Below are positions 1-64,000 of a stretch of DNA of 64,000 bases, piece after piece (position 1 is the first letter of the stretch; each line of letters begins with the position of its first letter). Location of the stretch: positions 1,425,025 through 1,489,024 of the forward strand of contig CAWCYZ010000002.1 of NCBI GenBank assembly GCA_963799925.1, in the 5' to 3' direction. The translations under genes and the position numbers were made by a program. The stretch is from an uncultured Acidobacteriota bacterium (lineage in GTDB: Bacteria; Acidobacteriota; Thermoanaerobaculia; Multivoradales; UBA5704). Below the pieces are notes generated by a model. The model searched no databases and was not told the origin of the DNA. It was given only the letters and a program-made list of their open reading frames with translations.

Positions 1-2
1 GC

Positions 3-125
3 CGCGACAACTCGGCCTCCGGCGCGACCTACACGGTGACCTCGTTCGACCCCACCGACTACGACCAGGACATCGTCTGGGCGGACGGCTTCTTCGTCCG
101 CTGGCCGCAGAAGGCGACCCCGTAA
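3..125 (+). CDS. 3' end of a GspG/PulG-like prepilin-type pilin paralog (5' part outside window)
   Basis: Frame 3 reads RDNSASGATYTVTSFDPTDYDQDIVWADGFFVRWPQKATP then TAA at 123-125. It is nearly identical to the C-terminus of the pilin at 1897-2424 (SAFDPTDYDKDIVWADGFFVRWPQKLTP). Confidence 0.7.
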   Translation, partial: RDNSASGATYTVTSFDPTDYDQDIVWADGFFVRWPQKATP

Positions 126-152
126 GAACCTGTGCCGCATCGGCCGTACGCG

Positions 153-181
153 AGGGCGCCCGTTCGGGCGCCCTTTGCGTT
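153..181 (+). terminator. putative intrinsic terminator after pilin paralog
   Basis: Perfect 9-bp stem AGGGCGCCC / GGGCGCCCT with GTTC loop, followed by TTGCGTT (weak U tract), 28 nt after the stop codon. Confidence 0.4.
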
Positions 182-221
182 GGCGGCGGGCCCCCCGCGG
201 TAACGCGATAGATTCCAGCCG

Positions 222-1604
222 ATGCGAGCCCGGCCCACCGCCCTGACGCTCCTCGCCCTGCCGCTCCTGCTCGCGGCCCTGCTGCCGGCGCCCTCCGCCG
301 CCGTCCCCGGCGGCCTGTCCGAGGCGTCGAGCTGGCTGCAGGGCTACTTGCGGATCGACACCACCAACCCGCCCGGCAACGAGGGGCGCGCCGCCGACTA
401 CCTCGCCGGCATCCTGGCCCGCGCCGGCATCCCGTCCCGGCGGGTCGAGACCGCGGCGCACCGGGTGAGCCTGTGGGCGCGCCTGGCGGCGCCGGCGAGC
501 GGCGGCCGCGCCGTGCTCCTCCTCCATCACATGGACGTGGTGACGCCGGGGCCGGGCTGGACGGTGCCGCCGTTCTCCGGGCTGGTCAGGGACGGCAGGC
601 TGTGGGGGCGCGGGGCGCTCGACGACAAGAGCCTGGGGATCGCCCAGCTCGCCGCCGTGGTCGACCTACAGCGCCGCGGCGGGCCGCACGGACGCGACGT
701 CGTCTTCCTCGCCGTCGCCGACGAGGAGAGCGGCGGCGGCGAGGGCACGGGCTGGCTGATCGCCCACCGCCCGGAGCTCTTCGCCGGCGTCGAGGGCGTG
801 GTGGGGGAGGGGGGCCGCAACCAGGTGGTCAACGGCCGGCTCCTCTGGTGGGGCGTCGAGGTGGCGCAGAAGCGCCCGCTCTGGCTCGCCGTCGAGGCCA
901 ACGGCCGCGGCGGCCACGCCTCGTCGCTCAACCCGGCGAGCGCCGTCCACGAGCTGGTGCAGGGCCTGGCGCGCGTCCTCGCGATGCCGGAGCGCTGGCG
1001 CGTCACGGCGCCGGCGCGCAGCTACCTCGCGGCGCTGGCGCCGCTCAGCAACGCCTACTGGCGGAAGATCCTCGGCCACATCGACGACTGGATCGGCGCC
1101 GGCGGGCCGCGCACCTTCCTCTTCCCGGGGATGGCCAACCTCTTCGTCGACACCGTGCAGGTGACGGTGCTCCAGGCCGGCGAGCGGATCAACGTCATCC
1201 CGGCGACGGCGCGGGCGCTGATCGACGTCCGCCTGCTGCCCGACACCGATGCCCAGGCCTTCCGCGCCGCGGTGGAGAAGGCGCTCGGCCGCGAGCTCAC
1301 GGTCAAGCTCCTGATCACCGCGCCGCCGGCCCCTCCCTCGCCCAGCGCCGGACGCCTCTACGGCGCGCTCGTCAAGGTCCTCGGCGCCGAGGCGCCGGTG
1401 GTGCCGGCGATGGTGCCGGGCTTCACCGACTCGCGCTTCTTCCGCCAGCGCGGGGTCGCCGCCTACGGCGTCTCGCCGTTCGCCCTCGAGGGGGCGGACT
1501 CGGCCGGCATCCACGGGGTGGACGAGCGCATCCCCATCGCCGCCTTCGATCGCGGCGTCGAGCGGCTGCGGCGCGCCGTGGCCGTCTACGCCGCGGCCCC
1601 CTGA
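222..1604 (+). CDS. M20 family metallopeptidase, secreted
   Basis: 460-aa ORF. It has a signal-like N-terminus MRARPTALTLLALPLLLAALLPAPSAA and M20 signatures HHMDVV, GRGALDDKS and VADEESGG. Confidence 0.85.
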   Translation: MRARPTALTLLALPLLLAALLPAPSAAVPGGLSEASSWLQGYLRIDTTNPPGNEGRAADYLAGILARAGIPSRRVETAAHRVSLWARLAAPASGGRAVLLLHHMDVVTPGPGWTVPPFSGLVRDGRLWGRGALDDKSLGIAQLAAVVDLQRRGGPHGRDVVFLAVADEESGGGEGTGWLIAHRPELFAGVEGVVGEGGRNQVVNGRLLWWGVEVAQKRPLWLAVEANGRGGHASSLNPASAVHELVQGLARVLAMPERWRVTAPARSYLAALAPLSNAYWRKILGHIDDWIGAGGPRTFLFPGMANLFVDTVQVTVLQAGERINVIPATARALIDVRLLPDTDAQAFRAAVEKALGRELTVKLLITAPPAPPSPSAGRLYGALVKVLGAEAPVVPAMVPGFTDSRFFRQRGVAAYGVSPFALEGADSAGIHGVDERIPIAAFDRGVERLRRAVAVYAAAP

Positions 1605-1840
1605 CGCCGGGGTCCTCCTGCCGCGTCTCCGTCGGGGCCCACCCGCCGGGCGATTCATGCATGGATACGCATGGGGTCTGTTGTGCCGCGGCTCTCGCCG
1701 GCGGCGGGTGACAGCGGTTTGCCGCGCGGGTGACCTTTTTTTTCACCCCGCCGGCGCCGGCTCGCCGTCCGCGCGCTCGGTTCTTTCGTAAGTCGCTGAT
1801 TTCGTTGAGGCGTCCGCCGGCGGCACGCGGGCGCGGCGAC

Positions 1841-1855
1841 TGGCACAGCGTTTGA
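1841..1855 (+). promoter_or_regulatory. candidate sigma-54 (-24/-12) promoter for pilin gene
   Basis: TGGCAC-agcgt-TTGA has the correct GG/-12 spacing, with one mismatch (A for C in the -12 GC). It lies about 40 nt upstream of ATG 1897. Pilin genes are classically RpoN/PilR dependent. Confidence 0.45.
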
Positions 1856-1896
1856 ACAAAGGAAAGCCGAAGCGAGTCCAAGGGAGGGAAGACAAG

Positions 1897-2424
1897 ATGA
1901 GCCACAAGCGCTCTTCTCAGGCGGGGTTTACCTTGATCGAGCTGCTGATCGTCGTTGCGATCATCGGCCTGATCGCCGCGATGTTGATCCCCAACATGCT
2001 CGACGCGTTCCAGAAGGCGAAGCAGAAGCGCACGCTCGCCGACATGCGCATCATGGGGACGGCGATGCTGTCGTGGCTCACCGATCAGGTGGGCGCCGCG
2101 GCGGCCGGCGCCAGCAGCACGACGGTGGTGACGATGAGCAACTATGGCACGCTGGTCGGTGCCCAGGGGCTCACCACCGTCCTGGTGCCGGAGTACCTGC
2201 AGGAGGTGCCGCAGCTCGACGGCTGGAAGCGGCCCTACGAGTACTACCTGCAGTTCACCAACCCTTCGGCGCAGCAGGTGATGGCGATCCGCAGCGCCGG
2301 CCGCGACGGCGTCGACGACAGCGCGACGTACAGCGTCAGCGCCTTCGATCCGACCGACTACGACAAGGACATCGTCTGGGCCGACGGGTTCTTCGTGCGC
2401 TGGCCGCAGAAGCTCACGCCGTAG
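1897..2424 (+). CDS. prepilin-type N-terminal cleavage/methylation pilin, GspG/PulG-like (candidate major pilin)
   Basis: SD GGGAGGG precedes ATG 1897. Class III signal KRSSQAG|FTLIELLIVVAIIGLIAAM has the G-F cleavage site and Glu+5. The ORF track start at 1852 (TTG) is less likely. Confidence 0.85.
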   Translation: MSHKRSSQAGFTLIELLIVVAIIGLIAAMLIPNMLDAFQKAKQKRTLADMRIMGTAMLSWLTDQVGAAAAGASSTTVVTMSNYGTLVGAQGLTTVLVPEYLQEVPQLDGWKRPYEYYLQFTNPSAQQVMAIRSAGRDGVDDSATYSVSAFDPTDYDKDIVWADGFFVRWPQKLTP

Positions 2425-2430
2425 GCCGCC

Positions 2431-2477
2431 GAGCCCGCTCCGGCACGGCCGCCCCGCGGCCGTGCCGGGACGGGCTC
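2431..2477 (+). terminator. strong GC hairpin after pilin gene (putative terminator, no U tract)
   Basis: Nested inverted repeat: GAGCCCG...CGGGCTC is the outer stem and CCGGCACGGCC / GGCCGTGCCGG the inner stem, with a 7-nt loop. It starts 7 nt after the stop codon. Confidence 0.45.
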
Positions 2478-2568
2478 GGGCGCCGCTGCCCTCCACCCTT
2501 CTCCGAGCTCCTTCCAGCGCGCTTCGCAGTGGCCGCCGCCGCGGGTTTCCTCGTATGATGCCGGTCCC

Positions 2569-3165
2569 ATGAGCGAGGCAGGGCGCTACACCCGCGGCAA
2601 AGGGCTGCTCGAACCCTACCTGGCGCGCCGCCGCGCGCGCCAGGCGAACCGGCTGCTCCCCGATCACCTGCGCAACGGCCGCATCCTGGACATCGGCTGC
2701 GGCTCGTTTCCCTATTTCCTGTCCCACACCTCGTTCCGCGAGAAGGTGGCGATCGACCAGCTCCCGCCGGCCGCCGCGCAGGCCGACATCGCCTGGCACA
2801 CGCTCGACCTGAACTCCGCGCCGCGGCTGCCGCTGCCCGACGGCCACTTCAGCGCGGTGACCCTCCTCGCCGTCGTCGAGCACCTCGACCCGACCAGCCT
2901 GGTGCAGCTCCTCGCCGAGGTGCGGCGGGTGCTCGCCCCCGGCGGCCGGGTGGTCATCACCACGCCGGCCCCCTGGTCGGACGGGCTGCTCCACTGGATG
3001 GCGCGGCGGTCGCTGGTCTCCGCCGAGGAGATCGAGGAGCACGTCTATGCCTACACCCAGGCGCTCCTCGGCTGGTACTTCGGCAAGGCGGACTTCCCGA
3101 TGCAGAAGATCCACTCCGGCTACTTCGAGCTCGGGCTCAACATGTGGGCGACGGCCGACGTCTGA
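2569..3165 (+). CDS. class I SAM-dependent methyltransferase
   Basis: 198 aa. Motif I is ILDIGCGSFPY, the acidic post-I is DL, and VLAPGGRVVITTP is present. Confidence 0.8.
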   Translation: MSEAGRYTRGKGLLEPYLARRRARQANRLLPDHLRNGRILDIGCGSFPYFLSHTSFREKVAIDQLPPAAAQADIAWHTLDLNSAPRLPLPDGHFSAVTLLAVVEHLDPTSLVQLLAEVRRVLAPGGRVVITTPAPWSDGLLHWMARRSLVSAEEIEEHVYAYTQALLGWYFGKADFPMQKIHSGYFELGLNMWATADV

Positions 3166-5711
3166 GCGCCCGGCCCGCTCGCCGCACCCTGGCGCCGGCG
3201 CTCCTCGCCGCGGCCTGGCTCGCCGCCCTCTTCGCCCCCCTCGCCCGGCCTGACCGCGCCCTCGCCAACCGCGACGTCGCCCTCTTCCACCTGCCTCTGC
3301 GCGCCGCCTTCGCGCGCCTCGCGGCGCTCGGGCCGCCGGTGTGGAACCCCTGGCTGAACGGCGGCCAGCCGCTGCTCTCGAACCCCAACTATGCCGCCTT
3401 CTACCCGCCCTCCTGGCTCGTCCTCGCGCTGCCGCCGGCCTATGCCCTCAACTGGCTGGTGATCGGCCACGCGGCGCTCGGCTTCGCCGGCGCCTACCGG
3501 CTGGTGCGGCGGCTGGGCGGCGAGCCGGCGGCGGCGGCGCTCGCCGCGCTCGCCTGGAGCGGCGGCGGCGCGGCGCTGTCGCTGGTCTCGGCCCTCACCC
3601 TCTTCTGCGGCATGGCGTGGCTGCCGTGGACGCTCACCTGGTGCGACGCCGCGCTGCGCCCCGGGCCGCCCGCCCACCGTCGGCGCTGCGCCCTCGCCGG
3701 CGGCGCCGCCCTGGCGCTCCAGGCGCTCAACGGCGAGCCGGCGACGGTCGCCGTCACGGCGCTCGCCGTCGCCTGCCTGGCGCTCTCCGCCGCCGGCGCG
3801 GCGCTACGCGAGGCGCGGGCCGGGCGGCGGGCCGCGCCGGCGCCCGAGCGGCGGTCCAGCCCCGCGGCGGCGGTGGCGCGGACGCTCGCTCCCCTGGCGC
3901 TCGCCGGCGTGGTCGCTCTCGGCCTCGCCGCCGTCCAGATCCTCCCCACCTGGGCGCGCCTCGCCGGCTCGGCGCGGGCGGGCGGCCTGCCGGCGGCGCG
4001 CGCCGCGGTCTGGTCGGCGCCGCCGGCGCGCCTCGCCGAGCTCGCCTGGCCGCGCTTCTTCGGCGATCCGGCGCGGCTCCAGGAGGGCCTCTACTTCGGC
4101 TGGCACTTGAACGACCGCGGCTACCCCTACGTGCCGTCGATCTATCCCGGCCTGCTGCTCTCGATCCTCGGCCTCTCGGCGCTGGTGCGCTCGCGGGTGC
4201 CGCGGCGCGGCGCCTGGGCGGCGGCGGCGCTCGCCGGCGCCGTCCTCGCCCTCGGGCGCCACGACCCGCTGTACGGCGCCCTGCGGCGGGTGGTGCCCGG
4301 CCTCGCGCTGCTGCGCTACCCGGAGAAGTTCGTCCTCCTCCTCATCGCCGCCCTGGTCTTCGCCGGCGCCCTGGGCTGGCAGTGGCTCGCCGCCGAGCGG
4401 CGGGCGGGGCGCCGCGACGCCGCCGACTTCCCGCTCGCGCTCGCCTTGGTCGTCCTGGCGACGGCGCTCGCTCTCGCCACGCTCTTCGCCCTGCGGCCGC
4501 ATGTCGCCGCCTGGCTGGTGACGGCCCATGGCGCGCCGCACCCCGGCGCCGGCGAGGTGGCGCGCGGGGTCGCCTTCCTGCGCGCCGAGGGGTGGGCGGC
4601 GGTGGCGAGCGCCGCCGCCGTCGCGGCGCTCTTCGCCCTCTGCCGCTTCGCGCGCCTGCCGGAGCGGGCCCTGGGCGCCCTCGCCGTCGCCCTCCTCGCC
4701 GGCGACCTCTGGCACTACGGCCACGGCCTGGTCGAGACGCTGCCCGCCGCCGCCTACCGGCTGCCGCCGCCGCTCGCCCGCACGCTGCTCGCGCGGGGCG
4801 GCGGGAGGGGAGCGCCGGGCGGCGGCGGCGGCGGCATCGCCGCGCTCGACCGCGTCTATGTCGAGCCGGCGGCCGAGGGCCAGCCGGACCTCGTCCTGCG
4901 CTCGGGAAACCCGGCGCTCTCGATCGTCCGCACCCAGCTGGCGCGGCTCGAGCCCTACTCGGGGGCGCTCTGGGGCCTGCCCTACGCCCTCGACGAGGAC
5001 TACGACCTGATGCTCACCTCCTGGGGCCGCCTGGCGCTCTTCGTCTTCCATGCCGAGGAGCGCTCGCCCGAGCTCGCCGACCGCTTCCTCGGCGCCTGGA
5101 ACGTCGGGGCGCTCGCCCTGCGCCGCCCGGCCGCCGAGTGGATCCCGGAGGCGCAGAAGAACGGCGTGCCGCGGCCGGCGCGGCTGGTGCCCAATCCGTT
5201 CGTCCTGCCGCGCTACCGCTTCCCGCGCCGGGTGAGCTTCCATCCGAGCTACGCCTCGGCCCTCGCCGTGGCGCGGCTCGGGGGCTACGACTTCGGCGCC
5301 GCCGAGAACTGCGTGCGGCCGGCCGGGAAGCCGGCGACGGTCGCCTACGCGGCGCCGGCGGTCCTCGCGCTCGACGACCGCGGCGGGCGCCTGCGGCTGC
5401 GCTACCGGGCCGGCGCGCCGGCCTTCTTCACCTTCGCGACGACCTACGACCCGGGCTGGGAGGCCATGGTCGACGGCGCGGCGCAGCCGGTCTACCCGAC
5501 CGCCGCCTGCCAGCTCGGGCTCGAGCTCCCCGCCGGCGAGCACGCCCTCGACCTGCGCTTCCGCGAGCCGCTCGCCGGCCTCGGCGGCGCCCTCAGCCTG
5601 CTGACCCTCGCCGCCTGCGCCGGCGCGCTGGCACGGCTGTCGCGGCCGCGCCGGCCAGGCTCGCCGCCCGCCGCGCCGCCGGCGCCGGGGACGGGCGCGG
5701 GATCGGCGTAG
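3144..5711 (+). CDS. large polytopic membrane protein, YfhO/GT-C-like (possible glycosyltransferase)
   Basis: 855-aa ORF with many hydrophobic segments. The N-terminal DVALFHLPLR...GPPVWNPWLNGGQPLLSNPNYAAFYPPSWL resembles the YfhO family. The start is uncertain (GTG 3144 overlaps the upstream gene). Confidence 0.6.
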   Translation: MGDGRRLSARPARRTLAPALLAAAWLAALFAPLARPDRALANRDVALFHLPLRAAFARLAALGPPVWNPWLNGGQPLLSNPNYAAFYPPSWLVLALPPAYALNWLVIGHAALGFAGAYRLVRRLGGEPAAAALAALAWSGGGAALSLVSALTLFCGMAWLPWTLTWCDAALRPGPPAHRRRCALAGGAALALQALNGEPATVAVTALAVACLALSAAGAALREARAGRRAAPAPERRSSPAAAVARTLAPLALAGVVALGLAAVQILPTWARLAGSARAGGLPAARAAVWSAPPARLAELAWPRFFGDPARLQEGLYFGWHLNDRGYPYVPSIYPGLLLSILGLSALVRSRVPRRGAWAAAALAGAVLALGRHDPLYGALRRVVPGLALLRYPEKFVLLLIAALVFAGALGWQWLAAERRAGRRDAADFPLALALVVLATALALATLFALRPHVAAWLVTAHGAPHPGAGEVARGVAFLRAEGWAAVASAAAVAALFALCRFARLPERALGALAVALLAGDLWHYGHGLVETLPAAAYRLPPPLARTLLARGGGRGAPGGGGGGIAALDRVYVEPAAEGQPDLVLRSGNPALSIVRTQLARLEPYSGALWGLPYALDEDYDLMLTSWGRLALFVFHAEERSPELADRFLGAWNVGALALRRPAAEWIPEAQKNGVPRPARLVPNPFVLPRYRFPRRVSFHPSYASALAVARLGGYDFGAAENCVRPAGKPATVAYAAPAVLALDDRGGRLRLRYRAGAPAFFTFATTYDPGWEAMVDGAAQPVYPTAACQLGLELPAGEHALDLRFREPLAGLGGALSLLTLAACAGALARLSRPRRPGSPPAAPPAPGTGAGSA

Positions 5712-5723
5712 AATCCGCGCACC

Positions 5724-6497
5724 GTGTCCTTCGAGATCTTCGTCGTCGCCTACGCGGCGGTCCTCGGCCTGATCGTCGGCAGCTACCTGAACGTCGTCAT
5801 CTACCGCCTGCCGCGGCGGATGTCGACCGTCCTGCCGCGCTCGCGCTGTCCGGCGTGCGGCGCGCCGATCGGCGCCCGCGACAACCTGCCGGTCGTCTCC
5901 TGGCTGCTCCTCGGCGGCCGCTGCCGCGCCTGCCGGGCGCCGATCTCGCCGCGCTACCCGTTGATCGAGGCGGCGACGGCGGCGCTCTTCGTCGGCTGCG
6001 TCCTCTGTTTCCAGGTGACGATCGCGGCGCTCGCCGCGGCGCTCTTCGGCGCCGTGCTGATCGCCCTCGCCGCGATCGACGTCGAGCACCTGCTGCTGCC
6101 CGACCGCCTGACCCTCCCCGGCATCGCCATCGGCCTCGCGCTGTCGCCGTTCCTCCCCTTCGGCGGCATCCGCTCGGCGCTCCTCGGGGCGGCCCTCGGC
6201 GCCGGCGTCCTCCTCGCCATCTCCGGCGGCTGGCTCCTCCTTCGCGGCGAGGAGGGGATGGGCTTGGGCGACGTCAAGATGCTCGCCATGATCGGCGCCT
6301 TCCTGGGCTGGAAGGGGATGGTGGTGACGCTCTTCTCGGCCTCGCTCCTCGGCGCCTTGGTCGGCGTCGTGCTGCTCGGCCGCAGCCGCGCCGGCCTCAA
6401 GACCAAGCTCCCCTTCGGCGCCTTCCTCTCGCTCGGCGGTCTCTTCGCCCTCTTCGCCGGCGCACCGCTCGTCGACCTCTACCTGAGGCTGCTGTGA
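5724..6497 (+). CDS. pilD: A24 family prepilin peptidase
   Basis: 257 aa. It has the N-terminal Cys pairs CPACG...CRAC, the motif GLGDVKMLAMIGAFLGW and multiple TM helices. Confidence 0.9.
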   Translation: MSFEIFVVAYAAVLGLIVGSYLNVVIYRLPRRMSTVLPRSRCPACGAPIGARDNLPVVSWLLLGGRCRACRAPISPRYPLIEAATAALFVGCVLCFQVTIAALAAALFGAVLIALAAIDVEHLLLPDRLTLPGIAIGLALSPFLPFGGIRSALLGAALGAGVLLAISGGWLLLRGEEGMGLGDVKMLAMIGAFLGWKGMVVTLFSASLLGALVGVVLLGRSRAGLKTKLPFGAFLSLGGLFALFAGAPLVDLYLRLL

Positions 6498-8338
6498 GCC
6501 CGCCCCGGCCGGCGCCGGGGCCGGGCCCGCGGCCGGCGCTGCGGGCCCGGCGCTTCCCGCGCCTCGGCCTGCGCAACGAGGTGCTGATCCTCCTGCCCGT
6601 GGCCCTCGTCCTCCTCGTGGTGCTCTCGACCTTCACCCTCTTCTCCTACCGCAGCGGCATCGCCCGCCTGACCGAGGAGCGCCGCGACGAGGCGGTGCGC
6701 CTGGCGCGCTCGGCGGCGCGCCCCGCCGCCGCCCTGGCCGCCGCCGGCTCGCCGGCGCCCTCGCCGGCCGAGCTGCGGGCCTGGGCGCCGGGGGCGCGCA
6801 GCGTCGCCCTCCTCGACGCCGCCGGGCGCCCGCTCGCCGCCGTCGGCGCCGCGGCCGGGGCCGAGGGGGAGGCCGACGGCTCCGGCTTCGCGCCGCTCGG
6901 CGGCCGGCGGCCGCTGGCGCCGCTCGCCGCGGGGCCGGACGAGCGGCTGCCCGACGCCGTCGCCGGCTTCGCGCCGCTCGGCGGCGGGCGCACGCTGCGG
7001 GTCGATCTCGCCGCCGCGGCGCTCGCCGGCCAGCGGCGCGGCCTCGCCGTGCTGACCGCCGTCGTCCTCGCCGTCGACAGCGCCCTCCTCGTCCTGGTGC
7101 TGGTCTTCCTGCGCCACCTCCTGCTCCCCTACGAGACCCTGCTGGCGCGCGCGCGGCAGGTGAGCGACGCCGGCGGCGCGCCGCGCGGGGACGCCGACGA
7201 GATCGAGTTCCTGCTCGCCACCTTCGAGCGCGCGGTGACCGCCTCGGCGGGGCGCCCCGGCAGCGCCGAGGACGACATCGCGGCGCTCGAGCGGACGCTC
7301 TCGGCGAGCCTGCAGAGCGGCCTCCTGCTGCTCGACCGCGCCGGCGCGGTGCTCGCCGTCAACGCGGTGGGCGCCGAGCTCCTGGGCGTCGCCGCGCCGC
7401 CTCCCGGCACGCCGCTCGCCGACTACCTGGCGAGCCAGCCCGAGCTCCTCGCCCTCCTCGCGGCGGCGGTCGCCGAGGAGGTCGGCATGTCGCGCCGGGA
7501 GGCGACGCTGCGCCGGCCGCTGGCCGCCGCCGGCGAGGCGCTCACCCTCGGCCTGACGGTCCATCCCCTGCGCCGCGACGACGGCTCGGTGCGCGGCTCG
7601 CTGGTGCTCTTCGCCGATCTCACCCAGGCGCGGCGGCGGGCCGAGGAGGAGCGCATCGACGAGAGCCTGGCGCAGCTCGGCGAGATGGCGGCCGGCGTCG
7701 CCCACGAGCTGCGCAACAGCCTGGCGACGCTCTCCGGCTATCTCACCCTCATCGAGCGGCGGCCGGACGAGGAGTCGATCGCCGACTTCCTGCAGGAGAT
7801 CCGCCACGAGACCGGCCACCTCGAGCGGGTGCTCGACGACTTCCTCGCCTTCGCGCGGCCGGGCACGGCGCGGCCGCGCGAGCTCGGGCTCTTCGCCCTG
7901 CTCTCCCGCGCCGCCGCCGATCCGGCCCTCGAGGGGATGGCGGTGGCGGTCGCCGCCGCCTCGCCCGAGGCCGCGGCGGCGCGGCTCTACGGCGATCCGC
8001 AGCTCCTCGAGCGCGCGGTGCGCAACCTGCTGCGCAACGCCGTCCAGGCCGAGCGCGAAGCGGGGCGCGCCGGGCCGGTCGAGGTGCGCATCGAGCGGAG
8101 CGCCGAGGGCGTCGAGGTGGCGATCGAGGACCGCGGCCGCGGTCTGCCGGCGCCGGTGCGCGAGCGCCTCTTCCAGCCCTTCGCCACCGGCCGCGCCGGC
8201 GGGGTCGGATTGGGCCTGCCGCTCGCCCACCGCATCGTCGCGCTCCACGGCGGCCGCGTCCGCGTCGAGGACCGTCCGGGCGGCGGCACGCGCGCCCTGA
8301 TCGCCTTCCCGCGCGAGTCGGTCCTCGAACAAAGTTGA
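6494..8338 (+). CDS. sensor histidine kinase (two TM, PAS, HisKA, HATPase)
   Basis: GTG 6494 overlaps the pilD stop (GTGA). TM segments are LILLPVALVLLVVLSTFTLF and LAVLTAVVLAVDSALLVLVLVFL. The H-box is VAHELRNSLATLSGYL, with N/G boxes LLRNAVQA, DRGRGLP and GVGLGLPLA. It is embedded in the artefactual 1665-aa track ORF 3341-8338. Confidence 0.85.
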   Translation: MSPPRPAPGPGPRPALRARRFPRLGLRNEVLILLPVALVLLVVLSTFTLFSYRSGIARLTEERRDEAVRLARSAARPAAALAAAGSPAPSPAELRAWAPGARSVALLDAAGRPLAAVGAAAGAEGEADGSGFAPLGGRRPLAPLAAGPDERLPDAVAGFAPLGGGRTLRVDLAAAALAGQRRGLAVLTAVVLAVDSALLVLVLVFLRHLLLPYETLLARARQVSDAGGAPRGDADEIEFLLATFERAVTASAGRPGSAEDDIAALERTLSASLQSGLLLLDRAGAVLAVNAVGAELLGVAAPPPGTPLADYLASQPELLALLAAAVAEEVGMSRREATLRRPLAAAGEALTLGLTVHPLRRDDGSVRGSLVLFADLTQARRRAEEERIDESLAQLGEMAAGVAHELRNSLATLSGYLTLIERRPDEESIADFLQEIRHETGHLERVLDDFLAFARPGTARPRELGLFALLSRAAADPALEGMAVAVAAASPEAAAARLYGDPQLLERAVRNLLRNAVQAEREAGRAGPVEVRIERSAEGVEVAIEDRGRGLPAPVRERLFQPFATGRAGGVGLGLPLAHRIVALHGGRVRVEDRPGGGTRALIAFPRESVLEQS

Positions 8339-8452
8339 TACCGAGCGTAGCGGAACGGCCGCCGCGCGGGCTCGCCGGGCCGCGCCCTTTGGAATCGCCA
8401 ACCGCCTTTCTTCTCCGCTACTTGGCGGCCGCGAGCCGGCCCTCCGCGGCGG

Positions 8453-8467
8453 CGGCACCGCCCTTGC
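8453..8467 (+). promoter_or_regulatory. candidate sigma-54 promoter for minor-pilin operon
   Basis: cGGCAC-cgccc-TTGC matches GGCAC-N5-TTGC with exact spacing, 18 nt upstream of ATG 8485. This implies a very short leader. Confidence 0.45.
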
Positions 8468-8484
8468 TCTCTCCTGGACCCAAC

Positions 8485-9090
8485 ATGCCTAGGCACAAGG
8501 GGTCTCCGGCGAGCGGGTTCACGTTGCTCGAGATGTTGGCGGTGCTGGCGCTGGCGTCGATCCTCATGGCGATCGGCGTGCCGCTGCTCAACAACTTCAT
8601 CCAGCGCAGCCACCTCGAGGGCTTCGCGCGGGAATCCTCCCTCCTCATCCAGGCGGCGCGCTTCAACGCCATCAAGAAGTCGAGCACGCAGTCGGTCGTC
8701 CGCCTCGACGTCGCCAAACACCAGCTGGTGAGCTTCGAGGACAAGGACAACGACGGCATCTACGACACCACCAAGGGCGACGTCGAGCTGGCGCGCAGCA
8801 CGCTGCCGGCCGGCGTCCTGTTCTGGGGCCCGCCCGACAGCGTCCCCAACGGGACGAACATCACGAACGGGCTCACCCCCGACCCCGGCGGCGGCACCCC
8901 CAACGTCGCCATCCTGCATCCCGACGGCTCGATCCAGGATGCCGGCGCCATCCGCTTGGGCGACCGCCACGGCAACTACCTGGAGGTCCTGATCACGCCG
9001 CAGGGGACGGCGCGGGTGCAGATCCTCAAGTGGGACGGCACCGCCTGGCGGGAGCAGGGCTACAACAACCAGGCCTGGACCTGGAACTGA
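8485..9090 (+). CDS. GspH/FimT-family minor pilin
   Basis: The prepilin motif HKGSPASG|FTLLEMLAVLALASILMAIGVP follows ATG 8485, about 200 aa. The track ORF start at 8335 would add a non-signal extension. Confidence 0.8.
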   Translation: MPRHKGSPASGFTLLEMLAVLALASILMAIGVPLLNNFIQRSHLEGFARESSLLIQAARFNAIKKSSTQSVVRLDVAKHQLVSFEDKDNDGIYDTTKGDVELARSTLPAGVLFWGPPDSVPNGTNITNGLTPDPGGGTPNVAILHPDGSIQDAGAIRLGDRHGNYLEVLITPQGTARVQILKWDGTAWREQGYNNQAWTWN

Positions 9091-9114
9091 CTTTAGTTCG
9101 CGGGGGACGAAACG

Positions 9115-9672
9115 ATGGGACGGACGAGCCAGGGCTCCGCGCGGCGGGCCGATCGAGCGGCGGCGGGCTTCTCGTTGATCGAGGCGCTGATCGCCACCGG
9201 CATCCTGCTGTTCATCGCGATCGGCATCATCCCGCTCTTCGCGACCAGCATCCTCAACAACAGCCGCGGCAGCGACTCGACGACGGCGACCAACCACTCG
9301 CGCAGCCAGCTCGAGGACATGCTGCAGATCCCCTTCAGCGCCGCGAGCCTCACCCTCCCCGGCAGCGCGACCCAGGCGACGACCCAGGAATGGTGGGCGC
9401 CGGGGAACACCGGCATGATGAACGACGCCGCCGAGGGCTGGATGGGGGCGCAGCCGACCAGCGGGTTCGTCCCCTGGACGCGCACGACGACCGTCACCCA
9501 GTACTCGGTCGCCGCCCTCGACGCCGGCGCGCTCGGCACCGGCGCGGCCGAGCTCGGCTCGACGCCGCCCAACAACGTCCATCTGAAGCAGGTGCAGGTC
9601 GAGGTCGACAGCGGCAAGCAGGGCCTGGTGAGCGGCGAGAAGGTCACCATCCAGGTGGTCAAGGCTTTCTGA
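9115..9672 (+). CDS. PilV-like minor pilin
   Basis: 185 aa. Prepilin motif RAAAG|FSLIEALIATGILLFIAIGIIPLF. Its position in the operon after the FimT-like gene supports the call. Confidence 0.75.
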   Translation: MGRTSQGSARRADRAAAGFSLIEALIATGILLFIAIGIIPLFATSILNNSRGSDSTTATNHSRSQLEDMLQIPFSAASLTLPGSATQATTQEWWAPGNTGMMNDAAEGWMGAQPTSGFVPWTRTTTVTQYSVAALDAGALGTGAAELGSTPPNNVHLKQVQVEVDSGKQGLVSGEKVTIQVVKAF

Positions 9673-9683
9673 GGAGAGGACGC

Positions 9684-10964
9684 ATGCAGAGATCCCGCGC
9701 GAGCCGCCGCCGGCGCGCCGAGTCCGGCTTCACCGTCATCGAGCTGACGATCGCCCTCTTCGTCACCGTCGAGGTGATCCTCGCCGTGCTGCTGCTCTTC
9801 GACTTCAGCAACAAGCTCACCCGCGTGCAGTCGAACGTCACCGACATGCAGCAGTCGCTGCGCATCGCGCAGTACGACACGGTGCGCCTGATCCGCATGG
9901 CGGGCCGCGGCGGCCTGCCGGCGGGGACGAGCGCGACGATCAACTCCGGCTTTTTGGGCGCCGCCGTCGCGGTGCAGAACAACGTCGCGGCGGGCACCTT
10001 CATCACCGACGCGGCGTCCAAGGTCACGGTCGTCGCCGGCACCGACATCGTCACCGTGCGCGGCGTCTTCTCGAGCCCGGTCTACCACCCGACGACCATG
10101 ACCCTCGACAACCCGGCGGCGCCCAACCTCGCGACCAAGGGCACCGTGGTCATCCAGGCGGCCCTCCCCGTCGACCCCCACGCCGCCCCGGACGCCACGA
10201 TGACGCAGGACATCTCGGCGCTCAAGACGGCGGTGCAGAGCGGGGCGCTGGAGCCGCTCCTCCTGGTCGGCGCCGACGACACCGTGTACGCCGTGGTCGA
10301 GCTCGATCCCAGCACCTCGAACATCGCGACGGCCGGCCAGGTCACCCTCGGGTTCAACATCACCGGCGGCACCAACACGCCCGCCTACCGCGCGCTCTCG
10401 GCCGGCGGTGTCTTCCCCGCCGCGCTGAAGAGCGCCTGGACCGTCGGCCTCCTCGAGGAGTACCGCTTCTACGTGCGCGAGGACTACGCGATCCCCGGGC
10501 CGCCGCCGAGCGGCGACCTGATCCCGAAGCTGTCGCGGGCGCGCGTCTTCCCCAACACCAATACCGCCTGGGGCACCGGCACGGCGGCCGCCAACCTGGC
10601 CAACCTGACCTTCGACGTCGCCGACAACGTGACCGATCTCCAGGCCGCCCTGGGCTTCGACACCAACGGCGACGGCGCGGTCACCGACGCCAACAGCAGC
10701 GCCGACGAATGGCTCTACAACGCCGCCGGCGACGCCGGCGGCGCCGCCGGCACCTGGAACGGCAAGCCGCTCTACTACCTGCGCCTGAACACGCTGGTGC
10801 GCACCGACCGGCCCGATCCCAAGTACACGGCGCCGACGATCGTGCGCATCGAAGACCGCGACTACACCGGGTCGCCGTTCAACGATCCGACCACCGCCAC
10901 CCACAACCGGATGTTTCGGCGCCGCCTGCTGCAGACCATCATCGACCTGAGGAACCTGGGATGA
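9684..10964 (+). CDS. PilW-like minor pilin
   Basis: ATG 9684 is preceded by GAGGAGAGGA. Prepilin motif RRRAESG|FTVIELTIALFVTVEVILAVLLLF, 426 aa. Confidence 0.75.
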   Translation: MQRSRASRRRRAESGFTVIELTIALFVTVEVILAVLLLFDFSNKLTRVQSNVTDMQQSLRIAQYDTVRLIRMAGRGGLPAGTSATINSGFLGAAVAVQNNVAAGTFITDAASKVTVVAGTDIVTVRGVFSSPVYHPTTMTLDNPAAPNLATKGTVVIQAALPVDPHAAPDATMTQDISALKTAVQSGALEPLLLVGADDTVYAVVELDPSTSNIATAGQVTLGFNITGGTNTPAYRALSAGGVFPAALKSAWTVGLLEEYRFYVREDYAIPGPPPSGDLIPKLSRARVFPNTNTAWGTGTAAANLANLTFDVADNVTDLQAALGFDTNGDGAVTDANSSADEWLYNAAGDAGGAAGTWNGKPLYYLRLNTLVRTDRPDPKYTAPTIVRIEDRDYTGSPFNDPTTATHNRMFRRRLLQTIIDLRNLG

Positions 10965-11605
10965 GGAACGAGACGATCGAGAGGACGGACGAGACCTGCC
11001 CGGGGATGGCGCCGCCAGGCGGCGGCGAGGTCCACGTCCGTCGCGGCGAGCGCGGCAGCGCCTACCTGATCGCGTTGATGGCGCTCGTGGTGCTCACCAT
11101 CCTCGGCCTGTCGCTGGTCCTGGTGACGCAGACCGAGGTGCAGGTGGGCGCCAACGAGCGCACCGTCAACCGCACCTTCTACGCCGCGGACTCCGGTTTC
11201 CACATCATCACCGCCGAGGCGCTGGCCAACAACACCTACGTCGCGCCGCCGTTCAACATGAACGAGGTCGCGCCGGGCTCCGTGGGCGGCAAGATCGCCG
11301 ACATCGTCAAGGTGACGCCGTTCTCGCCGGTCAGCGCCAACTCGCTCGACAGCCACATCTGCGCCTACTGTCCGGCCAACGAGTCCGGCCCCAAGTACTA
11401 CACCAAGGCCTATCAGCTGACCTCGACCGCCGGCCGTGTCGCCTGGACCAGCGGCAGCACGCCCACCGACCCGACGAACCTCCCCCTGGGCGCCACGGAG
11501 CTGGCCGAGAAGACGCTGTCGATGACGATCCAGATCACGCCGGCGAAAGACCCGCCGACGACGACCATCCAGGACACCACCCTGCTGCAGAAGGTCAAGT
11601 TCTGA
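10961..11605 (+). CDS. PilX-like minor pilin
   Basis: ATGA overlap with the upstream stop. The hydrophobic N-terminal helix GSAYLIALMALVVLTILGLSLVLVTQTEVQVGANERTVNRTFYAADSG is typical of the PilX N-terminal domain. Confidence 0.7.
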   Translation: MRNETIERTDETCPGMAPPGGGEVHVRRGERGSAYLIALMALVVLTILGLSLVLVTQTEVQVGANERTVNRTFYAADSGFHIITAEALANNTYVAPPFNMNEVAPGSVGGKIADIVKVTPFSPVSANSLDSHICAYCPANESGPKYYTKAYQLTSTAGRVAWTSGSTPTDPTNLPLGATELAEKTLSMTIQITPAKDPPTTTIQDTTLLQKVKF

Positions 11606-11637
11606 TCCCTAGGCGTCGCCGCTCTTCCGGAGGCACC

Positions 11638-14600
11638 ATGCTGCCCAAGTCCCTCTTCCGCACGCTGTCCCGCCTCGCCCTGGCCGGCCTCGCGCTCGCC
11701 GCGCTCCTCTCGCCGCGCCCGGCGGCGGCCGACGACCGCGACCTGCTGCGCACTTCGAGCGCCAACCCCTACGTCTTCATCATCCTCGACACCTCGGGGT
11801 CGATGAACTGGGCGCCGCCCTGCTCGGCGACCGACTTCGCCGCCGGCGCCTGCAGCCCGCTGTGCACCAGCGGCGACTGCTTCGTGCCGCTGATGGGCGA
11901 CGACCCGCACTCGAAGGCCTACGAGGCGAAGCAGGCGCTGGTGAACGTGCTCCGGCAGGTCAACAACGTCAACTTCGGCTTCGCCACCTACAACCAGGAC
12001 CAGCTCTACGTGGCGCAGAAGCACTGGATGTACTCGGCGGCCGGCAATGGCGTGACGATCAGCGGCGTGCCCGGCGGCATCTGGCCGGCGACCGGCGCGC
12101 AGGAGGTCTTCGGCTTGGAGTGGGCCTGCACCAGCGGCAGCAACACCGGCTGCGGGCCGACGACCCCGGCCGACGTCACCAACTCGTGGCAGCTGACGCG
12201 CGTGCAGCGCCTGCCGAAGGGTGGCCCCACCTTCACCCTGGCGCAGACCCTCTACATCCTGGCGGGCGGCGCGACCTACCGGATCATCTACACGCCGGTC
12301 GCCGGCGGCGTCCTCGGCGCCGCGACGGTCAAGACGACGGTCGCCGTCGTCAAGTGCACCAACTCGGGCTGCACGACGACCAGCCCGGTGGGCACCAACA
12401 CGGTGACCTGGAACCTGGTGTCGGACTTCGTCTCCTGGGAGTACACCGCCGCCCCTGGCAACCCGCCCGATTTCGAGATCGGCTATTTCAACCAGGGGAA
12501 CGCCTCCGATTCCACGGCGGCCAACACCTGCAACGGCTGGGACCCCAACACCGACACCGCGACCGACAACTCGGCGGTCGCCTGCAACGCCGTGAACGGC
12601 ACCTGCCCGCAGGACTTCCGGTTCGCGACCGACGCGAGCGATCCGCGCGGCACCTTCTTCACCGTCGGCGACGTCATCCCGCTCGACTGGACGAACGACC
12701 ACAACCTCTTGATCCAGCAGCGCCTGGCGCCCATCCTGATCAGCAATCCGTCGGCGATACCCGATGCCTCGATGCCGAATGCCGGCTTCGGCATCGCCAG
12801 CTATTTCAACGATCAACCCCTGAGCGGGGACGGCTCGCTGCGCCTCAGGAATCCGAACGTCAAGCCGTTCATGCCCAACGGCTCGACGCCGCTCGGCGCC
12901 AGCCTGCTCTCCTTTCGCCAGTGGTACGCCGGCTGCACCAGCGGCAACTGCTCGGCGGCGCAGGTCGCCAACAGCTGGAAGGGGTACGCGGCGGCCCACG
13001 ACACCAGCTTCGGCTGCCGGCGCAAGTACGTGCTGTTCATCACTGACGGCCAGGAGACCTGCGGCGGCGACCCGTGCACCGCGGCGGGCGACCTCAACAA
13101 CCGCGACGGCGTCACCGTCGACGTCGTTGCCTTCGGGGTCAACGCCGCGAACTCGACGCTCTCGTCGATCAACTGCATGGCGACCAACGGCGGCGGCACG
13201 GCCTACTTCCCGCAGAACCAGAAAGAGCTCGTCGATGCCCTGAAGAACGCCTTCGGCTCGATCCTCGAAGAGTCGACGGCCTTCGCCTCCGCCGCGGTGC
13301 CGCAGGTCCAGGCGGACGTCTCGGACAAGCTGTTCCTCACCAGCTTCAACCCGTTGACCGGCGAGTCGATCTGGGACGGCCACGTCAACGCCTTCTTGAA
13401 GCCGCTGCCCCTGACCCCGGCGAGCAAGCCCGACACCTCGCGCGTCTGCAACGGCTCGGGGATCACCAGCAGCTGCGTCCTCTGGGACGGCGCCGACGCG
13501 GTCTCGCGCGCCGCGCCGCCGCCGGCCAGCGCCGCGCTGGGGACCTCGACCGGGCTGCAGCTCGGGCTCGACCCGACGATCAACCGCCGCGTCTTCTACC
13601 CCGAGGCGAACACGACCGGCGCGGTGCCGGGCACGATGCGGCTGTTCTATGCGCCGACCGGCCCGGCGCTGCCCAACAACGTCGACCCTTTGTGGACGGA
13701 CCTCTGGAACGGGCTGCAGATCGCCTATGACGTGGCCAACCCGTCGACGGCCAAGACCGCGAGCATCAACATCCTCGCCAAGCAGCTCGGCCAGCGGACG
13801 GACACCATCAACTTCCTCGACGGCAGCACCAAGGTCGTCACCTACGCGCTCGGCGACACCTTCCATGCCGATCCGCTGGTGATCTCGAACCCCGACAACT
13901 TCCAGCTCTACGCCGCCGACTACAAGGGCAACGCCATGGCGTGCGGCAGCGTCGGCCTGCTGCCCAAGAATCCGGGGTACCGCTGCTTCGCCGACAAGCA
14001 CCGGCAGCGGCGCCAGATCCTCTACCTGGCGGCCAACGACGGCCAGCTCCACGCCTTCGACGTCGCCAACTACTCGGCGACCCTGACGAAGTATCAGGAC
14101 GACATGAAGGGCCTCGAGATCTTCTCCTACATCCCGCGCCTGGCGCTGCCCATCGTGCGCGACCAGGCCCAGGGAACGGCGGAGATCTTCTCGCTCGACG
14201 GGCCGCCGCGCAGCAATGACGTGTTCATCGACCCCAACTACACCACCGCGCCGGCCTCGACCGACGACTCGAACCGCGAGTGGCGGACGGTCGTCGTCGG
14301 CGGCTTCCGCGAGGGCGGCTCGATCTTCGGCGGCGGCCTGGTCAACGGCTTCACCAGCGGCTACTACGCCCTCGACGTGACGCAGCCCGACACCCTGAGC
14401 GCGAGCAACAACCCGGTCAGCCCCGGATCGCCGACGGCGCCGACGGTGCCCGACTGCCTCGATCTCAACAACGTGGCGAAGGCCAACTGCGGGCGCAACC
14501 CGTTCCCCGCCGTGCTCTGGGAGTTCACCGACTCGATCTCCGGCTCGCGGCTGGACGAGGACGGCAACGGCGCCGCCGACCTCGGCGCCACCTGGTCGGC

Positions 14601-15747
14601 GCCGACCATCGGCCGCATCAAGGTGAAGGACAACGGCAACGTCGTCGACAAATGGGTGGCGATCTTCGGCGGCGGCTACGACGAGCTCAACAAGACGACG
14701 CCGAAGAGCGGCACCTGGCTCTACATCGTCGACATCGAGACCGGCCAGGCGATCTACAAGCACTCCCTGGCCGGCGCCGCGGCCGCCGACCCGGCGGTGG
14801 TCGACTCCAACCAGGACGGCTACCTCGACACGATCTACATCGGCACCACCGCCGGCATGATGTACAAGGTCGACATCAGCACCCCGGCGTCGCTGCAGAC
14901 GGTGAACATCAACAAGAGCCTCTTCCTGCCGCCGCTCGCCGCCAACGCCGCGGTCAAGCGGGTGACCGATTCGGCCTGGAACCCGTTCGCCATCTTCTCG
15001 ACCGGCGGCCGGCCGATCTTCTTCGCGCCGACCGCCTTCTTCCTGCCGTCGATCGGCCGCTACATCCTGGGCTTCGGCACCGGCGACCGCGAGAACCTGT
15101 GGAACCTGACCGGGCAGACCGGCCGCTTCTACATGATCGAGGACGAGAGCTACACCCAGGCCTCGTCGGGGCTGCCGAAGACCGAGGCGAACTACAAGCA
15201 GCTCGACAGCAACGGCGCCGACGTCGCGTCGGCCAGCGACTTCATCCTCAACCCGTTGGGCGGCAACAACAGCGGCTGGATCCTGCTGCTCAACGCCGAC
15301 GAGCGGGTGATCACCCAGTCCTTCGGCCTGTCGGGCGTCGTCATCTTCTCGAGCTACAACCCGCAGGTGGTGGTCACCGGCACCGGCAGCTCCGTGGTCT
15401 GCGCCCGCTCGGGCGACAGCCGCCAGTTCCTGGTCTTCGCCAACAACGCCAACTCGATCCTCACCACCGGCGGCTCGCTGACCCGCTTCCTGACCATCCC
15501 GGAGTTCGTCACCAACCCCTTCGTCGAGCAGGGGGCGACCAAGAACACCCCGGCGACCAACAAGAACTCCGAGCAGCTCGACGCCATCCAGCAGGGGATC
15601 TACAATAGCCTCAAGCAGTTCGCCCCCAAGAACGCGCGGTTCGCCAACTACTGGTTCTCGGTGAGCGCCGTCCGGTCCGACACCGGCTACGTGCGCGAGG
15701 CGACGATCCCGATCGCCATCGTGATCAAGAACTGGAAGGAGCATTGA
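11638..15747 (+). CDS. pilY1: PilY1-like pilus tip adhesin with N-terminal vWA domain
   Basis: 1369 aa with a signal peptide. The vWA MIDAS motif is FIILDTSGSMNW. The C-terminal PilY1/PilC-type region has the Ca-binding-like DSNQDGYLDTIYIGTTAGMMYKVD. Confidence 0.85.
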   Translation: MLPKSLFRTLSRLALAGLALAALLSPRPAAADDRDLLRTSSANPYVFIILDTSGSMNWAPPCSATDFAAGACSPLCTSGDCFVPLMGDDPHSKAYEAKQALVNVLRQVNNVNFGFATYNQDQLYVAQKHWMYSAAGNGVTISGVPGGIWPATGAQEVFGLEWACTSGSNTGCGPTTPADVTNSWQLTRVQRLPKGGPTFTLAQTLYILAGGATYRIIYTPVAGGVLGAATVKTTVAVVKCTNSGCTTTSPVGTNTVTWNLVSDFVSWEYTAAPGNPPDFEIGYFNQGNASDSTAANTCNGWDPNTDTATDNSAVACNAVNGTCPQDFRFATDASDPRGTFFTVGDVIPLDWTNDHNLLIQQRLAPILISNPSAIPDASMPNAGFGIASYFNDQPLSGDGSLRLRNPNVKPFMPNGSTPLGASLLSFRQWYAGCTSGNCSAAQVANSWKGYAAAHDTSFGCRRKYVLFITDGQETCGGDPCTAAGDLNNRDGVTVDVVAFGVNAANSTLSSINCMATNGGGTAYFPQNQKELVDALKNAFGSILEESTAFASAAVPQVQADVSDKLFLTSFNPLTGESIWDGHVNAFLKPLPLTPASKPDTSRVCNGSGITSSCVLWDGADAVSRAAPPPASAALGTSTGLQLGLDPTINRRVFYPEANTTGAVPGTMRLFYAPTGPALPNNVDPLWTDLWNGLQIAYDVANPSTAKTASINILAKQLGQRTDTINFLDGSTKVVTYALGDTFHADPLVISNPDNFQLYAADYKGNAMACGSVGLLPKNPGYRCFADKHRQRRQILYLAANDGQLHAFDVANYSATLTKYQDDMKGLEIFSYIPRLALPIVRDQAQGTAEIFSLDGPPRSNDVFIDPNYTTAPASTDDSNREWRTVVVGGFREGGSIFGGGLVNGFTSGYYALDVTQPDTLSASNNPVSPGSPTAPTVPDCLDLNNVAKANCGRNPFPAVLWEFTDSISGSRLDEDGNGAADLGATWSAPTIGRIKVKDNGNVVDKWVAIFGGGYDELNKTTPKSGTWLYIVDIETGQAIYKHSLAGAAAADPAVVDSNQDGYLDTIYIGTTAGMMYKVDISTPASLQTVNINKSLFLPPLAANAAVKRVTDSAWNPFAIFSTGGRPIFFAPTAFFLPSIGRYILGFGTGDRENLWNLTGQTGRFYMIEDESYTQASSGLPKTEANYKQLDSNGADVASASDFILNPLGGNNSGWILLLNADERVITQSFGLSGVVIFSSYNPQVVVTGTGSSVVCARSGDSRQFLVFANNANSILTTGGSLTRFLTIPEFVTNPFVEQGATKNTPATNKNSEQLDAIQQGIYNSLKQFAPKNARFANYWFSVSAVRSDTGYVREATIPIAIVIKNWKEH

Positions 15748-15749
15748 TC

Positions 15750-16523
15750 GTGAAGCGCACCTCTCCGCTCGCCGTCCCGTCCGCCGCGCTCCTGGCGCTC
15801 GCGTCGCTGGCCCTGCCGCCCGCCGCCCGCGCCGACTGGCTGATCACGACCGAGGGCGGCCGGGTCGAGACCCGCGGCCCGTGGGAGGTCAAGGGCAGGC
15901 TCGTCGTCTTCGCCACCGCCGACGGGGCGCTCTCGTCGCTCCGCGTGACGCAGGTCGACCTCGAGTCGAGCCGGCGCGCCACGGCGGAGTCCCGGCAGGC
16001 GCTGGCCGAGGCCGACAGCGCGCCGCCGCCGCAGGCGCGCAAGTCGGTGCGCTCGATCACCGACAAGGACGTCGGCCACCCCGATGCGAAGCCGGCCGGG
16101 GCGCCGCCGAGCGACGCGGCCAAGCCGGCCGACGGGCCGGCGGGGGCCGCCGCCAAGCCGGCCGAAGCCGCCGGCAGGAGCCCGGTCGCGGTCGGTACCT
16201 GGCAGAAGGTCGACCGCGCGGAGAAGGACGGGGTCGACGTCGTCGGCTCGCTCGAGAACGGGAGCGGCGACCTGCAGACCGACGTCGGCATGACCGTGAC
16301 GCTGGTCGACGACGGCGGCGGCACGCTCGGCACGGCGCGCGCGGTGCTCACCGCCGACTCGATCCCCGGCAAGGGGTCGACCGACTTCAAGGCCGCGTTC
16401 CCCGGCGTCTTCACCTTCGCGCGCGCCAAGTTCGACATCCAGAGCGCCGGGCTGAAGCTCAAGATGACGCCGGGCGACCAGGGGACCGATCGCGCCGCGC
16501 CGTCGGCCGACAAGCCGAACTGA
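15750..16523 (+). CDS. secreted protein of unknown function, last gene of minor-pilin operon
   Basis: AAGGAG lies 8 nt upstream of GTG 15750. The signal peptide is [28 protein letters not shown], followed by an Ala/Pro-rich linker and a C-terminal beta-rich region. Confidence 0.6.
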
Positions 16524-16544
16524 CGGGACCGTCCTCCGCCGGGC

Positions 16545-17882
16545 CTACCGGCGATACCGCGGCACGCCGCCCAGGTCGTGCTCGTGGACTTTGCGCAGCA
16601 GCATCCGGTAGCTCCAGCCCAGGGCCTTCGCCGCCTCCCGCTTGTCGCCGTCGGCGGCGACGAGCGCCTGGCGCACCCGCTCGCGCTCGGCCGTCCCCGC
16701 CGCGGCCGGGGCGAGCGGGCGCAGCAGGGGCTTGACGTCGGCGATCCGCAGGACCGGGCCGTCGGCGAGGATCAGCGCCCGCTCGAGGACGTTGCCGAGC
16801 TCGCGCACGTTGCCCGGCCACGGCTCGGCGGCGAGGAGCGCCGCCGCCTCCTCCTCGAGGCGGGGCGGCTCGCGGCGGTGGCGGCGGGCGATGCCGGCGA
16901 GGAGGTGGCGGGCGAGGAGCGGGATGTCGCTCGCCCGCTCGCGCAGCGCCGGCAGCTCGATGGGGAAGACGTCGAGGCGGAAGAAGAGGTCGGGGCGGAA
17001 GGCGCCCTGGTCGACCATCGCCTGCAGCTCGCGGTTGGTGGCGGCGACCAGCCGCACGTCGGCGCGCAGGGTGCGCCCGCCGCCCACCCGCTCGAAGGTC
17101 CGCTCCTCGAGCACCCGCAGCACCTTGCCCTGCACGCCGAGCGACAGCTCGCCGATCTCGTCGAGCAGGAGCGTGCCGCCCAAGGCGAGCTCGAAGCGCC
17201 CCGGCTGGCGCCGGTCGGCGCCGGTGAAGGCTCCCTTCTCGTGGCCGAAGAGCTCGTTCTCCATGAGCTGCTCGGGGATCGCCGCGCAGTTGACGGCGAT
17301 GAAGGGCCCGCCGCGCCGCGTCGAGAGGGCGTGGAGGGCGCGCGCGAAGAGCTCCTTGCCGGTGCCGCTCTCGCCGGTCAGCAGCACCGTGCTCTCGGTC
17401 GGCGCCACGCGCTCGAGCAGGCGGATCGCCGCCCGCGTGCGCGGATGGCGGCCGACGATCGGCGGCGCGCCCGGCGGGGAGAAGACCTCCGCCCCGCCGC
17501 CGCCCAGCGGGTCCAGCCGCTCGCCGATGGCGCGGGCGATCAGCCGCGCCAGGTCGTCGATCTCGACCGGCTTCTCGAGGAAATCGTAGGCGCCGAGCTT
17601 CATCGCCTCGACCGCGGCGCCGACCGTGCCGTAGCCGGTCAGCACCACGACCGGCACCTGCGGCCGCGCGGCGCGGCTGGCGGCGAGCACCTCGAGCCCG
17701 GAGGCGTCGGGGAGCTTGAGATCGGTGAGCACCAGGTCGTAGGCGCGCTCGGCGAGCAGGCGCATGCCGTGCTGTCCCGCGGCCGCCGACTCGACCTCGT
17801 ACCCCTCGGCGGCGAGCGCGCGCTCGAGCATGCGGCGGAGCGAATCGCGGTCCTCGACGACCAGGATGCGGCCGTCGGTCAC
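16545..17882 (-). CDS. sigma-54-dependent response regulator (NtrC/PilR family)
   Basis: 445 aa. REC domain (ILVVEDRDS...[10 protein letters not shown]), AAA+ domain with GESGTGKE and GAFTGA, and C-terminal [22 protein letters not shown]. Confidence 0.9.
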
Positions 17883-19319
17883 CGCGCCGGCTCCGCCGGC
17901 CGCGGATCAGCGGCCAGCGCTGGCTTCGGATCAGCGGCCAGAGCCGCTTGGATCGCGGCGACCAAGGTGTCGTCGTCCTCGGGATCGACGGTGCGCAGGT
18001 CGAGGAGGAGCCGCCCCTCGCGCAGGTAGCCGACGACCGGCGGATGGGGCGGCGCGCCGCGGCGCAGGCGGGAGAGCAGCCCCGGGTCGCCGGGCAGCGC
18101 CAGCGCCTCGCCCGGGATCGGCGCCTCGGGCGCCGAGCCGCCGCCGAGGAAGGCGTCGGCGGCCACGATCCCGACGCATGCCGACGCTCCCCGCGGCGCC
18201 GAGCGCCGCCGCGGCGCGCTCGAGCCGGCGGCGGGTGACCGCCGGATCCGCCCATAGCCGGTCGATGGGGAGCGGCGCCCCGGCGAGGTGGAGCCGCAGC
18301 ACCCCCTCGAGGGCCGCCAGGGTCGTGCGGTCCGGGCGCAGCGCCCGGTAGAGCGGGTGCTTGCGGCAGCGCGCCAGGAGGTCGGCGCGGCCGACGAGGA
18401 GCCCGGCCTGGGGGCCGCCCAGGAGCTTGTCGCCGCTGCCGCAGGCGAGGTCGCAGCCGGCGGCGATGAGCGTCGAGAGGCTGGGGTGGCCGGCGAGCTG
18501 CGGCGCCGCGCTCGGGCGCAGCAGGCCGCTCCCCTCGTCGACGAGGACGGGGATGCCGACGGCGCGCCCGAGCTCGGCGAGCTCCGCCGGCTCGACCGCG
18601 GCGACGAAGCCGATCTGCCGGAAGTTGCTGGGGAAGACCTTCAGCAGGAGGGCGGTGTCCGGGCCGACCGCGGCGCGGTAGTCGGCGAGGCGCGTGCGAT
18701 TGGTCGCCCCCACCTCGACCAAACGCGCGCCGGCCGCCGCCATGATCTCGGGGATGCGGAACGAGCCGCCGATCTCGATCAGCTCGCCGCGCGAGACGAC
18801 GACCGCGCGGTCGCGGGCGAGGGCGGCGAGCGCCAGCACCAGGGCGGCGGCGTTGTTGTTGACGACGACCGCCGCGGCGGCGCCGGTCGCCGCCATCAGC
18901 AGCCGCTCGACCCGGCGGTTGCGCTCGCCGCGGCGGCCGCTCTCGCGGTCGAGCTCCAGGTCGCAGTAGGCGTCGAGGAGGGCGGGCAGGCGCCGGACGA
19001 CGGCGCGCGGCAGCGGCGCGCGCCCGAGGTTGGTGTGCAGGAAGATGCCGGTGGCGTTGAGCACCCGCGCGAGCGGCGCGCCGAATTCCGCCTCGAGGGC
19101 GGCGGCGATGCGCTGCGGCAGGCGGCCGAGGGCGCCCTCGACCTCCGCGGCGGCGGGCCCGGAGCGCAGCCAGGCGCGCAGGGCCGCGAGCTCCCGCCGC
19201 GCTTGGACCCTCACGGGACCGCGCCCGTATAATGCAAGGAGATCGGCGACCGCGGGGTCGCTCAACAGACGATCGACCGCAGGGATCGCGCGACGGGCGT
19301 CGTGGGATTCGGGTTCCAT
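17879..19319 (-). pseudogene. selA: L-seryl-tRNA(Sec) selenium transferase SelA, apparent single frameshift near 18167-18185
   Basis: N-terminus [19 protein letters not shown]. Motifs [18 protein letters not shown] and [13 protein letters not shown] are present. The C-terminal part ([16 protein letters not shown]...[17 protein letters not shown]) continues in another frame (track ORF 17879-18166). Confidence 0.75.
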
Positions 19320-19347
19320 CAGAGCGTCGAGCCATTGTAGGAGATTC

Positions 19348-20028
19348 GTGGACGCCAAGCGAAACACGGGAGCGCCGGGCCAGGCCGGGCCGCGCGGCGG
19401 ATTCGGCGCCGGCCCGGCCGGCTACGCCGGCGGGCCGCCGGCCGCGCCCTCCAAGCGGGCGGCCGCGGCGCCCGCGGCCACCCCGCGCGGCGTCGGCGTC
19501 CAGGAGGGGCTCGACCAGCTCGGCAGGAGCATCCAGCAGCTCCGCATCGACTTCGAGCGCTTCTTCAACGGCGCCCTCCCGGTGCCGCCCGAGGAGCTGC
19601 GCAACCGCATCGTGGTGCAGCTGCGGCAGCTCCGCAACGCCAACCTGACGGCAGCGGTCGACAACTTCCGCCTGAGCGACCTCGAAGCCCGCTTCAACAC
19701 CTACAGCGAGCTGTTCAACCGGCGCCTGCGCGAGCGCGAGGAGGGCCGCTCCATGAGCCACGCCGCCGCCGACCTGGCGGCGCCGCGCTACGACGTCGAG
19801 AAGGGCATCCTGGTCGCCGACGCGGTCGAGCCGGCGGCGGCGGCGGCGCTCTACTCCGGCCTCGCGGAGGGCGCCGGCGAGGCGCCCAGGTTCGACCTCC
19901 ACAGCTTCCAGACCTACATCGAGCGCCAGGCGGCGGCGATCCGCGCGCGGACCGGCTGCGCCCAGGTGCAGTTTCGCCTCGCCGACGAGGACGGCAAGCT
20001 CAAGCTGAAGGCCCGTCCCGTCGCATGA
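19348..20028 (+). CDS. conserved hypothetical protein (Gly/Ala/Pro-rich N-terminus, helical C-terminal domain)
   Basis: AGGAG lies 5 nt upstream of GTG 19348, 226 aa. Third-position G+C is high by inspection (not computed). No motif I can name. Confidence 0.55.
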
Positions 20029-20074
20029 CCGCCCGCCGTCCCGCTCGCCCTAGGCGACCGATAGGAGAACCGTC

Positions 20075-21109
20075 GTGAAGAGACCTCTCTGGTGGATGCT
20101 CGCCCTCTCGCTCGCCGCCCTGGCGGCGCTCGCCGCCACGCCGCCCAACCTGCCGAAGGCGCTGGCGGCGCAGCGCCAGCTCGCCGCCGAGCGGCCCCAG
20201 GATGCCGGAGTGCAGAACGACCTCGGCAACCTCCTGCTGCTCGCCCACCGGACCGGCGAGGCGGAGACCGCCTATCGCCGGGCTCTCGAGCTCGATCCGA
20301 AGCGCACCTCGGCACTCTTCAACCTCGCCCTCCTCGAGCAGGACAAGGGCGAGCTCAAGCCGGCGCGCAAGCTCTTCGAGCAGGTGGTCCAGCTCGAGCC
20401 GCAGCACGCCTGGGCGCACTTTCAGCTCGGTGCGATCGCCGAGGCCGAGGGGCGCCGGGGCCCGGCGGTCGACGAGTACGCCCGCGCCTTCGCGCTCGAC
20501 CCGCAGCTCGCCTTCCCGGACGTCAACCCGCACGTCGTGGGGAGCCAGCTGATGACGGAGTCGCTGCTGCGCTCCTACCGCCAGAGCGCGATGCCGCCGC
20601 AGGCGCCGAAGTCCTACGAGCAGCCCGGCCGGATCGCCTCGATCCTCGTCGGCGCACCGGCGTCGGCGCCGGCGGTGGACCAGATGGCGGGGCAGCCGGC
20701 GCCGCTGACCCGGCAGCCCGCCGCCGCCCCCGGCGCCGGTGCGCCGCCGCAGGTGATCGGCGCGGGCAACCTGCCGCGCGGCGCCGGCACCGGCCAGGCG
20801 CTGCCGCCCGGCACGGCGAAGCGGCCGTCGACGCCGGCCGGCGCCGTGGGCGGCTACCGGGCCGGCGCTGCGGGCACCGCCACCCGCAACTGGCCGCGCC
20901 CCGACCCCAATCTGCCGAACTCCAACCTGGATGCGGACGACGACGACGGCGCCCCCGCGCAGGCGCCGATCCAGCCCCAGATCAACCCGCCCCCGGTGAT
21001 CGTCGCGCCGCCCTCCGCCGGCCTGTACTACCGGCCGGGCCTGGCGAGCTCGGGCCGCCTGGAGATCGAGCTCCTGGGGAGCGCACGCCCGGTCAAGGCC
21101 GCCGGTTGA
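20075..21109 (+). CDS. TPR repeat protein, secreted
   Basis: Signal [24 protein letters not shown]-like repeats are [23 protein letters not shown] and [23 protein letters not shown]. The C-terminal half is low-complexity. Confidence 0.8.
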
Positions 21110-21139
21110 GGCGTTGCGTCCTGCCCAGCGGCACCGTTC

Positions 21140-22210
<1,071 letters not shown>

Positions 22211-22277
22211 GGTGGTGATCTCCTGGTGTCCGGCAGCGCCGCCGCCGGCTCTAGAGGGTTCGGGAGTCGCCGGGCTT

Positions 22278-22874
22278 CTACGGCGACGGGAGCCGCTTCG
22301 CGACCTCGCCCCAGAAGGCGGCCAGGTCGAGCCGGATCTCCGGCGTAGCCTGGGAGCGGTACTCGCCGCCGGCCGGCAGGGCGACCACGAAGCGGCCGGA
22401 CTCGTTGACGAGAAACTCGATCTGCCGCTCCGCCGGATCGACGATCCAGTACTCGCCGACGCCGGTCTCTGCGTAGAGGGCGAGCTTCTCGCCCCGGTCG
22501 CGCCGGGCGGTGCCGGGCGAGAGGACCTCGATCAACAGGTCGGGCGCCCCCTCGACGCGCTCGCGCACGGCGCGCCGGCGCGCCGCCGACAGGTAGATCA
22601 CGTCCGGCTGCACCACCGAGTGGTCCGCGAGGACGACGTCGAGCGGAGCGAGCAGGGCCAGGCCTCCGGCGGCGCCGGCGATGGGGTCGAGGAAGCTCCA
22701 GAGGAGCGCGACGACGACCTGATGCAGCGGCGAAGGGCTCGGGCTCAGGTAGAACCTCCCCAGGATGAGCTCGCAGCGCGGCTCGTCGGACAGGTTGTCG
22801 TAGTCCCCCTGGCGGTAAGGACCGAGGCCGGAGGGGGATGCGAGCGGCGGCTCGTCGAGCAGGGCGACCGACAT
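22278..22874 (-). CDS. Uma2 (DUF820) family endonuclease
   Basis: 198 aa. Motifs VVQPDVIYLS, PDLLIEVLSPGT and GVGEYWIVDP are typical of Uma2. Confidence 0.85.
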   Translation of the reverse strand: MSVALLDEPPLASPSGLGPYRQGDYDNLSDEPRCELILGRFYLSPSPSPLHQVVVALLWSFLDPIAGAAGGLALLAPLDVVLADHSVVQPDVIYLSAARRRAVRERVEGAPDLLIEVLSPGTARRDRGEKLALYAETGVGEYWIVDPAERQIEFLVNESGRFVVALPAGGEYRSQATPEIRLDLAAFWGEVAKRLPSP

Positions 22875-22932
22875 GGGGCGAGTATATCTCCCAGGGCCGG
22901 CGGCCCCGGATGCGGCGGGTACGCGGCGCCGG

Positions 22933-24291
22933 TTAAGGCAGGCGCCGCATCTCGAGGCCGGTCGCCAGCACCGTCGGCGCGCCGATCATGCCGTCGAGCA
23001 GGTGGAAGGTGAGGTCGCGGCCGACGCCGGCGATGCCGCGCAGGAGCGCCGGGACGTCGCCGGTCAGGCCAGACGCCGTTGAGCGGCGAGGTGGCGCGGC
23101 CGGCCTCCAGCCGGAAGCCGCAGACCGGGAGGGCGAAGCGGCCGGTCTCGAGATCGAGCGCGAGCCGGCCGGTGCCGCCGACGTCGAGGGCGTAGGCGCC
23201 GCGGCGGACGGCGCCGACGAGGGCGGCCACCCCGACCCGCGGCTCGGGCCGCAGATAGAGGTGGGTGGGGCCCGGCGTCGGCAGGTCGCGCCAGCTCGGG
23301 CGGCGGCTGCAGCCGGAGGGGGTGCCGGCGGCGCGCTCGGCGTCCTTCCAGGTGAGCAGCGGCTGGCGGAAGATCCCGGCCTCGACGAGCACCACCTCGC
23401 GGCTCGGCACCCCTTCGCCGTCGACCCCGCACTCGAAGACGCCGCCGGGGAATCGCCCGTCGTCGACGATCGTCGCGAGCTCGCTCGCCATGCGCCCGTG
23501 GCGATCGCGGAACCCGGCGCCGCGGGAGGCCGCCTGGGGGCCCACGAGGAGCGGCGCCAATCCGGCCAGGAGCCGCGCCACGACCGGCGGGGCGAGGAGG
23601 ATCTCCGGCGTCTCGCCGGGCTCGGCCGGCGGCGCCGCGGCGACCTCCAGGCGGACGGCCAGGCGGCGGGCGAGGGCGCGCGGGTCGAAGCGCCGGGCCT
23701 CGCGGGCGGCGAGGTAGAGCGCGGCGACGGGCGCGGCCGCGCCCGGGCCCGCGCGCTTCGACGTGGAGCGAGGCGACGCGGTGGCGGGTGCGGGCGCGGA
23801 CGCCCCGGCTGCTGGCGAGCTCCCCCTCGCTCCAGCCGTCCTCGAGGGCGGCGCGGAGGAGCCGCGCGCCGGGGAGGGCCGCATCGAGCTCGCTGCCGAG
23901 GCTGGCGAGCAGGCGCAGGCCCTCGCTCTCGCCGATCGAGCGGCGCGTCGAGATCCGCCGGCTGACCCCAGCGCACCGGCTCGGCCGGCGGCAGCGCCAG
24001 GAGCCGCCCCGAGGGCTCGGGCCACGGCCCCTCCGGGCGCGGCTCGCCGGTGCCGCCGGCGAAGAAGGAGCCCCGCGGGTCGCCGGCGCGGAGCGCCCAG
24101 GCGCGCTCGCGGACGAAGGCCGAGGTCTCGGTCGCCTCGGTGCGCTCGAGCCGCCGCGAGCGGCCGTGCTTGGCGAAGATCTCGAGCGCGGAGAGGCGGC
24201 GGCGGGCGAGGGCGCTGAGGACGTCTTCGAGGGCGGGGAGCGCCGGCGCTGGGGAGGGTGGAGGATGCGGCGGCTCGGCCGGCGGGCTCAT
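22933..24291 (-). pseudogene. pmbA: PmbA/TldE-family metalloprotease, about three apparent frameshifts
   Basis: The start ATG overlaps the tldD stop (ATGA at 24288-24291). Homologous sequence runs through three frames, with switches near 23945, 23745 and 23075. The C-terminus is LTGDVPALLRGIAGVGRDLTFHLLDGMIGAPTVLATG. Confidence 0.7.
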
Positions 24292-25599
24292 GCGACGCCG
24301 ACGCCTTCGAGCCGGAGGGCCGGCGTCGTCGCCCATACCGGGAGCTTCTGCCCGCCCTTGGCGCACCAGCCGGCGCCCGCCGCGTGCGCCTCGCGCCCGA
24401 CCGCCGTCGCGCGGGTCAGGAGATCGGCCACCCGGCCGCGCAGCGCGCAGGGGCCAAGGAACTCGGCGGGGGCGCCGTGGCGGATGCGGCGGGCGTAGGG
24501 GAGCTGGAGGGTGAACTCGCCGGAGACCGGATCGAGCGCGCCGCGGCTCGCCGCCTCGAGGTAGAGGCCGCCCTCGGCGTCGGCGAAGAGGTCCGCCTCC
24601 GCCGGCTCGCCGGGGAGGAGCTCCAGGTGGCTCGAGCGCGGGCCCGGCGGCAGGTGGCGGCTGCCGCGCCGGCCGGCGCCCGGCACGAAGGCGGGCGAGA
24701 GGCGCGACCAGAGCGCGTCGGCGAGCGGCTGCTCGACGGCGCCGCGGCGCAGCAGCCAGCGGCGGCAGACCGGCGAGCCTTCGTCATCCGTGGCGCGGCG
24801 GACCCCGTCCGGCGCGGCGGCCGGGTCGTCGAGGACGTCGAGGCACGGGGCGCCGAGGAGGAGACCGAGCGCCGCCTCCGGCCGCCCCGTCGCGGCGAGC
24901 GTGTCGGCCTCGAGAGCATGGGCGACCGCCTCGTGGAGGAGGACCGCGGTGGCGCCGGGGCCGAGCACGGCGACGCCGTCGGCGAGCTGGGCCGCGGGGG
25001 CGCCGCGGGCGCGGAAGAGGGCGACCACAGGCGGCCGCCATGCTCTGCGCCGCGGCCTGGCCGAAGCCGGGGAAGAGAGCGCCGTGGCGGCCCCAGGCGA
25101 GCTCCGCCGCGCAGCTGTAGAAGGTCTCGCTCTCCGGCGTCGCGGCGAGCCGCGATCCCACCACCGCGATGGCGCGGCGGTGGCGGCGGACGGTCAGGCG
25201 CAGCGGAAAGCCCACGTGGTGCGCGCGGACGGCGCGCGCCACGCTGGCCGGGAACTCGGCGAGCTCGGGGGCGCGCGGCGGCCCGTCCCAGGGCGCCACC
25301 GGCAGCGCCGGCTCCGAGTAGTTGGCGGAGGGGAGAGCCCGCGCCACCTGGCGGACGGCCTCCGCGAACGGCCGCGGCTCGATGCCGTCGCGCGAGGCGA
25401 AGAAGGTGCGGCCGGCGCGCACCAGACGCACCGCGAACCCCTCCTCGCGCCGCGCCCGCAATCCCGGCCCCTCGCCCTCGGGCTGCAGCTCGAGGTCTTC
25501 ACGCCGCTCGAAGTAGGCGTCGGCCAGGTCCGCGGGTTGCTCGGCGAGCTGGGAGAGGGTGCGGGCGATCGCGGCGGCATCGAGCTGCGAAAACGGCAC
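24288..25599 (-). pseudogene. tldD: TldD-family metalloprotease, apparent frameshift near 25030
   Basis: The N-terminal half (VPFSQLDAAAIARTL...AYFERRE) sits in the track ORF 24784-27474 frame. The C-terminal half with the HEXXH-like LLHEAVAHALEAD and GWCAKGGQ sits in ORF 24288-25028. Confidence 0.8.
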
Positions 25600-25788
25600 G
25601 GGTCGATTGTGGCACAGGTGTCCGGCGCGGCCGGTGCGGCGCCGTTTCGCCCCGCTCCGTTCCCTCGGGTCTCGGCGCCCCCGGCGCCGGCGATTCGAGC
25701 CGGTGGCCGGCGTCTCGGGCCGGGAGCGCCGCCAGTCGCTCCGCGGGGCGAAACGGCGCCGGCACCGGGCTGCTAAGATCGCGCCGCC

Positions 25789-27354
25789 ATGAGCGGAGCG
25801 GGGACCGAGAAGCTGGGGAAGGTCGAGGAGCTGCGGGAGCGCCTGGCGGCGGCGGAGCGCGGCGGCGGCGAGGAGCGCCGGGCGCGCCAGCACGCCGCCG
25901 GCAAGCTGACGGCGCGCGAGCGGGTCGAGCTGCTGCTCGACGCCGGCTCGTTCGTCGAGATCGATGCTCTCGTCACCCACCGCTGCCGCGACTTCGACAT
26001 GGAATCGAGCCTGATCCCGGGCGACGGCGTCGTCTGTGGCTACGGCATGATCGACGGGCGGTTGATCTACGTCTTCGCCCAGGACTTCACCGTCTTCGGC
26101 GGCTCGCTCTCCGAAACCAACGCGCGGAAGATCTGCAAGGTGATGGACCTCGCGGTCGAGAACGGCGCGCCGATCGTCGGCTTGAACGATTCGGGCGGCG
26201 CCCGCATCCAGGAAGGGGTCGCCTCGCTCGGCGGCTATGCCGACATCTTCCTGCGCAACACCATGGCCTCGGGCGTCGTGCCGCAGATCTCCGCCATCAT
26301 GGGACCGTGCGCCGGCGGCGCCGTCTACTCGCCGGCGATCACCGACTTCATCTTCATGGTCGAGGGGACGAGCTACATGTTCGTCACCGGCCCCGAGGTG
26401 ATCCGCACGGTGACCCACGAGGAGGTGAGCAAGGAGGAGCTGGGCGGCGCGGCGACCCACGCGGGCAAGAGCGGCGTCTGCCACTTCACCGTCGAGAGCG
26501 ACGCCGCGTGCCTCGCGGCCGTCCGCGACCTGCTCTCCTACCTGCCGAGCAACAACCTCGACGATCCGCCGCCGGGGGTGAGCGAAGACGATCCGGATCG
26601 CGAGTCGGAGGGGCTCGACACCCTGGTCCCGGCGGACCCCAACAAGCCCTACGACGTCAAGCGCCTCATCGCCGAGGTGGTCGACGACGGCCGCTTCTTG
26701 GAGGTCCACGCGGCCTACGCCAGGAACCTGTGCGTCGGCTTCGCCCGCTTCGGCAACCGCAGCGTCGGCATCGTCGCCAACCAGCCGAGCTACCTCGCCG
26801 GCGTGCTCGACATCGACGCCTCGGGGAAGGGCGCCCGCTTCGTCCGCTTCTGCGACGCCTTCAACCTGCCGCTCGTCACCTTCGAGGACGTGCCCGGGTT
26901 CCTCCCCGGCACGCAGCAGGAGTTCGGCGGCATCATCAAGCATGGCGCCAAGCTCCTCTTCGCCTATGCCGAGGCGACGGTGCCGAAGATCACCATCATC
27001 ACGCGGAAGGCCTACGGCGGCGCCTATTGCGTCATGGCGAGCAAGCACCTGCGCACCGACGTCAACCTCGCCTACCCGACCGCCGAGATCGCGGTGATGG
27101 GCCCCGAGGGCGCGGTCAACGTCCTCTACCGCCGCGAGCTCGAGGCGGCGGGCGAGCCGGCGGCGCTCCGCGCCGAGAAGGTGTCCGAGTACCGGGCGCG
27201 CTTTTCCTCGCCCTACATCGCCGCCGAGCGCGGCTTCGTCGACGCCGTGATCGAGCCGCGCACGACCCGCCGCGAGATCGTCCGCGCTCTGCGCCAGCTC
27301 TCCGGCAAGCGCGCCGGCCTGCCGGCGAAGAAACATGGCAACATCCCGTTGTAG
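25789..27354 (+). CDS. acyl-CoA carboxylase carboxyltransferase subunit (propionyl-CoA carboxylase beta / methylmalonyl-CoA carboxyltransferase family)
   Basis: 521 aa. Contains [33 protein letters not shown] and the full-length carboxyl_trans pattern. Confidence 0.9.
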
Positions 27355-27497
27355 GCCCCGGGGATCTCGGCGGGCAAACCGAATCGCTGCTTGGACTTGG
27401 CTTTCCTTGACACGCGGCGGGGGGGTGCGGCAAGCTGACGCCGCTTTGTCATCAGGGTTGCAGAGATAGTTCATCGCTCGCCACCTGAGGAGGGGGC

Positions 27498-27830
27498 ATG
27501 AGAGAAAAAGATCGAGAGCTGAGGCGCCGGCGCCAGCGCCGCATCAAGCGCCTGAAGAAACGCAGCCAGGAGGCGGCGCAGCACAAGCCCGAGCGCCTGC
27601 AGGCCTCGAAGCGGCCGGTGAAGAAGCCGCCCGCCGAAGGGGAGCCGCAGGGCACCGCCGAGGCGGGAGGCGGCGCCGCGGGGGACGAGCCGAAGAAGAA
27701 GCCGGCCGCCAAGAAGCCGGCCGCCGAGGGCGCGGCGAAGAAGCCGGCGGCGAAGAAGGCGGCGCCCAAGAAGCCCGAGGCGGCCGCCGAGACGGCGGGC
27801 GGGACGGCGGAAAAGGAGCCGGAAGGCTGA
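27498..27830 (+). CDS. small highly basic Lys/Ala/Pro-repeat protein (histone H1-like)
   Basis: GAGGAGGGGG SD precedes the ATG, 110 aa. The Arg/Lys-rich N-terminus is RELRRRRQRRIKRLKKR, with KKPAAKK-type repeats in the C-terminal half. Confidence 0.65.
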   Translation: MREKDRELRRRRQRRIKRLKKRSQEAAQHKPERLQASKRPVKKPPAEGEPQGTAEAGGGAAGDEPKKKPAAKKPAAEGAAKKPAAKKAAPKKPEAAAETAGGTAEKEPEG

Positions 27831-27915
27831 CCGCGGCCCGCTCACGTTCGGCTCGGCCTTTGGCGTAGGTGATCGGCTGGTACGGATGATGCGGATCTAG
27901 CGAAGAGGGGGTGAC

Positions 27916-29169
27916 ATGCCGGACTACCGATCGCTCAAAGCCGTCGATCCCGAGGTGTACCAGGCCATCGCCGACGAGCGCGGGCGCCAGAACCGCGGCC
28001 TCGAGCTGATCGCCTCGGAGAACTTCGTCAGCCGCGCCGTGCTGGAGGCGGCGGGCAGCGTCCTCACCAACAAGTACGCCGAGGGCTACCCCGGCCGGCG
28101 CTACTACGGCGGCTGCGAGTTCGTCGACGTCGTCGAGCGGCTGGCGATCGAGCGCGCCAAGGCTCTCTTCGGCGCGGCGCACGTCAACGTCCAACCCCAC
28201 AGCGGCACCTCCGCCAACATGGCGGTCTACTTCGCCATGCTGAAGCCCGGCGACAAGCTGATGGGGATGGACCTCTCCTGCGGCGGCCACCTCACCCATG
28301 GCCACCGGCTCTCCTACTCCGGCCGCGACTTCCAGGTCGTCGCCTACGGCGTCGACCGGGCGAGCGAGCAGATCGACTACGACGAGGTCGAGCGCATCGC
28401 CCTCGCCGAGCGGCCGAAGCTGATCATCTGCGGCGCCTCCGCCTACAGCCGGGTGATCGACTTCGCGCGCTTCCGCGCCATCGCCGACCGCGCCGGCGCC
28501 CTGCTGATGGCCGACATCGCGCACATCGCCGGGCTGGTCGTCGCCGGGCTCCACCCTTCGCCCGTGCCGCACTGCCAGTTCGTCACCACCACCACCCACA
28601 AGACGCTGCGCGGGCCCCGCGCCGGCATGGTGATGTGCGAGGAGGCCTACGCCAAGGAGATCGACCGCGCGGTCTTTCCCGGCATCCAGGGCGGGCCGCT
28701 GATGCACATCGTCGCCGCCAAGGCGGTGGCGCTCCTGGAGGCCGCGAGCGAGGAGTTCCGCGCCTACCAGCGGCAGATCGTGGCGAACGCCCGGGCGCTG
28801 GCCGCCCGGCTGACGGCCGAGGGCTTCCGCGTGGTCTCGGGCGGCACCGACAACCACGTCTTCCTCCTCGACGTCTCGGCCGCCGGCCTGACCGGCAAGG
28901 TGGCGGAGAAGGCGCTCGAGGCGGCGAGCATCACGGTCAACAAGAACACCATCCCCTACGATCCCAACCCGCCCCTCGTCGCCTCCGGCGTGCGCATCGG
29001 CACCCCGGCCCTGACCAGCCGCGACATGCGCGAGCCGGAGATGGACCTCGTGGGCGGCCTGATCGCCGAGGTGCTCCGCGCCCCCGAGGACGCGGCCGTC
29101 CACGCCTCCGTAGAGGGCCGCGTGCGCGATCTCGCCGAGCGCTTCCCCCTCTACGACGCCCTGATGTAG
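27916..29169 (+). CDS. glyA: serine hydroxymethyltransferase
   Basis: 417 aa. Contains [23 protein letters not shown] and the PLP lysine context [12 protein letters not shown]. Confidence 0.95.
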
Positions 29170-29197
29170 CCGGGCCTGACGGCCCTTCCGCCAAGGG

Positions 29198-29226
29198 TTT
29201 ACAGAAAAACAGAAGCAAAGGATACT
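29198..29226 (+). promoter_or_regulatory. candidate sigma-70 promoter upstream of sulfotransferase pair 1
   Basis: TTTACA, a 17-nt spacer, then GATACT, inside the only AT-rich island between glyA and 29263. Confidence 0.4.
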
Positions 29227-29262
29227 CGCCGTCTTGCCGGCGCTTCCTGTAGAGGATGGCCG

Positions 29263-30201
29263 GTGGCGAGGACGCGCGTGAAGAGACGGTCCATCCGCTG
29301 GATGAAGACGAAGCTGTGGCTCGTCGGGCTGCTGCGGAGCGGCTACGACCCGCTCTATCAGACGCTGCGCTTCTGGGCGATGCGGCGCTTCGTCTACGAT
29401 CCGCGGCCGGACGACATCTTCGTCGTCAGCTACCCCAAGTCGGGGACGACGCTGATGCAGATGATCCTCTATCAGCTCACCACGGGCGGCGAGGGCGATC
29501 TCGACCGCATCCCCCACCTCGACGCGGTCTCGCCCTGGTTCGAGTTCGATCTCGACCTCGACTCCGGTCCGTTCCTCGCCGCCCTCCCCTCGCCGCGCGT
29601 CTTCAAGAGTCACTTCCGGCGCTTCTGGCTGCCCAGGAACGGTCGCTTCATCTACCTCGTCCGCGATATCCGCGACGTCGCTCTGTCGGCCTACCACCAC
29701 TTCGCCCTGGTCGCCGGCCGCGAGGTCGAGCTCGATCCGTTCGTCGACGCCTTCCTGCGCGGCCACCCGATGTTCGCGGGCTCCTGGCGCGGGCATCTCC
29801 GCTCCTGGTGGCCGCACCGCAACGACCCCAACGTCCTCTTCGTCGCCTATGGCGACATGGTCGCCGATCTCGCGGGCACGGTCCGCAAGGTCGCCGCCTT
29901 CTGCGGCCTCGCGGTGCCGGAGCCCGCGATGCCGCGCCTCCTCGAGCGCTGCGGAATCGCCGCCATGAGGGCGCACGACGAGAAGCTCGATCCGCGTCTC
30001 CACAGGACGGTGGCGATGGACCGTGGCTTTCTCGGCCGCGGCGCGCCCGGGGCGGGCCGCCGCGAGCTCTCCCCGCGCCAGCGGCGGCGGCTGGCCGAGC
30101 GGGTCACCGCCCTCGCCCGCGAGCTCGACCGGCCGCCCGGCGAGCGGCACGCGCGGCTGATCCGGCCCGACGCCGGACCCGCCGGGCCGGAGATCGGATA
30201 G
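29263..30201 (+). CDS. Sulfotransfer_1-type (cytosolic-like, PAPS-dependent) sulfotransferase, copy 1
   Basis: 312 aa. 5'-PSB loop SYPKSGTTLMQ, catalytic-His context VFKSHF, 3'-PB VRDIRDVALSAYHH, C-terminal GRGAPGAGRRELS. Confidence 0.85.
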   Translation: MARTRVKRRSIRWMKTKLWLVGLLRSGYDPLYQTLRFWAMRRFVYDPRPDDIFVVSYPKSGTTLMQMILYQLTTGGEGDLDRIPHLDAVSPWFEFDLDLDSGPFLAALPSPRVFKSHFRRFWLPRNGRFIYLVRDIRDVALSAYHHFALVAGREVELDPFVDAFLRGHPMFAGSWRGHLRSWWPHRNDPNVLFVAYGDMVADLAGTVRKVAAFCGLAVPEPAMPRLLERCGIAAMRAHDEKLDPRLHRTVAMDRGFLGRGAPGAGRRELSPRQRRRLAERVTALARELDRPPGERHARLIRPDAGPAGPEIG

Positions 30202-31101
30202 ATGGCGGCGACCGGAGGCCTCACCTGGCGCGCGGTCCGGGCGACGATGGCCGCCCTCGGCGCTCTCGACCGGAGCGGCGAGCGAGCCTTCACCGGGCTG
30301 CGGCAGGATCTCGCGCTCGCCAGCCAGCTGCGGCCGCGGCCGGACGATCTCTATCTCGTCGGCTTTCCGCGCTCGGGCCTCAGCCTCCTCCAGATGGCGC
30401 TCCACCAGCTCACGACCGACGGCGAGATGAGCTTCGTCCATATCGCGAGCGTCTCGCCGACGCTCGAGAACGAGGTGGTGAGGGCGGGGAGGCGCTACCT
30501 CGAGCAGATCCCCCCGCCGCGCGTCTTCAAGAGCCATCTCCTCTACGCGCGCCTGCCGCGCCCCGGCCGCGTCGTCTATCTGGCGCGCGACCTGGGAGAC
30601 GTCGCCGTCTCGGCCTACCACTACTGCGCCCTCCTCGCCGGCCGCGAGCTCGACCTCGACGACTTCCTCCGCCGCTTCGTCGCGGGCCATCCGAGGCTCG
30701 GTGGCGTCACCTGGTTCGAGCACCTGCGGTCGTGGTGGCCGCATCGCGGCGATCCGGATGTCCTCTTCCTCGACTACGACGAGGTCGTGGCGGACCTCGC
30801 CGGCACGCTCCGCCGCCTCGCCGGCTTCTGCGGCCTGGCGCTCGACGCGCGCGAGCTGCCGCGGATGGTCGAGCGCTGCGGCTTCGCTTTCATGCGCCGC
30901 CACGAGGCCCGTTTCGACCCCCGGCGGCGTCACCTGAGCGGGCGGGTGGGGAGCTTCGTCCGCAAAGGGGAGCCGGGGGGCGGCAAGGCCGAGCTCTCGG
31001 CTCGCCACCGGGAGCGGATGGCGAGCGAGGCCGCCAGGCTCGGCAGGGCGCTCGGCTGCCGGCCCGGCGATCCCCACGCCGGGATCTTCACCCTCGACTA
31101 G
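30202..31101 (+). CDS. Sulfotransfer_1-type sulfotransferase, copy 2 (variant PSB loop)
   Basis: 299 aa. The ATG abuts the copy-1 stop. Contains GFPRSGLSLLQ, VFKSHL, ARDLGDVAVSAYHY and VRKGEPGGGKAELS. Confidence 0.8.
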   Translation: MAATGGLTWRAVRATMAALGALDRSGERAFTGLRQDLALASQLRPRPDDLYLVGFPRSGLSLLQMALHQLTTDGEMSFVHIASVSPTLENEVVRAGRRYLEQIPPPRVFKSHLLYARLPRPGRVVYLARDLGDVAVSAYHYCALLAGRELDLDDFLRRFVAGHPRLGGVTWFEHLRSWWPHRGDPDVLFLDYDEVVADLAGTLRRLAGFCGLALDARELPRMVERCGFAFMRRHEARFDPRRRHLSGRVGSFVRKGEPGGGKAELSARHRERMASEAARLGRALGCRPGDPHAGIFTLD

Positions 31102-32461
31102 CTCGCGAGACCGCCGGGTCCGGTGCGCATCGCCGCCGCCGCCTCGGGGACGCCGAAGCGCTCCCGTAAGCGCCGCCGCACCTCGCCGAGGAGGAAGATC
31201 GAGCCGCAGGCGACGAGGGTGTCGCCGCCCAGCGCCAGCGCCCGGTCGAGCGCCGCCGCTGGATCGGGCTCGATGAGCGAGAGAATGGTCGCCGGCAGGA
31301 GGGCGGCGAGCTCGGCGGGGGGCGCGCCCGCGGGCTCTCCGGTGTCGTGAGGACCGCGCGGCCGACGAACGGGGAGAGGATGCCGAGGATGGCGGCGGCG
31401 TCCTTGTCGGCGAGGACGCCGAAGAGGAGGTCGACCGGGCGGTCCGGACGCCGGAGACCGGCGAGGAAGTCGGCGAGCACGGCGGCGCCGCCGGCGTTGT
31501 GGGCGGCATCGAGCAGCACGCGGCGGCCATCGGGGAGGGCCACCGCCTCGAGCCGCCCCGGCCAGCGGCAGGCGGCGGCGCCGCGGGCGATCGCCGCGGC
31601 GTCCAGGCGCGCGAAGCCGAGGTCGGCGAGCCGCTCGGCGGCGAGGACGGCGAGCGCCAGGTTCTTCGCCTGATGCCCCCCCAGGAGGGCGGTGGCGAGC
31701 TCGTAGCGGCGGATGCCGTCCGTCCGCCCCGCGGCCGGGCAGGTGGCGAGTGCGACCGCCTGTCCCTCCAAACCGCGCGGCACCACCGCCTCGATCCGCG
31801 CCCGCTCCGGCCCCCAGGCGAGATCGGCCCCCAGCTCGGCCGCCGCGCGGCCCACCGCCGCCGCCGCCTCGGCGTCCTCGATCCAGGCGATCGCCGGTCG
31901 GCCGGCGCGCAGGATCCCCGCCTTCTCGGCGGCGATCAGGGCGAGCGTCGCGCCCAGGTGCTCGGTATGGTCGAGGCTGATCGGAGTGATGAGCGAGAGG
32001 AGGGGATCGGCGACGTTCGTCGCGTCGAGCCGCCCGCCCATCCCCACCTCGAGGACCGCCAGATCGACCCGCTCCTCGGCGAACCAGAGGAAGGCCGCCA
32101 GGGTGAGCGCCTCGAAGTAGGTCGGCCGTCCTTCGGGCTCGCCGCCGCCCGCGGCGACCACCCGCTCGAGGAGGCCGCCCAGCCGCTCCGGCTCGATCGC
32201 CCGGCCGTCGATGCGGAGGCGCTCCTCGACCGCCTCGAGGTGCGGCGAGGTGTAGAGGCCGGTGCGATACCCCGCCGCGCCCGCCATGGCGGCGAGGAGT
32301 GCCGAGGTCGAGCCCTTGCCGTTGCTCCCCGCGACGAGCACCGCCGGCAGCCCCTTCTCCGGCGCCCCGAGCGCCGCCAGCAGCCGCCGCGGGCGGTCGA
32401 GCCCGAGCCGGATGCCGAAGACCTCGAGGCTGCGGAGCAGCTCCTGATAACTGTCGTGCAC
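31098..32461 (-). pseudogene. folC: folylpolyglutamate synthase/dihydrofolate synthase FolC, frameshift in a G6/C6 homopolymer at 31317-31322
   Basis: Contains VAGSNGKGSTSALLA, YTSPHL, EVGMGGRLDATNV and IAAEKAGIL. After TTPESPRARPP the C-terminus (AELAALLPATILSLIEPD...ACGSIFLLGEV) continues in another frame. The start is ambiguous (GTG 32461 or ATG 32536). Confidence 0.8.
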
Positions 32462-32465
32462 AAAC

Positions 32466-32494
32466 TTTACAGCATATTGATGTTCGTCTACGTT
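32466..32494 (+). promoter_or_regulatory. candidate sigma-70 promoter upstream of sulfotransferase pair 2
   Basis: TTTACA, a 17-nt spacer, then TACGTT, in an AT-rich island. The -35 hexamer is the same as at 29198. Confidence 0.35.
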
Positions 32495-32528
32495 TTGTTG
32501 CCGTCGGCGATGAAGCCGCGGCGTCGAG

Positions 32529-33437
32529 GTGACCATGAAAGCGAAGCGATTGTACCTGCAGGCAATGAGCCGGGCGCTCCCGGTGCTCTCCTCGGCGGGC
32601 TACCTGGCGGTCCAATGGCTCACCGGCCGGCTCGCCCGGCGGGTCCACTACGTGCCGCGCCCGGACGACATCTTCATCGTGAGCTATCCCAAGTCGGGCA
32701 CGACCCTCCTCCAGATGATGCTCTACCAGATGACGACCGACGGCGATCTCGACTTCCCCCACATCGACTCGGTGTCTCCCTGGTTCGAGGCCGCCCTCCG
32801 GATGGGCGCCGGCCGCCACTTCGAGGAGCTCCCCTCGCCGCGCGTCTTCAAGAGCCACCTCACCCGCGCCGGGCTGCCGCGGGCCGGCCGCTTCCTCTAC
32901 ATCGCCCGCGACCTGCCCGACGTCGCCCTCTCGGCGTATCACCACCTATGCCTGATGAGCGGTCGCGACGTCGAGCTCGGACCGTTCGCGGCCCGCTTCC
33001 TGCGCCGCAGCCAGATCGCCGGCACGACCTGGTTCCGGCACCTCCGGTCGTGGTGGCCGCACCGCGACGATCCCAACGTCCTCTTCCTGCTCTACGACGA
33101 GGTGGTGGGCGACCTCGCCGGCACGGTCCGCCGGATCGCCGACTTCTGCGGCCTCGAGGTCGACGAGCGGGAGCTGCCGCGCATCGTCGAGCGCTGCGGG
33201 ATCGAGCTCATGAAGCGCCACAACGAAAAGTTCGATCCCCGTCTCCACTGGATCGGCCGGCGCGCGCCGGAGTTCATCCGCGAGGGGCGGCCGGGCGCCG
33301 GGAGGCGGGACCTGCCGGCCGCGGCCAAGTCCCGCCTCCTCGCCGAGCTGGACCGCCTGGCCCGCGACCTGGGAGAGGATCCCGCCGATCCTCACGCGGC
33401 GCCGCTCTTGGCGGGGGGAGCTGCGCCGTGCCGGTGA
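32529..33437 (+). CDS. Sulfotransfer_1-type sulfotransferase, copy 3
   Basis: 302 aa. Contains SYPKSGTTLLQ, VFKSHL, ARDLPDVALSAYHH and IREGRPGAGRRDLP. The start could be ATG 32535. Confidence 0.85.
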   Translation: MTMKAKRLYLQAMSRALPVLSSAGYLAVQWLTGRLARRVHYVPRPDDIFIVSYPKSGTTLLQMMLYQMTTDGDLDFPHIDSVSPWFEAALRMGAGRHFEELPSPRVFKSHLTRAGLPRAGRFLYIARDLPDVALSAYHHLCLMSGRDVELGPFAARFLRRSQIAGTTWFRHLRSWWPHRDDPNVLFLLYDEVVGDLAGTVRRIADFCGLEVDERELPRIVERCGIELMKRHNEKFDPRLHWIGRRAPEFIREGRPGAGRRDLPAAAKSRLLAELDRLARDLGEDPADPHAAPLLAGGAAPCR

Positions 33438-34345
33438 CGCGACGCCTGCTCTCCTGGCTCGAGAGGCGGGGCGACGGCTGGATGTCCAAGCACCTGGAGC
33501 GCCAGATCCGCCTCGGCCTCGAGCTCCAGTTCGCGCCGCGCGCCGACGACGTCTTCATCGCCAGCTACCCGCGGTCGGGAGCGACGCTGGTGCAGATGAT
33601 GCTCCTCCAGCTCACCGGTTCCGGCGAGCTCGATTTCATCCACGTCGCCAGCCGCTCGCCGGTCCTCGAGCTCGAGCTCGTCCGGAACAGCGCGAGGTTC
33701 CTCGAGTCCCTCCCCGCGCCGCGCCTCCTCAAGACCTTTCGCCGCCGCGAGTCGCTGCCGCGCATCGGCCGGTTCCTCTACATCGCGCGCGACCTGCTCG
33801 ACGTGGCGGTGTCGGCCTATCACCACGCCTCGCTCCTCGCCGGCCACGAGCTCGAGCTCGACGAGTTCCTGCGCCGCTTCCCCGCCGGCCATGTGCGCCT
33901 CAGCTGCTCGTGGTTCGACCACCTTCGCTCCTGGTGGCCCCATCGCGCCGATCCCGACGTCCTGTTCCTCGAGTACGACGACGTGGTCTCCGATCCCGCC
34001 CGCGCCCTGCGCCGGATCGCCGGGTTCTGCGGCTTCGGGCTCGACGAGAGGGAGGTGCCGCGCATGCTCGAGCGCTGCACCATCGACCGCATGAAGCGGC
34101 AGGCGGCGAAGTTCGACCCGCGGCTGCGGCGGCTGAGCCCGCGGCCGGTCTCCTTCATTCGCCGCGGCGAGAACGGCGCCGGCCGCCGCGAGCTGCCGCC
34201 GGAGCAGCGGCGGCTCTACGCCGCGCGGCTCGCGGCCTTCGCCCGCCAGCTCGGCTGCGGTCCCGAGGAGCCCCTGTATCGTCTCCTGGTCGCGAAGGAC
34301 GAGGCGCTCTCGGAAGATCGGCAGGGGGCATCCCTGGGCCCTTAG
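33428..34345 (+). CDS. Sulfotransfer_1-type paralog, copy 4 (catalytic His replaced)
   Basis: GTG 33428 overlaps the copy-3 end by 10 nt (alternative start ATG 33482). Contains SYPRSGATLVQ, LLKTFRR (Phe where the other copies have His), ARDLLDVAVSAYHH and IRRGENGAGRRELP. Confidence 0.8.
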   Translation: MPVTRRLLSWLERRGDGWMSKHLERQIRLGLELQFAPRADDVFIASYPRSGATLVQMMLLQLTGSGELDFIHVASRSPVLELELVRNSARFLESLPAPRLLKTFRRRESLPRIGRFLYIARDLLDVAVSAYHHASLLAGHELELDEFLRRFPAGHVRLSCSWFDHLRSWWPHRADPDVLFLEYDDVVSDPARALRRIAGFCGFGLDEREVPRMLERCTIDRMKRQAAKFDPRLRRLSPRPVSFIRRGENGAGRRELPPEQRRLYAARLAAFARQLGCGPEEPLYRLLVAKDEALSEDRQGASLGP

Positions 34346-34416
34346 CGGCAGGGAAGGGGACTTGAGGGGTAGCGGGATGAGGGGCGGGCGGCGCCGGCTC
34401 GCGACGCGGCGCTATC

Positions 34417-35262
34417 TCAAGACAGGTGCTTCAGGCAGCGGGCGAGCGTCGCCTTCATCTCGGCGCGCGGCACGACCAGGTCGAGGAATCCGTGGTCGAG
34501 GAGGAACTCGCTGCGCTGGGAGCCCTCGGGCAGGCTCTGGCGGATCGTCTGCTCGATGACGCGGGGGCCGGCGAAGCTGATGAGCGCGCCGGGCTCGGCG
34601 AGGTTCAGGTCTCCCAGCATGGCGAAGGAGGCCGTCACGCCGCCGGTCGTCGGATCGGTCAGGACCGACAGGTAGGGAACGCGGGCGTCGCGCAGCCGCG
34701 ACAGGGCCGCCGAGATCTTCGCCATCTGCATCAGCGAGAGCACGCCCTCCTGCATGCGCGCCCCGCCCGAGGCGGAGACCACGACGAGGGGGATCTCCTT
34801 CTCCTTCGCCCGCTCGGCGGCGCGGGTGATCTTCTCGCCCACCACCGAGCCCATCGAGCCGCCCATGAAGCGGTATTCCATCACCGCCAGGATGATCGGG
34901 ATGCCTTCGATCCGCCCGGCGACGACGACGACCGCATCCCTTTCGCCCACCGCCTGCTGATAGCTCCGCAGCCGGTCGCGGTAGCGCTTGGTGTCGCGGA
35001 AGTTGAGCGGGTCGGTCGGCGAGATGCCGCTGAAGAGCTGGCGCGGCTCGGCCTCGTCGAGCAGGAGGGCGATCCGCGCATGGGCGTCGATCCGGAAGTG
35101 GTGGTCGCACTTCGGGCAGACGCGCAGGTTGCGATCGAGGTCGCGCGAGTAGATGATCTCCTTGCAGCTCTCGCACTTGACCCACAGCCCCTCGGGGACC
35201 GTGCTGCGCGGCCGGTCCACCCGGATCGGTTTGGGCTGCTTGGCTTTCCTGAACCAGGCCAT
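34417..35262 (-). CDS. accD: acetyl-CoA carboxylase carboxyltransferase beta subunit
   Basis: 281 aa. Zn-ribbon CESCKEIIYSRDLDRNLRVCPKCDHHFR, followed by the carboxyltransferase domain. Confidence 0.95.
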   Translation of the reverse strand: MAWFRKAKQPKPIRVDRPRSTVPEGLWVKCESCKEIIYSRDLDRNLRVCPKCDHHFRIDAHARIALLLDEAEPRQLFSGISPTDPLNFRDTKRYRDRLRSYQQAVGERDAVVVVAGRIEGIPIILAVMEYRFMGGSMGSVVGEKITRAAERAKEKEIPLVVVSASGGARMQEGVLSLMQMAKISAALSRLRDARVPYLSVLTDPTTGGVTASFAMLGDLNLAEPGALISFAGPRVIEQTIRQSLPEGSQRSEFLLDHGFLDLVVPRAEMKATLARCLKHLS

Positions 35263-35385
35263 GGGGAATCTGCCGGTCGGGCGGTTGGCTTCCTCCGGAG
35301 TTCGATCCCCTGGGTGAGAGCCGGCGTGAGCCGGATGCCGACCTCGAGGGGCGGCTGCCTGGCCGCGAGCTACGGGGAGACAGGA

Positions 35386-35622
35386 TCAGACCTCGGCGGA
35401 GCTGTGCCCTTCCTCGGCTTCGAGGTCGTTGGGGACGCCGAGGCGCATGCAGGCGGCGTCATACATCTGGCGGGAGGCCTTCTTGGCGTTCTGCAGCTCG
35501 GCGAGCCGGTCCTTGACCTTGGCCAGCTCCTCTTCGATCAGCCGGTCGAGCTCCTCCATGTCCTGCTTGGCCAGCTCGAGAGTGTGCTCGTAGGACTTCC
35601 TCTGCTGATCGGTCAGGCTCAT
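35386..35622 (-). CDS. small coiled-coil protein of unknown function
   Basis: 78 aa from ATG 35622 (MSLTDQQRKSYEHTLELAKQDMEELDRLIEEELAKVKDRLAELQ). The longer track ORF start adds non-coding-looking sequence. Confidence 0.5.
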   Translation of the reverse strand: MSLTDQQRKSYEHTLELAKQDMEELDRLIEEELAKVKDRLAELQNAKKASRQMYDAACMRLGVPNDLEAEEGHSSAEV

Positions 35623-35693
35623 GGTTCCGGCCACTGGGTTACCTCTCGCTCGTCGTGCTGGGTCCTGCGCGATGGGAAGATCACCGGACCGCC

Positions 35694-36536
35694 TCATGGC
35701 TTGAACGGGATCTTCAGCTTGGTCCACATCTTGACCTTGACGCCGCCTTGGGTCGCCGGTTTGAACACCGCGGTTCGAGCCGCGCCCAGAGCGGCCTCGT
35801 TGATGCCGACGTTCTGCTTGACCGACTGTGAAAGTTTCGCGCTCTCGACGTGACCGCTGTCGTCGACGAGGACGGACACGATCACGACGCCTTCGATCCT
35901 CAGGCGTCTAGCGAGCGCAGGATACTCCGGTTTGGAAAAGCTGACAAGTTGCGGCCAGACGACGTCTGGGCCCTCCTCGACCAGGTCGCCGGCGCGGACG
36001 GCGGGAGGCGCGTGCGACGGTCTGGGCTCGGCAGCGGGGGGCGCCGCCGAGGGTGCCGGCAGAGGCGGCGCCTCGGCGCGGGCTTCCTTGCTCTCGCGCG
36101 GGGCGGGCGGCTCGCTCGCCTGCGCGGGCGGCGGCGGGACGGCCGCCGCGCTGACGGCTGGCACCGGAGCCGGCGGGGTGGCCGTGGCGCTCGCCGGCAC
36201 CGCGGCCGCCGGCTTGGCCGACGCCGCCTTGGTCGCGGCGAGCTCCTTCTCGAGCCGCTTCTGCTGGTCCTCGAACTTCTTGCGCAGATCGCCCTCGCGC
36301 TTGGCGAGCTCCTGGTCGACGAGGCCGTTGACGTCGATCTTGGCGTGGCCCGCGGGTGCCGGCGCGGGGGCCGGCGGGGTGGCGGCCGCCGCGGCCGGTG
36401 CGGGCGGCTGCGCGGTGGGAGGGGCGCTCGCCGCCGGCGCCGGTGGCGGCGGGGCCGCGGCGCCGCGCTTCGAGCGCGCCACGAGGAAATAGGTCAGCAG
36501 GGCGAGGACGACCAGGGCGGCGGCGATCGCCGCCAC
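35694..36536 (-). CDS. TM helix + Pro/Ala-rich spacer + TonB C-terminal domain (separate gene or frameshifted C-terminus of the kinase upstream)
   Basis: TM helix VAAIAAALVVLALLTYFLV, a long APPPP-type spacer, and the TonB_C pattern PEYPALARRLRIEGVVIVSVLVDDSGHVESAKL...VKVKMWTKLKIPFKP. Confidence 0.7.
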   Translation of the reverse strand: MAAIAAALVVLALLTYFLVARSKRGAAAPPPPAPAASAPPTAQPPAPAAAAATPPAPAPAPAGHAKIDVNGLVDQELAKREGDLRKKFEDQQKRLEKELAATKAASAKPAAAVPASATATPPAPVPAVSAAAVPPPPAQASEPPAPRESKEARAEAPPLPAPSAAPPAAEPRPSHAPPAVRAGDLVEEGPDVVWPQLVSFSKPEYPALARRLRIEGVVIVSVLVDDSGHVESAKLSQSVKQNVGINEAALGAARTAVFKPATQGGVKVKMWTKLKIPFKP

Positions 36537-36589
36537 GAGGAGCGACCGCCCGCGGCGCTCGCCCTCCTCGCCGAGGACCGCCGCCGAGC

Positions 36590-38751
36590 GGCGGGATCGG
36601 CGCCAGCGGCGCGGTCGGCGCGGCGGGCGCCGGCGCGTATTCGTCCGGCGGTGGCTCGGGTGGCGGGGGCGCGGCGGGCTCGGCCGCCGGCTGCGCCGCC
36701 GGAGCGGCGGCGACCGCGGCCGCCGTGGTCGCCGCCACCAAGGGATCGTCCGCCTGGAAGAGGCGGTGGAGGTAGGCGGCGAGGTCCGTGGGACCGGGGG
36801 TGGGCTTGAGGCCGTAGAGCACCGACTCGAGCCGGCTCTGCATCTCGCCGGCGCTGGCGAAGCGCTGATCCGGCTCGCGGGCGAGCGCCCGGCGGACGAT
36901 CTCGTCGACCTCGGGCGGCACCGCGGGCGAGATCTCGCGCGCCGTGCGGGTGCGGCCGTCGCGCACCGCCTCGAGGACCGAGATCTCGCTGCCGCCGGGG
37001 AAGAGGCGCTCGCCGGTCAGCATCTCGAAGAGGATGGCGCCGAGCGAGAAGATGTCGGAGCGCGAGTCGACGGGCTTGCCCCAGGCCTGCTCGGGCGACA
37101 TGTACTGGAGCTTTCCCTTCAGCGCGCCCATCTGCGTCTGGCTCGCCTTGGTGACCGCCTTGGCGATTCCGAAGTCGCAGAGCTTGATGTCGCCCTCGAA
37201 GGTGATGAGCACGTTCTGCGGCGAGACGTCGCGGTGGACGAGGCCGAGCTCGCGGCCCTCGAAGTCGCGCTTGCGGTGGGCGTAGTCGAGGGCGGAGGCC
37301 AAGCGCGAGGCGACGAGGAGCGCGAGGCCGAGCGGCAGCGGCAGGCTCTTCTTGCGCGCCGCGTTCATGATCGAGCGCAGGTCCTTGCCCTCGACGTACT
37401 CCATGGCGATGTAGTAGTCGCGCCCGATCTTCCCCAGGTCGTAGATATGGATGATGTTGGGGTGGGAGAGCTGGGCGGCGAGCTTCGCCTCGTCGATGAA
37501 CATCCCGATGAACTCGGAGTTGTCGGTGAGATGGGGCAGGATCTTCTTGATGGCGACCGTCTTCTGGAATCCCTCGACGCCGCGCATGCGCGCCTTCCAC
37601 ACCTCGGCCATGCCGCCGGCCGCGACCTTCTCCTGGAGCGTGTACTGGCCGAAGCGCTCGCCCGGCTGCTGCCCTCCGGCGGCGACGGGGATCTGCTGTG
37701 TCGCCATCGGCGCGTCGACGCGCTGTGGCGGCGGGGGCGGAGCCACCGTGCGCACCGGCGCCTGGGGGGCGGTGCGCGGTGGCGCGGGCGGGGGGGCGGG
37801 CGACGCGGGAGCTGGACCGGCCGGAGCCTGCGGCTTCGCCGGTGCCGGTGCCGGCGCGGCGGCCGGTTCCGGCCGCCGCCGCGGCCGGGCCAGCTCCTCG
37901 AGCTCCGAGAAGCCGAGATCGGCGGCCGTCTTCGGGGGCTTGCGCGCCTCGGCGCCCGCGGCTCCCGCCGCCGCGGGCGCCGGCACGGTGGCCGCCGCCG
38001 GGCTCGCGGCGGGCGGCGGCGGTGCCGGGCGGGGCGTTGACGCGGCGGGCGTGGTCGCCCCCGCGGCCTTGCCCGTCGCCCCGAGGCCGGAGAGCGTCTT
38101 GCTGATCAGGGCGTCGAGGTCGTCCCCCTTTGCGTCGGAGCGCTTGGGCGGCGCGGCGGAAGCCGCGGGCTTCGCCTTCGCCGAGGCACCGAGGCCGAAG
38201 ACGCCGGAGAGGGTCTGCTCGAGCTTGCGGTTGATCTCCTCCTCGCGGCGGGTGGCCGCCGCCTGGGCGGCGGTCGGCGCCGGTGGGGCCGCCGGCGCCG
38301 CGACCTCCTTCTCGACCTCGGCCAGCATGTCGCCGAAGATGTCGCGCGAGGTGAGCTTGGGCTCGTCGGTGGTCGGCGGCGGCGGCGGGGCGGCGGCGGC
38401 GCGGCGAGCGGCCAAGGCGCGTCGCACGACGAGCCGCAGCTCCTGCTCGGTGAACGGCTTGGCGAGCAGCTCGTCGGCCTCGATCCCGCCGACCCCTGCC
38501 TGGGCGGCGTTCTCGGCGAGGAGCGCGATGACGCCGGGGCCGCCGGCGCTACGCGAGAACGAGCTCGCGACCGCCTCGACACCCGGGATGTCGGCGCTCA
38601 CCAGCACCAGGTCGGGAGCCTCCGAAGCCCCCGCCCGCAGCGCCTCCGCCTGGCTTCCCACGACCCGCGTCTTCCAGCCCTCGGCGCCGAGCGCGTCGTT
38701 GATCCGCTCGATATAGCGACGTTCCTGCTCGACGACGAGAATCGACGGCAT
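36590..38751 (-). CDS. receiver-like domain + Ser/Thr protein kinase (3' end undetermined)
   Basis: AGGAG SD. The N-terminal REC-like region is SILVVEQE...DLVLVSADIPG...LAKPF. Hanks kinase motifs are VAIKKI, HRDVSPQNVL, DFGIAK and YMSPEQ. The reading frame stays open to 35908, but the composition becomes Arg-rich junk after about 36600. Confidence 0.85.
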
Positions 38752-38938
38752 ACAGATCTCCTGAGGGAGCGATGAGCCTTTCTAGCACTCCCCCCCCTTC
38801 CAGTCAATCGCGAGGGAGGCGAAAATGCCTGATTCTCCTGAGGGTTAGTGGCGCCGGGCGGCAAGATCCCTAGCCGCTCTCGCCGGGCTGCTGGTAGAAT
38901 GGTCGTCCGGCGTTCGAAACCTCCAGGGGAGCTCTCCG

Positions 38939-39682
38939 ATGTCAGGTCATAGCAAGTGGGCCACGATCAAGCACAAGAAAGCGGCGACCGACGCCCGCCG
39001 CGGCAAGCTGTTCACCAAGGTGCTGCGCGAGATCACCGTCGCGGCGAAGATCGGCGGCGGCGACCCCAAGGCCAACCCGCGCCTGCGCTCGGCGGTGCTC
39101 GAGGCGCGCTCGAGCAGCGTGCCGAACGACAACATCGAGCGGGCCATCAAGAAGGGCACCGGCGAGCTCGAGGGCGAGGCCTACGAAGAGGTCCTCTACG
39201 AGGGCTACGGGCCGGGCGGCATCGCGGTGCTGGTCGAAGGCCTGACCGACAACAAGAACCGCACCGCCCCCGAGATCCGCCACCTGTTCACCAAGTACGG
39301 CGGCAGCCTGGGCGCCAGCGGCTGCGTCGCCTGGATGTTCAACCGCCGCGGCTACTTCGCCGTCGACCGCGGCGCCATGGACGAGGAGAAGTTCATGGAG
39401 GTCGCGCTCGAGCTCGGGGCCGACGACGTGGCGACCGCGGGCGACCACTACGAGATCTACACCGCGCCCGAGGACTTCGTCCGCGTCCAGGAGGATCTCG
39501 AGTCGCGTGGCCTGCCGATCGCCGCCAAGGAGCTCGCCATGATCCCCGGCAACACCGTGGATCTCCCGGCCGACCGCGCGAATCCGGTGCTCCGCCTCCT
39601 CGAGGCGCTCGAGGACCACGACGACGTGCAGCACGTCTGGGCCAACCTCGACGTCGACGAGAAAGTCCTCGCCGCGCAGTAG
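38939..39682 (+). CDS. yebC: YebC/PmpR family transcriptional regulator
   Basis: 247 aa, starting MSGHSKWATIKHKKAATDARRGKLFTK. Confidence 0.95.
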   Translation: MSGHSKWATIKHKKAATDARRGKLFTKVLREITVAAKIGGGDPKANPRLRSAVLEARSSSVPNDNIERAIKKGTGELEGEAYEEVLYEGYGPGGIAVLVEGLTDNKNRTAPEIRHLFTKYGGSLGASGCVAWMFNRRGYFAVDRGAMDEEKFMEVALELGADDVATAGDHYEIYTAPEDFVRVQEDLESRGLPIAAKELAMIPGNTVDLPADRANPVLRLLEALEDHDDVQHVWANLDVDEKVLAAQ

Positions 39683-39714
39683 CCGGCTCCCCCCGGGCCG
39701 GCCCGCCTCCCAGC

Positions 39715-40224
39715 ATGCGCATCCTGGGCCTCGATCCCGGCAGCCTCCACACCGGCTACGGGCTGATCGAGAAGCGCGGCTCGGCCCTCGTCGCGGTCGA
39801 GGCGGGCCGCTTCTCCTGCCCGCCGGACCTCCCGCTCCCCAGCCGCCTGGCGCAACTGGTCACCCGCCTCTCCGAGCTCCTGGCGCGCACCCGGCCGGAG
39901 CTCGCCGTCCTCGAAACCCCCTTCCACGGCCTGAGCTCGCGCTCGCTCATCGTCCTCGCCGAGGCGCGGGGAGCGCTCCTCGCGACCGTCGCCGGCAGCG
40001 GCGTCGAGATCCGCGAGTACAGCCCGGCGGAGATCAAGGTCGCGGTCACCGGCAGCGGCCGGGCCGGCAAGGACCAGGTCGCCCGCATGGTGCGGCTGTT
40101 GCTCTCCATTCAGGACCGGGAGCGGCTGGCGAGCGATGCGACGGATGCCCTGGCGGTCGCCATCTGCGGCGCGCAGCGGCTGCGCCTCGATCGGTTGACG
40201 GCTCCGCAGCCTGCGGTCAAGTAA
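39715..40224 (+). CDS. ruvC: crossover junction endodeoxyribonuclease RuvC
   Basis: 169 aa from ATG 39715. Contains MRILGLDPGSLHTGYGLIE and the C-terminal DATDALAVAICGA. Confidence 0.95.
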   Translation: MRILGLDPGSLHTGYGLIEKRGSALVAVEAGRFSCPPDLPLPSRLAQLVTRLSELLARTRPELAVLETPFHGLSSRSLIVLAEARGALLATVAGSGVEIREYSPAEIKVAVTGSGRAGKDQVARMVRLLLSIQDRERLASDATDALAVAICGAQRLRLDRLTAPQPAVK

Positions 40225-40256
40225 TTGATGCCAAAGGATTTGACGAGGCGCCGCCC

Positions 40257-40286
40257 TTGACCGGACTTTTTTCGCCGTGCTAGATT
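40257..40286 (+). promoter_or_regulatory. candidate sigma-70 promoter for DUF4388-OMP genes
   Basis: TTGACC, an 18-nt T-rich spacer, then TAGATT, in the ruvC-downstream intergenic region. Confidence 0.45.
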
Positions 40287-40412
40287 GCCGCATCGCCTCT
40301 GTCGGCCGCGAATGCGACGATCTGTCCGGAGCGAGCCAGCGCGGCGGTGAGCCCGCGGTCGCTCGGGACAGGGAATGCCGGCCGGAACGGGAGTCTTAGG
40401 GTAGAGTCGGGT

Positions 40413-41234
40413 ATGGCCTTCCAGGGGTCCTTGAAGGAGCTGCCGCTCCCCGACATCATCCAGCTCGTCTCGGTGTCCGGCAAGACCGGCGTCTTCGCGC
40501 TCCAGCGCGACAGCGATTCCTCGGGCGAGATCTACCTGCGCGGCGGCCACATCGTCCATGCCAGGACCGGCGACCTGCAGGGCGAGGAGGCGGTCTACGA
40601 GCTCGCCATCTGGCCCGAGGGGGATTTCGTCTTCACCCCTGGCCGCGAGACCGACGTCACCACCATCCAGAAGTCGAACACCAACCTCCTCATGGAGGCG
40701 GCCCGCCGCATCGACGAGTGGCAGGTGCTGTCGAAGCGGATCCCGTCGACCCGCCTCGTCCCGGTGTTCACCCAGCAGGCGGCGACCACCTCGGTCTCGC
40801 TGACCCCCCAGGAATGGAGCCTGGTCTGCAAGATCGACGAGCGGCGCTCGATCGAGGAGATCGCGATCGGCCTCGACATGAGCCCGTTCGAGGCCTGCAA
40901 GCTGCTCTACGGCCTCATCACATCGGGTCTCGTCACTCTGAAGGAGGACCTGTCGCGCCTGCGCACCGAGCGGCTCCACAAGATGCGTCCCGAGGAGCTC
41001 GCCCAGCTCGCCGAGAGCATCCATCAGCAGGCGAAGCAGCTCCTGTCTGGCCACCCCCGCCAGGCCGAGCTCGACACCCCCTACCGCATGAGCCGCGCCG
41101 AGATGGACGCCGGCAGGGGAAACGAAGCGGTGCTCGACCTGGTGCGCGCCGAGGAGAAGGTGGTCTCGGCGGCGCTCGGTCCGCACCAGTCGAAATCCTT
41201 CCTCGATCGCGTCACCCACCTACTGGACCGTTGA
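40413..41234 (+). CDS. DUF4388 domain protein
   Basis: 273 aa from ATG 40413. The sequence MAFQGSLKELPLPDIIQLVSVSGKTGVFAL...IYLRGGHIVHA...GEEAVYELAIWPEGDFVF matches the DUF4388 pattern. Confidence 0.75.
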   Translation: MAFQGSLKELPLPDIIQLVSVSGKTGVFALQRDSDSSGEIYLRGGHIVHARTGDLQGEEAVYELAIWPEGDFVFTPGRETDVTTIQKSNTNLLMEAARRIDEWQVLSKRIPSTRLVPVFTQQAATTSVSLTPQEWSLVCKIDERRSIEEIAIGLDMSPFEACKLLYGLITSGLVTLKEDLSRLRTERLHKMRPEELAQLAESIHQQAKQLLSGHPRQAELDTPYRMSRAEMDAGRGNEAVLDLVRAEEKVVSAALGPHQSKSFLDRVTHLLDR

Positions 41235-42767
41235 GCTCCCGGCGGCTCGCCCTCGCGATCGAGAGGCGGTGGGCCAGGCCCGCCGCGCCGCCGCGCTCTC
41301 GCCGTTCTCCGGCCCGCCTGCTCGCCCCGCTGGTCTTTCTGGCGCTCCTTCTGGCGCTCCTCGCCCTGCCCTTCCCGGCGCGCGGCCAGGCTCAGCCCGG
41401 CGTCGCGCGCCGCCGAGCCGCAGGGGAGCGAGGCGCCGTTAGGAACCGAGGCGCCGCAGGGGACCGAGCCTCCCCAAGGGACTGAGCCGCCTCCCGCGAG
41501 CCCGCCCCCGGTCGCGCCGCCGCCTGCCGGCCAGGTCCTGCCCCCGAGCCCGCCTCCCGACACCACGGCGGCGCCGCAGGCCGGCGCTCCCGCGCCGGGG
41601 GAGCCGGCGCCGCCGAACGAGCCGGGGAGCGGCTCCGGGTCGGCGGCGGCGGTGCCGGGGACGGCGAGCGGCACCGATCTCTCGGGCCGCGCGACGCGCG
41701 ACAGCTTCCTGCCGCGGCTCGACGTCTACTTTCCCGAGGGCGACCTCGACCTGCGGGTGAGCCGCCTGGTCAACAAGACCTTCTTCGAGGGCCAGGTCAA
41801 GTACAACTTCATCAACGGCGACATCACCGCCTTCCTCCGCTACCGCTACTACAGCTTCCGCCGCATCACCCAGTTCACCGTCTTCGACTCGATCTCGTTT
41901 CCCACCGTCGAGCACTTCTCGAACGACTTCGACCGCGTGCGCGGCGCCCTCATGCTCTTCCAATGGCCGCGCGACTACAACCACCGCACCTTCCTGCTGA
42001 CCGAGGTCGACCGCATCTCGTCGAATACCATCGACCTGCGCTTCAACAACAACAAGACGAACAACTACGTGCGGCTGGGCTATCAGATCGGCACCCCCGA
42101 CGATCCGCGCGCCAATGCCATCGTCGCCGAGACGCGCGCCGAGCGGCAGACGCTGTTCACCGCGGTGCGCGAGATCGGGCCCAACGGCTTCGGCCTGACC
42201 GGCGCCGCGACCTTCTCCTTCTCCAACCTGGGCGGCGACTTCCGCTACATCAAGCTCGAGGGCGAAGCCCTGAAGCGCTTCGACATCTCGGAGAGCACCT
42301 TCCTCGTCTCCCGCCTGCACTTGGGCACCTTCGCCTACGATGTGCGGGTGCGCCCGGCAGATCCCCTGATCAGCCCGCTCGACCAGTACTCGATCCCCCA
42401 CAGCGAGTACTTCGCCCTCGGCGGCCGCGACAACCTGAAGGGCCTGAAGCGGAGCCTCGACGGCACCGACGAGGCGCATGCCACCCTCGAGTACTTCTTT
42501 CCGTGGTTCCTCGACGCCCACAAGGACTTCCTGCGCATCGAGTGGCAGAACTTCTACTGGATCCTCTACTCGGGCATCGGCACCGTGGGGTTCGATCACA
42601 AGGTGTTCACGGGATCGGCGGGCTTCTATCCCGATCTGGGCGTGGGCTTTGAGTCATCGGTGCGGTTCCGCGGAAGGTTCCAGTTCTTCCTCTCCGGCAT
42701 CGTGGCACATACTTTGAAAGGAAGCGGAGGAGTGGAGGCGCGTTTTTCGGTCAAGTCGTACCGCTGA
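41231..42767 (+). pseudogene. Omp85/surface-antigen-like beta-barrel outer membrane protein, apparent frameshift near 41400
   Basis: TTG 41231 overlaps the DUF4388 stop (TTGA). The signal peptide LLAPLVFLALLLALLALPFPARGQA is in one frame. The Pro-rich EAPQGT repeats and the barrel (FALGGRDNLKGL, alternating aromatic strands) are in the frame of track ORF 41652-42767. Confidence 0.6.
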
Positions 42768-42890
42768 CTGGACTGCAGGCGGTGGGTTGACGAGACCGGA
42801 GGGCGTTTCGGATGCGCTTCGCCGCAGTCCGGAGAATCTGCAGGGGCATAGATGTCCCCTGCTGTCCAGGCTCACAGCCGGAGGAGAGAC

Positions 42891-44261
42891 ATGAAACTCA
42901 GATACCTTGTATGTGCGACGCTGTTGGGCCTCGCCCCAACTCTGGCGTTTGCTGGAGAGGAGGCCAACGCCCCGACGGTGACCGGCGAGACGGGGCTGTT
43001 CTCGCTGCTCACGGGCGACACGCTCCCGCGCGGCAACTGGTCGTTCGGGATCTACGCCAACAACTACGACCGGGTGCTCCGCTTGAGCGGGGTCAGCCTG
43101 CCGGGCAAGATCGGCGACCTCGACTGGAACGTCTACAGCGCCAGCCTGGGCGTCGGCATCACCGACCGCTGGGAGGTGAGCGCCTCGATCCCTTACGACG
43201 ACTACCAGTTCCACCACGACCCGCGGGTCGAAGACCTCAACCAGCGCGGGCAGGGCAACGTGCGGGTGGGGACCAAGCTGCGGCTGTTCGGCAATCCAGG
43301 CGATAACAACCTGTTCGCGATCAACGGTTTTGTAGAAGTTCCAACGGGGAAGAAAGAAGTCGTCTCCGACCGCACCGGCTACGGCGTCGGGCTCGACTGG
43401 AGCGTCCGCAACTGGGTGATCGACGTCGGCTACCGCGATCCGGGCGGCCGCTCGGGCGACGGGGTGGTCGTCATCCCCGGCGGCTCCCTCGGCCCCGACG
43501 TCGTCGTCTTCGATCCCACCCGGCGCGACGTCGAGAAGCAGGTGATCGCGGGGATCGGCTACGCCGGCCGCGTCTCCGACCGCCTCGACTGGATCACCGA
43601 GGTCGTCGGCACCTTCAACAACGCCAGCTCGGGTCAGATCCGCTTCAAGGACTCCTACGACGTGACGACCGGCGGCCGCCTCTGGCTGGGCGAGTCGCAG
43701 AACTGGGCCTTCAACTTCGGCCTGCGGGCGGATTTCAACCAGCTCAGCTCGGTCAGCGACCACTGCCCGCTGGGCGGCCTCCTGGGCCTGACCTACTTCC
43801 CGGCGGCCTTCCGCCGGCCGGCGACTCCGCCGCCGCCCCCGCCGCCGCCGCCACCCCCACCGCCGCCGGCTCCGGCTCCGCCGCCGCCCCCGGCCGTCGA
43901 GGCTCCGCCGCCGCCGCCCCCGGCGCCGGCTCCGAAGCCCGAGGAGCGCGTCACGGTCAACTTCACGCCGGGTAGCGCCCGCCTGTCGAACATCGCCAAG
44001 GCGAAGCTCGACGAGGTCGCTCTCAAGATGAAGCAGGACCCGACGCTCCACGCCCAGGTGCAGGGTTACACCGACGCCTCCGGCAACGCCGCCGCCAACC
44101 AGCGGATGTCCGAGCAGCGGGCGCAGGCGGTCAAGAACTACCTGGTGCAGCGCCACGGTATCGATCCCAGCCGGATCACCACCGAGGGCCGCGGCTCGCA
44201 GGATTCGACCGGCAACCCGGCGCAGGACCGTCGCGCCGTGGTCATCCTGACCGTGCAGTAA
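42891..44261 (+). CDS. OmpA family outer membrane protein (barrel + poly-Pro linker + OmpA_C)
   Basis: GGAGGAG SD precedes ATG 42891. Signal MKLRYLVCATLLGLAPTLAFA. A roughly 45-residue Pro-rich linker is followed by the OmpA_C motif GYTDASGNAAANQRMSEQRAQAV...DRRAVVIL. Confidence 0.9.
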   Translation: MKLRYLVCATLLGLAPTLAFAGEEANAPTVTGETGLFSLLTGDTLPRGNWSFGIYANNYDRVLRLSGVSLPGKIGDLDWNVYSASLGVGITDRWEVSASIPYDDYQFHHDPRVEDLNQRGQGNVRVGTKLRLFGNPGDNNLFAINGFVEVPTGKKEVVSDRTGYGVGLDWSVRNWVIDVGYRDPGGRSGDGVVVIPGGSLGPDVVVFDPTRRDVEKQVIAGIGYAGRVSDRLDWITEVVGTFNNASSGQIRFKDSYDVTTGGRLWLGESQNWAFNFGLRADFNQLSSVSDHCPLGGLLGLTYFPAAFRRPATPPPPPPPPPPPPPPAPAPPPPPAVEAPPPPPPAPAPKPEERVTVNFTPGSARLSNIAKAKLDEVALKMKQDPTLHAQVQGYTDASGNAAANQRMSEQRAQAVKNYLVQRHGIDPSRITTEGRGSQDSTGNPAQDRRAVVILTVQ

Positions 44262-44287
44262 CCTTTCGAGACAGCGAGCACGATCGA

Positions 44288-44319
44288 GGCCCCGCCAGCG
44301 ATGGCGGGGCCGTTTTTTT
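44288..44319 (+). terminator. Rho-independent terminator of ompA-family gene
   Basis: Stem GGCCCCGCC, loop agcgat, stem GGCGGGGCC, followed by GTTTTTTT. Confidence 0.8.
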
Positions 44320-44366
44320 GCGCTGCGGAGATTGGCTGGACGGGTGGAACGAGGCCCTGAGCCTGC

Positions 44367-45274
44367 CTACAGCGCTTCGCGGCGGAGCGAGGCGATGGCG
44401 CCCAGGAGGCCGGCGGCGGCGCCGACGAGGACGAGAAAGGCGAGCTGCCGAAGGGTCAGGAAGTCGGCCGCCAGGAGCGAGGCGAAGATCGACGCGCCGG
44501 CCCGCGCATGGGCCGCCCGATAGGCGGCGAGGAGTCCGGCGAGCGCGATCGCCGCTCCCAGGAGCCCCTGCAGCAGCCCCTCGACGTAGAACGGGCCGCG
44601 GATGAAGAACTCGGTAGCCCCGACCAGCCGCATGGTCGCGATCTCCTCGTGGTGGAGATAGGCGGTCAGGCGGATGACGCTCGCGATGGTGAAGATGGCC
44701 GCTCCGAGGAGCACGGCGCCGAGCGCCAGCCCCACCCCGCGCAGAATGGCGATGAAGGTCTCGAGCTGGCGCAGCCACTCGCGGTCGTCGTCGACCATGC
44801 TCACCTCGGGGCGCCGGCGCCAGGAGGCGAGCCAGGCCTCGAGCTCAGCCTGGCCCGGCCGCCGCTTGCCCGGCGTGCGCGGGCCGGCGAGGGCGACCTC
44901 GAGCGAGGCGGGGAGCGGCTCCTGCCCGATCCCCTCGACGAGGCCGCCGAGGCTGGGGAAGGCGTCTTGGAAGCGCTGCCGCGCGAGCGCCGCCGAGACC
45001 GGCTCGACCGCCGCCACCCAGGGCGCCCGGCGGAGCTCCGCCGCCAGCCGCGAGAGCTCCGGCCCCGTGCTCTGCGGCTGCAGGTAGAGCACCACGCGCG
45101 CCTCGGCCCGCCAGCGCTCGACCGCCCCCTCGAGGTTGCGGCTGGCGAGCAGGAACGTCCCGCCGAGACAGAGGCTCACCGCGATGGTGAGCACCGCGAG
45201 CACGCTCACCTTCCAGCTCCGCACGAGGTTCACCGCCGCCTCGCGCGCGAAGTAGGCGAGCGCCTGGAAGAGCG

Positions 45275-45278
<4 letters not shown>
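44367..45278 (-). CDS. ftsX: cell division permease-like protein FtsX
   Basis: 303 aa with four TM helices. Its start overlaps the ftsE stop. Confidence 0.9.
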
Positions 45279-46063
<785 letters not shown>

Positions 46064-46091
46064 CGCGCGAAGCTCTCCGCCGCGCCGCCGT

Positions 46092-47579
46092 CTACTCGGC
46101 TCGCGGCACCGTCTCGCCGGCCAGCGCCTCGCGGAGGATCCGCTGCACCTTAGCGGGCTGGGCGCGGCCGCCCGAGCGCTTCATCACCTGTCCGGTCAGG
46201 AAGCCGAGGAGGGTCGCCTTGCCGGCGCGGTACTCGGCCGCTTGAGCGGGGTGGGCGGCGATCACCGCCTCGACCCAGCGGCCGATCTCCCCGGCGTCGC
46301 TCACCTGGGCGAGCCCCAGGCGGTCGACCGCCGCGGCGGGCTCCTCGCCGGTCGCGAAGACGGCGGCGAAGACCTCCTTGGCGGCGGAGACCGAGAGGCG
46401 CCCGGCGTCGACCATGGCGACGAGCGCGGCGAGGTGCGCCGGCGGCAGGGCGGCGGCGAGGTCGGCGGGCTCGAGCCGGCGGCTCTTCATCTCGCGCAGG
46501 CACTCGCCGAGGATCCAGTTGGCGATCCCCTTCGGCGTCGCACGGTGCGCGGAGCCGGCGGGGATGGCCGCCGCGGCGGCCTCGAAGTAGTCGGCGAGCT
46601 CGCGCCAGGCGGTGAGCGCGCGGGCGTCCTCCGCCGTCAGGCCGTGCCGCGCCGCCAGCCGCTCGCGCCGCGCCCAGGGGAGCTCGGGGAGGCGGGCGCG
46701 GAGCGCCGCGACCCGCTCGCCGGTGACGACGAGCGGCGGCAGGTCGGGCTCCGGGAAGTAGCGGTAGTCGTGCGCCTCCTCCTTGCTCCGCGCCAGGCGC
46801 GTCGCGCCGGAGGCGACGTCGAAGCTTCGCGTCTCCTGGGCGACCGTGCCGCCGGCGTCCAAGAGGGCGCTCTGGCGCTCGATCTCGTGCTCGATCGCCC
46901 TTGCCACGTGGCGGAACGAGTTGACGTTCTTGATCTCGACTCGGGTCCCCAGGCGGCTCTCGCCCGGCGGCCGCACCGAGACGTTGACGTCGCAGCGCAG
47001 GCTCCCCTCCTCCATGCTGCCGTCGCTCGTCGCGGTGTAGAGGAGCACGCGGTGGAGGGTCTGGAGATAGTCGTGGGCCTCCTCCGGGCTCGCCATCTCG
47101 GGGCGGGAGACGATCTCGACGAGAGGCACTCCGCAGCGGTTGAAGTCGACGAGGCTCTCGCCGGCGAGGGCGCCGCCGCCGGGCGCCTCGTGGAGGAGCT
47201 TGCCGGCGTCCTCCTCGAGGTGGAGGCGCTCGATGCCCACGCGCTTGTCCGAGTGGGTGAGCGGCAGCGAGCCGTCCTCGGCGAGCGGCCGGTCGTACTG
47301 GCTGATCTGGTAACCCTTGGGGAGGTCGGGGTAGAAGTAGCTCTTCCGCGCGAAGACCGAGGTCTCGCGGATCTCGCAGCCGAGGGCGAGCGCGAGCCGC
47401 ACGGCGAGGTCGACGGCGTGCCCGTTGACCACCGGGAGCGTGCCGGGATAGGCCAGGCAGACCGGGCAGACGAGCGTGTTCGGCGGCTCCCCGAAGCGGT
47501 TCGGGCAGCGGCAGAACATCTTGCTCGCCGTCAGCAGCTGGACGTGGACCTCGAGTCCGATGACTGGCTCGTACGGCAT
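46092..47579 (-). CDS. gatB: Asp-tRNA(Asn)/Glu-tRNA(Gln) amidotransferase subunit B
   Basis: 495 aa. Contains MPYEPVIGLEVHVQL and CDVNVSVR, plus the C-terminal GatB_Yqey-like domain. Confidence 0.95.
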   Translation of the reverse strand: MPYEPVIGLEVHVQLLTASKMFCRCPNRFGEPPNTLVCPVCLAYPGTLPVVNGHAVDLAVRLALALGCEIRETSVFARKSYFYPDLPKGYQISQYDRPLAEDGSLPLTHSDKRVGIERLHLEEDAGKLLHEAPGGGALAGESLVDFNRCGVPLVEIVSRPEMASPEEAHDYLQTLHRVLLYTATSDGSMEEGSLRCDVNVSVRPPGESRLGTRVEIKNVNSFRHVARAIEHEIERQSALLDAGGTVAQETRSFDVASGATRLARSKEEAHDYRYFPEPDLPPLVVTGERVAALRARLPELPWARRERLAARHGLTAEDARALTAWRELADYFEAAAAAIPAGSAHRATPKGIANWILGECLREMKSRRLEPADLAAALPPAHLAALVAMVDAGRLSVSAAKEVFAAVFATGEEPAAAVDRLGLAQVSDAGEIGRWVEAVIAAHPAQAAEYRAGKATLLGFLTGQVMKRSGGRAQPAKVQRILREALAGETVPRAE

Positions 47580-47674
47580 GGTGATGATGGGTAGTGTAGC
47601 CGAAGGCGGCGAGGGGTCGCGCCGCCCGCGCGGCCGTCGCCGCGGTGGTCAGGCGATTAGAATGCCCGTCCATG

Positions 47675-49694
47675 GTGCGTCGTGAAGAGGAGGGACCGGG
47701 AGCGAAAGAGGAGGGAGGGGTCCTGTCTTCGAGCTGCGCTCGTCCAGCGGGTGCGAGTCCCGCCCCGGTAAGCGCCGGAGCGCCGGGTAGCAGGCCCCCG
47801 GAGCGAGGGGAGACCTTCGAGTCCGAAGCGGGGCGTCGAAGAGCCTCTACGGAGGGAGCAAGAACGCGGGCCGCAACATGAAGTGAAGCCTGCAGCCTCG
47901 ACAGATATACAAGGGGAAGCCGAGCCGCTCATGTCACGGCGAAGGCCACGTCCGTCGCGCAGAGGTCCGGAGGAGAAAGCGCGGCGGGTTCCTCCGGGGT
48001 ATGGGGAGCAGCACGCGTTCAAGGAGGAGCACGGAACACGAGAGACCCGTCTGCGCGGCCCTTGTCGGGGCAAGGCGACTCGTATAAGCCGAAGGCGAAG
48101 TCGAGCGTTGCGCAGCGGGAGTCCGAGGGGGTCGTAGTACCGTCGATGGGCGGTGAAGAACAACGCCGCCGGAGGGAAGGGCCCCTGCGGTGGTCATGGC
48201 AGCGGCGGAGGTAAGCGTGAGGGCATGGCCGGCAAGCCCGGTCCCAACCACCCCGCGAGGCGCGAGTCTCGCGACAAAGTGCGACAACTCCAACGCAGTC
48301 TGTGTGCGGCGGCCAAGCGGCAGCCGGGTCGGCGCTTCCACGCCTTGTATGGACCGCATCCACCGGAGTGACGTCCTGTGGGAGGCGTGGAGACGGGTAC
48401 GGCGCAACCGCGGAGCGGCTGGAGTCGATAGCCAGACGCTTCTGGCGGTAGAGCAGAGCGGAGTCGAGGTCTTCCTGGAAGAGCTCGGCGCCGAGCTGCG
48501 AGCAGGCGAGTATCGACCGCGGGCGGTCCTGCGGCGGTACATCCCGAAGGGGGACGGCAAGCAGCGACCGCTGGGGATCCCGACGGTGCGGGACCGGGTG
48601 GTCCAGATGGCGGCGAAGCTGGTGTTGGAGCCGATCTTCGAGGCGGACTTTCGTCCGAGCTCGTACGGCTATCGGCCCCGGCGCAGCGCGACGGATGCCC
48701 TGGAGACCCTGCGCAAGCTGGGCGCTCAAGGGTACAACCACGTGCTGGACGCCGACATCCGGGACTACTTCGGGAGCATCGACCACGAGAAGCTGATGCA
48801 GCTGGTGGAGCGGCGCATCTCGGATCGGCGGGTGCTGAAGTTGCTGCGGCAATGGCTACGGGCAGGAGTGATGGAGGAGGGCGAGGTGACGGCGACGTTG
48901 TCGCGGCACCCCGCAGGGGGGCGTGATCTCGCCCCTGCTGTCGAACCTCTACCTGCACGTGCTCGACACGGTGTGGGAGCGGCGGTGCGCCGCATCTGGG
49001 CGTGCTGGTGCGGTACGTGGACGATTTCGTCGTCGCGTGCCGCACGCGAGGGGCGTGCGAGCAGGCCGAGCGGAGGGTTTCTGAAATCCTCGGCCGGCTC
49101 GAGCCTGAGCCTGCATCCGGAGAAAACGAGGAAGGTGGAGCTATCCCGCGGTCAGGGAGGCTTCGACTTTCTCGGCTGTCACCTGCGCAAGCGCATGAGC
49201 GGTCGGATCTGGGAGAAGGAAGGCCGCAGGGTCTACTTCCTCCACCGCTGGCCGTCGCAGCGCAGCATGAAGCGGGTGCGGCAGCGGATCAAGGAGCTGA
49301 CGCCACGGGGGCGTTGTCACGAGGATCTTCGGCGGGTCATCGCCGCGGTCAACCCCGTGCTCCGTGGCTGGGGCAACTACTTCCGCACCGGAAATGCTGC
49401 GGATAAGCTGAACTCGATCGACCGGTACGTGGAACGGCGACTGAAGCGTACTGCGAGTGCAGCGTGCCGGTCGCAACCTGCGGGCCGGGCAGTTCGAGAG
49501 GTGGCACCGCGGCTATCTCGAAGCCCTCGGTTTAGTCCGTCTGCGCGGCACCATCCAGTACCCGGAGGCTGCGTAATGCCATCGCACGAGAGACCACCGG
49601 TAAGCCGTGTGCCGGAAATCGGCACGCACGGTTTGAAAGGGGGTCTTGACACCCAACCCGGCGGCCTGCCGCCAGGGAAAGTGTAAGGATCTAC
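47675..49694 (+). mobile_element. bacterial group II intron (about 2.0 kb) with internal RT/maturase ORF
   Basis: The 5' end is GTGCG at 47675. Domain V at 49602-49634 is AAGCCGUGUGCCGGAAAUCGGCACGCACGGUUU, with the AGC triad, GAAA loop and AC bulge. A long domain VI helix spans 49642-49691 with unpaired A residues. The 3' end ...CUAC at 49694 is estimated, +/-10 nt. Confidence 0.85.
48225..49576 (+). pseudogene. group II intron reverse transcriptase/maturase, at least 5 frameshifts
   Basis: RT0-RT7 and X-domain sequence is spread over three frames: [27 protein letters not shown] / [25 protein letters not shown]...[10 protein letters not shown] / [21 protein letters not shown] / [10 protein letters not shown] / [11 protein letters not shown]...GWGNYFR / [27 protein letters not shown]. 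No HNH/En domain is present. Confidence 0.85.
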
Positions 49695-49696
49695 CA

Positions 49697-49789
49697 ATGG
49701 AGCATCGTGAAGAGGAGAGACCCGGAGTAGGTGAGGTGGGGAGGGGGCCCGTCTTCGAGCTGTGCTCATCCAGCGGGTGCGAGTCCCGC
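49697..49789 (+). repeat. diverged partial second copy of the intron 5' end (about 93 nt)
   Basis: Aligns with 47672-47763, roughly 80 percent identical by eye. The identical core is GTCTTCGAGCTG.GCTC.TCCAGCGGGTGCGAGTCCCGC. The 5' pentamer is GAGCA instead of GTGCG. Confidence 0.75.
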
Positions 49790-49955
49790 GGTCGGCGGCG
49801 CCCTCGTCTCGCCCCGCCATGCCAACATCATCGTCAACCGCGGCGGCGCCACCGCCGCCGACGTGCGGGCGCTCGTCGCGCGCATTCAAGAGGACGTCGC
49901 GGCGAAGACCGGCTACCACCCGCGGCCGGAGATCTCGTTCGTGGGGGAGTTCTAG
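49790..49955 (+). pseudogene. murB: 3'-terminal fragment of UDP-N-acetylenolpyruvoylglucosamine reductase (murB), last ~55 codons only
   Basis: Reads VGGALVSPRHANIIVNRGGATAADVRALVARIQEDVAAKTGYHPRPEISFVGEF then stop. This matches the conserved MurB C-terminus (GGA.VS.KHANFIVN..ATA.DV). No upstream murB sequence is present. Confidence 0.7.
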
Positions 49956-49960
49956 CCTGG

Positions 49961-52303
49961 CTAAGCGACCACGACCAGGATTCCAGCGATGAAGGAGCAC
50001 TTCATGATCTCGATCGCCAGTTGCCGGCCGCCGGGACGCGTCCATGCGAACGCTGCAGCGCCTATCGATGCCGAGTAGAGCAACAACGCGACCAGAGCGC
50101 CTTTTCCAGCGCCGGCGACAGCCACAAATGCGCACAGCGGCACCAGCGACGCCATGATCCCGAGGAATCCGTAGCGTGCGGCGCGCGCTTCACTCCAGCA
50201 CATTGCAAGCGTACGCAGACCAACGAGACGGTCGCCCTCGATGTCCCGAATGTCCATGAGAAGCTCTCTGCCCGCGACAAATAAGAAACAAGCCATGCTC
50301 GCCAAGACGAACCGCACAGGTAGCCTGAAAGCCAGCAGATCAAAGATGAGGATGAGGCTGCAAAGGAAGGCCGTGACCAGCCCTTTGCCTGCAGGCCACC
50401 GTCTCACCAGCTCGTTGTAGGCGAAACCGCCGGTGCAACCCACAAGGAAGATTAGAAGAGCTAGCGGGCTCAGACCGTGCGCTCCGATGATGACGGCGCA
50501 GAGAAAGAACAGCAGCGAGGCGAAGAGAGCCTCCTTCTCCGAGAGCTTGCCGCTAGGGATCGCTCGCTGCGGAGCGTTGACGACGTCCCGCTCCTGATCG
50601 TAGTAGTCGTTGAGAGCAAAGCTGGACATCGCCGCCAAGGCCACACCCAGGGCCAGCCGGGCAGAGTATTCGACCGGAGCTCCCGTGGCGACGCCTATCG
50701 AGATGATACCGGCGAATACGATGAGCGCCGTGATGGCGCGCGCGGACTGCAGGGTCCCGGTGAGCACACGCCAAACGCTGTAGCGCAGCGAAGCTCTGGT
50801 GCCAACATCCGTCGTCAGTGCAGGCTTGACATCGCCGCCCTGACGAGCCGTTGTCCTTTCTGAATCGGACTGATTGAACAAGGCCAGCATGCTCAACACA
50901 ATCGTCATGACAGCGTACACCCAGAACGCGACGCCTGCCCGCGCCGCTATTCCTGGGGATCGACCCTGCACAATCTCATACACAATATCGTTGATCATGA
51001 AGAGGATACCGGATAGAACGGCAGCGTGAAGAAAAACGGCGGAGCGGCGTTTCAGGCTGATGAAGCCAACCGTCAGGTCATGTAAGGTGCGGTTCTTGCC
51101 GTCGCCTCGCGTAAGGTAGTGGACCATCGGCGTCGCCAGGAAGGCCAACAACACGGCGACAAAGAGTGACGCAGAGATTCCGCTAACCTTCGCCGGATAG
51201 AGATCGGGGACCGCCGTACTGACCGCGACATCGCTCGCAACGATAGCAAAAACGGCAAAGCCGAAAATCAGCTTGAGCAGTTTCCAGCCGGACCTCCATG
51301 CTCGGAGAGCCTCGATGCGCGCGGGCTCTCCAGCACGATACCAGACGACGAGGGCCACTACGGAGTGCAGGAGCGTGAGAACGAGAAACAGCAGGCCGAA
51401 TGACCCGATTACGAACATCAGGGGGAGAAGAAGGAGCGCCACCGCATGCGAGACAAGGGTCGCGTTGAAATACCTGGCAATCTGCGCCTCACGGTCTTCT
51501 CCGCTGAGCCCACGTCCGGCGGACAGTGCCGTGGCGCGCCATAGCTCAAAGAGCGACAGATAGAGGCCCAGAGCAAAGGCGACCACCAACATCGAGGCCC
51601 AGTGAGCCATGAACTTGCCCACGGCTCTCTGGCCGATCAGTGCCAAGAGAGGCGCCACGAGGAACATCCCTATCGAAACCGCGGCAAATCTCAACGCTCC
51701 GATCCGCCGGTGACGTTCCGCGTAGTGGAGCAGGAAATACAGAACGAACACGGACGCTGGGATGGCGTAGAGCCACGCGCTGAAGGCAGGAGTCCTGAGG
51801 GTGGCTCCCACAAAAAACGCGAAAGAGACGATGAGCAGAGGTGTGAAAGTCTCGAAGCGAACGCGATGGAGGATCTCCGGTTTGCGGAAGTAGAAGACGA
51901 GCAGTGCGGCCGCAAAGTAGTAGTGAAGGACCGCCAGGAGACCGAGATAGCCCAGCTGGGCGCCGGTGAGATCGTTGCCCACAGAAGCGACCAGCACCCC
52001 TGCCTTCCAGAGGGCGAAGGGCACGACCACCATTCCAATGCTGACGCCGATCGACATCCTTGCCCCGAAAGGAAGGCGTCTTCTCTCGCCCTCTACTTTC
52101 GGCTCGGGGGAATTCTCATAGACCACGACATAGACAACGTACGGAGGAAGCAGGACAAATGCGTAGAGAATGAGGGACCAGGGCCACAGCTTCGTGACCT
52201 CGTTCGCGCGGTAGTAATCGCCACAGAGAAGGGCTCCGAGAGTCACCAGCCAGTACGCGAGGCCGCGGAAGAGGAGATTCATGGAGTCGAGAGATTCGTT
52301 CAC
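49961..52303 (-). CDS. 780-aa polytopic membrane protein: unknown ~500-aa N-terminal multi-TM domain fused to C-terminal UbiA-family prenyltransferase domain
   Basis: The ORF is intact. UbiA Asp-rich motifs are LNDYYDQERD and MDIRDIEGD in the last ~275 aa (about 49964-50790). A/T content is clearly higher than in the neighbours. Confidence 0.8.
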   Translation of the reverse strand: MNESLDSMNLLFRGLAYWLVTLGALLCGDYYRANEVTKLWPWSLILYAFVLLPPYVVYVVVYENSPEPKVEGERRRLPFGARMSIGVSIGMVVVPFALWKAGVLVASVGNDLTGAQLGYLGLLAVLHYYFAAALLVFYFRKPEILHRVRFETFTPLLIVSFAFFVGATLRTPAFSAWLYAIPASVFVLYFLLHYAERHRRIGALRFAAVSIGMFLVAPLLALIGQRAVGKFMAHWASMLVVAFALGLYLSLFELWRATALSAGRGLSGEDREAQIARYFNATLVSHAVALLLLPLMFVIGSFGLLFLVLTLLHSVVALVVWYRAGEPARIEALRAWRSGWKLLKLIFGFAVFAIVASDVAVSTAVPDLYPAKVSGISASLFVAVLLAFLATPMVHYLTRGDGKNRTLHDLTVGFISLKRRSAVFLHAAVLSGILFMINDIVYEIVQGRSPGIAARAGVAFWVYAVMTIVLSMLALFNQSDSERTTARQGGDVKPALTTDVGTRASLRYSVWRVLTGTLQSARAITALIVFAGIISIGVATGAPVEYSARLALGVALAAMSSFALNDYYDQERDVVNAPQRAIPSGKLSEKEALFASLLFFLCAVIIGAHGLSPLALLIFLVGCTGGFAYNELVRRWPAGKGLVTAFLCSLILIFDLLAFRLPVRFVLASMACFLFVAGRELLMDIRDIEGDRLVGLRTLAMCWSEARAARYGFLGIMASLVPLCAFVAVAGAGKGALVALLLYSASIGAAAFAWTRPGGRQLAIEIMKCSFIAGILVVVA

Positions 52304-52551
52304 CGCCTCACCTCATCTCCGAGCTCTCTTACCCATGACCTCCAGGCAGCAGATCCCACAGAACGAAAGGGTCTTGCTGGACCCACGGACACACCCCCCA
52401 ATCGCGGCCGAACGCTATCACAGCGTCGCCAGCCGCCGGAGCGTTGCGAGCCGCCTGGTCCCCGTCTCAAATCGAAGAGGTGTCAAGACATCCGACCAGC
52501 CAGTCAGTCGGCGCGCCCTGCCCCTTGCCAGCTTTCCAGCGCGCGCTCCGC

Positions 52552-52800
52552 TCACCCCTTGACGAACGTCCCCCGCTCGACGTCCTTTCGCACCCCCGGG
52601 AACGCCAGCACCCGCCCGTGGGCGACGCAGTAGACGCCGGGCCCCAGGAGGCCGGCGGCGAAGATCGCCTCGGTCAAGTTCTGGAGGGCGTCGGAGCGCT
52701 TCATCTCGAAGGGGCGGAGAGCGCCGGTCAGGACGATTGGCACCCGCGGCCGGGGGATGCGGGCGTAGAGCCGCTCGCCGCCAGGCTCGCCGGGCTCGGT
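52552..52800 (-). pseudogene. internal fragment of an L-asparaginase-family gene
   Basis: Reads RLYARIPRPRVPIVLTGALRPFEMKRSDALQNLTEAIFAAGLLGPGVYCVAHGRVLAFPGVRKD, matching the asparaginase PVVLTGA.RP...DA..NL core. Both the N-terminal catalytic part and the C-terminal domain are missing. Confidence 0.5.
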
Positions 52801-53056
52801 TCGCTCGGTCGGTTCAGTTGGCTCGACAAAGGCCGGCCGACGCCGAGGGCGCCGAGGAGAATCCCACTCGCGGGGCGTGAAGCCGGGCTCCTCCCCCGCC
52901 GGCCCGGCAGACCCCCGCGCGGCGGAGGGCGGCGCCGGCCGGCCCCTGTCGAACCGACCGAGCCGACGGGCCGGGCGACCGGTCCCGCTGCTCCCAGAAC
53001 TCGCGGAGGCCTGGAGCTACGCCCGGGGCGCCGGGCCGCACCCTGACGCCGGCGAC

Positions 53057-53495
53057 GTGCCGCTGCTCCGTGTCTCCACCTGCTTCGTCAGCGGCCGGCG
53101 AGAGGGGATCGTGCCCGAGCGCGTGCTTCCCCTGGCGGCCTCGGCGCACGGGCGTGGCGAGCTCGACCTCAGTACGCTCCTGGCGGAGCTCGAAGAGCGC
53201 TGCCGGGGGATCCACGAGCAGCATGCCGAGGGTGCCGGGGTCGAGGGGCCGCTCGTCGAAGCGGGCGCCGAGCAGGCTGAGCGCCATGGCTTCCATGACG
53301 TCTACACCCTGACCAAAGCCCTAGGAGAGCTCGTGCTGGTGCGCGATCAGGGAGCGGTTCCCCTCACCATCGTCCGCCCCGCCATCGTCGAGAGCGCCGT
53401 CGAGAAGCCCATGGCGGGGTGGATCGACGCGGTCCGCGTCGCCGATCCCCTGTTGGGCGCCTACGGGCGGGCTCGCGTCAGCGCCCTGCCCAGCG
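53057..53495 (+). pseudogene. internal fragment of a fatty acyl-CoA/thioester reductase (NAD_binding_4, male-sterility type) gene
   Basis: Contains LLRVSTCFVSG, GFHDVYTLTKALGELVL, LTIVRPAIVESAVEKPMAGWIDAVRVADPLLGAYG. The Rossmann GxxGxxG N-terminus and the C-terminus are absent. Confidence 0.6.
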
Positions 53496-53589
53496 CCCAG
53501 ACGCGCCCAGGGTCCGGGCGCTGTCGCGTGCCTTGAGCCGGCTGCCCGGCTGGCGCTCGACCCGGCTCGGACCCCGCCTGGGCAGCACC

Positions 53590-53920
53590 GAGCGTGCGCT
53601 GGACCATTTCATCCACCGCCGCGCATGGGCTTCGAGGTGACCGAGGGCTACGGGCTGAAGGAGACCAGCCCGGTGCTGACGGCCAACCCGCGGCGAGCGG
53701 TGCGCCTGGGGTCGGTCGGCAAGCCGCTGCCGGGCGTCGAGGTCGAAGTGCGGCCCGTGGAGGGCGCGGAGCCCGGCGCGGGGGAGATCTTTGTGCGCGG
53801 CCCCAACGTCATATCGGGCTACCGGAACTCCGAGGCTTCGGCCGCCGCGCTGCGCGACGGCTGGTTCTGCACGGGAGACGTCGGTCGCCTCGATGCCGAG
53901 GGGTACCTCCATCTCGGGCC
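53590..53920 (+). pseudogene. internal fragment of an AMP-dependent acyl-CoA synthetase gene
   Basis: Contains GFEVTEGYGLKETSPV, GSVGKPLPGVEVEV, GEIFVRGPNVISGY and DGWFCTGDVGRLDAEGYLHL. It then breaks off. The upstream ~300 aa and the C-terminal subdomain are missing. Confidence 0.65.
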
Positions 53921-54601
53921 GGTCGGCGGGGGCACCGCTCAAGGGGGTCGACGTCAAGCTGGGCAAGAACGGCGGCGGTGGCGCGAGCCCGCACGAAGAC
54001 GGACGGGGAGGGCCGATCGAAGCTCCCGTGGTGCCCGCGGGCTCGTACGTCCTGACCTTCGAGCTCCCCCCGCCGGCGAAGACAGCGGAGCCGGGCGCCG
54101 CCGCGCGGCAGGGAGCCGTGCCGGCCGCCCAGATGGCTGCGATCGAGATCGAGGGCGGGGCGGGCGGGAAGGCGACGGTGACCTGGGACTTCGCGCGCCA
54201 GGTGCCTTATGACCCGTCGCCTGTCTGCTCGTCGTAGGTCTTCTCGATGGTGCCGCCGGTGGTGTGAGGCGATGTGGCGCATCAGCCCTCGGCGGAGCGG
54301 CGGCCGCTGGACGCGGAGCTGCTCCAGGTGCCGAAGGCGTGGCGCAGGTGGGGATGACGATCTCCGCCCACCACCAGGGCGACGTCATCGCGTCGTGCAG
54401 CTCGGCGTCGGCAGGCCGGCCTCGACGCACTGGATCAGTGTAGTCGACGTAGTCGTCGCAGCGCAGCACCATCGAGGCCACCATTGGTGCGGCGTCGAGC
54501 GCGCCGCCGCGTAGGCGGCGTGTCGAGTTGAAGAAGCGTTGAGCAGGTGACGAGAGGATGGTGTAGGGTAGGGAAGAGTTGAGTGGAGAGGGAAGGGGGA
54601 A

Positions 54602-54613
54602 GGGGGGGGGGGG
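54602..54613 (+). repeat. G12 homopolymer abutting the pgeF start codon, within a G-rich tract
   Basis: Sequence GGGTAGGGAAGAGTTGAGTGGAGAGGGAAGGGGGAAGGGGGGGGGGGG then ATG at 54614. Confidence 0.9.
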
Positions 54614-55348
54614 ATGGCGACCGCGCATCAGGAGCCCTCGGCGCTCGGCCTCGCCGGGCCGGCCGCCGGTCGCGGCTACACGGTCTGGAGCGGCAGCTTC
54701 GGGGATCTCGAGGTCCGCTTCGTCGGCCGCGGGCCGGCGGCGAGCCGCAGGCGACGCGAGGAGATCCTCTCGCGGATCGAGCCGGTGCCGCCGGTCTCGC
54801 CGCCGGTCGCCTGGGCTCGCCAGGTCCACTCGGCGGACGTGCTCGCGGCCGTCGCCGGCGAGTGCGGGGCGGGCGACGCGCTGTGGACCGCCGAAGCCGG
54901 CCTCGCGCTCTCGATCGCCACGGCCGATTGCGTGCCGGTCCTCCTCGCCGGTCCCGAGGGGCTCGCGGCGGTCCATGCCGGCTGGCGCGGGCTCGCCGCC
55001 GGGATCATCCCCCGTACCCTCGAGACGGTCGCGGCGTCGCTCGGCGCCGATCCGGCGCGCTGGAGCGCCTGGATCGGCCCGTCGATCGGCTCCTGCTGCT
55101 ACGAGGTGGGCGACGACGTGGCGAGGCAGGTCGCGGCGGCGAGCACGCCGGCGGTCGTCCTCGCCGGCCCCGCCGGGAAGCCTCACCTGGACCTGACCGG
55201 CGCCGCGCTCGCCCAGCTCCGCGCCGCGGGCGTCGGCGCCATGGCACGGCTCTCCGCCTGCACCCGGTGCGACGCGGCGGCGCTCTGGAGCTATCGGCGG
55301 GAGGGGAAGGGCGCCGGGCGGAACATCGGATTCATCTGGCGCCGGTGA
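54614..55348 (+). CDS. pgeF: YfiH/PgeF (DUF152, laccase-domain) peptidoglycan editing factor family protein
   Basis: 244 aa. Contains QVHSADV, TADCVPVLL, VHAGWRG and GPSIGSCCYEVG. Confidence 0.85.
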   Translation: MATAHQEPSALGLAGPAAGRGYTVWSGSFGDLEVRFVGRGPAASRRRREEILSRIEPVPPVSPPVAWARQVHSADVLAAVAGECGAGDALWTAEAGLALSIATADCVPVLLAGPEGLAAVHAGWRGLAAGIIPRTLETVAASLGADPARWSAWIGPSIGSCCYEVGDDVARQVAAASTPAVVLAGPAGKPHLDLTGAALAQLRAAGVGAMARLSACTRCDAAALWSYRREGKGAGRNIGFIWRR

Positions 55349-55367
55349 GCCAACCGAACCGGCCCGT

Positions 55368-56471
55368 CTACGTCGCCGCCGGCCGGCGCGGGCGCGGTCC
55401 GCGCGGGTCGCGGCCGAAGGCCCGGAGCTGGCCGCAGGCGGCGGCGACGTCGTCGCCGCGCGGCCGGCGGACGGTCGCGGTGAGGCCCCGCCACTTCAAG
55501 CGCTCGGCGAAGGCATCGATCGCCTCGCGTCCCGGCGGCACCATCGCCTCGCCCAACACCGGGTCGGGGTTGATCGGGATCAGGTTCACCTTGGCGCGGC
55601 GGGCGCCGAGGAGGCGCACCAGCGCATCGGCATCGCGCGGGGCATCGTTGAAGCCGCGGATGAGGATGTATTCATAGGTGATCTTGCGCCCTTTCTCGAG
55701 GGGGTAGCGGTCGAGCGCCGCCATCAGCTCCGCCAGCGGGTACTGCCGGTTGAGCGGCATCACCCGGCTCCGGCGCTCGTCGTCCGGCGCATGCAGGGAG
55801 ACCGCCAGGTTGGGCCGCCGCGGCCAGCGCGCCAGCTCCTCGATCCCCGGGATGACGCCGGCGGTCGACACCGTGATGCGGCGCAGCGAGATCTCCTCGC
55901 CCAGGATGTCGATCGCGCCCTCTACGCTCGCCAGGTTGAGCAGCGGCTCGCCCATCCCCATGAAGACCAGGTTCAGGCCCGGCGCGGGGAGGCCGCGGTC
56001 GGCGCGCACCGCCGCCACCTGGCCCACGATCTCGCCCGCCGTCAGGCTTCGCCCCGCGCCCCAGTAGCCGGTGACGCAGAAGGTGCAGGCGAGGGCGCAG
56101 CCCGCCTGGCTCGACAGGCAGAGGGTGCGGCGGTCGCGGTCCGGGATGTCGACGGCCTCGACCGTGGCGCCGTCCGCCAGCCGGAAGAGGTACTTGGCCG
56201 TGCCGTCCGCCGAGAGGTGGCGCGACGCGATCTCCGGCAGGCCGATGCGGAAGCGCTCGGCGAGCGCCGCGCGGAGCGCCTGCGGCACGTCGGTCATCGC
56301 CGCGAAGTCGGTGGCGCCGCGGCGGTGGAGCGCGTCGTAGATCTGCTCGACGCGGAACGGCCGATCGACCAGGCCGCCGATCTCGCGGCCGAGCCGCTCG
56401 CGGCTGCAGCCGAGGAGGTCGAGGCGGGGGTCGCCGTCGGCCGGCGCAGAGGGGTGCGGAGCTTCGTTCAT
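55368..56471 (-). CDS. rlmN: 23S rRNA/tRNA adenine-C2 methyltransferase RlmN (radical SAM)
   Basis: 367 aa from ATG 56471. Contains FRVEQIYDALH and the radical SAM cluster CLSSQAGCALACTFCVTG. The track ORF extends artefactually to 56825. Confidence 0.9.
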   Translation of the reverse strand: MNEAPHPSAPADGDPRLDLLGCSRERLGREIGGLVDRPFRVEQIYDALHRRGATDFAAMTDVPQALRAALAERFRIGLPEIASRHLSADGTAKYLFRLADGATVEAVDIPDRDRRTLCLSSQAGCALACTFCVTGYWGAGRSLTAGEIVGQVAAVRADRGLPAPGLNLVFMGMGEPLLNLASVEGAIDILGEEISLRRITVSTAGVIPGIEELARWPRRPNLAVSLHAPDDERRSRVMPLNRQYPLAELMAALDRYPLEKGRKITYEYILIRGFNDAPRDADALVRLLGARRAKVNLIPINPDPVLGEAMVPPGREAIDAFAERLKWRGLTATVRRPRGDDVAAACGQLRAFGRDPRGPRPRRPAAT

Positions 56472-56500
56472 GGGACCGGCTGGCGCGCGCCGGCGCGCCG

Positions 56501-56779
56501 TCAGCCGGTGCGGCGGCGGCGCAGGCGCCGCGTGGGATCGATTCCGATCGACTTCAGGAACGAGAGGTCGCGGCCGTTGATCTGGAAGGCCGGATCGGCG
56601 GGAGAGCTCGTGGCGCGCGGCGCGGAGAGCGCGAGCGACTCCTCGCCGCTGCTGTCGCGCTTGCAGTCGACCAGCAGATAGAGCGAGTAGCCCTCCTCGC
56701 GGATCTTGCGCAGCGAGCGGCTCACCTCCGTCGATTCCGAGATCGCGTCGGAGAGAGCGCGGCGCAAGTCGCGCAGCAT
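56501..56779 (-). CDS. small hypothetical protein
   Basis: 92 aa with high third-position G+C. No recognisable motif. Confidence 0.45.
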   Translation of the reverse strand: MLRDLRRALSDAISESTEVSRSLRKIREEGYSLYLLVDCKRDSSGEESLALSAPRATSSPADPAFQINGRDLSFLKSIGIDPTRRLRRRRTG

Positions 56780-57006
56780 CTGGTGCAGCTTGTCGTCCAG
56801 ACTCGAGACCTCCCGGCCGACTCAACGACGTTGCTCTTGGGAGCGGGCCGACGCCGGATTATGGCCCTCCCCCGAGCGGGGTGTCAAACCGTTCGAGACC
56901 TCCAACAAAGGTGCCGGAAAGCCCATTCCCAGCGGCCTTCGTGCACCCTCGCGGCAGCCCGCCCGCGTGGTAGCCTCGCGCTCCGGGGAACCTCGAAAGA
57001 CGCCGC

Positions 57007-57999
57007 ATGAGCGCATCCGAAGACACCCTCCGCGCGCTCGAGCGCGGGGCGCGCTGGCTCGCCGCGCGCGGGCTCTCTCCGGCGCGTCTCGAGCCGCTCC
57101 CCGGCGACGTCTCGCCGCGCCGCTACGCGCGCGCCGTCGCGCTGGACGGCACGACCGCAATCCTCGCCGTCTACCCCGCAGCAGGGCGCGACGCCGGCGC
57201 GCGCTTCGCCGCCACCACGGCCCTCCTCCAGGCCGCCGGCGTCCGCGTGCCGGAGATCCTCGCCGCCGACTGCGCCGAGGGCTTCATGCTCGTCGAGGAC
57301 CTCGGGCCGCGCATGCTCTCCGACCTCGCCGGCCGCCCGTGGGACGAGCTCGCCCCGTACTTCGCGGACGCGCTCGGGCAGGCGGCACGGATCGCCGGCC
57401 TGGTACCCGCGGCGGTCGCCGCCATCAATCCGCCGCTCGACCGCGCGCTCCTCGCCCGCGAGCTGCAGCAGACCTGGGACCTCTTCCTCGCCCCCCGCGG
57501 CCTCCTCGGGACGCCGGCCGAGGCCGCGGCCCTCCGCGCCGTGCTCGACGAGCTCCTCGACCGCTTGGCCGACGACCCGCCGCGCCCCTGCCACCGCGAC
57601 TTCATGGCGCGCAACCTGGTGCCGCTGGCCCCGGCGGAGCGCCGGGTCGCCGTCCTCGACCACCAGGACCTCCGGCTCGGGCCCCCGGCCTACGACCTGG
57701 CCTCGCTCCTGAACGACACCCTCTTCCCGCCCCCGGCCGTCGAGGCGGCGCTCCTCGCCGCCGCGGCGCCTACGGCCGCGGAGCGCCTGCGGTACCACCG
57801 CGCGGCGGCGCAGCGGACGTTGAAGGCGGTCGGCACCTATGCGTCGTTCGCGCGCCGCGGCTCGGACCGCCACCTGCCGCTCATCCCGGAGACTCTGGGC
57901 CGCTGCCTCGCCCACCTCGCCCGCACTCCCGAGGGCGCCCCCGCGGCCGGCCTTCTCGAGCGGCTCTGGAATCCCGTCCTGGAGCCCTCGCGGCACTGA
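57007..57999 (+). CDS. aminoglycoside-phosphotransferase-fold kinase (AmgK-like MurNAc/GlcNAc anomeric kinase family candidate)
   Basis: 330 aa. Contains PGDVSPRRYAR, FMLVEDLG and the catalytic loop CHRDFMARNLV...VLDHQDLRLGPPAYDLASLL. Confidence 0.7.
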   Translation: MSASEDTLRALERGARWLAARGLSPARLEPLPGDVSPRRYARAVALDGTTAILAVYPAAGRDAGARFAATTALLQAAGVRVPEILAADCAEGFMLVEDLGPRMLSDLAGRPWDELAPYFADALGQAARIAGLVPAAVAAINPPLDRALLARELQQTWDLFLAPRGLLGTPAEAAALRAVLDELLDRLADDPPRPCHRDFMARNLVPLAPAERRVAVLDHQDLRLGPPAYDLASLLNDTLFPPPAVEAALLAAAAPTAAERLRYHRAAAQRTLKAVGTYASFARRGSDRHLPLIPETLGRCLAHLARTPEGAPAAGLLERLWNPVLEPSRH

Positions 58000-58064
58000 T
58001 CTGCTAAACTGACGATGACCGGGATGGCGTGGCCCTCGACTCGGCCATCCCAGGAGACCGCATC

Positions 58065-58253
58065 ATGCCAAGCCTCGGCCCCATGGAGCTCCTGCTCATC
58101 CTGCTGATCGTCGTCATCATGTTCGGCTCCACCCGCCTCGCCGGCATCGGCAAGGGCATGGGCGAAGGCATCCGCAACTTCAGGCAGGGCATGAAGGGCG
58201 ACGAAGCTCCCGACGACAAGTCGGCCCCCAAGTCGGCCCCCAAGAAGAGCTAG
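58065..58253 (+). CDS. tatA: twin-arginine translocase TatA/E family protein
   Basis: AGGAG SD. Reads MPSLGPMELLLILLIVVIMFGSTRLAGIGKGMGEGIRNFRQGMKG. Confidence 0.9.
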   Translation: MPSLGPMELLLILLIVVIMFGSTRLAGIGKGMGEGIRNFRQGMKGDEAPDDKSAPKSAPKKS

Positions 58254-58382
58254 TCGCCCCCCCACCTCGCCGCGCTGCCATCCGCCCCGATCGAAGGCGA
58301 ACAGGAGGATCTCTATCCGGCGGGCGCCTGCGCCCGCGGGTCGCGGTGTGCCCGGGCTTAGGGCACCGCGCGGTCGAGCCGG

Positions 58383-59486
<1,104 letters not shown>

Positions 59487-59626
59487 CTCAGCTCCTCCGC
59501 GGTGCTCTGGGGCAGGCTCCCGCCATTCTAGCGGCAGCCGTGCGCCTGGCATCGCCGGCGCCACCGAGCCCGGCAGCCGCCCGGTCCGCTTGCTGGTATC
59601 GTCAAGTCCATGGCGGCGCAGGCGGG

Positions 59627-61150
59627 ATGAGCGAGCCCGAGGTCCTCATCGTCGGAGCGGGTCCGACCGGCCTCGTGCTGGCGCTCGGGCTCGCCAGGCA
59701 GGGCGTCCCGTTCCGCCTCGTCGAGAGGCACGCCGGTCCGGGCGAGGCCTCGCGGGCGATGGCCGTGCAGGCGCGCACCCTGGAGCTCTACCGGCAGCTC
59801 GGGTTCGCCGACGAGGTCGTCCGCCGCGGCCTGCGGATGGACCGGCTGCACCTGCGGGAGGGCAGCCGCGAGGTCGCGATGTTCGAGTTCGGCGACCTCG
59901 GCCCCGACCTCAGCCCCTATCCCTTCGTCCTCAGCTTCCCGCAGGACGAGCACGAGAAGCTGCTGATCGAGCGGCTCGCGGCGGCCGGCGCCGAGGTCGA
60001 GTGGAACACCGAGCTCGCCACGTTCGCCGATGACGGCGAGCGCGTCCGGGCGACGCTCCGCAAGCCGGGGGGAGAGGAGACCTGCGAGGCCGCCTTCCTC
60101 TGCGGCTGCGACGGCGCCCACAGCGCCGTGCGCCAGGGCCTCGAGCTGGGCTTCCCGGGCGGCACCTACGAGCAGCGGTTCTACGTCGCCGACGTCGAGG
60201 CGACGGGCGAGGCGGTCGGCGACCAGGACGTCAACCTGTGCATCGGCGCCCATGCTTTCTGCGCCGTCTTCCCGGTCCGCAGCACGGGCCAGCACCGGTT
60301 GATCGGCCTCGTGCCGGACGCGCTCGGCGGCCGCGAGGACCTCACCTTCGAGGACGTCCGCGCCGACCTCGAAGCGCTGATCGACGTGCGCGTCCGAAGG
60401 GTGAACTGGTTCTCCAGCTACCGCGTCCATCACCGCGTCGCCGAACGCTTCCGGGTGGGCCGCGCCTTCCTCGCCGGCGACGCCGGTCACGTGCACAGCC
60501 CGGTGGGTGGGCAGGGGATGAACACCGGCATCGGCGATGCGATGAACCTCGCCTGGAAGCTGGCGGACGTCGTCCAGGGCCGCGCCGATCCGGCGCTCCT
60601 CGACACCTACGACAGCGAGCGCATCGGCTTCGCCCGCTCGCTCGTCGCGACCACCGACAAGCTGTTCCAGGGGATCGTCGGACGCGGCATGACCGGCCAG
60701 GTCGTCCGCTCCCTGCTGATCCCGCACCTGCTGCCGTTCCTGCTGGGTTTTCACGCCGTCCGCCGGGAGCAGTTCCGCCTCGTCTCGCAGACCCGCATCG
60801 CCTACCGGGAGAGCGCGCTCAGCGAGGGGGCGGCGGGCGACATCCACGGCGGCGACCGGCTGCCCTGGGTGGCGGGGGTCGACGGCGGCAACTTCGCGCC
60901 GCTCGCCGCGGTCGCTTGGCAGGTGCACGTCTATGGCACGGCGCGGCCGGAGCTCGCCGCGGCGGCCGCGCGCGCCGGCCTGCCGCTCCACGTCTTCGCC
61001 TGGGACGGCGCGGCGGAGGAAGCGGGCCTCGCGGAGGACGCCCTCTATCTGGTGCGGCCGGACGGCCACGTCGCCCTGGCCGACCGCGGCCAGGATGCCG
61101 AGACCCTCGGCCGCTTCCTCGCCCGCTTCCATCTCCGCGGGCGCGGATAG
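59627..61150 (+). CDS. FAD-dependent aromatic-ring monooxygenase family protein
   Basis: 507 aa from ATG 59627. Contains VLIVGAGPTGLVLALGLARQG, CDGAHSAVR and GDAGHVHSPVGGQGMNTGIGDA. Confidence 0.85.
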   Translation: MSEPEVLIVGAGPTGLVLALGLARQGVPFRLVERHAGPGEASRAMAVQARTLELYRQLGFADEVVRRGLRMDRLHLREGSREVAMFEFGDLGPDLSPYPFVLSFPQDEHEKLLIERLAAAGAEVEWNTELATFADDGERVRATLRKPGGEETCEAAFLCGCDGAHSAVRQGLELGFPGGTYEQRFYVADVEATGEAVGDQDVNLCIGAHAFCAVFPVRSTGQHRLIGLVPDALGGREDLTFEDVRADLEALIDVRVRRVNWFSSYRVHHRVAERFRVGRAFLAGDAGHVHSPVGGQGMNTGIGDAMNLAWKLADVVQGRADPALLDTYDSERIGFARSLVATTDKLFQGIVGRGMTGQVVRSLLIPHLLPFLLGFHAVRREQFRLVSQTRIAYRESALSEGAAGDIHGGDRLPWVAGVDGGNFAPLAAVAWQVHVYGTARPELAAAAARAGLPLHVFAWDGAAEEAGLAEDALYLVRPDGHVALADRGQDAETLGRFLARFHLRGRG

Positions 61151-61196
61151 CCGGGCCGCTTCCGCCGGCGGGGAGCCCCGAGCCGAGGCCGGCTCT

Positions 61197-61802
61197 TTAC
61201 GCGGGGCTGGAGCCGTGGCGCGCCAGGCGCCCGGCGAGGTGGCGCTTCACGTCGGGCCATTCGGCGGCGAGGATGCTGAACATCACGGAGTCGCGGACCG
61301 TCCCGTCACGCCGCGCCTGGTGATGGCGGATCACGCCGTCCCGGTGGGCGCCGAGCGCGGCGATCGCCTTCTGCGAGGCGAAGTTGAAGTTGTCCGTCCG
61401 CAACCCGACGACCTGGCATCCCAGCCCCTCGAACGCGTGCGCGAGCAGCAGCAGCTTGCAGGCGGTGTTGACGTGGCTGCGCTGCCACCGCGCGGCGTAC
61501 CAGGTGTAGCCGATCTCCACCCGCTCGACCGCCGGCGCGATGTCGTGGTACCGCGTGCTGCCCACGATGGCGCCCGTCGCGAGCTCGCGGACCGCCCAGG
61601 GCAGCATGTGCCCCGCCCGCTGGGCGTCGAGAGCGTCGGCGATGTAGGCGCCCGTCTGCTCGGGCTCGGGGACGAAGGTGAACCAGAGCTCCCAGAGCCG
61701 CCCGTCGGCCGCGGCGGCGGCCAACCCTTCCCGATGAGCGGCGGTGAGCGGCTCCAGACGGACTCCATGCCCCTCGAGCGTTACCGGCGCCGGCGCGATC
61801 AT
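61197..61802 (-). CDS. GNAT family N-acetyltransferase (RimJ/RimL-like)
   Basis: 201 aa from ATG 61802. Contains VEIGYTWYAARWQRSHVNTACKLLLLAHAFEGLG and NFASQKAIAALGA. Confidence 0.85.
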   Translation of the reverse strand: MIAPAPVTLEGHGVRLEPLTAAHREGLAAAAADGRLWELWFTFVPEPEQTGAYIADALDAQRAGHMLPWAVRELATGAIVGSTRYHDIAPAVERVEIGYTWYAARWQRSHVNTACKLLLLAHAFEGLGCQVVGLRTDNFNFASQKAIAALGAHRDGVIRHHQARRDGTVRDSVMFSILAAEWPDVKRHLAGRLARHGSSPA

Positions 61803-62326
61803 CCCGCGTCCTCGCTTTCTCCCGCGGGGTTCATCGACGCTTCGAAGGCGTCGCGCAGCCGGCGCGATTTGATGCTGCCGCGCGGAATACATACCGGGCA
61901 GCCGCACGGACGCTTCCCGTGGGCATCCGGGTAGTAGCGCCACCCGATGACCTGGCTGACGGGCCGGATCGCATGGATCTCCGAGGGCTCGATCTTCCTG
62001 GGGATGAGGACCTCGTAGCCACGGGCGTCCGCCGCCGCCATGATGAGTCGAACAGCACGCGCCGCGGTCATCGCCTCATGGGCCGCCCTGTAGTGTCCGA
62101 CCACCACCGCTTCGCGGTCCGCTATCCGAAAATGGACCCCGACCATGGACTTCGAGCCTCCCCGCTTCAGCTCGCGAAGCCACTGGTGGGAGACGAAGTA
62201 GTTGGGCAAGACGGGCATCGCGTACACACCCCAGCCCGGCTCGCGCCGCCGGCCCGCGGGTCGAATGCCCGCTCGCTCGAGCGAGCGCTGCTGCCGCGAA
62301 TCCGCGATGTGGACGAACATTGCCAT
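61799..62326 (-). CDS. hypothetical protein, translationally coupled to GNAT gene
   Basis: 175 aa. The stop overlaps the GNAT ATG (ATGA). It has a C-terminal CGCPVC motif and no recognised family. Confidence 0.5.
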   Translation of the reverse strand: MAMFVHIADSRQQRSLERAGIRPAGRRREPGWGVYAMPVLPNYFVSHQWLRELKRGGSKSMVGVHFRIADREAVVVGHYRAAHEAMTAARAVRLIMAAADARGYEVLIPRKIEPSEIHAIRPVSQVIGWRYYPDAHGKRPCGCPVCIPRGSIKSRRLRDAFEASMNPAGESEDAG

Positions 62327-62475
62327 GGGGAGGAGGCCGGCGACGATCGTAGCAGAGCCTCGGCGCTGCCCGCGTCGTCACCGGCAGCATGCGGCGGGCC
62401 CGCGCGCGTGCCGTAGAGCCAGGAGCATGGTGCGCGCCCGCGCCACCCCGGGAAGCATGCCCACGGACGCTCCGC

Positions 62476-62763
62476 TCAGTTCTGACAGCCCGAGCCGGTC
62501 TTCACGCAGAGGCAGCAGGAGCCGCTACACCGGAACACGCAGCAGTTCGGCGGCGTCTGCGGGCAGGAGAACACGTCGAGCCGCGGCGCGACCAGGAAGT
62601 CGGGGAGCTGCGGCACGGCTGCGCCGGAGGCGGCCACGGCCGCGGTCGGAGCGCTGGCGGCCACGGTCGGCTGCGCTGCAGCGGCGGGAGCGGGCGGAGC
62701 GGCGGCGAGGAGCGAAGCGGCGAGGACGAGGGCGAGCAACGCGATACCGAGGACTTTCGACAT
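62476..62763 (-). CDS. small secreted Cys-rich peptide (8 Cys in last 30 aa)
   Basis: AAAGGAG SD lies 7 nt upstream of the ATG. The signal peptide is MSKVLGIALLALVLAASLLAAA, followed by an Ala/Pro spacer and the C-terminus FSCPQTPPNCCVFRCSGSCCLCVKTGSGCQN. Confidence 0.6.
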   Translation of the reverse strand: MSKVLGIALLALVLAASLLAAAPPAPAAAAQPTVAASAPTAAVAASGAAVPQLPDFLVAPRLDVFSCPQTPPNCCVFRCSGSCCLCVKTGSGCQN

Positions 62764-62843
62764 GGTTGTCTCCTTTCAACAGTAACAGTGCGCGCCCGCC
62801 GATATGGGGAGCAGGTGCGCCCGGCCGGCGCTCTCGATAGGCG

Positions 62844-63191
62844 TCAAAGGGGCAGGAACTCGACTCGGTTGGCGAGCTCATGAGGTTCCATGGCTTCTGC
62901 GATCAGGTGGAGATCGCGGATGCAGTCGCCAATGGTCACATGGAGCTGGTGTGCGTAGAGGACTCCCGCGAAGGGAATCCCCTCCTCCTGGCGCCGCCGC
63001 GCCTCGGCCAGCAGATCCTCATCTTGGGAGAAGAGAGGGCGGCCCAGCTCGGTCGCCCGGTCCAGCAGCAGCGGATCGGCGATCCCTCGGCGATCGTCGT
63101 CCTGGGGCGTCATGACATCGACGCCTCGCAGGCGCAGCCCGGTTGTAATAGCCCGCGGGACGTTCTCGTCCAGGTAGAGCGCAAGGCTCAA
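62844..63191 (-). CDS. DUF5615 (PIN-like, Mut7-C related) putative toxin
   Basis: 115 aa. The start is LYLDENVPRAITTGLRLRGVDV. It overlaps the upstream DUF433 gene by 4 nt. Confidence 0.75.
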   Translation of the reverse strand: MSLALYLDENVPRAITTGLRLRGVDVMTPQDDDRRGIADPLLLDRATELGRPLFSQDEDLLAEARRRQEEGIPFAGVLYAHQLHVTIGDCIRDLHLIAEAMEPHELANRVEFLPL

Positions 63192-63508
63192 CGGGAGATG
63201 CGGCGAAGCTTGGCTGCGAGAGGAGAGGGGCCGGCCTCCTGCCGGGCCTGCTCGGCGTAGCGGAAGCGGCGCTCGATGTCAGCATCCAGCTCGTCCTTAT
63301 GGTCCCAGTAGTAGGCGAGAGCGGTATGAATTTGCCCAAGCGACAGACTGGGAAACTGGAAATGCAGCTCCTCCGGGCTCCACCCGTGAGCCTGCTGCGC
63401 CATGACGAGCTCCACGACCTTCATCGTCGTTCCCGCGAGCACCGGCGAGCCCTGCGCGTCGGCGGTGAGATGTGGATACGCTGGATTGGTTGTAGCAGGC
63501 TCACCCAT
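63188..63508 (-). CDS. DUF433 putative antitoxin
   Basis: 106 aa from ATG 63508. Contains GSPVLAGTTMKVVELV...GWSPEELHFQFPSLSLGQIHTALAYYWDH. Confidence 0.8.
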   Translation of the reverse strand: MGEPATTNPAYPHLTADAQGSPVLAGTTMKVVELVMAQQAHGWSPEELHFQFPSLSLGQIHTALAYYWDHKDELDADIERRFRYAEQARQEAGPSPLAAKLRRISR

Positions 63509-63723
63509 GGTCGCTAGTTTATCCTCACTCCCCCACGCGAAGGCGCGATACCCCCGTCGGCTGCGATGGTTACTACCCGGGACACCGATCCTCGGCTCGA
63601 ACTCTCCCCGCCGCGCGGCTAGCCCTCGCCTATGCGTACCATGCAAGCCCTCCCCCGGAGGCATGCTAAAGGCTGGCTTGCACATGGGGGCGATACCCTC
63701 GCATGGTAAAGTCTGCCTTTAAT

Positions 63724-64000
63724 ATGGGCCCAATGACCGGCCCTATGAAAGGCACGACGCGGGCCGGGCGCTACACCGCGCAGACCGGTGGATACAGCGC
63801 CTTCCTCCCGGCGCCGCTGCCTCCGCGCCCACCCATCCGCGTGATGGGTGAGCTGCAGGGGCTGTTGTCCGACGCGGACCGAGGCCTCGGGCGGCTCGAT
63901 GGCTCCATCCAGACCCTCCCTCATCCAGACCTCTTCGTGCTGATGTACGTCCGCAAGGAGGCAGTCCCCAGCCAATCGAGGGCACCCAAAGCTGATCGCC
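63724..64000 (+). pseudogene. Fic family protein, N-terminal part (runs off window; frame disrupted near 63966)
   Basis: The Fic_N pattern is GRYTAQTGGYSAFLPAPLPPRPP...LSDADRGLGRLDG...LPHPDLFVLMYVRKEAV. The expected S.IEGTQ motif appears in a different frame (PQPIEGTQS then TGA). Confidence 0.55.

Follow-up and report, generated by a model that had tools for sequence, protein, structure and literature searches.

Two coupled sulfotransferase gene pairs around folC in an uncultured Acidobacteriota bacterium, each with a downstream partner carrying a degenerate 5'-phosphosulfate loop

The window analysed in this study is a stretch of 64,000 nucleotides from an uncultured soil Acidobacteriota bacterium. 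Four sulfotransferase ORFs of about 300 aa each, referred to here as ST1 to ST4, were verified on the plus strand at the coordinates listed below. Their neighbours in the window are glyA, folC, accD, pccB, a kinase gene, yebC and ruvC. The glyA and accD assignments of the initial annotation proved correct on the basis of profile matches.

27916..29169, plus strand: glyA (serine hydroxymethyltransferase), conserved upstream neighbour of ST1-ST2; PF00464, E = 1.5e-165
29198..29226, plus strand: promoter-like site TTTACA-17-GATACT upstream of ST1; sigma-70-like match
29263..30201, plus strand: ST1, putative canonical K-type sulfotransferase, cytosolic-SULT-like; PF00685; alternative start GTG 29278
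30202..31101, plus strand: ST2, R-type partner with degenerate PSB loop; PF00685; catalytic His kept
31098..32462, minus strand: folC (folylpolyglutamate/dihydrofolate synthase), convergent with ST2; Mur_ligase_M and Mur_ligase_C matches
32463..32534, no strand: AT-rich spacer of 72 nt between folC and ST3, with a conserved TTTACA box at 32466-32471; from the sequence
32535..33437, plus strand: ST3, putative canonical K-type sulfotransferase, ST1 paralogue; PF00685; start in the initial annotation GTG 32529
33428..34345, plus strand: ST4, R-type partner without catalytic base; PF00685; KTF replaces KSH
34417..35262, minus strand: accD (acetyl-CoA carboxylase carboxyltransferase beta); Zn_ribbon_ACC and Carboxyl_trans matches

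Several gene boundaries could be refined. For ST3, ATG 32535 is a more likely start than GTG 32529, because a GAGG lies 6 nt upstream and the public annotation of 300 aa fits. GTG 29278 may be the start of ST1, since the public annotation (307 aa) and the N-termini of orthologues agree with it. Within folC, a tblastn comparison with the FolC of the relative L001 placed a frame switch between ...SPRARPP and AELAAL, a change of 1 nt in a C6 run near position 31316. This frameshift is probably an assembly error; the assembly carries frameshifts in essential genes. As the frame with the true folC C-terminus stops at 31098-31100, ST2 and folC share CTAG and overlap by 2 nt, not by the 14 nt first reported. 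At the other end of folC, an in-frame TAA in L006 forces the start to the GTG matching position 32462 of the window, which is probably also the start here. The divergent overlap of folC with ST3 that had been described is therefore likely an artefact of choosing the longest ORF, and the L006-based start leaves the 72-nt AT-rich spacer.

The TTTACA-17-GATACT site is the only sigma-70-like match between 27400 and 35400, and L001, L081 and L086 have kept CTTTACAG...GGATACTCGCC upstream of their ST1 genes. The window, L006 and L085 all retain AACTTTACA in the spacer that separates folC from ST3; in L006 it is located upstream of the sole possible folC start. The TTTACA box of this spacer is a promoter-like element for ST3-ST4.

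As the initial annotation had anticipated, all four proteins match the Sulfotransfer_1 profile PF00685 strongly, with E-values of 2.5e-40 (ST1), 4.4e-33 (ST2), 5.7e-37 (ST3) and 1.6e-35 (ST4) and bit scores of 138.9, 115.2, 127.9 and 123.2, respectively, against a gathering cut-off of 22. The closest solved relatives are animal cytosolic SULTs, the best PDB match of ST1 being mouse SULT3A1 (7v1o, E = 9e-28). These enzymes (SULT1A1, SULT1E1, SULT2A1, SULT3A1) have the same fold and length (~300 aa) as the window genes (sequence E 1e-27 to 1e-30; fold TM 0.70-0.78), and they have in common with ST1 and ST3 the PAPS motifs PKSGTT, catalytic His, 3'-PB Arg/Ser and C-terminal R-x-G. ST1 carries PKSGTT, KSH, RD..DVALSAYHH and GRG..GAGRR. 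All four copies have the C-terminal RxGxxGxG(R/K) motif, as previously noted, and the 3'-PB sequence RDxxDVAxSAYHH, also ascribed to all four, was found in ST1, ST3 and ST4; ST2 reads SAYHY instead. The Arg and Ser of RDxxDVAxS and the C-terminal R-x-G are invariant in ST1-ST4 and kept in nearly all relatives. ST1 and ST3 are thus most likely canonical PAPS-dependent sulfotransferases of the cytosolic SULT type, with PAPS as the probable donor.

No APS kinase, ATP sulfurylase or CysD/N was found among the ~48 Pfam-annotated ORFs of the window, and no glycosyltransferase or PKS/NRPS gene near the sulfotransferase genes, in line with what had been noted before. As genes for donor synthesis and for an acceptor are absent nearby, the biochemical role is read from homology. 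A tailoring sulfotransferase within a natural-product cluster was considered and rejected, given the housekeeping neighbours in the window; relatives of about 50% identity occur in such surroundings in L087 (tandem sulfotransferase genes after an NRPS) and L088 (next to a YcaO, RiPP-like cluster), and these genes are non-orthologous, so that we did not find the same genes embedded in a known sulfated-metabolite pathway.

The most significant differences among the four copies lie in the PSB loop and at the catalytic base. A PSB loop had been attributed to all of them; this holds for ST1 and ST3, which read YPKSGTT, whereas the loop is degenerate in ST2 (FPRSGLS) and ST4 (YPRSGAT). The degeneration extends to the orthologues, with PRSGL(S/A/T) across the ST2 clade and PRSG(A/G)T in the ST4 clade. 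KSH, containing the catalytic His, is present in ST1, ST2 and ST3 and is replaced by KTF in ST4. This Phe104 (codon 33737-33739), which the initial annotation missed, aligns with His108 of human SULT1A1/1A2, and the Arg of the ST4 loop with Lys48, the catalytic Lys of the PSB loop in SULT1. The His is replaced by Phe or Leu in 7/7 ST4-clade members; it is missing in 10 of 257 single-domain relatives, six of which belong to the ST4 clade. As a consequence of this replacement in ST4 and its orthologues, ST4 is probably unable to use the standard mechanism. ST2, judged by its motifs, is only partly degenerate: it could be an independent enzyme, because it keeps the catalytic His and because relatives with PRSGTT, which are presumably active, commonly carry Arg in place of Lys48.

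This raises the possibility that the four genes encode independent sulfotransferases acting on different positions or substrates, comparable to Teg12/13/14 of glycopeptide clusters, their tight spacing reflecting co-expression only. The 3'-PB and C-terminal residues common to all four, the features of ST2 and the tandem genes of L087 would fit such an explanation, which we nevertheless regard as unlikely. The catalytic His is absent from every member of the ST4 clade, and the exchange of the PSB Thr for Leu, Ala or Gly is essentially confined to downstream members of pairs.

The arrangement within the pairs also argues for joint action. The K-type gene always lies upstream of the R-type gene, and no pair has lost the coupling: the distance between the two genes ranges from an overlap of 10 nt to a gap of 4 nt. 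The ST1 stop TAG (30199-30201) abuts the ATG of ST2 at 30202; both genes share one frame and a GGAG lies upstream of this ATG, so the zero spacing first described for this junction was borne out. The ST3 stop TGA occupies 33435-33437, and ST4 starts either at GTG 33428, with GGAG 7 nt upstream, or at GTG 33434, in a GTGA overlap; the 10-nt overlap proposed for this pair holds with the former start and shrinks to 4 nt with the latter. Among the relatives, the two genes overlap by 4 nt in L001 and L085 and by 1 nt in L083 and L086, and are separated by 4 nt in L081. In three independent sequences, the ST1 and ST2 types are fused in one polypeptide: L002 (613 aa), L091 and the library protein P0138. 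The L091 fusion comes from an independent metagenome, with 92% nucleotide identity and in-frame indels in the linker. These natural fusions suggest that ST1 and ST2 act together, which speaks against independent enzymes.

With regard to the origin of the pairs, a tree of 61 sequences, comprising the window copies and relatives (100 bootstraps), resolved four positional clades, ST1 to ST4, each with 100/100 support. ST2 and ST4 are sister groups (100/100), ST1 groups with ST3 (63/100), and the neighbour groupings ST1+ST2 and ST3+ST4 appeared in 0/100 bootstraps. Since positional equivalents group together and neighbours never do, the duplicated unit is the gene pair, as had been proposed. The ST1 and ST2 subtrees are congruent, and the clades of R-type and K-type genes are of equal age.

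The flanking order pccB, glyA, ST1, ST2, folC, accD and a kinase-like gene is shared by L001 and L081, and L001 also shows yebC and ruvC. Both lack ST3-ST4, and their accD and folC are separated by 42 nt (L001) and 18 nt (L081); the two genes are adjacent in E. coli K-12 as well. This supports the earlier view that ST3-ST4 interrupts the accD-folC linkage. L086 retains a deletion scar where ST3-ST4 was lost, and module 2 is dispensable in some relatives. The ST3 and ST4 orthologues of other genomes are as diverged as those of ST1 and ST2, which indicates that the insertion is old. Together with its absence from L001 and L081 and the scar in L086, this points to an accessory insertion beside folC that has been gained and lost. 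Insertion of a mobile element or genomic island was considered and rejected: ORF and profile annotation revealed no recombinase (integrase or transposase) adjoining ST3-ST4, no flanking repeats beyond the paralogue similarity were found there, and the GC content (0.70-0.72) is like that of the surroundings.

The R-type genes could alternatively be decaying, redundant duplicates without function, the cluster being a paralogue family with birth-and-death turnover near folC. The sulfotransferase genes evolve rapidly, being 59-74% identical where glyA is 89-94% identical; the dN/dS of the partner genes across these genomes is 0.35-0.67 (<1), and L085 carries an extra ST3-like copy. These observations and the losses of module 2 would be expected under decay. 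However, none of the genomes seen has a disrupted R-type ORF and the fold motifs are conserved; the age and congruence of the R-type clades and the maintenance of the fusion in diverged sequences make decay improbable. The AF2 model of ST4 is confident (pLDDT 90.4, pTM 0.88), with best fold matches to SULT1E1/1A1/2A1 (TM 0.70-0.78) and a predicted N-terminal helix of ~33 residues. For ST4, whose ORFs are intact, dN/dS is 0.54-0.67; the fairly high dN/dS of the genes as a whole implies moderate constraint. The ST4 clade therefore appears to be a paralogue lacking an essential catalytic residue and retained under selection, and annotation of ST4-type genes as active sulfotransferases should be avoided.

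The position between glyA and folC could also be taken to tie the modules to folate or one-carbon metabolism, for example through sulfation of a pterin or folate-related compound. The order glyA-ST1-ST2-folC is conserved in at least seven related contigs (glyA-ST1-ST2 was seen in L001, L081, L083, L084, L086, L002 and L091), and ST3-ST4 always lies at the 5' end of folC. Nevertheless, this neighbourhood is syntenic housekeeping DNA of close relatives only; farther out in the family (L003-L012 and others), neither glyA nor folC lies close by. ST1 is preceded by a conserved promoter-like site of its own, mobile DNA is inserted between ST2 and folC in L083, and we know of no sulfated folate pathway. 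A folate link is consequently very improbable.

We favour, with modest confidence, a reading in which each module encodes a heteromeric sulfotransferase that combines a catalytic subunit with a non-catalytic one. The locus holds two copies of a lineage-specific two-gene module, in which translational coupling links a canonical sulfotransferase to its divergent paralogue; ST2 and ST4 keep the fold and the 3'-phosphate-binding residues, with a degenerate 5'-phosphosulfate loop. We infer that the products form a hetero-oligomer equivalent to the SULT dimer, in which one subunit would perform catalysis and the degenerate one might serve a structural, substrate-presenting or regulatory role. The complex may sulfate a small or membrane-associated molecule. 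As for its history, one sulfotransferase gene would first have been tandemly duplicated into a K-type and an R-type gene. A duplication of this pair followed; its second copy, which has a promoter-like region of its own, was inserted between accD and folC and later kept or deleted among relatives.

Animal cytosolic SULTs are dimers, and the usual view of this type of sulfotransferase is that of a homodimer whose subunits are identical and active. The window genes differ from them in being bacterial and in forming coupled heterologous pairs, in which the PSB loop of one partner is degenerate or its catalytic His is missing; the N-terminal helix predicted for ST4 is a further difference, and the window proteins do not clearly retain the KTVE dimer motif. 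In the known tandem tailoring sets, such as Teg12/13/14, each paralogue is an active enzyme. These sets and StaL (a weak PDB match, E = 4e-6) resemble the locus in having several paralogous PAPS-type sulfotransferase genes side by side, but the window genes have no surrounding biosynthetic cluster and one copy has no catalytic base.

A parallel in organization is provided by the 'prozyme' heteromers of enzyme and pseudoenzyme, such as trypanosomatid AdoMetDC, deoxyhypusine synthase and PRMT1 (see PMC3663545, PMC5201418). Here too, an active enzyme has a dead or impaired paralogue kept at its side and probably bound to it, although the enzyme family and the domain of life are different. Our literature search found no sulfotransferase example of such a heteromer. 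The degenerate PSB loop of the downstream members, the His loss in the ST4 clade, the ST1-ST2 fusions and the conserved coupling are new observations of this study. It is possible, and we put this forward only tentatively, that the modules represent the first obligate heteromeric sulfotransferase: a bacterial prozyme, fused in one lineage, in which a non-catalytic paralogue activates, stabilises or gives specificity to a canonical SULT subunit that makes a sulfated metabolite or lipid in soil Acidobacteriota. If so, the principle of an enzyme plus a dead paralogue would be extended to the SULT family and to bacteria, and the pairs would give a natural setting in which to study half-site behaviour of SULT dimers. 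They also point to a sulfated product, as yet uncharacterised, in a soil phylum that has received little study. Bacterial PAPS-dependent sulfotransferases acting on small molecules include BtSULT of Bacteroides and other gut SULTs (PMC13449962). BtSULT is placed in Pfam Sulfotransfer_3 and described as a single enzyme (PMC13449962), whereas Sulfotransfer_1 is the best match for the window genes, which form K-type/R-type pairs.

This analysis confirmed that the window, which has a G+C content of about 72%, contains four Sulfotransfer_1 genes, as observed in the initial annotation. All four open reading frames (ORFs) lie on the plus strand and match the Pfam family at E <= 4.4e-33:

29263-30201, plus strand: ST1, Sulfotransfer_1, E = 2.5e-40
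30202-31101, plus strand: ST2, Sulfotransfer_1, E = 4.4e-33
32529 or 32535-33437, plus strand: ST3, Sulfotransfer_1, E = 5.7e-37
33428-34345, plus strand: ST4, Sulfotransfer_1, E = 1.6e-35

In each pair (ST1-ST2, module 1; ST3-ST4, module 2), the upstream member carries PKSGTT (K-type) and the downstream member PRSG (R-type). The sulfotransferase motifs listed earlier are present in all four proteins, albeit with small deviations. The junctions, too, agree with the earlier description: ST2 begins with an ATG directly after the ST1 stop TAG, in the same frame and with a GGAG upstream, and ST4 overlaps the ST3 stop TGA, starting at either GTG 33428 (with a GGAG located 7 nt upstream) or the GTGA at 33434. 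The most likely start of ST3 is ATG 32535, preceded by GAGG. The nearest solved structures are animal cytosolic sulfotransferases (SULT3A1, SULT1A1/1A2, SULT1E1 and SULT4A1, E = 1e-27 to 1e-30), whereas the bacterial enzyme StaL is matched at E = 4e-6 only. None of the four proteins has a match, and hence a curated name, in NCBIfam, and PADLOC assigned none of them to a known defence system. Exact-sequence searches with the AccD and ST1 proteins of the window returned no database entry. Close relatives carry the labels Acidobacteriota or Thermoanaerobaculia.

The proposal that the duplicated unit was a gene pair is supported. ST1 and ST3 share 57.6% identity and ST2 and ST4 57.1%, every other combination giving 50-53%. 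A neighbour-joining tree of 61 sequences, comprising the window copies, the genes of syntenic relatives and outgroups, resolved four positional clades, each with a bootstrap value of 100/100. ST2 grouped with ST4 in 100/100 bootstraps and ST1 with ST3 in 63/100, while the neighbours (ST1 with ST2, ST3 with ST4) were never grouped together; the ST1 and ST2 clades show an identical internal branching order. These groupings indicate that a single gene gave rise to a tandem pair, K-type then R-type, which was subsequently duplicated as a pair.

Judging from their motifs, the upstream and downstream members of a pair are not equivalent, which the initial annotation had missed. PKSGTT is invariant in the ST1 and ST3 clades, as is K(S/T)H. 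The ST2 clade exhibits PRSGL(S/A/T) and keeps the histidine. The ST4 clade exhibits PRSG(A/G)T and has a phenylalanine or leucine at the position of the family's catalytic histidine in 7/7 members. When aligned with human SULT1A1 and SULT1A2, YPRSGAT of ST4 falls onto YPKSGTT (Lys48) and PAPRLLKTF onto PAPRLLKTH (His108). The catalytic histidine is missing in only 10 of 257 single-domain relatives, six of which belong to the ST4 clade. The combination of the arginine with replacement of the first threonine of GTT by leucine, alanine or glycine is essentially confined to the two partner clades. Library proteins P0145 (on a 1.2-kb contig), P0221 and P0248 also lack the histidine, with R-I-F, G-E-R and G-A-N, respectively, at the Lys/Thr/His positions, and may be independent pseudo-sulfotransferases.

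The arginine and serine that bind the 3'-phosphate, as well as the C-terminal R-x-G, are retained in every copy. The structural model of ST4 shows a SULT fold (pLDDT 90.4, pTM 0.88), whose best fold matches are SULT1E1, SULT1A1 and SULT2A1 (TM 0.70-0.78). Given the retained 3'-phosphate residues, the confident fold and the loss of the histidine, ST4 is predicted to be a well-folded protein that lacks the catalytic base and can probably still bind nucleotide. The R-type clades are tiny: about a dozen clusters were found in a word-indexed search of 5.8 billion proteins, six close loci in a scan of metagenome contigs, and four representatives (P0138, P0123, P0127 and P0126) in a library of 1.84 billion representatives. 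Our literature search found no paper dealing with pseudoenzyme partners of sulfotransferases, and none on the sulfotransferases of Thermoanaerobaculia.

Several observations argue for joint action of the K-type and R-type products. In all pairs seen, the K-type gene precedes the R-type gene, the spacing varying between an overlap of 10 nt and a gap of 4 nt. In the relative L002, ST1 and ST2 form a single polypeptide of 613 aa. The same fusion occurs in L091, from an independent metagenome, at 92% nucleotide identity and with a linker that differs by in-frame indels, and again in library protein P0138, which together indicate, at the sequence level, that it is real and maintained. Two-domain SULT proteins are found in other bacterial lineages too (P0140, P0142). 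Furthermore, the partner genes are intact (dN/dS 0.35-0.67), their constraint being moderate, with 59-74% identity where glyA has 89-94%. We infer complex formation between the K-type and R-type proteins, the use of PAPS and what the substrate might be. An AF2 run on concatenated ST1 and ST2, performed without an alignment, gave a pLDDT of 37 and a pTM of 0.26, values too low for the model to be used; in the MAFFT alignment, all single-domain homologues fell on one half of the fusion. By eye, the residues of the KTVE-type dimer motif are not clearly complementary between partners.

With regard to the position of module 2, the claim that ST3-ST4 splits the accD-folC linkage was borne out by three genomes in which this linkage is unbroken. 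The relatives L001 (a 3.08-Mb contig) and L081 share with the window the order PmbA/TldD, pccB, small ORF, glyA, ST1, ST2, folC, accD, kinase-like gene, and yebC and ruvC are also present in the L001 flank. Both lack ST3-ST4, with accD-folC gaps of 42 and 18 nt, respectively, and in E. coli K-12 the two genes are adjacent, co-oriented and 69 nt apart. The small ORF (27498-27830, plus strand, 110 aa, rich in Lys/Ala/Pro), which has no Pfam or NCBIfam match, lies between pccB and glyA, a position conserved in L001 and L081.

The insertion is not recent. In the window, L006 (same MAG as L002) and L085, the folC start is adjoined by ST3/ST4 orthologues, and in L085 an additional ST3-like copy follows; these orthologues are 57-65% identical to the window copies, a divergence about equal to that of the ST1/ST2 orthologues. 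L086, the nearest relative of ST1 (74%), has a porin-like gene after folC, as in L006, but no ST3-ST4. Positions 4481-4660 of L086 match the folC 5' end, the TTTACA box and the ST3 start of L006, and positions 4654-4875 match the last codons of ST4 together with the beginning of the porin gene. L086 4638-4760 (compared with L006 1050-2800) is a deletion scar of the module, in which ~25 codons from the ST3 start run directly into the final ~13 codons of ST4; the junction falls within two short similar sequences. Module 2 is therefore an accessory unit linked to the 5' end of folC that was acquired on one or a few occasions and has been lost repeatedly. No target-site duplications or inverted repeats were found around ST3-ST4, where the search returned only similarity between the paralogues. 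When the window spacer on the accD side was aligned with those separating accD from folC in L001 and L081, no clear homology emerged. The ST2-folC area tolerates insertions: in L083 (3421-11963) and L092, this convergent gap is occupied by what looks like a mobile element, with two HTH-TPR genes and a tandem array of three tyrosine recombinases.

Overall, the earlier interpretation of a pair duplication with an inserted second pair is supported. The degenerate partner, the loss of the catalytic histidine in ST4, the natural fusion and the deletion scar are added to it, and with them the best explanation is no longer four sulfotransferases but a module present in two copies, each of which would consist of an enzyme and a non-catalytic partner. 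These modules are of a known enzyme kind rather than a new type of system, and they are experimentally tractable.

The overlaps described for the two ends of folC were only partly upheld. In the correct frame, the stop is at 31098-31100 and overlaps the ST2 stop by 2 nt inside CTAG, so the convergent overlap stands. The divergent overlap with ST3 probably does not: it would require a start at ATG 32536, and in L006 an in-frame TAA just upstream of the conserved stretch leaves as sole possible start a GTG matching window 32462. With that start, an AT-rich 72-nt spacer (32463-32534) precedes ST3. In addition, the window copy of folC carries a frameshift. Aligned with it, the L001 FolC protein follows one frame to ...SPRARPP (~31316) and another to the true C-terminus (...GEVRRRLRERFGVPEAAAAM), so that the N-terminal 400 aa and the C-terminal 70 aa are in different frames; the 1-nt shift is located at a run of six C within 31300-31330. 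An assembly error probably accounts for this defect in an essential gene. The selA gene (minus strand, 17882-19421) is split into overlapping ORFs at 17934-19421 and 17882-18166, which looks like another frameshift, and is a single gene in L081. At 35694-38751 (minus strand), a receiver-Ser/Thr kinase ORF overlaps a TonB_C ORF, corresponding to one 1057-aa protein in L001. Since these two are intact in relatives, all three frameshifts are most likely assembly errors. The PmbA/TldD pair at 22.9-25.0 kb also appears broken, and indel errors seem frequent in this assembly.

Pfam annotation of ~48 ORFs over the 64 kb identified type IV pilus genes, a sigma-54 activator, selA, ychF, PmbA/TldD, pccB, glyA, folC, accD, a kinase, yebC, ruvC, ftsEX, gatB, a group II intron and a UbiA-domain protein. 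As previously stated, it revealed neither PAPS-synthesis genes nor an acceptor pathway near the ST genes. A conserved promoter-like site, CTTTACAG-N-GGATACT, lies upstream of ST1, and ST3 has a conserved AACTTTACA box; on this basis, each module looks like its own transcription unit. A functional link to folate, given glyA and folC on either side of module 1, carries low weight because more distant family members have neither gene nearby, and the folate neighbourhood is probably incidental.

The contexts of relatives with ~50% identity fit a family of small-molecule tailoring enzymes. In L087 (1-8879), an NRPS gene (>3956 aa) is directly followed, with a 4-nt overlap, by a PKSGTT gene and then a PRSGTT gene, a set that is likely a sulfated non-ribosomal peptide cluster. 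The L088 member (8001-16061) lies beside a LytTR two-component system, an ABC exporter and a YcaO/nitroreductase/ThiF-like set, which may constitute a sulfated RiPP cluster, and the L089 member stands alone. In the ST4 model, a long helix is formed by the first 35-45 residues, a region that is basic and amphipathic in the window proteins (net charge +10 in ST1); the N-termini of the NRPS-linked relatives are hydrophobic enough for a membrane anchor. These properties give a weak hint of a membrane-associated substrate.

Elsewhere in the window, a group II intron (47745-49686, plus strand) lies just beyond gatB:

47745-47881, plus strand: group II intron, Rfam D1-D4
48190-49686, plus strand: intron RT/maturase ORF
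49600-49662, plus strand: group II intron domain V/VI

Beside it, a stretch that may be foreign DNA (49961-52303, minus strand) has a GC content of ~60%, against 72% for the genome, and codes for a protein of 780 aa whose C-terminal domain is a UbiA prenyltransferase. The type IV pilus cluster (1852-16523) comprises several N-methyl pilins, a prepilin peptidase, PilX and a 1369-aa PilY1-like protein, and includes a stretch (3-8 kb) in which GC reaches 78-79% and which encodes a YfhO-like membrane protein of 855 aa, along with an ORF of 669 aa that has no annotation.

Follow-up and report, generated by a model that had tools for sequence, protein, structure and literature searches.

A low-G+C gene fusing a predicted 14-helix membrane domain to a UbiA prenyltransferase, inserted in an Acidobacteriota chromosome

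The inserted island and its empty site

The window (the whole 64,000-nt stretch of DNA that was analysed) is part of a chromosome of Thermoanaerobaculia (Acidobacteriota) and carries an intact foreign gene within an inserted segment of 6.9 kb. The features of this region are as follows.

46092-47579, minus strand: gatB, host gene at the island's left border (gene calls and gene order of the relative L024)
47676-54613, no strand: inserted island, 6,938 bp, ATGG at either side, G+C 66.4%
47745-49662, plus strand: group II intron, decayed (Rfam D1-D4 and D5-D6 matches)
49697-49789, plus strand: second copy of a direct repeat of about 92 nt, abutting the murB fragment (first copy 47672-47763)
49785-49955, plus strand: C-terminal fragment of MurB covering roughly its final 55 codons (matches solved MurB structures at E 4.7e-8)
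49961-52303, minus strand: N-domain/UbiA fusion ORF, intact, 780 aa, every codon open
52304-52551, minus strand: non-coding region upstream of the fusion ORF, containing a GAGG Shine-Dalgarno-like motif
52552-53016, minus strand: asparaginase fragment (Pfam match limited to profile positions 104-160 of 193)
52877-53536, plus strand: NAD_binding_4 (reductase) fragment (profile positions 131-238 of 258)
53625-54212, plus strand: AMP-binding enzyme C-terminal fragment (profile positions 314-383 of 384)
54614-55348, plus strand: pgeF/YfiH-type Cu-oxidase_4 gene, host gene at the right border, its native upstream region displaced by the insertion

An earlier sequence-only reading had singled out the fusion ORF as an intact 780-aa gene of lower G+C than its surroundings. 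The ORF is real, beginning at a GTG four codons past an in-frame stop, and computation bears out the difference in composition: G+C is 59.9%, versus 72.6% across the remaining window, lower than in any other sliding window of 2,343 bp (about -3.3 SD from a mean of 72.2%, with SD 3.8%), and GC3 is 0.72, versus 0.90-0.98 in the flanking host genes, with similar values in the two halves of the gene (0.72 and 0.74). A scan upstream of the ORF for the sigma-70 consensus, which says little for Acidobacteria, detected no promoter site.

The close relative L024 is syntenic with the window and lacks the island; its gatB is 96% identical to that of the window and is separated from pgeF by only 93 bp. 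By blastn, L024 positions 2006-9907 correspond to window positions 62420-54614 at 94.6% identity, and 9904-21488 to 47675-36088 at 96.8%, while the right edge of the island falls exactly on the pgeF start codon. Since gatB and pgeF are next to each other in L024 but are separated by the 6,938-bp island in the window, the horizontal acquisition that had been proposed for this membrane enzyme is directly demonstrated.

The rest of the island is in decay. The intron matches RF02003 (80.3 bits) and RF00029 (42.3 bits), and its RT/maturase ORF (48190-49686) is broken by frameshift; RVT_1 covers profile positions 1-107 of 205, GIIM is also present, and the YVDD motif lies in a different frame, within ORF 49002-49406. 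The two direct repeats are 76-92% identical at a spacing of 2,025 nt, the second consisting of the intron's 5' flank plus the first intron bases. The murB fragment reported beside the gene is real, convergent and 5 nt from the fusion ORF's stop, and the remaining neighbours are gene fragments as well. The gene had also been described as solitary, and in agreement with this the neighbour scan, which covered selected genes within 38.8-62.1 kb (leaving out other long ORFs such as the RlmN-like 55368-56858), gave no match to polyprenyl synthase, ubi/men or glycosyltransferase families and no GGGP synthase or G1P dehydrogenase. STAND, iSTAND, MoxR and DedA partners are absent from the window, as judged by tblastn with the relatives' neighbour proteins and by Pfam searches of the flanking genes. 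More speculatively, the window copy would be an orphan cargo gene without partner genes, and it may be unexpressed, because it lies among pseudogene fragments.

The two halves of the fusion protein

The product is a bipartite integral membrane protein with about 23 TM helices (AF2 model: pLDDT 88.5, pTM 0.82). Its parts, all on the minus strand, are these.

50870-52303, minus strand: N-domain, aa 1-478, 14 predicted TM helices (hydropathy, loop charges, AF2 helices)
51839-51865, minus strand: conserved cytoplasmic loop RVRFETFTP, aa 147-155 (R149 invariant, P155 at least 90% conserved)
51530-51568, minus strand: N-domain signature GLYLSLFELWRAT, aa 246-258
50753-50869, minus strand: inter-domain linker, aa 479-517, basic (six K/R), of low model confidence and variable in alignment
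49964-50752, minus strand: UbiA-superfamily prenyltransferase domain, aa 518-780, of a DGGGPS/ChlG-like clade
50585-50611, minus strand: first Asp-rich motif NDYYDQERD, aa 565-573 (N565, D566, D569, D573)
50231-50254, minus strand: second Asp-rich motif DIRDIEGD, aa 684-691 (D684, D687, D691)

Judged by its residues, the C-terminal third is a catalytically complete UbiA enzyme, with all of the Mg2+/prenyl-diphosphate-binding positions present. Both Asp-rich motifs are where they had been read from the sequence, and PF01040, whose cutoff is 34.2 bits, matches aa 534-758 with 97.5 bits and E 1e-27. Across the family, the N and D566 of the first motif occur in 42 of 43 sequences and D569 and D573 in 41 of 41; the second motif is kept in 40-41 of 41-43, and R580, Y629 and K640 are present here and invariant. 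The model of this domain has pLDDT mostly > 90, and Foldseek pairs it, at probability 1.00, with 7bpu/6m31 (TMt 0.70, E 3e-5) and 4od5 (TMt 0.75), in agreement with the 8-9 TM all-helical fold of the superfamily. The UbiA active site is cytoplasmic, as known from structures 4OD5, 4TQ3 and 6M31.

The best match in both sequence (6m31, E 3.7e-12) and fold is digeranylgeranylglyceryl phosphate synthase (DGGGPS) from Methanocaldococcus jannaschii (6M31/7BPU), which shares with the C-domain both the NDxxDxxxD and DxxDxxxD motifs and an all-helical membrane fold. Identity is, however, only about 18%; the top NCBIfam matches, PRK12884 and PRK12882, are each under cutoff, with the DGGGPS models PRK12882/12883 reaching 92.7 bits against 296 and 69.9 against 353. 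Moreover, the host of the fusion is bacterial, with no archaeal-lipid partner genes among those scanned, and DGGGPS lacks the additional 480-aa, 14-TM domain. ChlG/BchG (PDB 9SAS, E 1.6e-7; PRK07566, TIGR01476) is the second-closest clade, but the 58.4 and 54.5 bits obtained are far under the respective cutoffs of 313 and 212, and no photosynthesis genes are found among those scanned. Rv3806c-type decaprenyl-phosphate phosphoribosyltransferases (PRTases; 8J8J/8J8K) have the UbiA fold in common with the C-domain (Foldseek E 0.036), and their pathway, which leads to an envelope glycan via polyprenyl-phosphate carriers, would go well with the DedA and GT-C genes that adjoin the gene in some relatives; they differ in using PRPP as donor, for which the fusion protein offers no support, and in having no sequence-level match to it, either in PDB sequences at E <= 1 or in NCBIfam at E <= 0.01. 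A recent duplication of the host's own UbiA has been rejected: L024 has a separate UbiA, adjoining CofH_C/radical-SAM genes, which is 31% identical to the window C-domain over 158 aa.

The N-terminal part had been described as about a dozen hydrophobic helices with no recognisable motif. Its multi-TM nature stands, with a slightly higher count of 14 predicted in about 480 aa, and its loops carry 32 K+R inside versus 7 outside, in keeping with the positive-inside rule and a predicted cytoplasmic N-terminus; the protein begins 9 aa ahead of TM1, with no additional domain there. A second AF2 model used for the N-domain has pLDDT 80.8 and pTM 0.84, while the linker core (residues 481-500) falls to pLDDT 51-56 in the model of the full protein. 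All of the residues that are invariant in a 24-sequence alignment of the N-domain -- G28, R149, Y248, W255, T258, F306 and W321 -- are found in the window sequence; three of them, Y248, W255 and T258, lie in the signature GLYLSLFELWRAT, together with E253, which is at least 90% conserved family-wide. No Pfam or NCBIfam match was obtained, sequence-profile searches of the PDB and fold searches of BFVD gave only noise, and there is no recognisable catalytic motif. Foldseek likewise detected no match to GT-C or arabinosyltransferase-type enzymes (save ALG3, E 2.9, probability 0.08), SEDS, Wzx/MurJ or WaaL. On PLSDB plasmids the N-domain has no match, and the UbiA domain alone matches archaeal DGGGPS and ChlG genes. 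The N-domain thus constitutes a previously undescribed domain family.

Relatives and their neighbourhoods

A profile search of 1.84 billion proteins yielded only 50 representatives of the N-domain family, scattered across phyla; each of the ten clusters checked holds 1-3 MAG or metagenome sequences. Neither IMG/VR viral contigs nor INPHARED phages gave a match to the fusion. Full-length alignment shows 65% identity with P0001 and 40% with P0002; the JGI names of relatives are "geranylgeranylglycerol-phosphate geranylgeranyltransferase" (P0002, P0004, P0015) and "4-hydroxybenzoate polyprenyltransferase" (P0009/P0010). The search for the same architecture in other genomes shows that in this rare family fusion is the usual form rather than an isolated case: 41 of 53 N-domain family members carry UbiA. 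In L025-27 the N-domain (497 aa) and UbiA (275 aa) have separate genes with an overlap of 4 nt, and in L009 and L015 the two genes share one operon. These split-form UbiAs score 98-118 bits to the window C-domain, and family UbiAs 98-141 bits, versus at most 30 for unrelated ones. The N-domain is almost never found apart from this same UbiA clade, being mostly fused to it and otherwise encoded by an adjacent or overlapping gene.

Both domains are under purifying selection, with the N-domain evolving faster; dN/dS is 0.24 for the N-domain and 0.13 for the C-domain against L001, and 0.50 and 0.20 between L002 and L010. The value of 0.20 against the nearest homolog reflects lineage history, not time after insertion.

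The family gene is also of lower GC3 than its neighbours in other hosts (0.39/0.84, 0.40/0.82, 0.51/0.77 and 0.62/0.79). Neighbour genes, in the relatives as around the window copy, come from a home-made ORF caller and are annotated in part. P0002 adjoins an integrase, AAA_25 and an HTH_17 excisionase-type protein; the L012 copy lies between a comM fragment and a Tn7-like TniQ, that of L016 beside an rve integrase, and that of L025 beside RepB_primase, a plasmid-type primase. The family might, on a more speculative note, be regarded as a mobile accessory cassette, often compositionally foreign and in several cases lying beside integrases, TniQ or primase.

Conflict-operon wiring is seen in 2 of about 16 independent lineages. 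The L003/L004 operon encodes an nSTAND NTPase, a TM-NTPase, an EAD7-fusion and a DedA-like protein. L009/L015 have a PNP_UDP_1-iSTAND protein, a MoxR-like AAA protein and a further protein whose C-terminal part is the N-domain; an integrase and IS3 lie close by. The modules that some relatives carry ahead of the N-domain, a Trans_reg_C winged helix and EAD7, are both cytoplasmic, which supports the predicted topology. Effector sites of the iSTAND/MoxR/vWA ternary and EAD-coupled conflict systems described by Kaur, Burroughs, Iyer and Aravind (2020, eLife, PMC7159879), from which the EAD and iSTAND logic applied here is taken, correspond to the arrangement of P0049, whose gene directly follows an nSTAND NTPase and whose N-terminal domain is EAD7-like, and also to that of L009/L015, in which the N-domain forms the variable C-terminal end of the third component, beside PNP_UDP_1-iSTAND and MoxR-like AAA. 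There are differences: the EAD7 match in P0049 (E 1.2e-6, 28.6 bits) is under the Pfam gathering score of 32, a PDB search detected no vWA domain in the N-terminal 660 aa of P0017, and the window protein has neither a fused effector-associated domain nor an NTPase neighbour. BLAST, an insensitive method here, gave nothing when the partner proteins of the L003 operon were searched for another EAD7, and PADLOC-DB 2.0 gave no match for the window protein, P0002 or P0049. The text of PMC7159879 does not mention prenyltransferases or UbiA, and in the literature found on UbiA in connection with EAD, STAND, anti-phage functions, defence islands or fusions, this architecture is not described.

Genes for DedA/VTT-domain proteins (PF09335), which are not homologs of the fusion and are absent from the window, recur as neighbours in three independent lineages, which hints at a lipid carrier. 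DedA-family proteins move polyprenyl-phosphate or phospholipid across the membrane and have been implicated in undecaprenyl-phosphate recycling. The L007 copy lies in a surface-glycan locus with two PMT-type GT-C glycosyltransferases, cytidylyltransferases, LytR_C and a Polysacc_synt_2 dehydratase.

Possible roles of the fusion

On balance, the gene probably encodes a membrane prenyltransferase that is mobile, consists of two modules and has membrane or polyprenyl lipids as its targets, with a link to conflict or envelope remodelling that we infer from the relatives. The two modules would operate as a single unit on the cytoplasmic side of the membrane. There, UbiA would use N565/D566/D569/D573 and D684/D687/D691 to hold a (poly)prenyl diphosphate, ionise it and then alkylate a membrane-embedded acceptor. 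The polar residues R149, E253 and T258 of the N-domain are predicted to be on the same face as the UbiA active site, and this placement, with the coupling of the two modules, suggests that the N-domain binds, delivers or gates the lipid acceptor or product. The reaction would yield either a membrane lipid that has been prenylated (ether-type) or a polyprenyl carrier in modified form; the enzyme would therefore alter membrane or envelope lipid chemistry. Because family members occupy effector positions in STAND/iSTAND operons of two lineages, their selective value may come from inter-genomic conflict or from remodelling of the envelope, and not from core metabolism. It is a good deal less probable that the N-domain/UbiA pair is specifically a STAND/iSTAND-triggered immune effector of a new, membrane-lipid-directed class, in which alkylation or drain of an essential membrane lipid or of the polyprenyl-phosphate carrier pool would stop envelope synthesis and abort infection. 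Triggering would then come via EAD7, or through the pair's place as variable C-terminal module of a ternary system, and solo copies, such as that of the window, would be mobile stand-alone weapons or protective membrane modifications.

An enzyme of surface-glycan or lipid-carrier synthesis, in which UbiA would make a polyprenyl-phosphate-linked precursor by analogy with Rv3806c and the N-domain would be glycosyltransferase-, polymerase- or flippase-like, is doubtful to about the same degree. The surface-glycan genes around the L007 copy fit such a biosynthetic role, as do the DedA/VTT neighbours in three lineages and the fold-level Foldseek match to the membrane PRTase 8j8j (E 0.036); low G+C and mobility would also match variable O-antigen or capsule genes, variable glycan loci typically holding low-G+C multi-TM genes. 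The L007 gene is, however, alien in composition to its locus (GC3 0.39 vs 0.84), so that its glycan neighbours may be incidental, and no glycan genes lie near the window copy among the genes scanned. Nor do sequence searches at the above thresholds link the UbiA domain to Rv3806c-type enzymes, or fold searches the N-domain to GT-C, SEDS, Wzx/MurJ or WaaL. A far less likely proposal is an ordinary biosynthetic UbiA -- a DGGGP synthase, chlorophyll synthase or quinone prenyltransferase -- with an accessory membrane anchor. DGGGP synthases and ChlG do head the NCBIfam, PDB and plasmid matches, and source databases (JGI) name relatives accordingly, but the protein scores far below all equivalog cutoffs (101 vs 269, 93 vs 296, 58 vs 313), a conserved 480-aa domain far exceeds an anchor, and pathway partners are not seen close by among the genes scanned. 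The family is, besides, very rare and scattered over phyla, and the gene must be dispensable, since a 95-97% identical relative does without it while keeping its own separate UbiA (31% identical over 158 aa).

The gene could instead be a silent hitch-hiker, open but unexpressed, a functionless remnant on its way to becoming a pseudogene in decaying DNA, as the broken state of the rest of the 6.9-kb island (intron RT; murB, asparaginase, NAD_binding_4 and AMP-binding fragments) and the lack of partner genes and of a recognisable promoter might suggest. Against this, all 780 codons are open, the family-invariant and catalytic residues are all kept, a Shine-Dalgarno-like motif precedes the start, and dN/dS is 0.20 against the nearest homolog (as a record of lineage history), which makes the proposal rather improbable. 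Somewhat better placed than any of these, though still unlikely, and compatible with the preferred two-module prenyltransferase, is the idea that the N-domain is a diverged, catalytically dead UbiA-like duplicate, giving an intramolecular pseudo-heterodimer. In the N-domain-only Foldseek search the two top PDB matches are MjDGGGPS 7bpu/6m31 (probability 1.00, TMt 0.48-0.50), with AfUbiA 4tq4_B at TMt 0.49, and some solved UbiA-family enzymes are oligomers, an example being the C3-symmetric Rv3806c entry 8j8j. But the E-values are just 0.05-0.09 at an rmsd of about 8.5 A, hhalign gives the N-domain profile a probability of 0.6% against the C-domain profile and detects no internal repeat among N-domain segments, and there are 14 helices versus 9, with the Asp-rich motifs absent. 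An assembly chimera, with low-G+C sequence stitched in silico onto a contig from Thermoanaerobaculia, is barely credible. The window is probably metagenome-derived, and exact-sequence look-up of the fusion protein and of the window's gatB found no record in the public collection, hence no independent copy; yet both island flanks are collinear with one contig of the relative, the junctions are base-precise and share ATGG, and the resumption of synteny beyond the island, unexpected for a chimera, has led to the rejection of this explanation.

UbiA enzymes are known for housekeeping roles in the synthesis of quinones, haem O, chlorophyll, archaeal lipids and arabinan precursors. By contrast, the clade described here is tied to a hitherto undescribed 14-helix domain, has been transferred horizontally across phyla and in some genomes takes the place of the effector in NTPase-based conflict systems. 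If the proposed role is correct, prenylation of lipids or lipid carriers would be added to the chemistries of bacterial immunity or envelope variation. Even if the effector proposal fails, the N-domain is a confidently modelled new membrane fold family with a clear functional partner, and it is therefore tractable by experiment. The filled site in the window and the empty site in a relative with 95-97% identical flanks form a natural experiment.

The island between gatB and pgeF and its single intact gene

The fusion gene is a recently acquired, intact gene encoding a bipartite membrane protein, and it is the sole intact gene of the island in which it lies. The features concerned are:

47676-54613, island between gatB and pgeF
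47672-47763 and 49697-49789, direct repeat of ~92 nt bracketing the intron (76-92% identity, spacing 2,025 nt)
47745-49662 (+), group II intron (Rfam D1-D4-4 at 47745-47881, D5-D6 at 49600-49662)
murB 3' end fragment, in the island, convergent with the fusion gene
49961-52303 (-), fusion gene, 780 aa
52552-54212, three gene fragments (asparaginase, NAD_binding_4, AMP-binding enzyme), partly overlapping on opposite strands at 52877-53016
54570-54616, purine- and G-rich tract at the end of the island

The host is a bacterium of the Thermoanaerobaculia (Acidobacteriota), the class to which all named best matches of its GatB belong, and a 96% identical GatB is encoded on L024, a JGI contig of a close relative. 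This contig runs collinear with the window to the left and right of the island (DNA identity 94.6% and 96.8%), with a gatB-pgeF gap of 93 bp versus 6,938 bp in the window. The island junctions are base-precise, with ATGG common to both, and the right one falls exactly at the pgeF start codon. These junctions and the collinear flanks rule out an assembly chimera and show that the island was gained recently or is polymorphic. The terminal tract (…GGAGAGGGAAGGGGGAAGGGGGGGGGGGGG) lies directly against the pgeF ATG, so that pgeF is without its native upstream region as compared with L024.

The sequence-only reading had described an intact ORF of lower G+C than its neighbours, set beside a convergent murB fragment and other gene fragments, away from polyprenyl synthase, ubi/men and glycosyltransferase genes, and had proposed horizontal acquisition; all of this holds, for the pathway genes within the set of ORFs scanned. 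The frame is uninterrupted, with a GTG start four codons past an in-frame stop and a GAGG Shine-Dalgarno-like motif upstream. Its computed G+C of 59.9% (the remainder of the window has 72.6%) is the minimum of all 2,343-bp windows (~3.3 SD under the mean), and its GC3 is 0.72, with host genes at 0.90-0.98. This foreign composition joins the absence of the island from the collinear relative in pointing to acquisition; the two halves of the gene are equal in composition, so it arrived as a single unit. The MurB C-terminal fragment ends 5 nt from its stop. Among the scanned subset of ORFs from 38.8 to 62.1 kb, no prenyl-diphosphate synthase, ubi/men or glycosyltransferase family was matched.

The group II intron sits just within the left end of the island. 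Its RT/maturase ORF (48190-49686) is frameshifted, with the RVT_1 profile matched over the first half only and the YVDD catalytic motif in a different frame (ORF 49002-49406); the intron-encoded protein looks dead, or else the sequence carries frameshift errors. Repeat copy 2 duplicates the 5' flank of the intron plus about its first 13 nt (GTGCGAGTCCCGC), is followed directly by the murB 3' fragment, and has the appearance of a second, truncated intron copy or of a recombination scar. The island ORFs that were scanned include no integrase.

Architecture of the fusion protein

The C-terminal domain is a UbiA-superfamily enzyme (aa 534-758 in Pfam, E 1e-27), with archaeal DGGGP synthase as its closest clade and chlorophyll synthase (ChlG) as the second closest. 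Both Asp-rich motifs noticed in the sequence-only reading are present, NDYYDQERD at aa 565-573 and DIRDIEGD at aa 684-691. NCBIfam scores are 101 bits for PRK12884, 93 for PRK12882 and 58 for ChlG; matches to PDB sequences include 6m31 (E 3.7e-12) and 9sas (1.6e-7), and Foldseek gives TMt 0.70 for 7bpu/6m31 and 0.75 for 4od5. All the NCBIfam scores are far below the equivalog cutoffs, and the domain lies outside every characterised equivalog. Residues N565, D566, D569, D573, R580, Y629, K640, R679, E680, D684, D687 and D691 are near-invariant family-wide; because these key residues are conserved, the domain is taken to be an active transferase, with a predicted dependence on Mg2+ and prenyl diphosphate. 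Nor is it a duplicate of the UbiA native to the lineage: L024 encodes, at 1-1047, a 312-aa stand-alone UbiA beside a radical-SAM/CofH_C gene, mapping just past the right end of the window, which is just 31% identical to the window domain over 158 aa and probably serves the lineage as its housekeeping (menaquinone-type) prenyltransferase.

For the N-terminal part, the dozen or so hydrophobic helices first noticed by eye become 14 TM helices in the first ~480 aa (hydropathy and AF2 model), and the lack of any recognised motif is confirmed by the absence of Pfam and NCBIfam matches. AF2 with the family alignment gave confident models both for the full length (pLDDT 88.5, pTM 0.82) and for the N-domain only (80.8 and 0.84), and the high pTM suggests that the two domains may pack together within the membrane. 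The distribution of positive charges (K+R 32 vs 7) favours an N-in topology with 14 TM helices, which makes the linker cytoplasmic together with the UbiA N-terminus; in solved UbiA structures that terminus also lies in the cytoplasm. The signature xYLxxFExWRxT of the N-domain (E253, W255, T258), with R149 also among the invariant polar residues, would then lie on the cytoplasmic side, to which the active site of UbiA opens. Independent support for this topology comes from the only N-terminal additions found in relatives, both of them cytoplasmic modules: P0046 carries a Trans_reg_C winged helix and P0049 an EAD7-like domain.

No convincing fold relative was found by Foldseek with the N-domain-only model. 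An origin of this domain as a degenerate, pseudo-UbiA module, which would be compatible with the proposed joint action of the two domains, is possible at low probability: its top two PDB fold matches are both MjDGGGPS (prob 1.00, E 0.05-0.09, TMt 0.48-0.50, rmsd ~8.5 A) and AfUbiA gives TMt 0.49, but there is no profile-profile signal between the N- and C-domains, nor an internal repeat.

The family and its genomic contexts

A word-indexed search of 5.8 billion clusters returned two full-length homologs (65% and 40% identity), and GTDB representative genomes contain one, in another Thermoanaerobaculia MAG. With a profile of the N-domain alone, HMMER run exhaustively over 1.84 billion representatives gave 50 proteins at E <= 1e-3, mostly of 740-870 aa. 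PF01040 is present in 41 of the 53 aligned family sequences; the other 12 are mainly shorter (105-546 aa), together with the 1,132-aa P0017, and both of the two checked are split forms. In L025-L027 the two parts are encoded separately, by an N-domain gene (497 aa) and a UbiA gene (275 aa) that overlap by 4 nt, and in L009 and L015 the N-domain forms the C-terminus of a 1,132-1,138-aa protein, with a stand-alone UbiA three genes upstream. The split UbiAs score 98-118 bits against the window C-domain, versus <=30 bits for unrelated UbiAs, and therefore fall into one clade with the fused UbiAs. The prevalence of fusion, the adjacency of the split genes and this clade specificity argue strongly for joint action of the two modules. 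Both modules are under purifying selection, the N-domain evolving faster (dN/dS for N-domain and C-domain in three pairs: 0.24/0.13, 0.50/0.20 and 0.13/0.11). In a look-up of ten clusters, each contained 1-3 sequences, all of metagenome or MAG origin, and the annotation never went beyond "UbiA family prenyltransferase" or a guessed name; a taxon is named for two of them (Zixibacteria, Bacteroidota). Family loci span 33% to 69% G+C. The literature searched does not describe this architecture, nor do Pfam, NCBIfam or PADLOC, which has no model for the fusion protein; what is novel is a UbiA prenyltransferase that has a new obligate partner domain and is linked, unexpectedly, to mobile elements and NTPase conflict systems.

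The contexts of family genes are non-uniform across loci, with four recurring themes: mobility, foreign composition, conflict systems, and hints of a lipid-carrier or envelope role. P0002 adjoins an integrase, an AAA_25 protein and an HTH_17 excisionase-type protein; L009 has an integrase and IS3, L016 an rve integrase and L017 a DUF932 gene; in the window, the mobility theme takes the form of the intron-bearing insertion. The split pair at L025 380-3952 (also in L026 and L027) adjoins a RepB_primase gene, which suggests a small plasmid or mobile element. At L012 6798-11959 the family gene has a truncated comM-like gene (ChlI/Mg_chelatase) on one side and a TniQ gene on the other, and resembles terminal cargo of a Tn7-like element that has inserted into comM. 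Several copies differ in GC3 from their neighbours:

GC3 of family genes and of neighbouring genes
L007: family gene 0.39, neighbours 0.84
L012: family gene 0.40, neighbours 0.82
L020: family gene 0.51, neighbours 0.77
L001: family gene 0.62, neighbours 0.79
L002: family gene 0.82, neighbours 0.94

Mobile-element neighbours and foreign composition thus recur in the family; that it behaves as a mobile accessory cassette is more speculative. No family member was found in phage and viral collections, the N-domain does not occur among 72,556 plasmids, and in a plasmid tblastn the C-domain matched only haloarchaeal DGGGPS and ChlG genes (~30% identity).

In L003 (5794-13534) and L004 the operon opens with an nSTAND NTPase, followed by a TM-NTPase (939-948 aa, multi-TM at its N-terminus, its P-loop region weak), the N-domain/UbiA fusion with its EAD7-like domain, and a DedA-like protein of 235 aa; BLAST detected no second EAD7 copy in the L003 operon. 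DedA/VTT neighbours, a hint of a lipid-carrier or envelope role, occur in three independent lineages. L009 (6064-13399) and L015 (1762-9125) share the order stand-alone UbiA, PNP_UDP_1-iSTAND (642 aa), MoxR-like AAA (331-333 aa) and the large protein, whose first 660 aa hold no detectable domain, vWA included; a 247-269-aa protein lies upstream of this set and, in L023, ahead of the fusion gene as well. By the scheme of Kaur et al. 2020 (PMC7159879), the family positions in L003/L004 and L009/L015 are effector positions; prenyltransferases go unmentioned there. At L005 196-5664 and L017 3911-9815, Trans_reg_C (an OmpR/ToxR-type winged helix) is fused N-terminally to the N-domain/UbiA protein, which could be a membrane-bound one-component regulator; the gene stands back to back with a small operon whose products include a ThiF/E1-like protein and one that weakly matches JAB. 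None of these conflict or envelope partners is present in the window.

Proposed function and alternatives

The UbiA clade is active-looking, and the 14-TM domain is new and obligately coupled to it. The two would act as a single catalytic machine on the inner side of the membrane, moving a prenyl chain onto a membrane-embedded acceptor handled by the N-domain, and the niche of the family may be accessory, in conflict or envelope remodelling, rather than in core metabolism. This functional reading draws on context, and the window copy has none of the informative partners beside it.

An enzyme of a glycan or lipid-carrier pathway is an unlikely alternative; one family copy does have surface-glycan genes around it, two GT-C enzymes among them, and is clearly foreign there. 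That the gene is a silent relic seems distinctly improbable. An ordinary biosynthetic UbiA is given very little credence beside the coupled machine proposed here, and an assembly artefact almost none, in view of the precise junctions and the collinearity with L024.

The fragments at 52552-54212 have a high, host-like G+C (73%) despite their place inside the island; another Thermoanaerobaculia genome may be their source. Lesser G+C dips (0.63-0.66) occur in the window at 35001-36000, 42001-43000 and 63001-64000.
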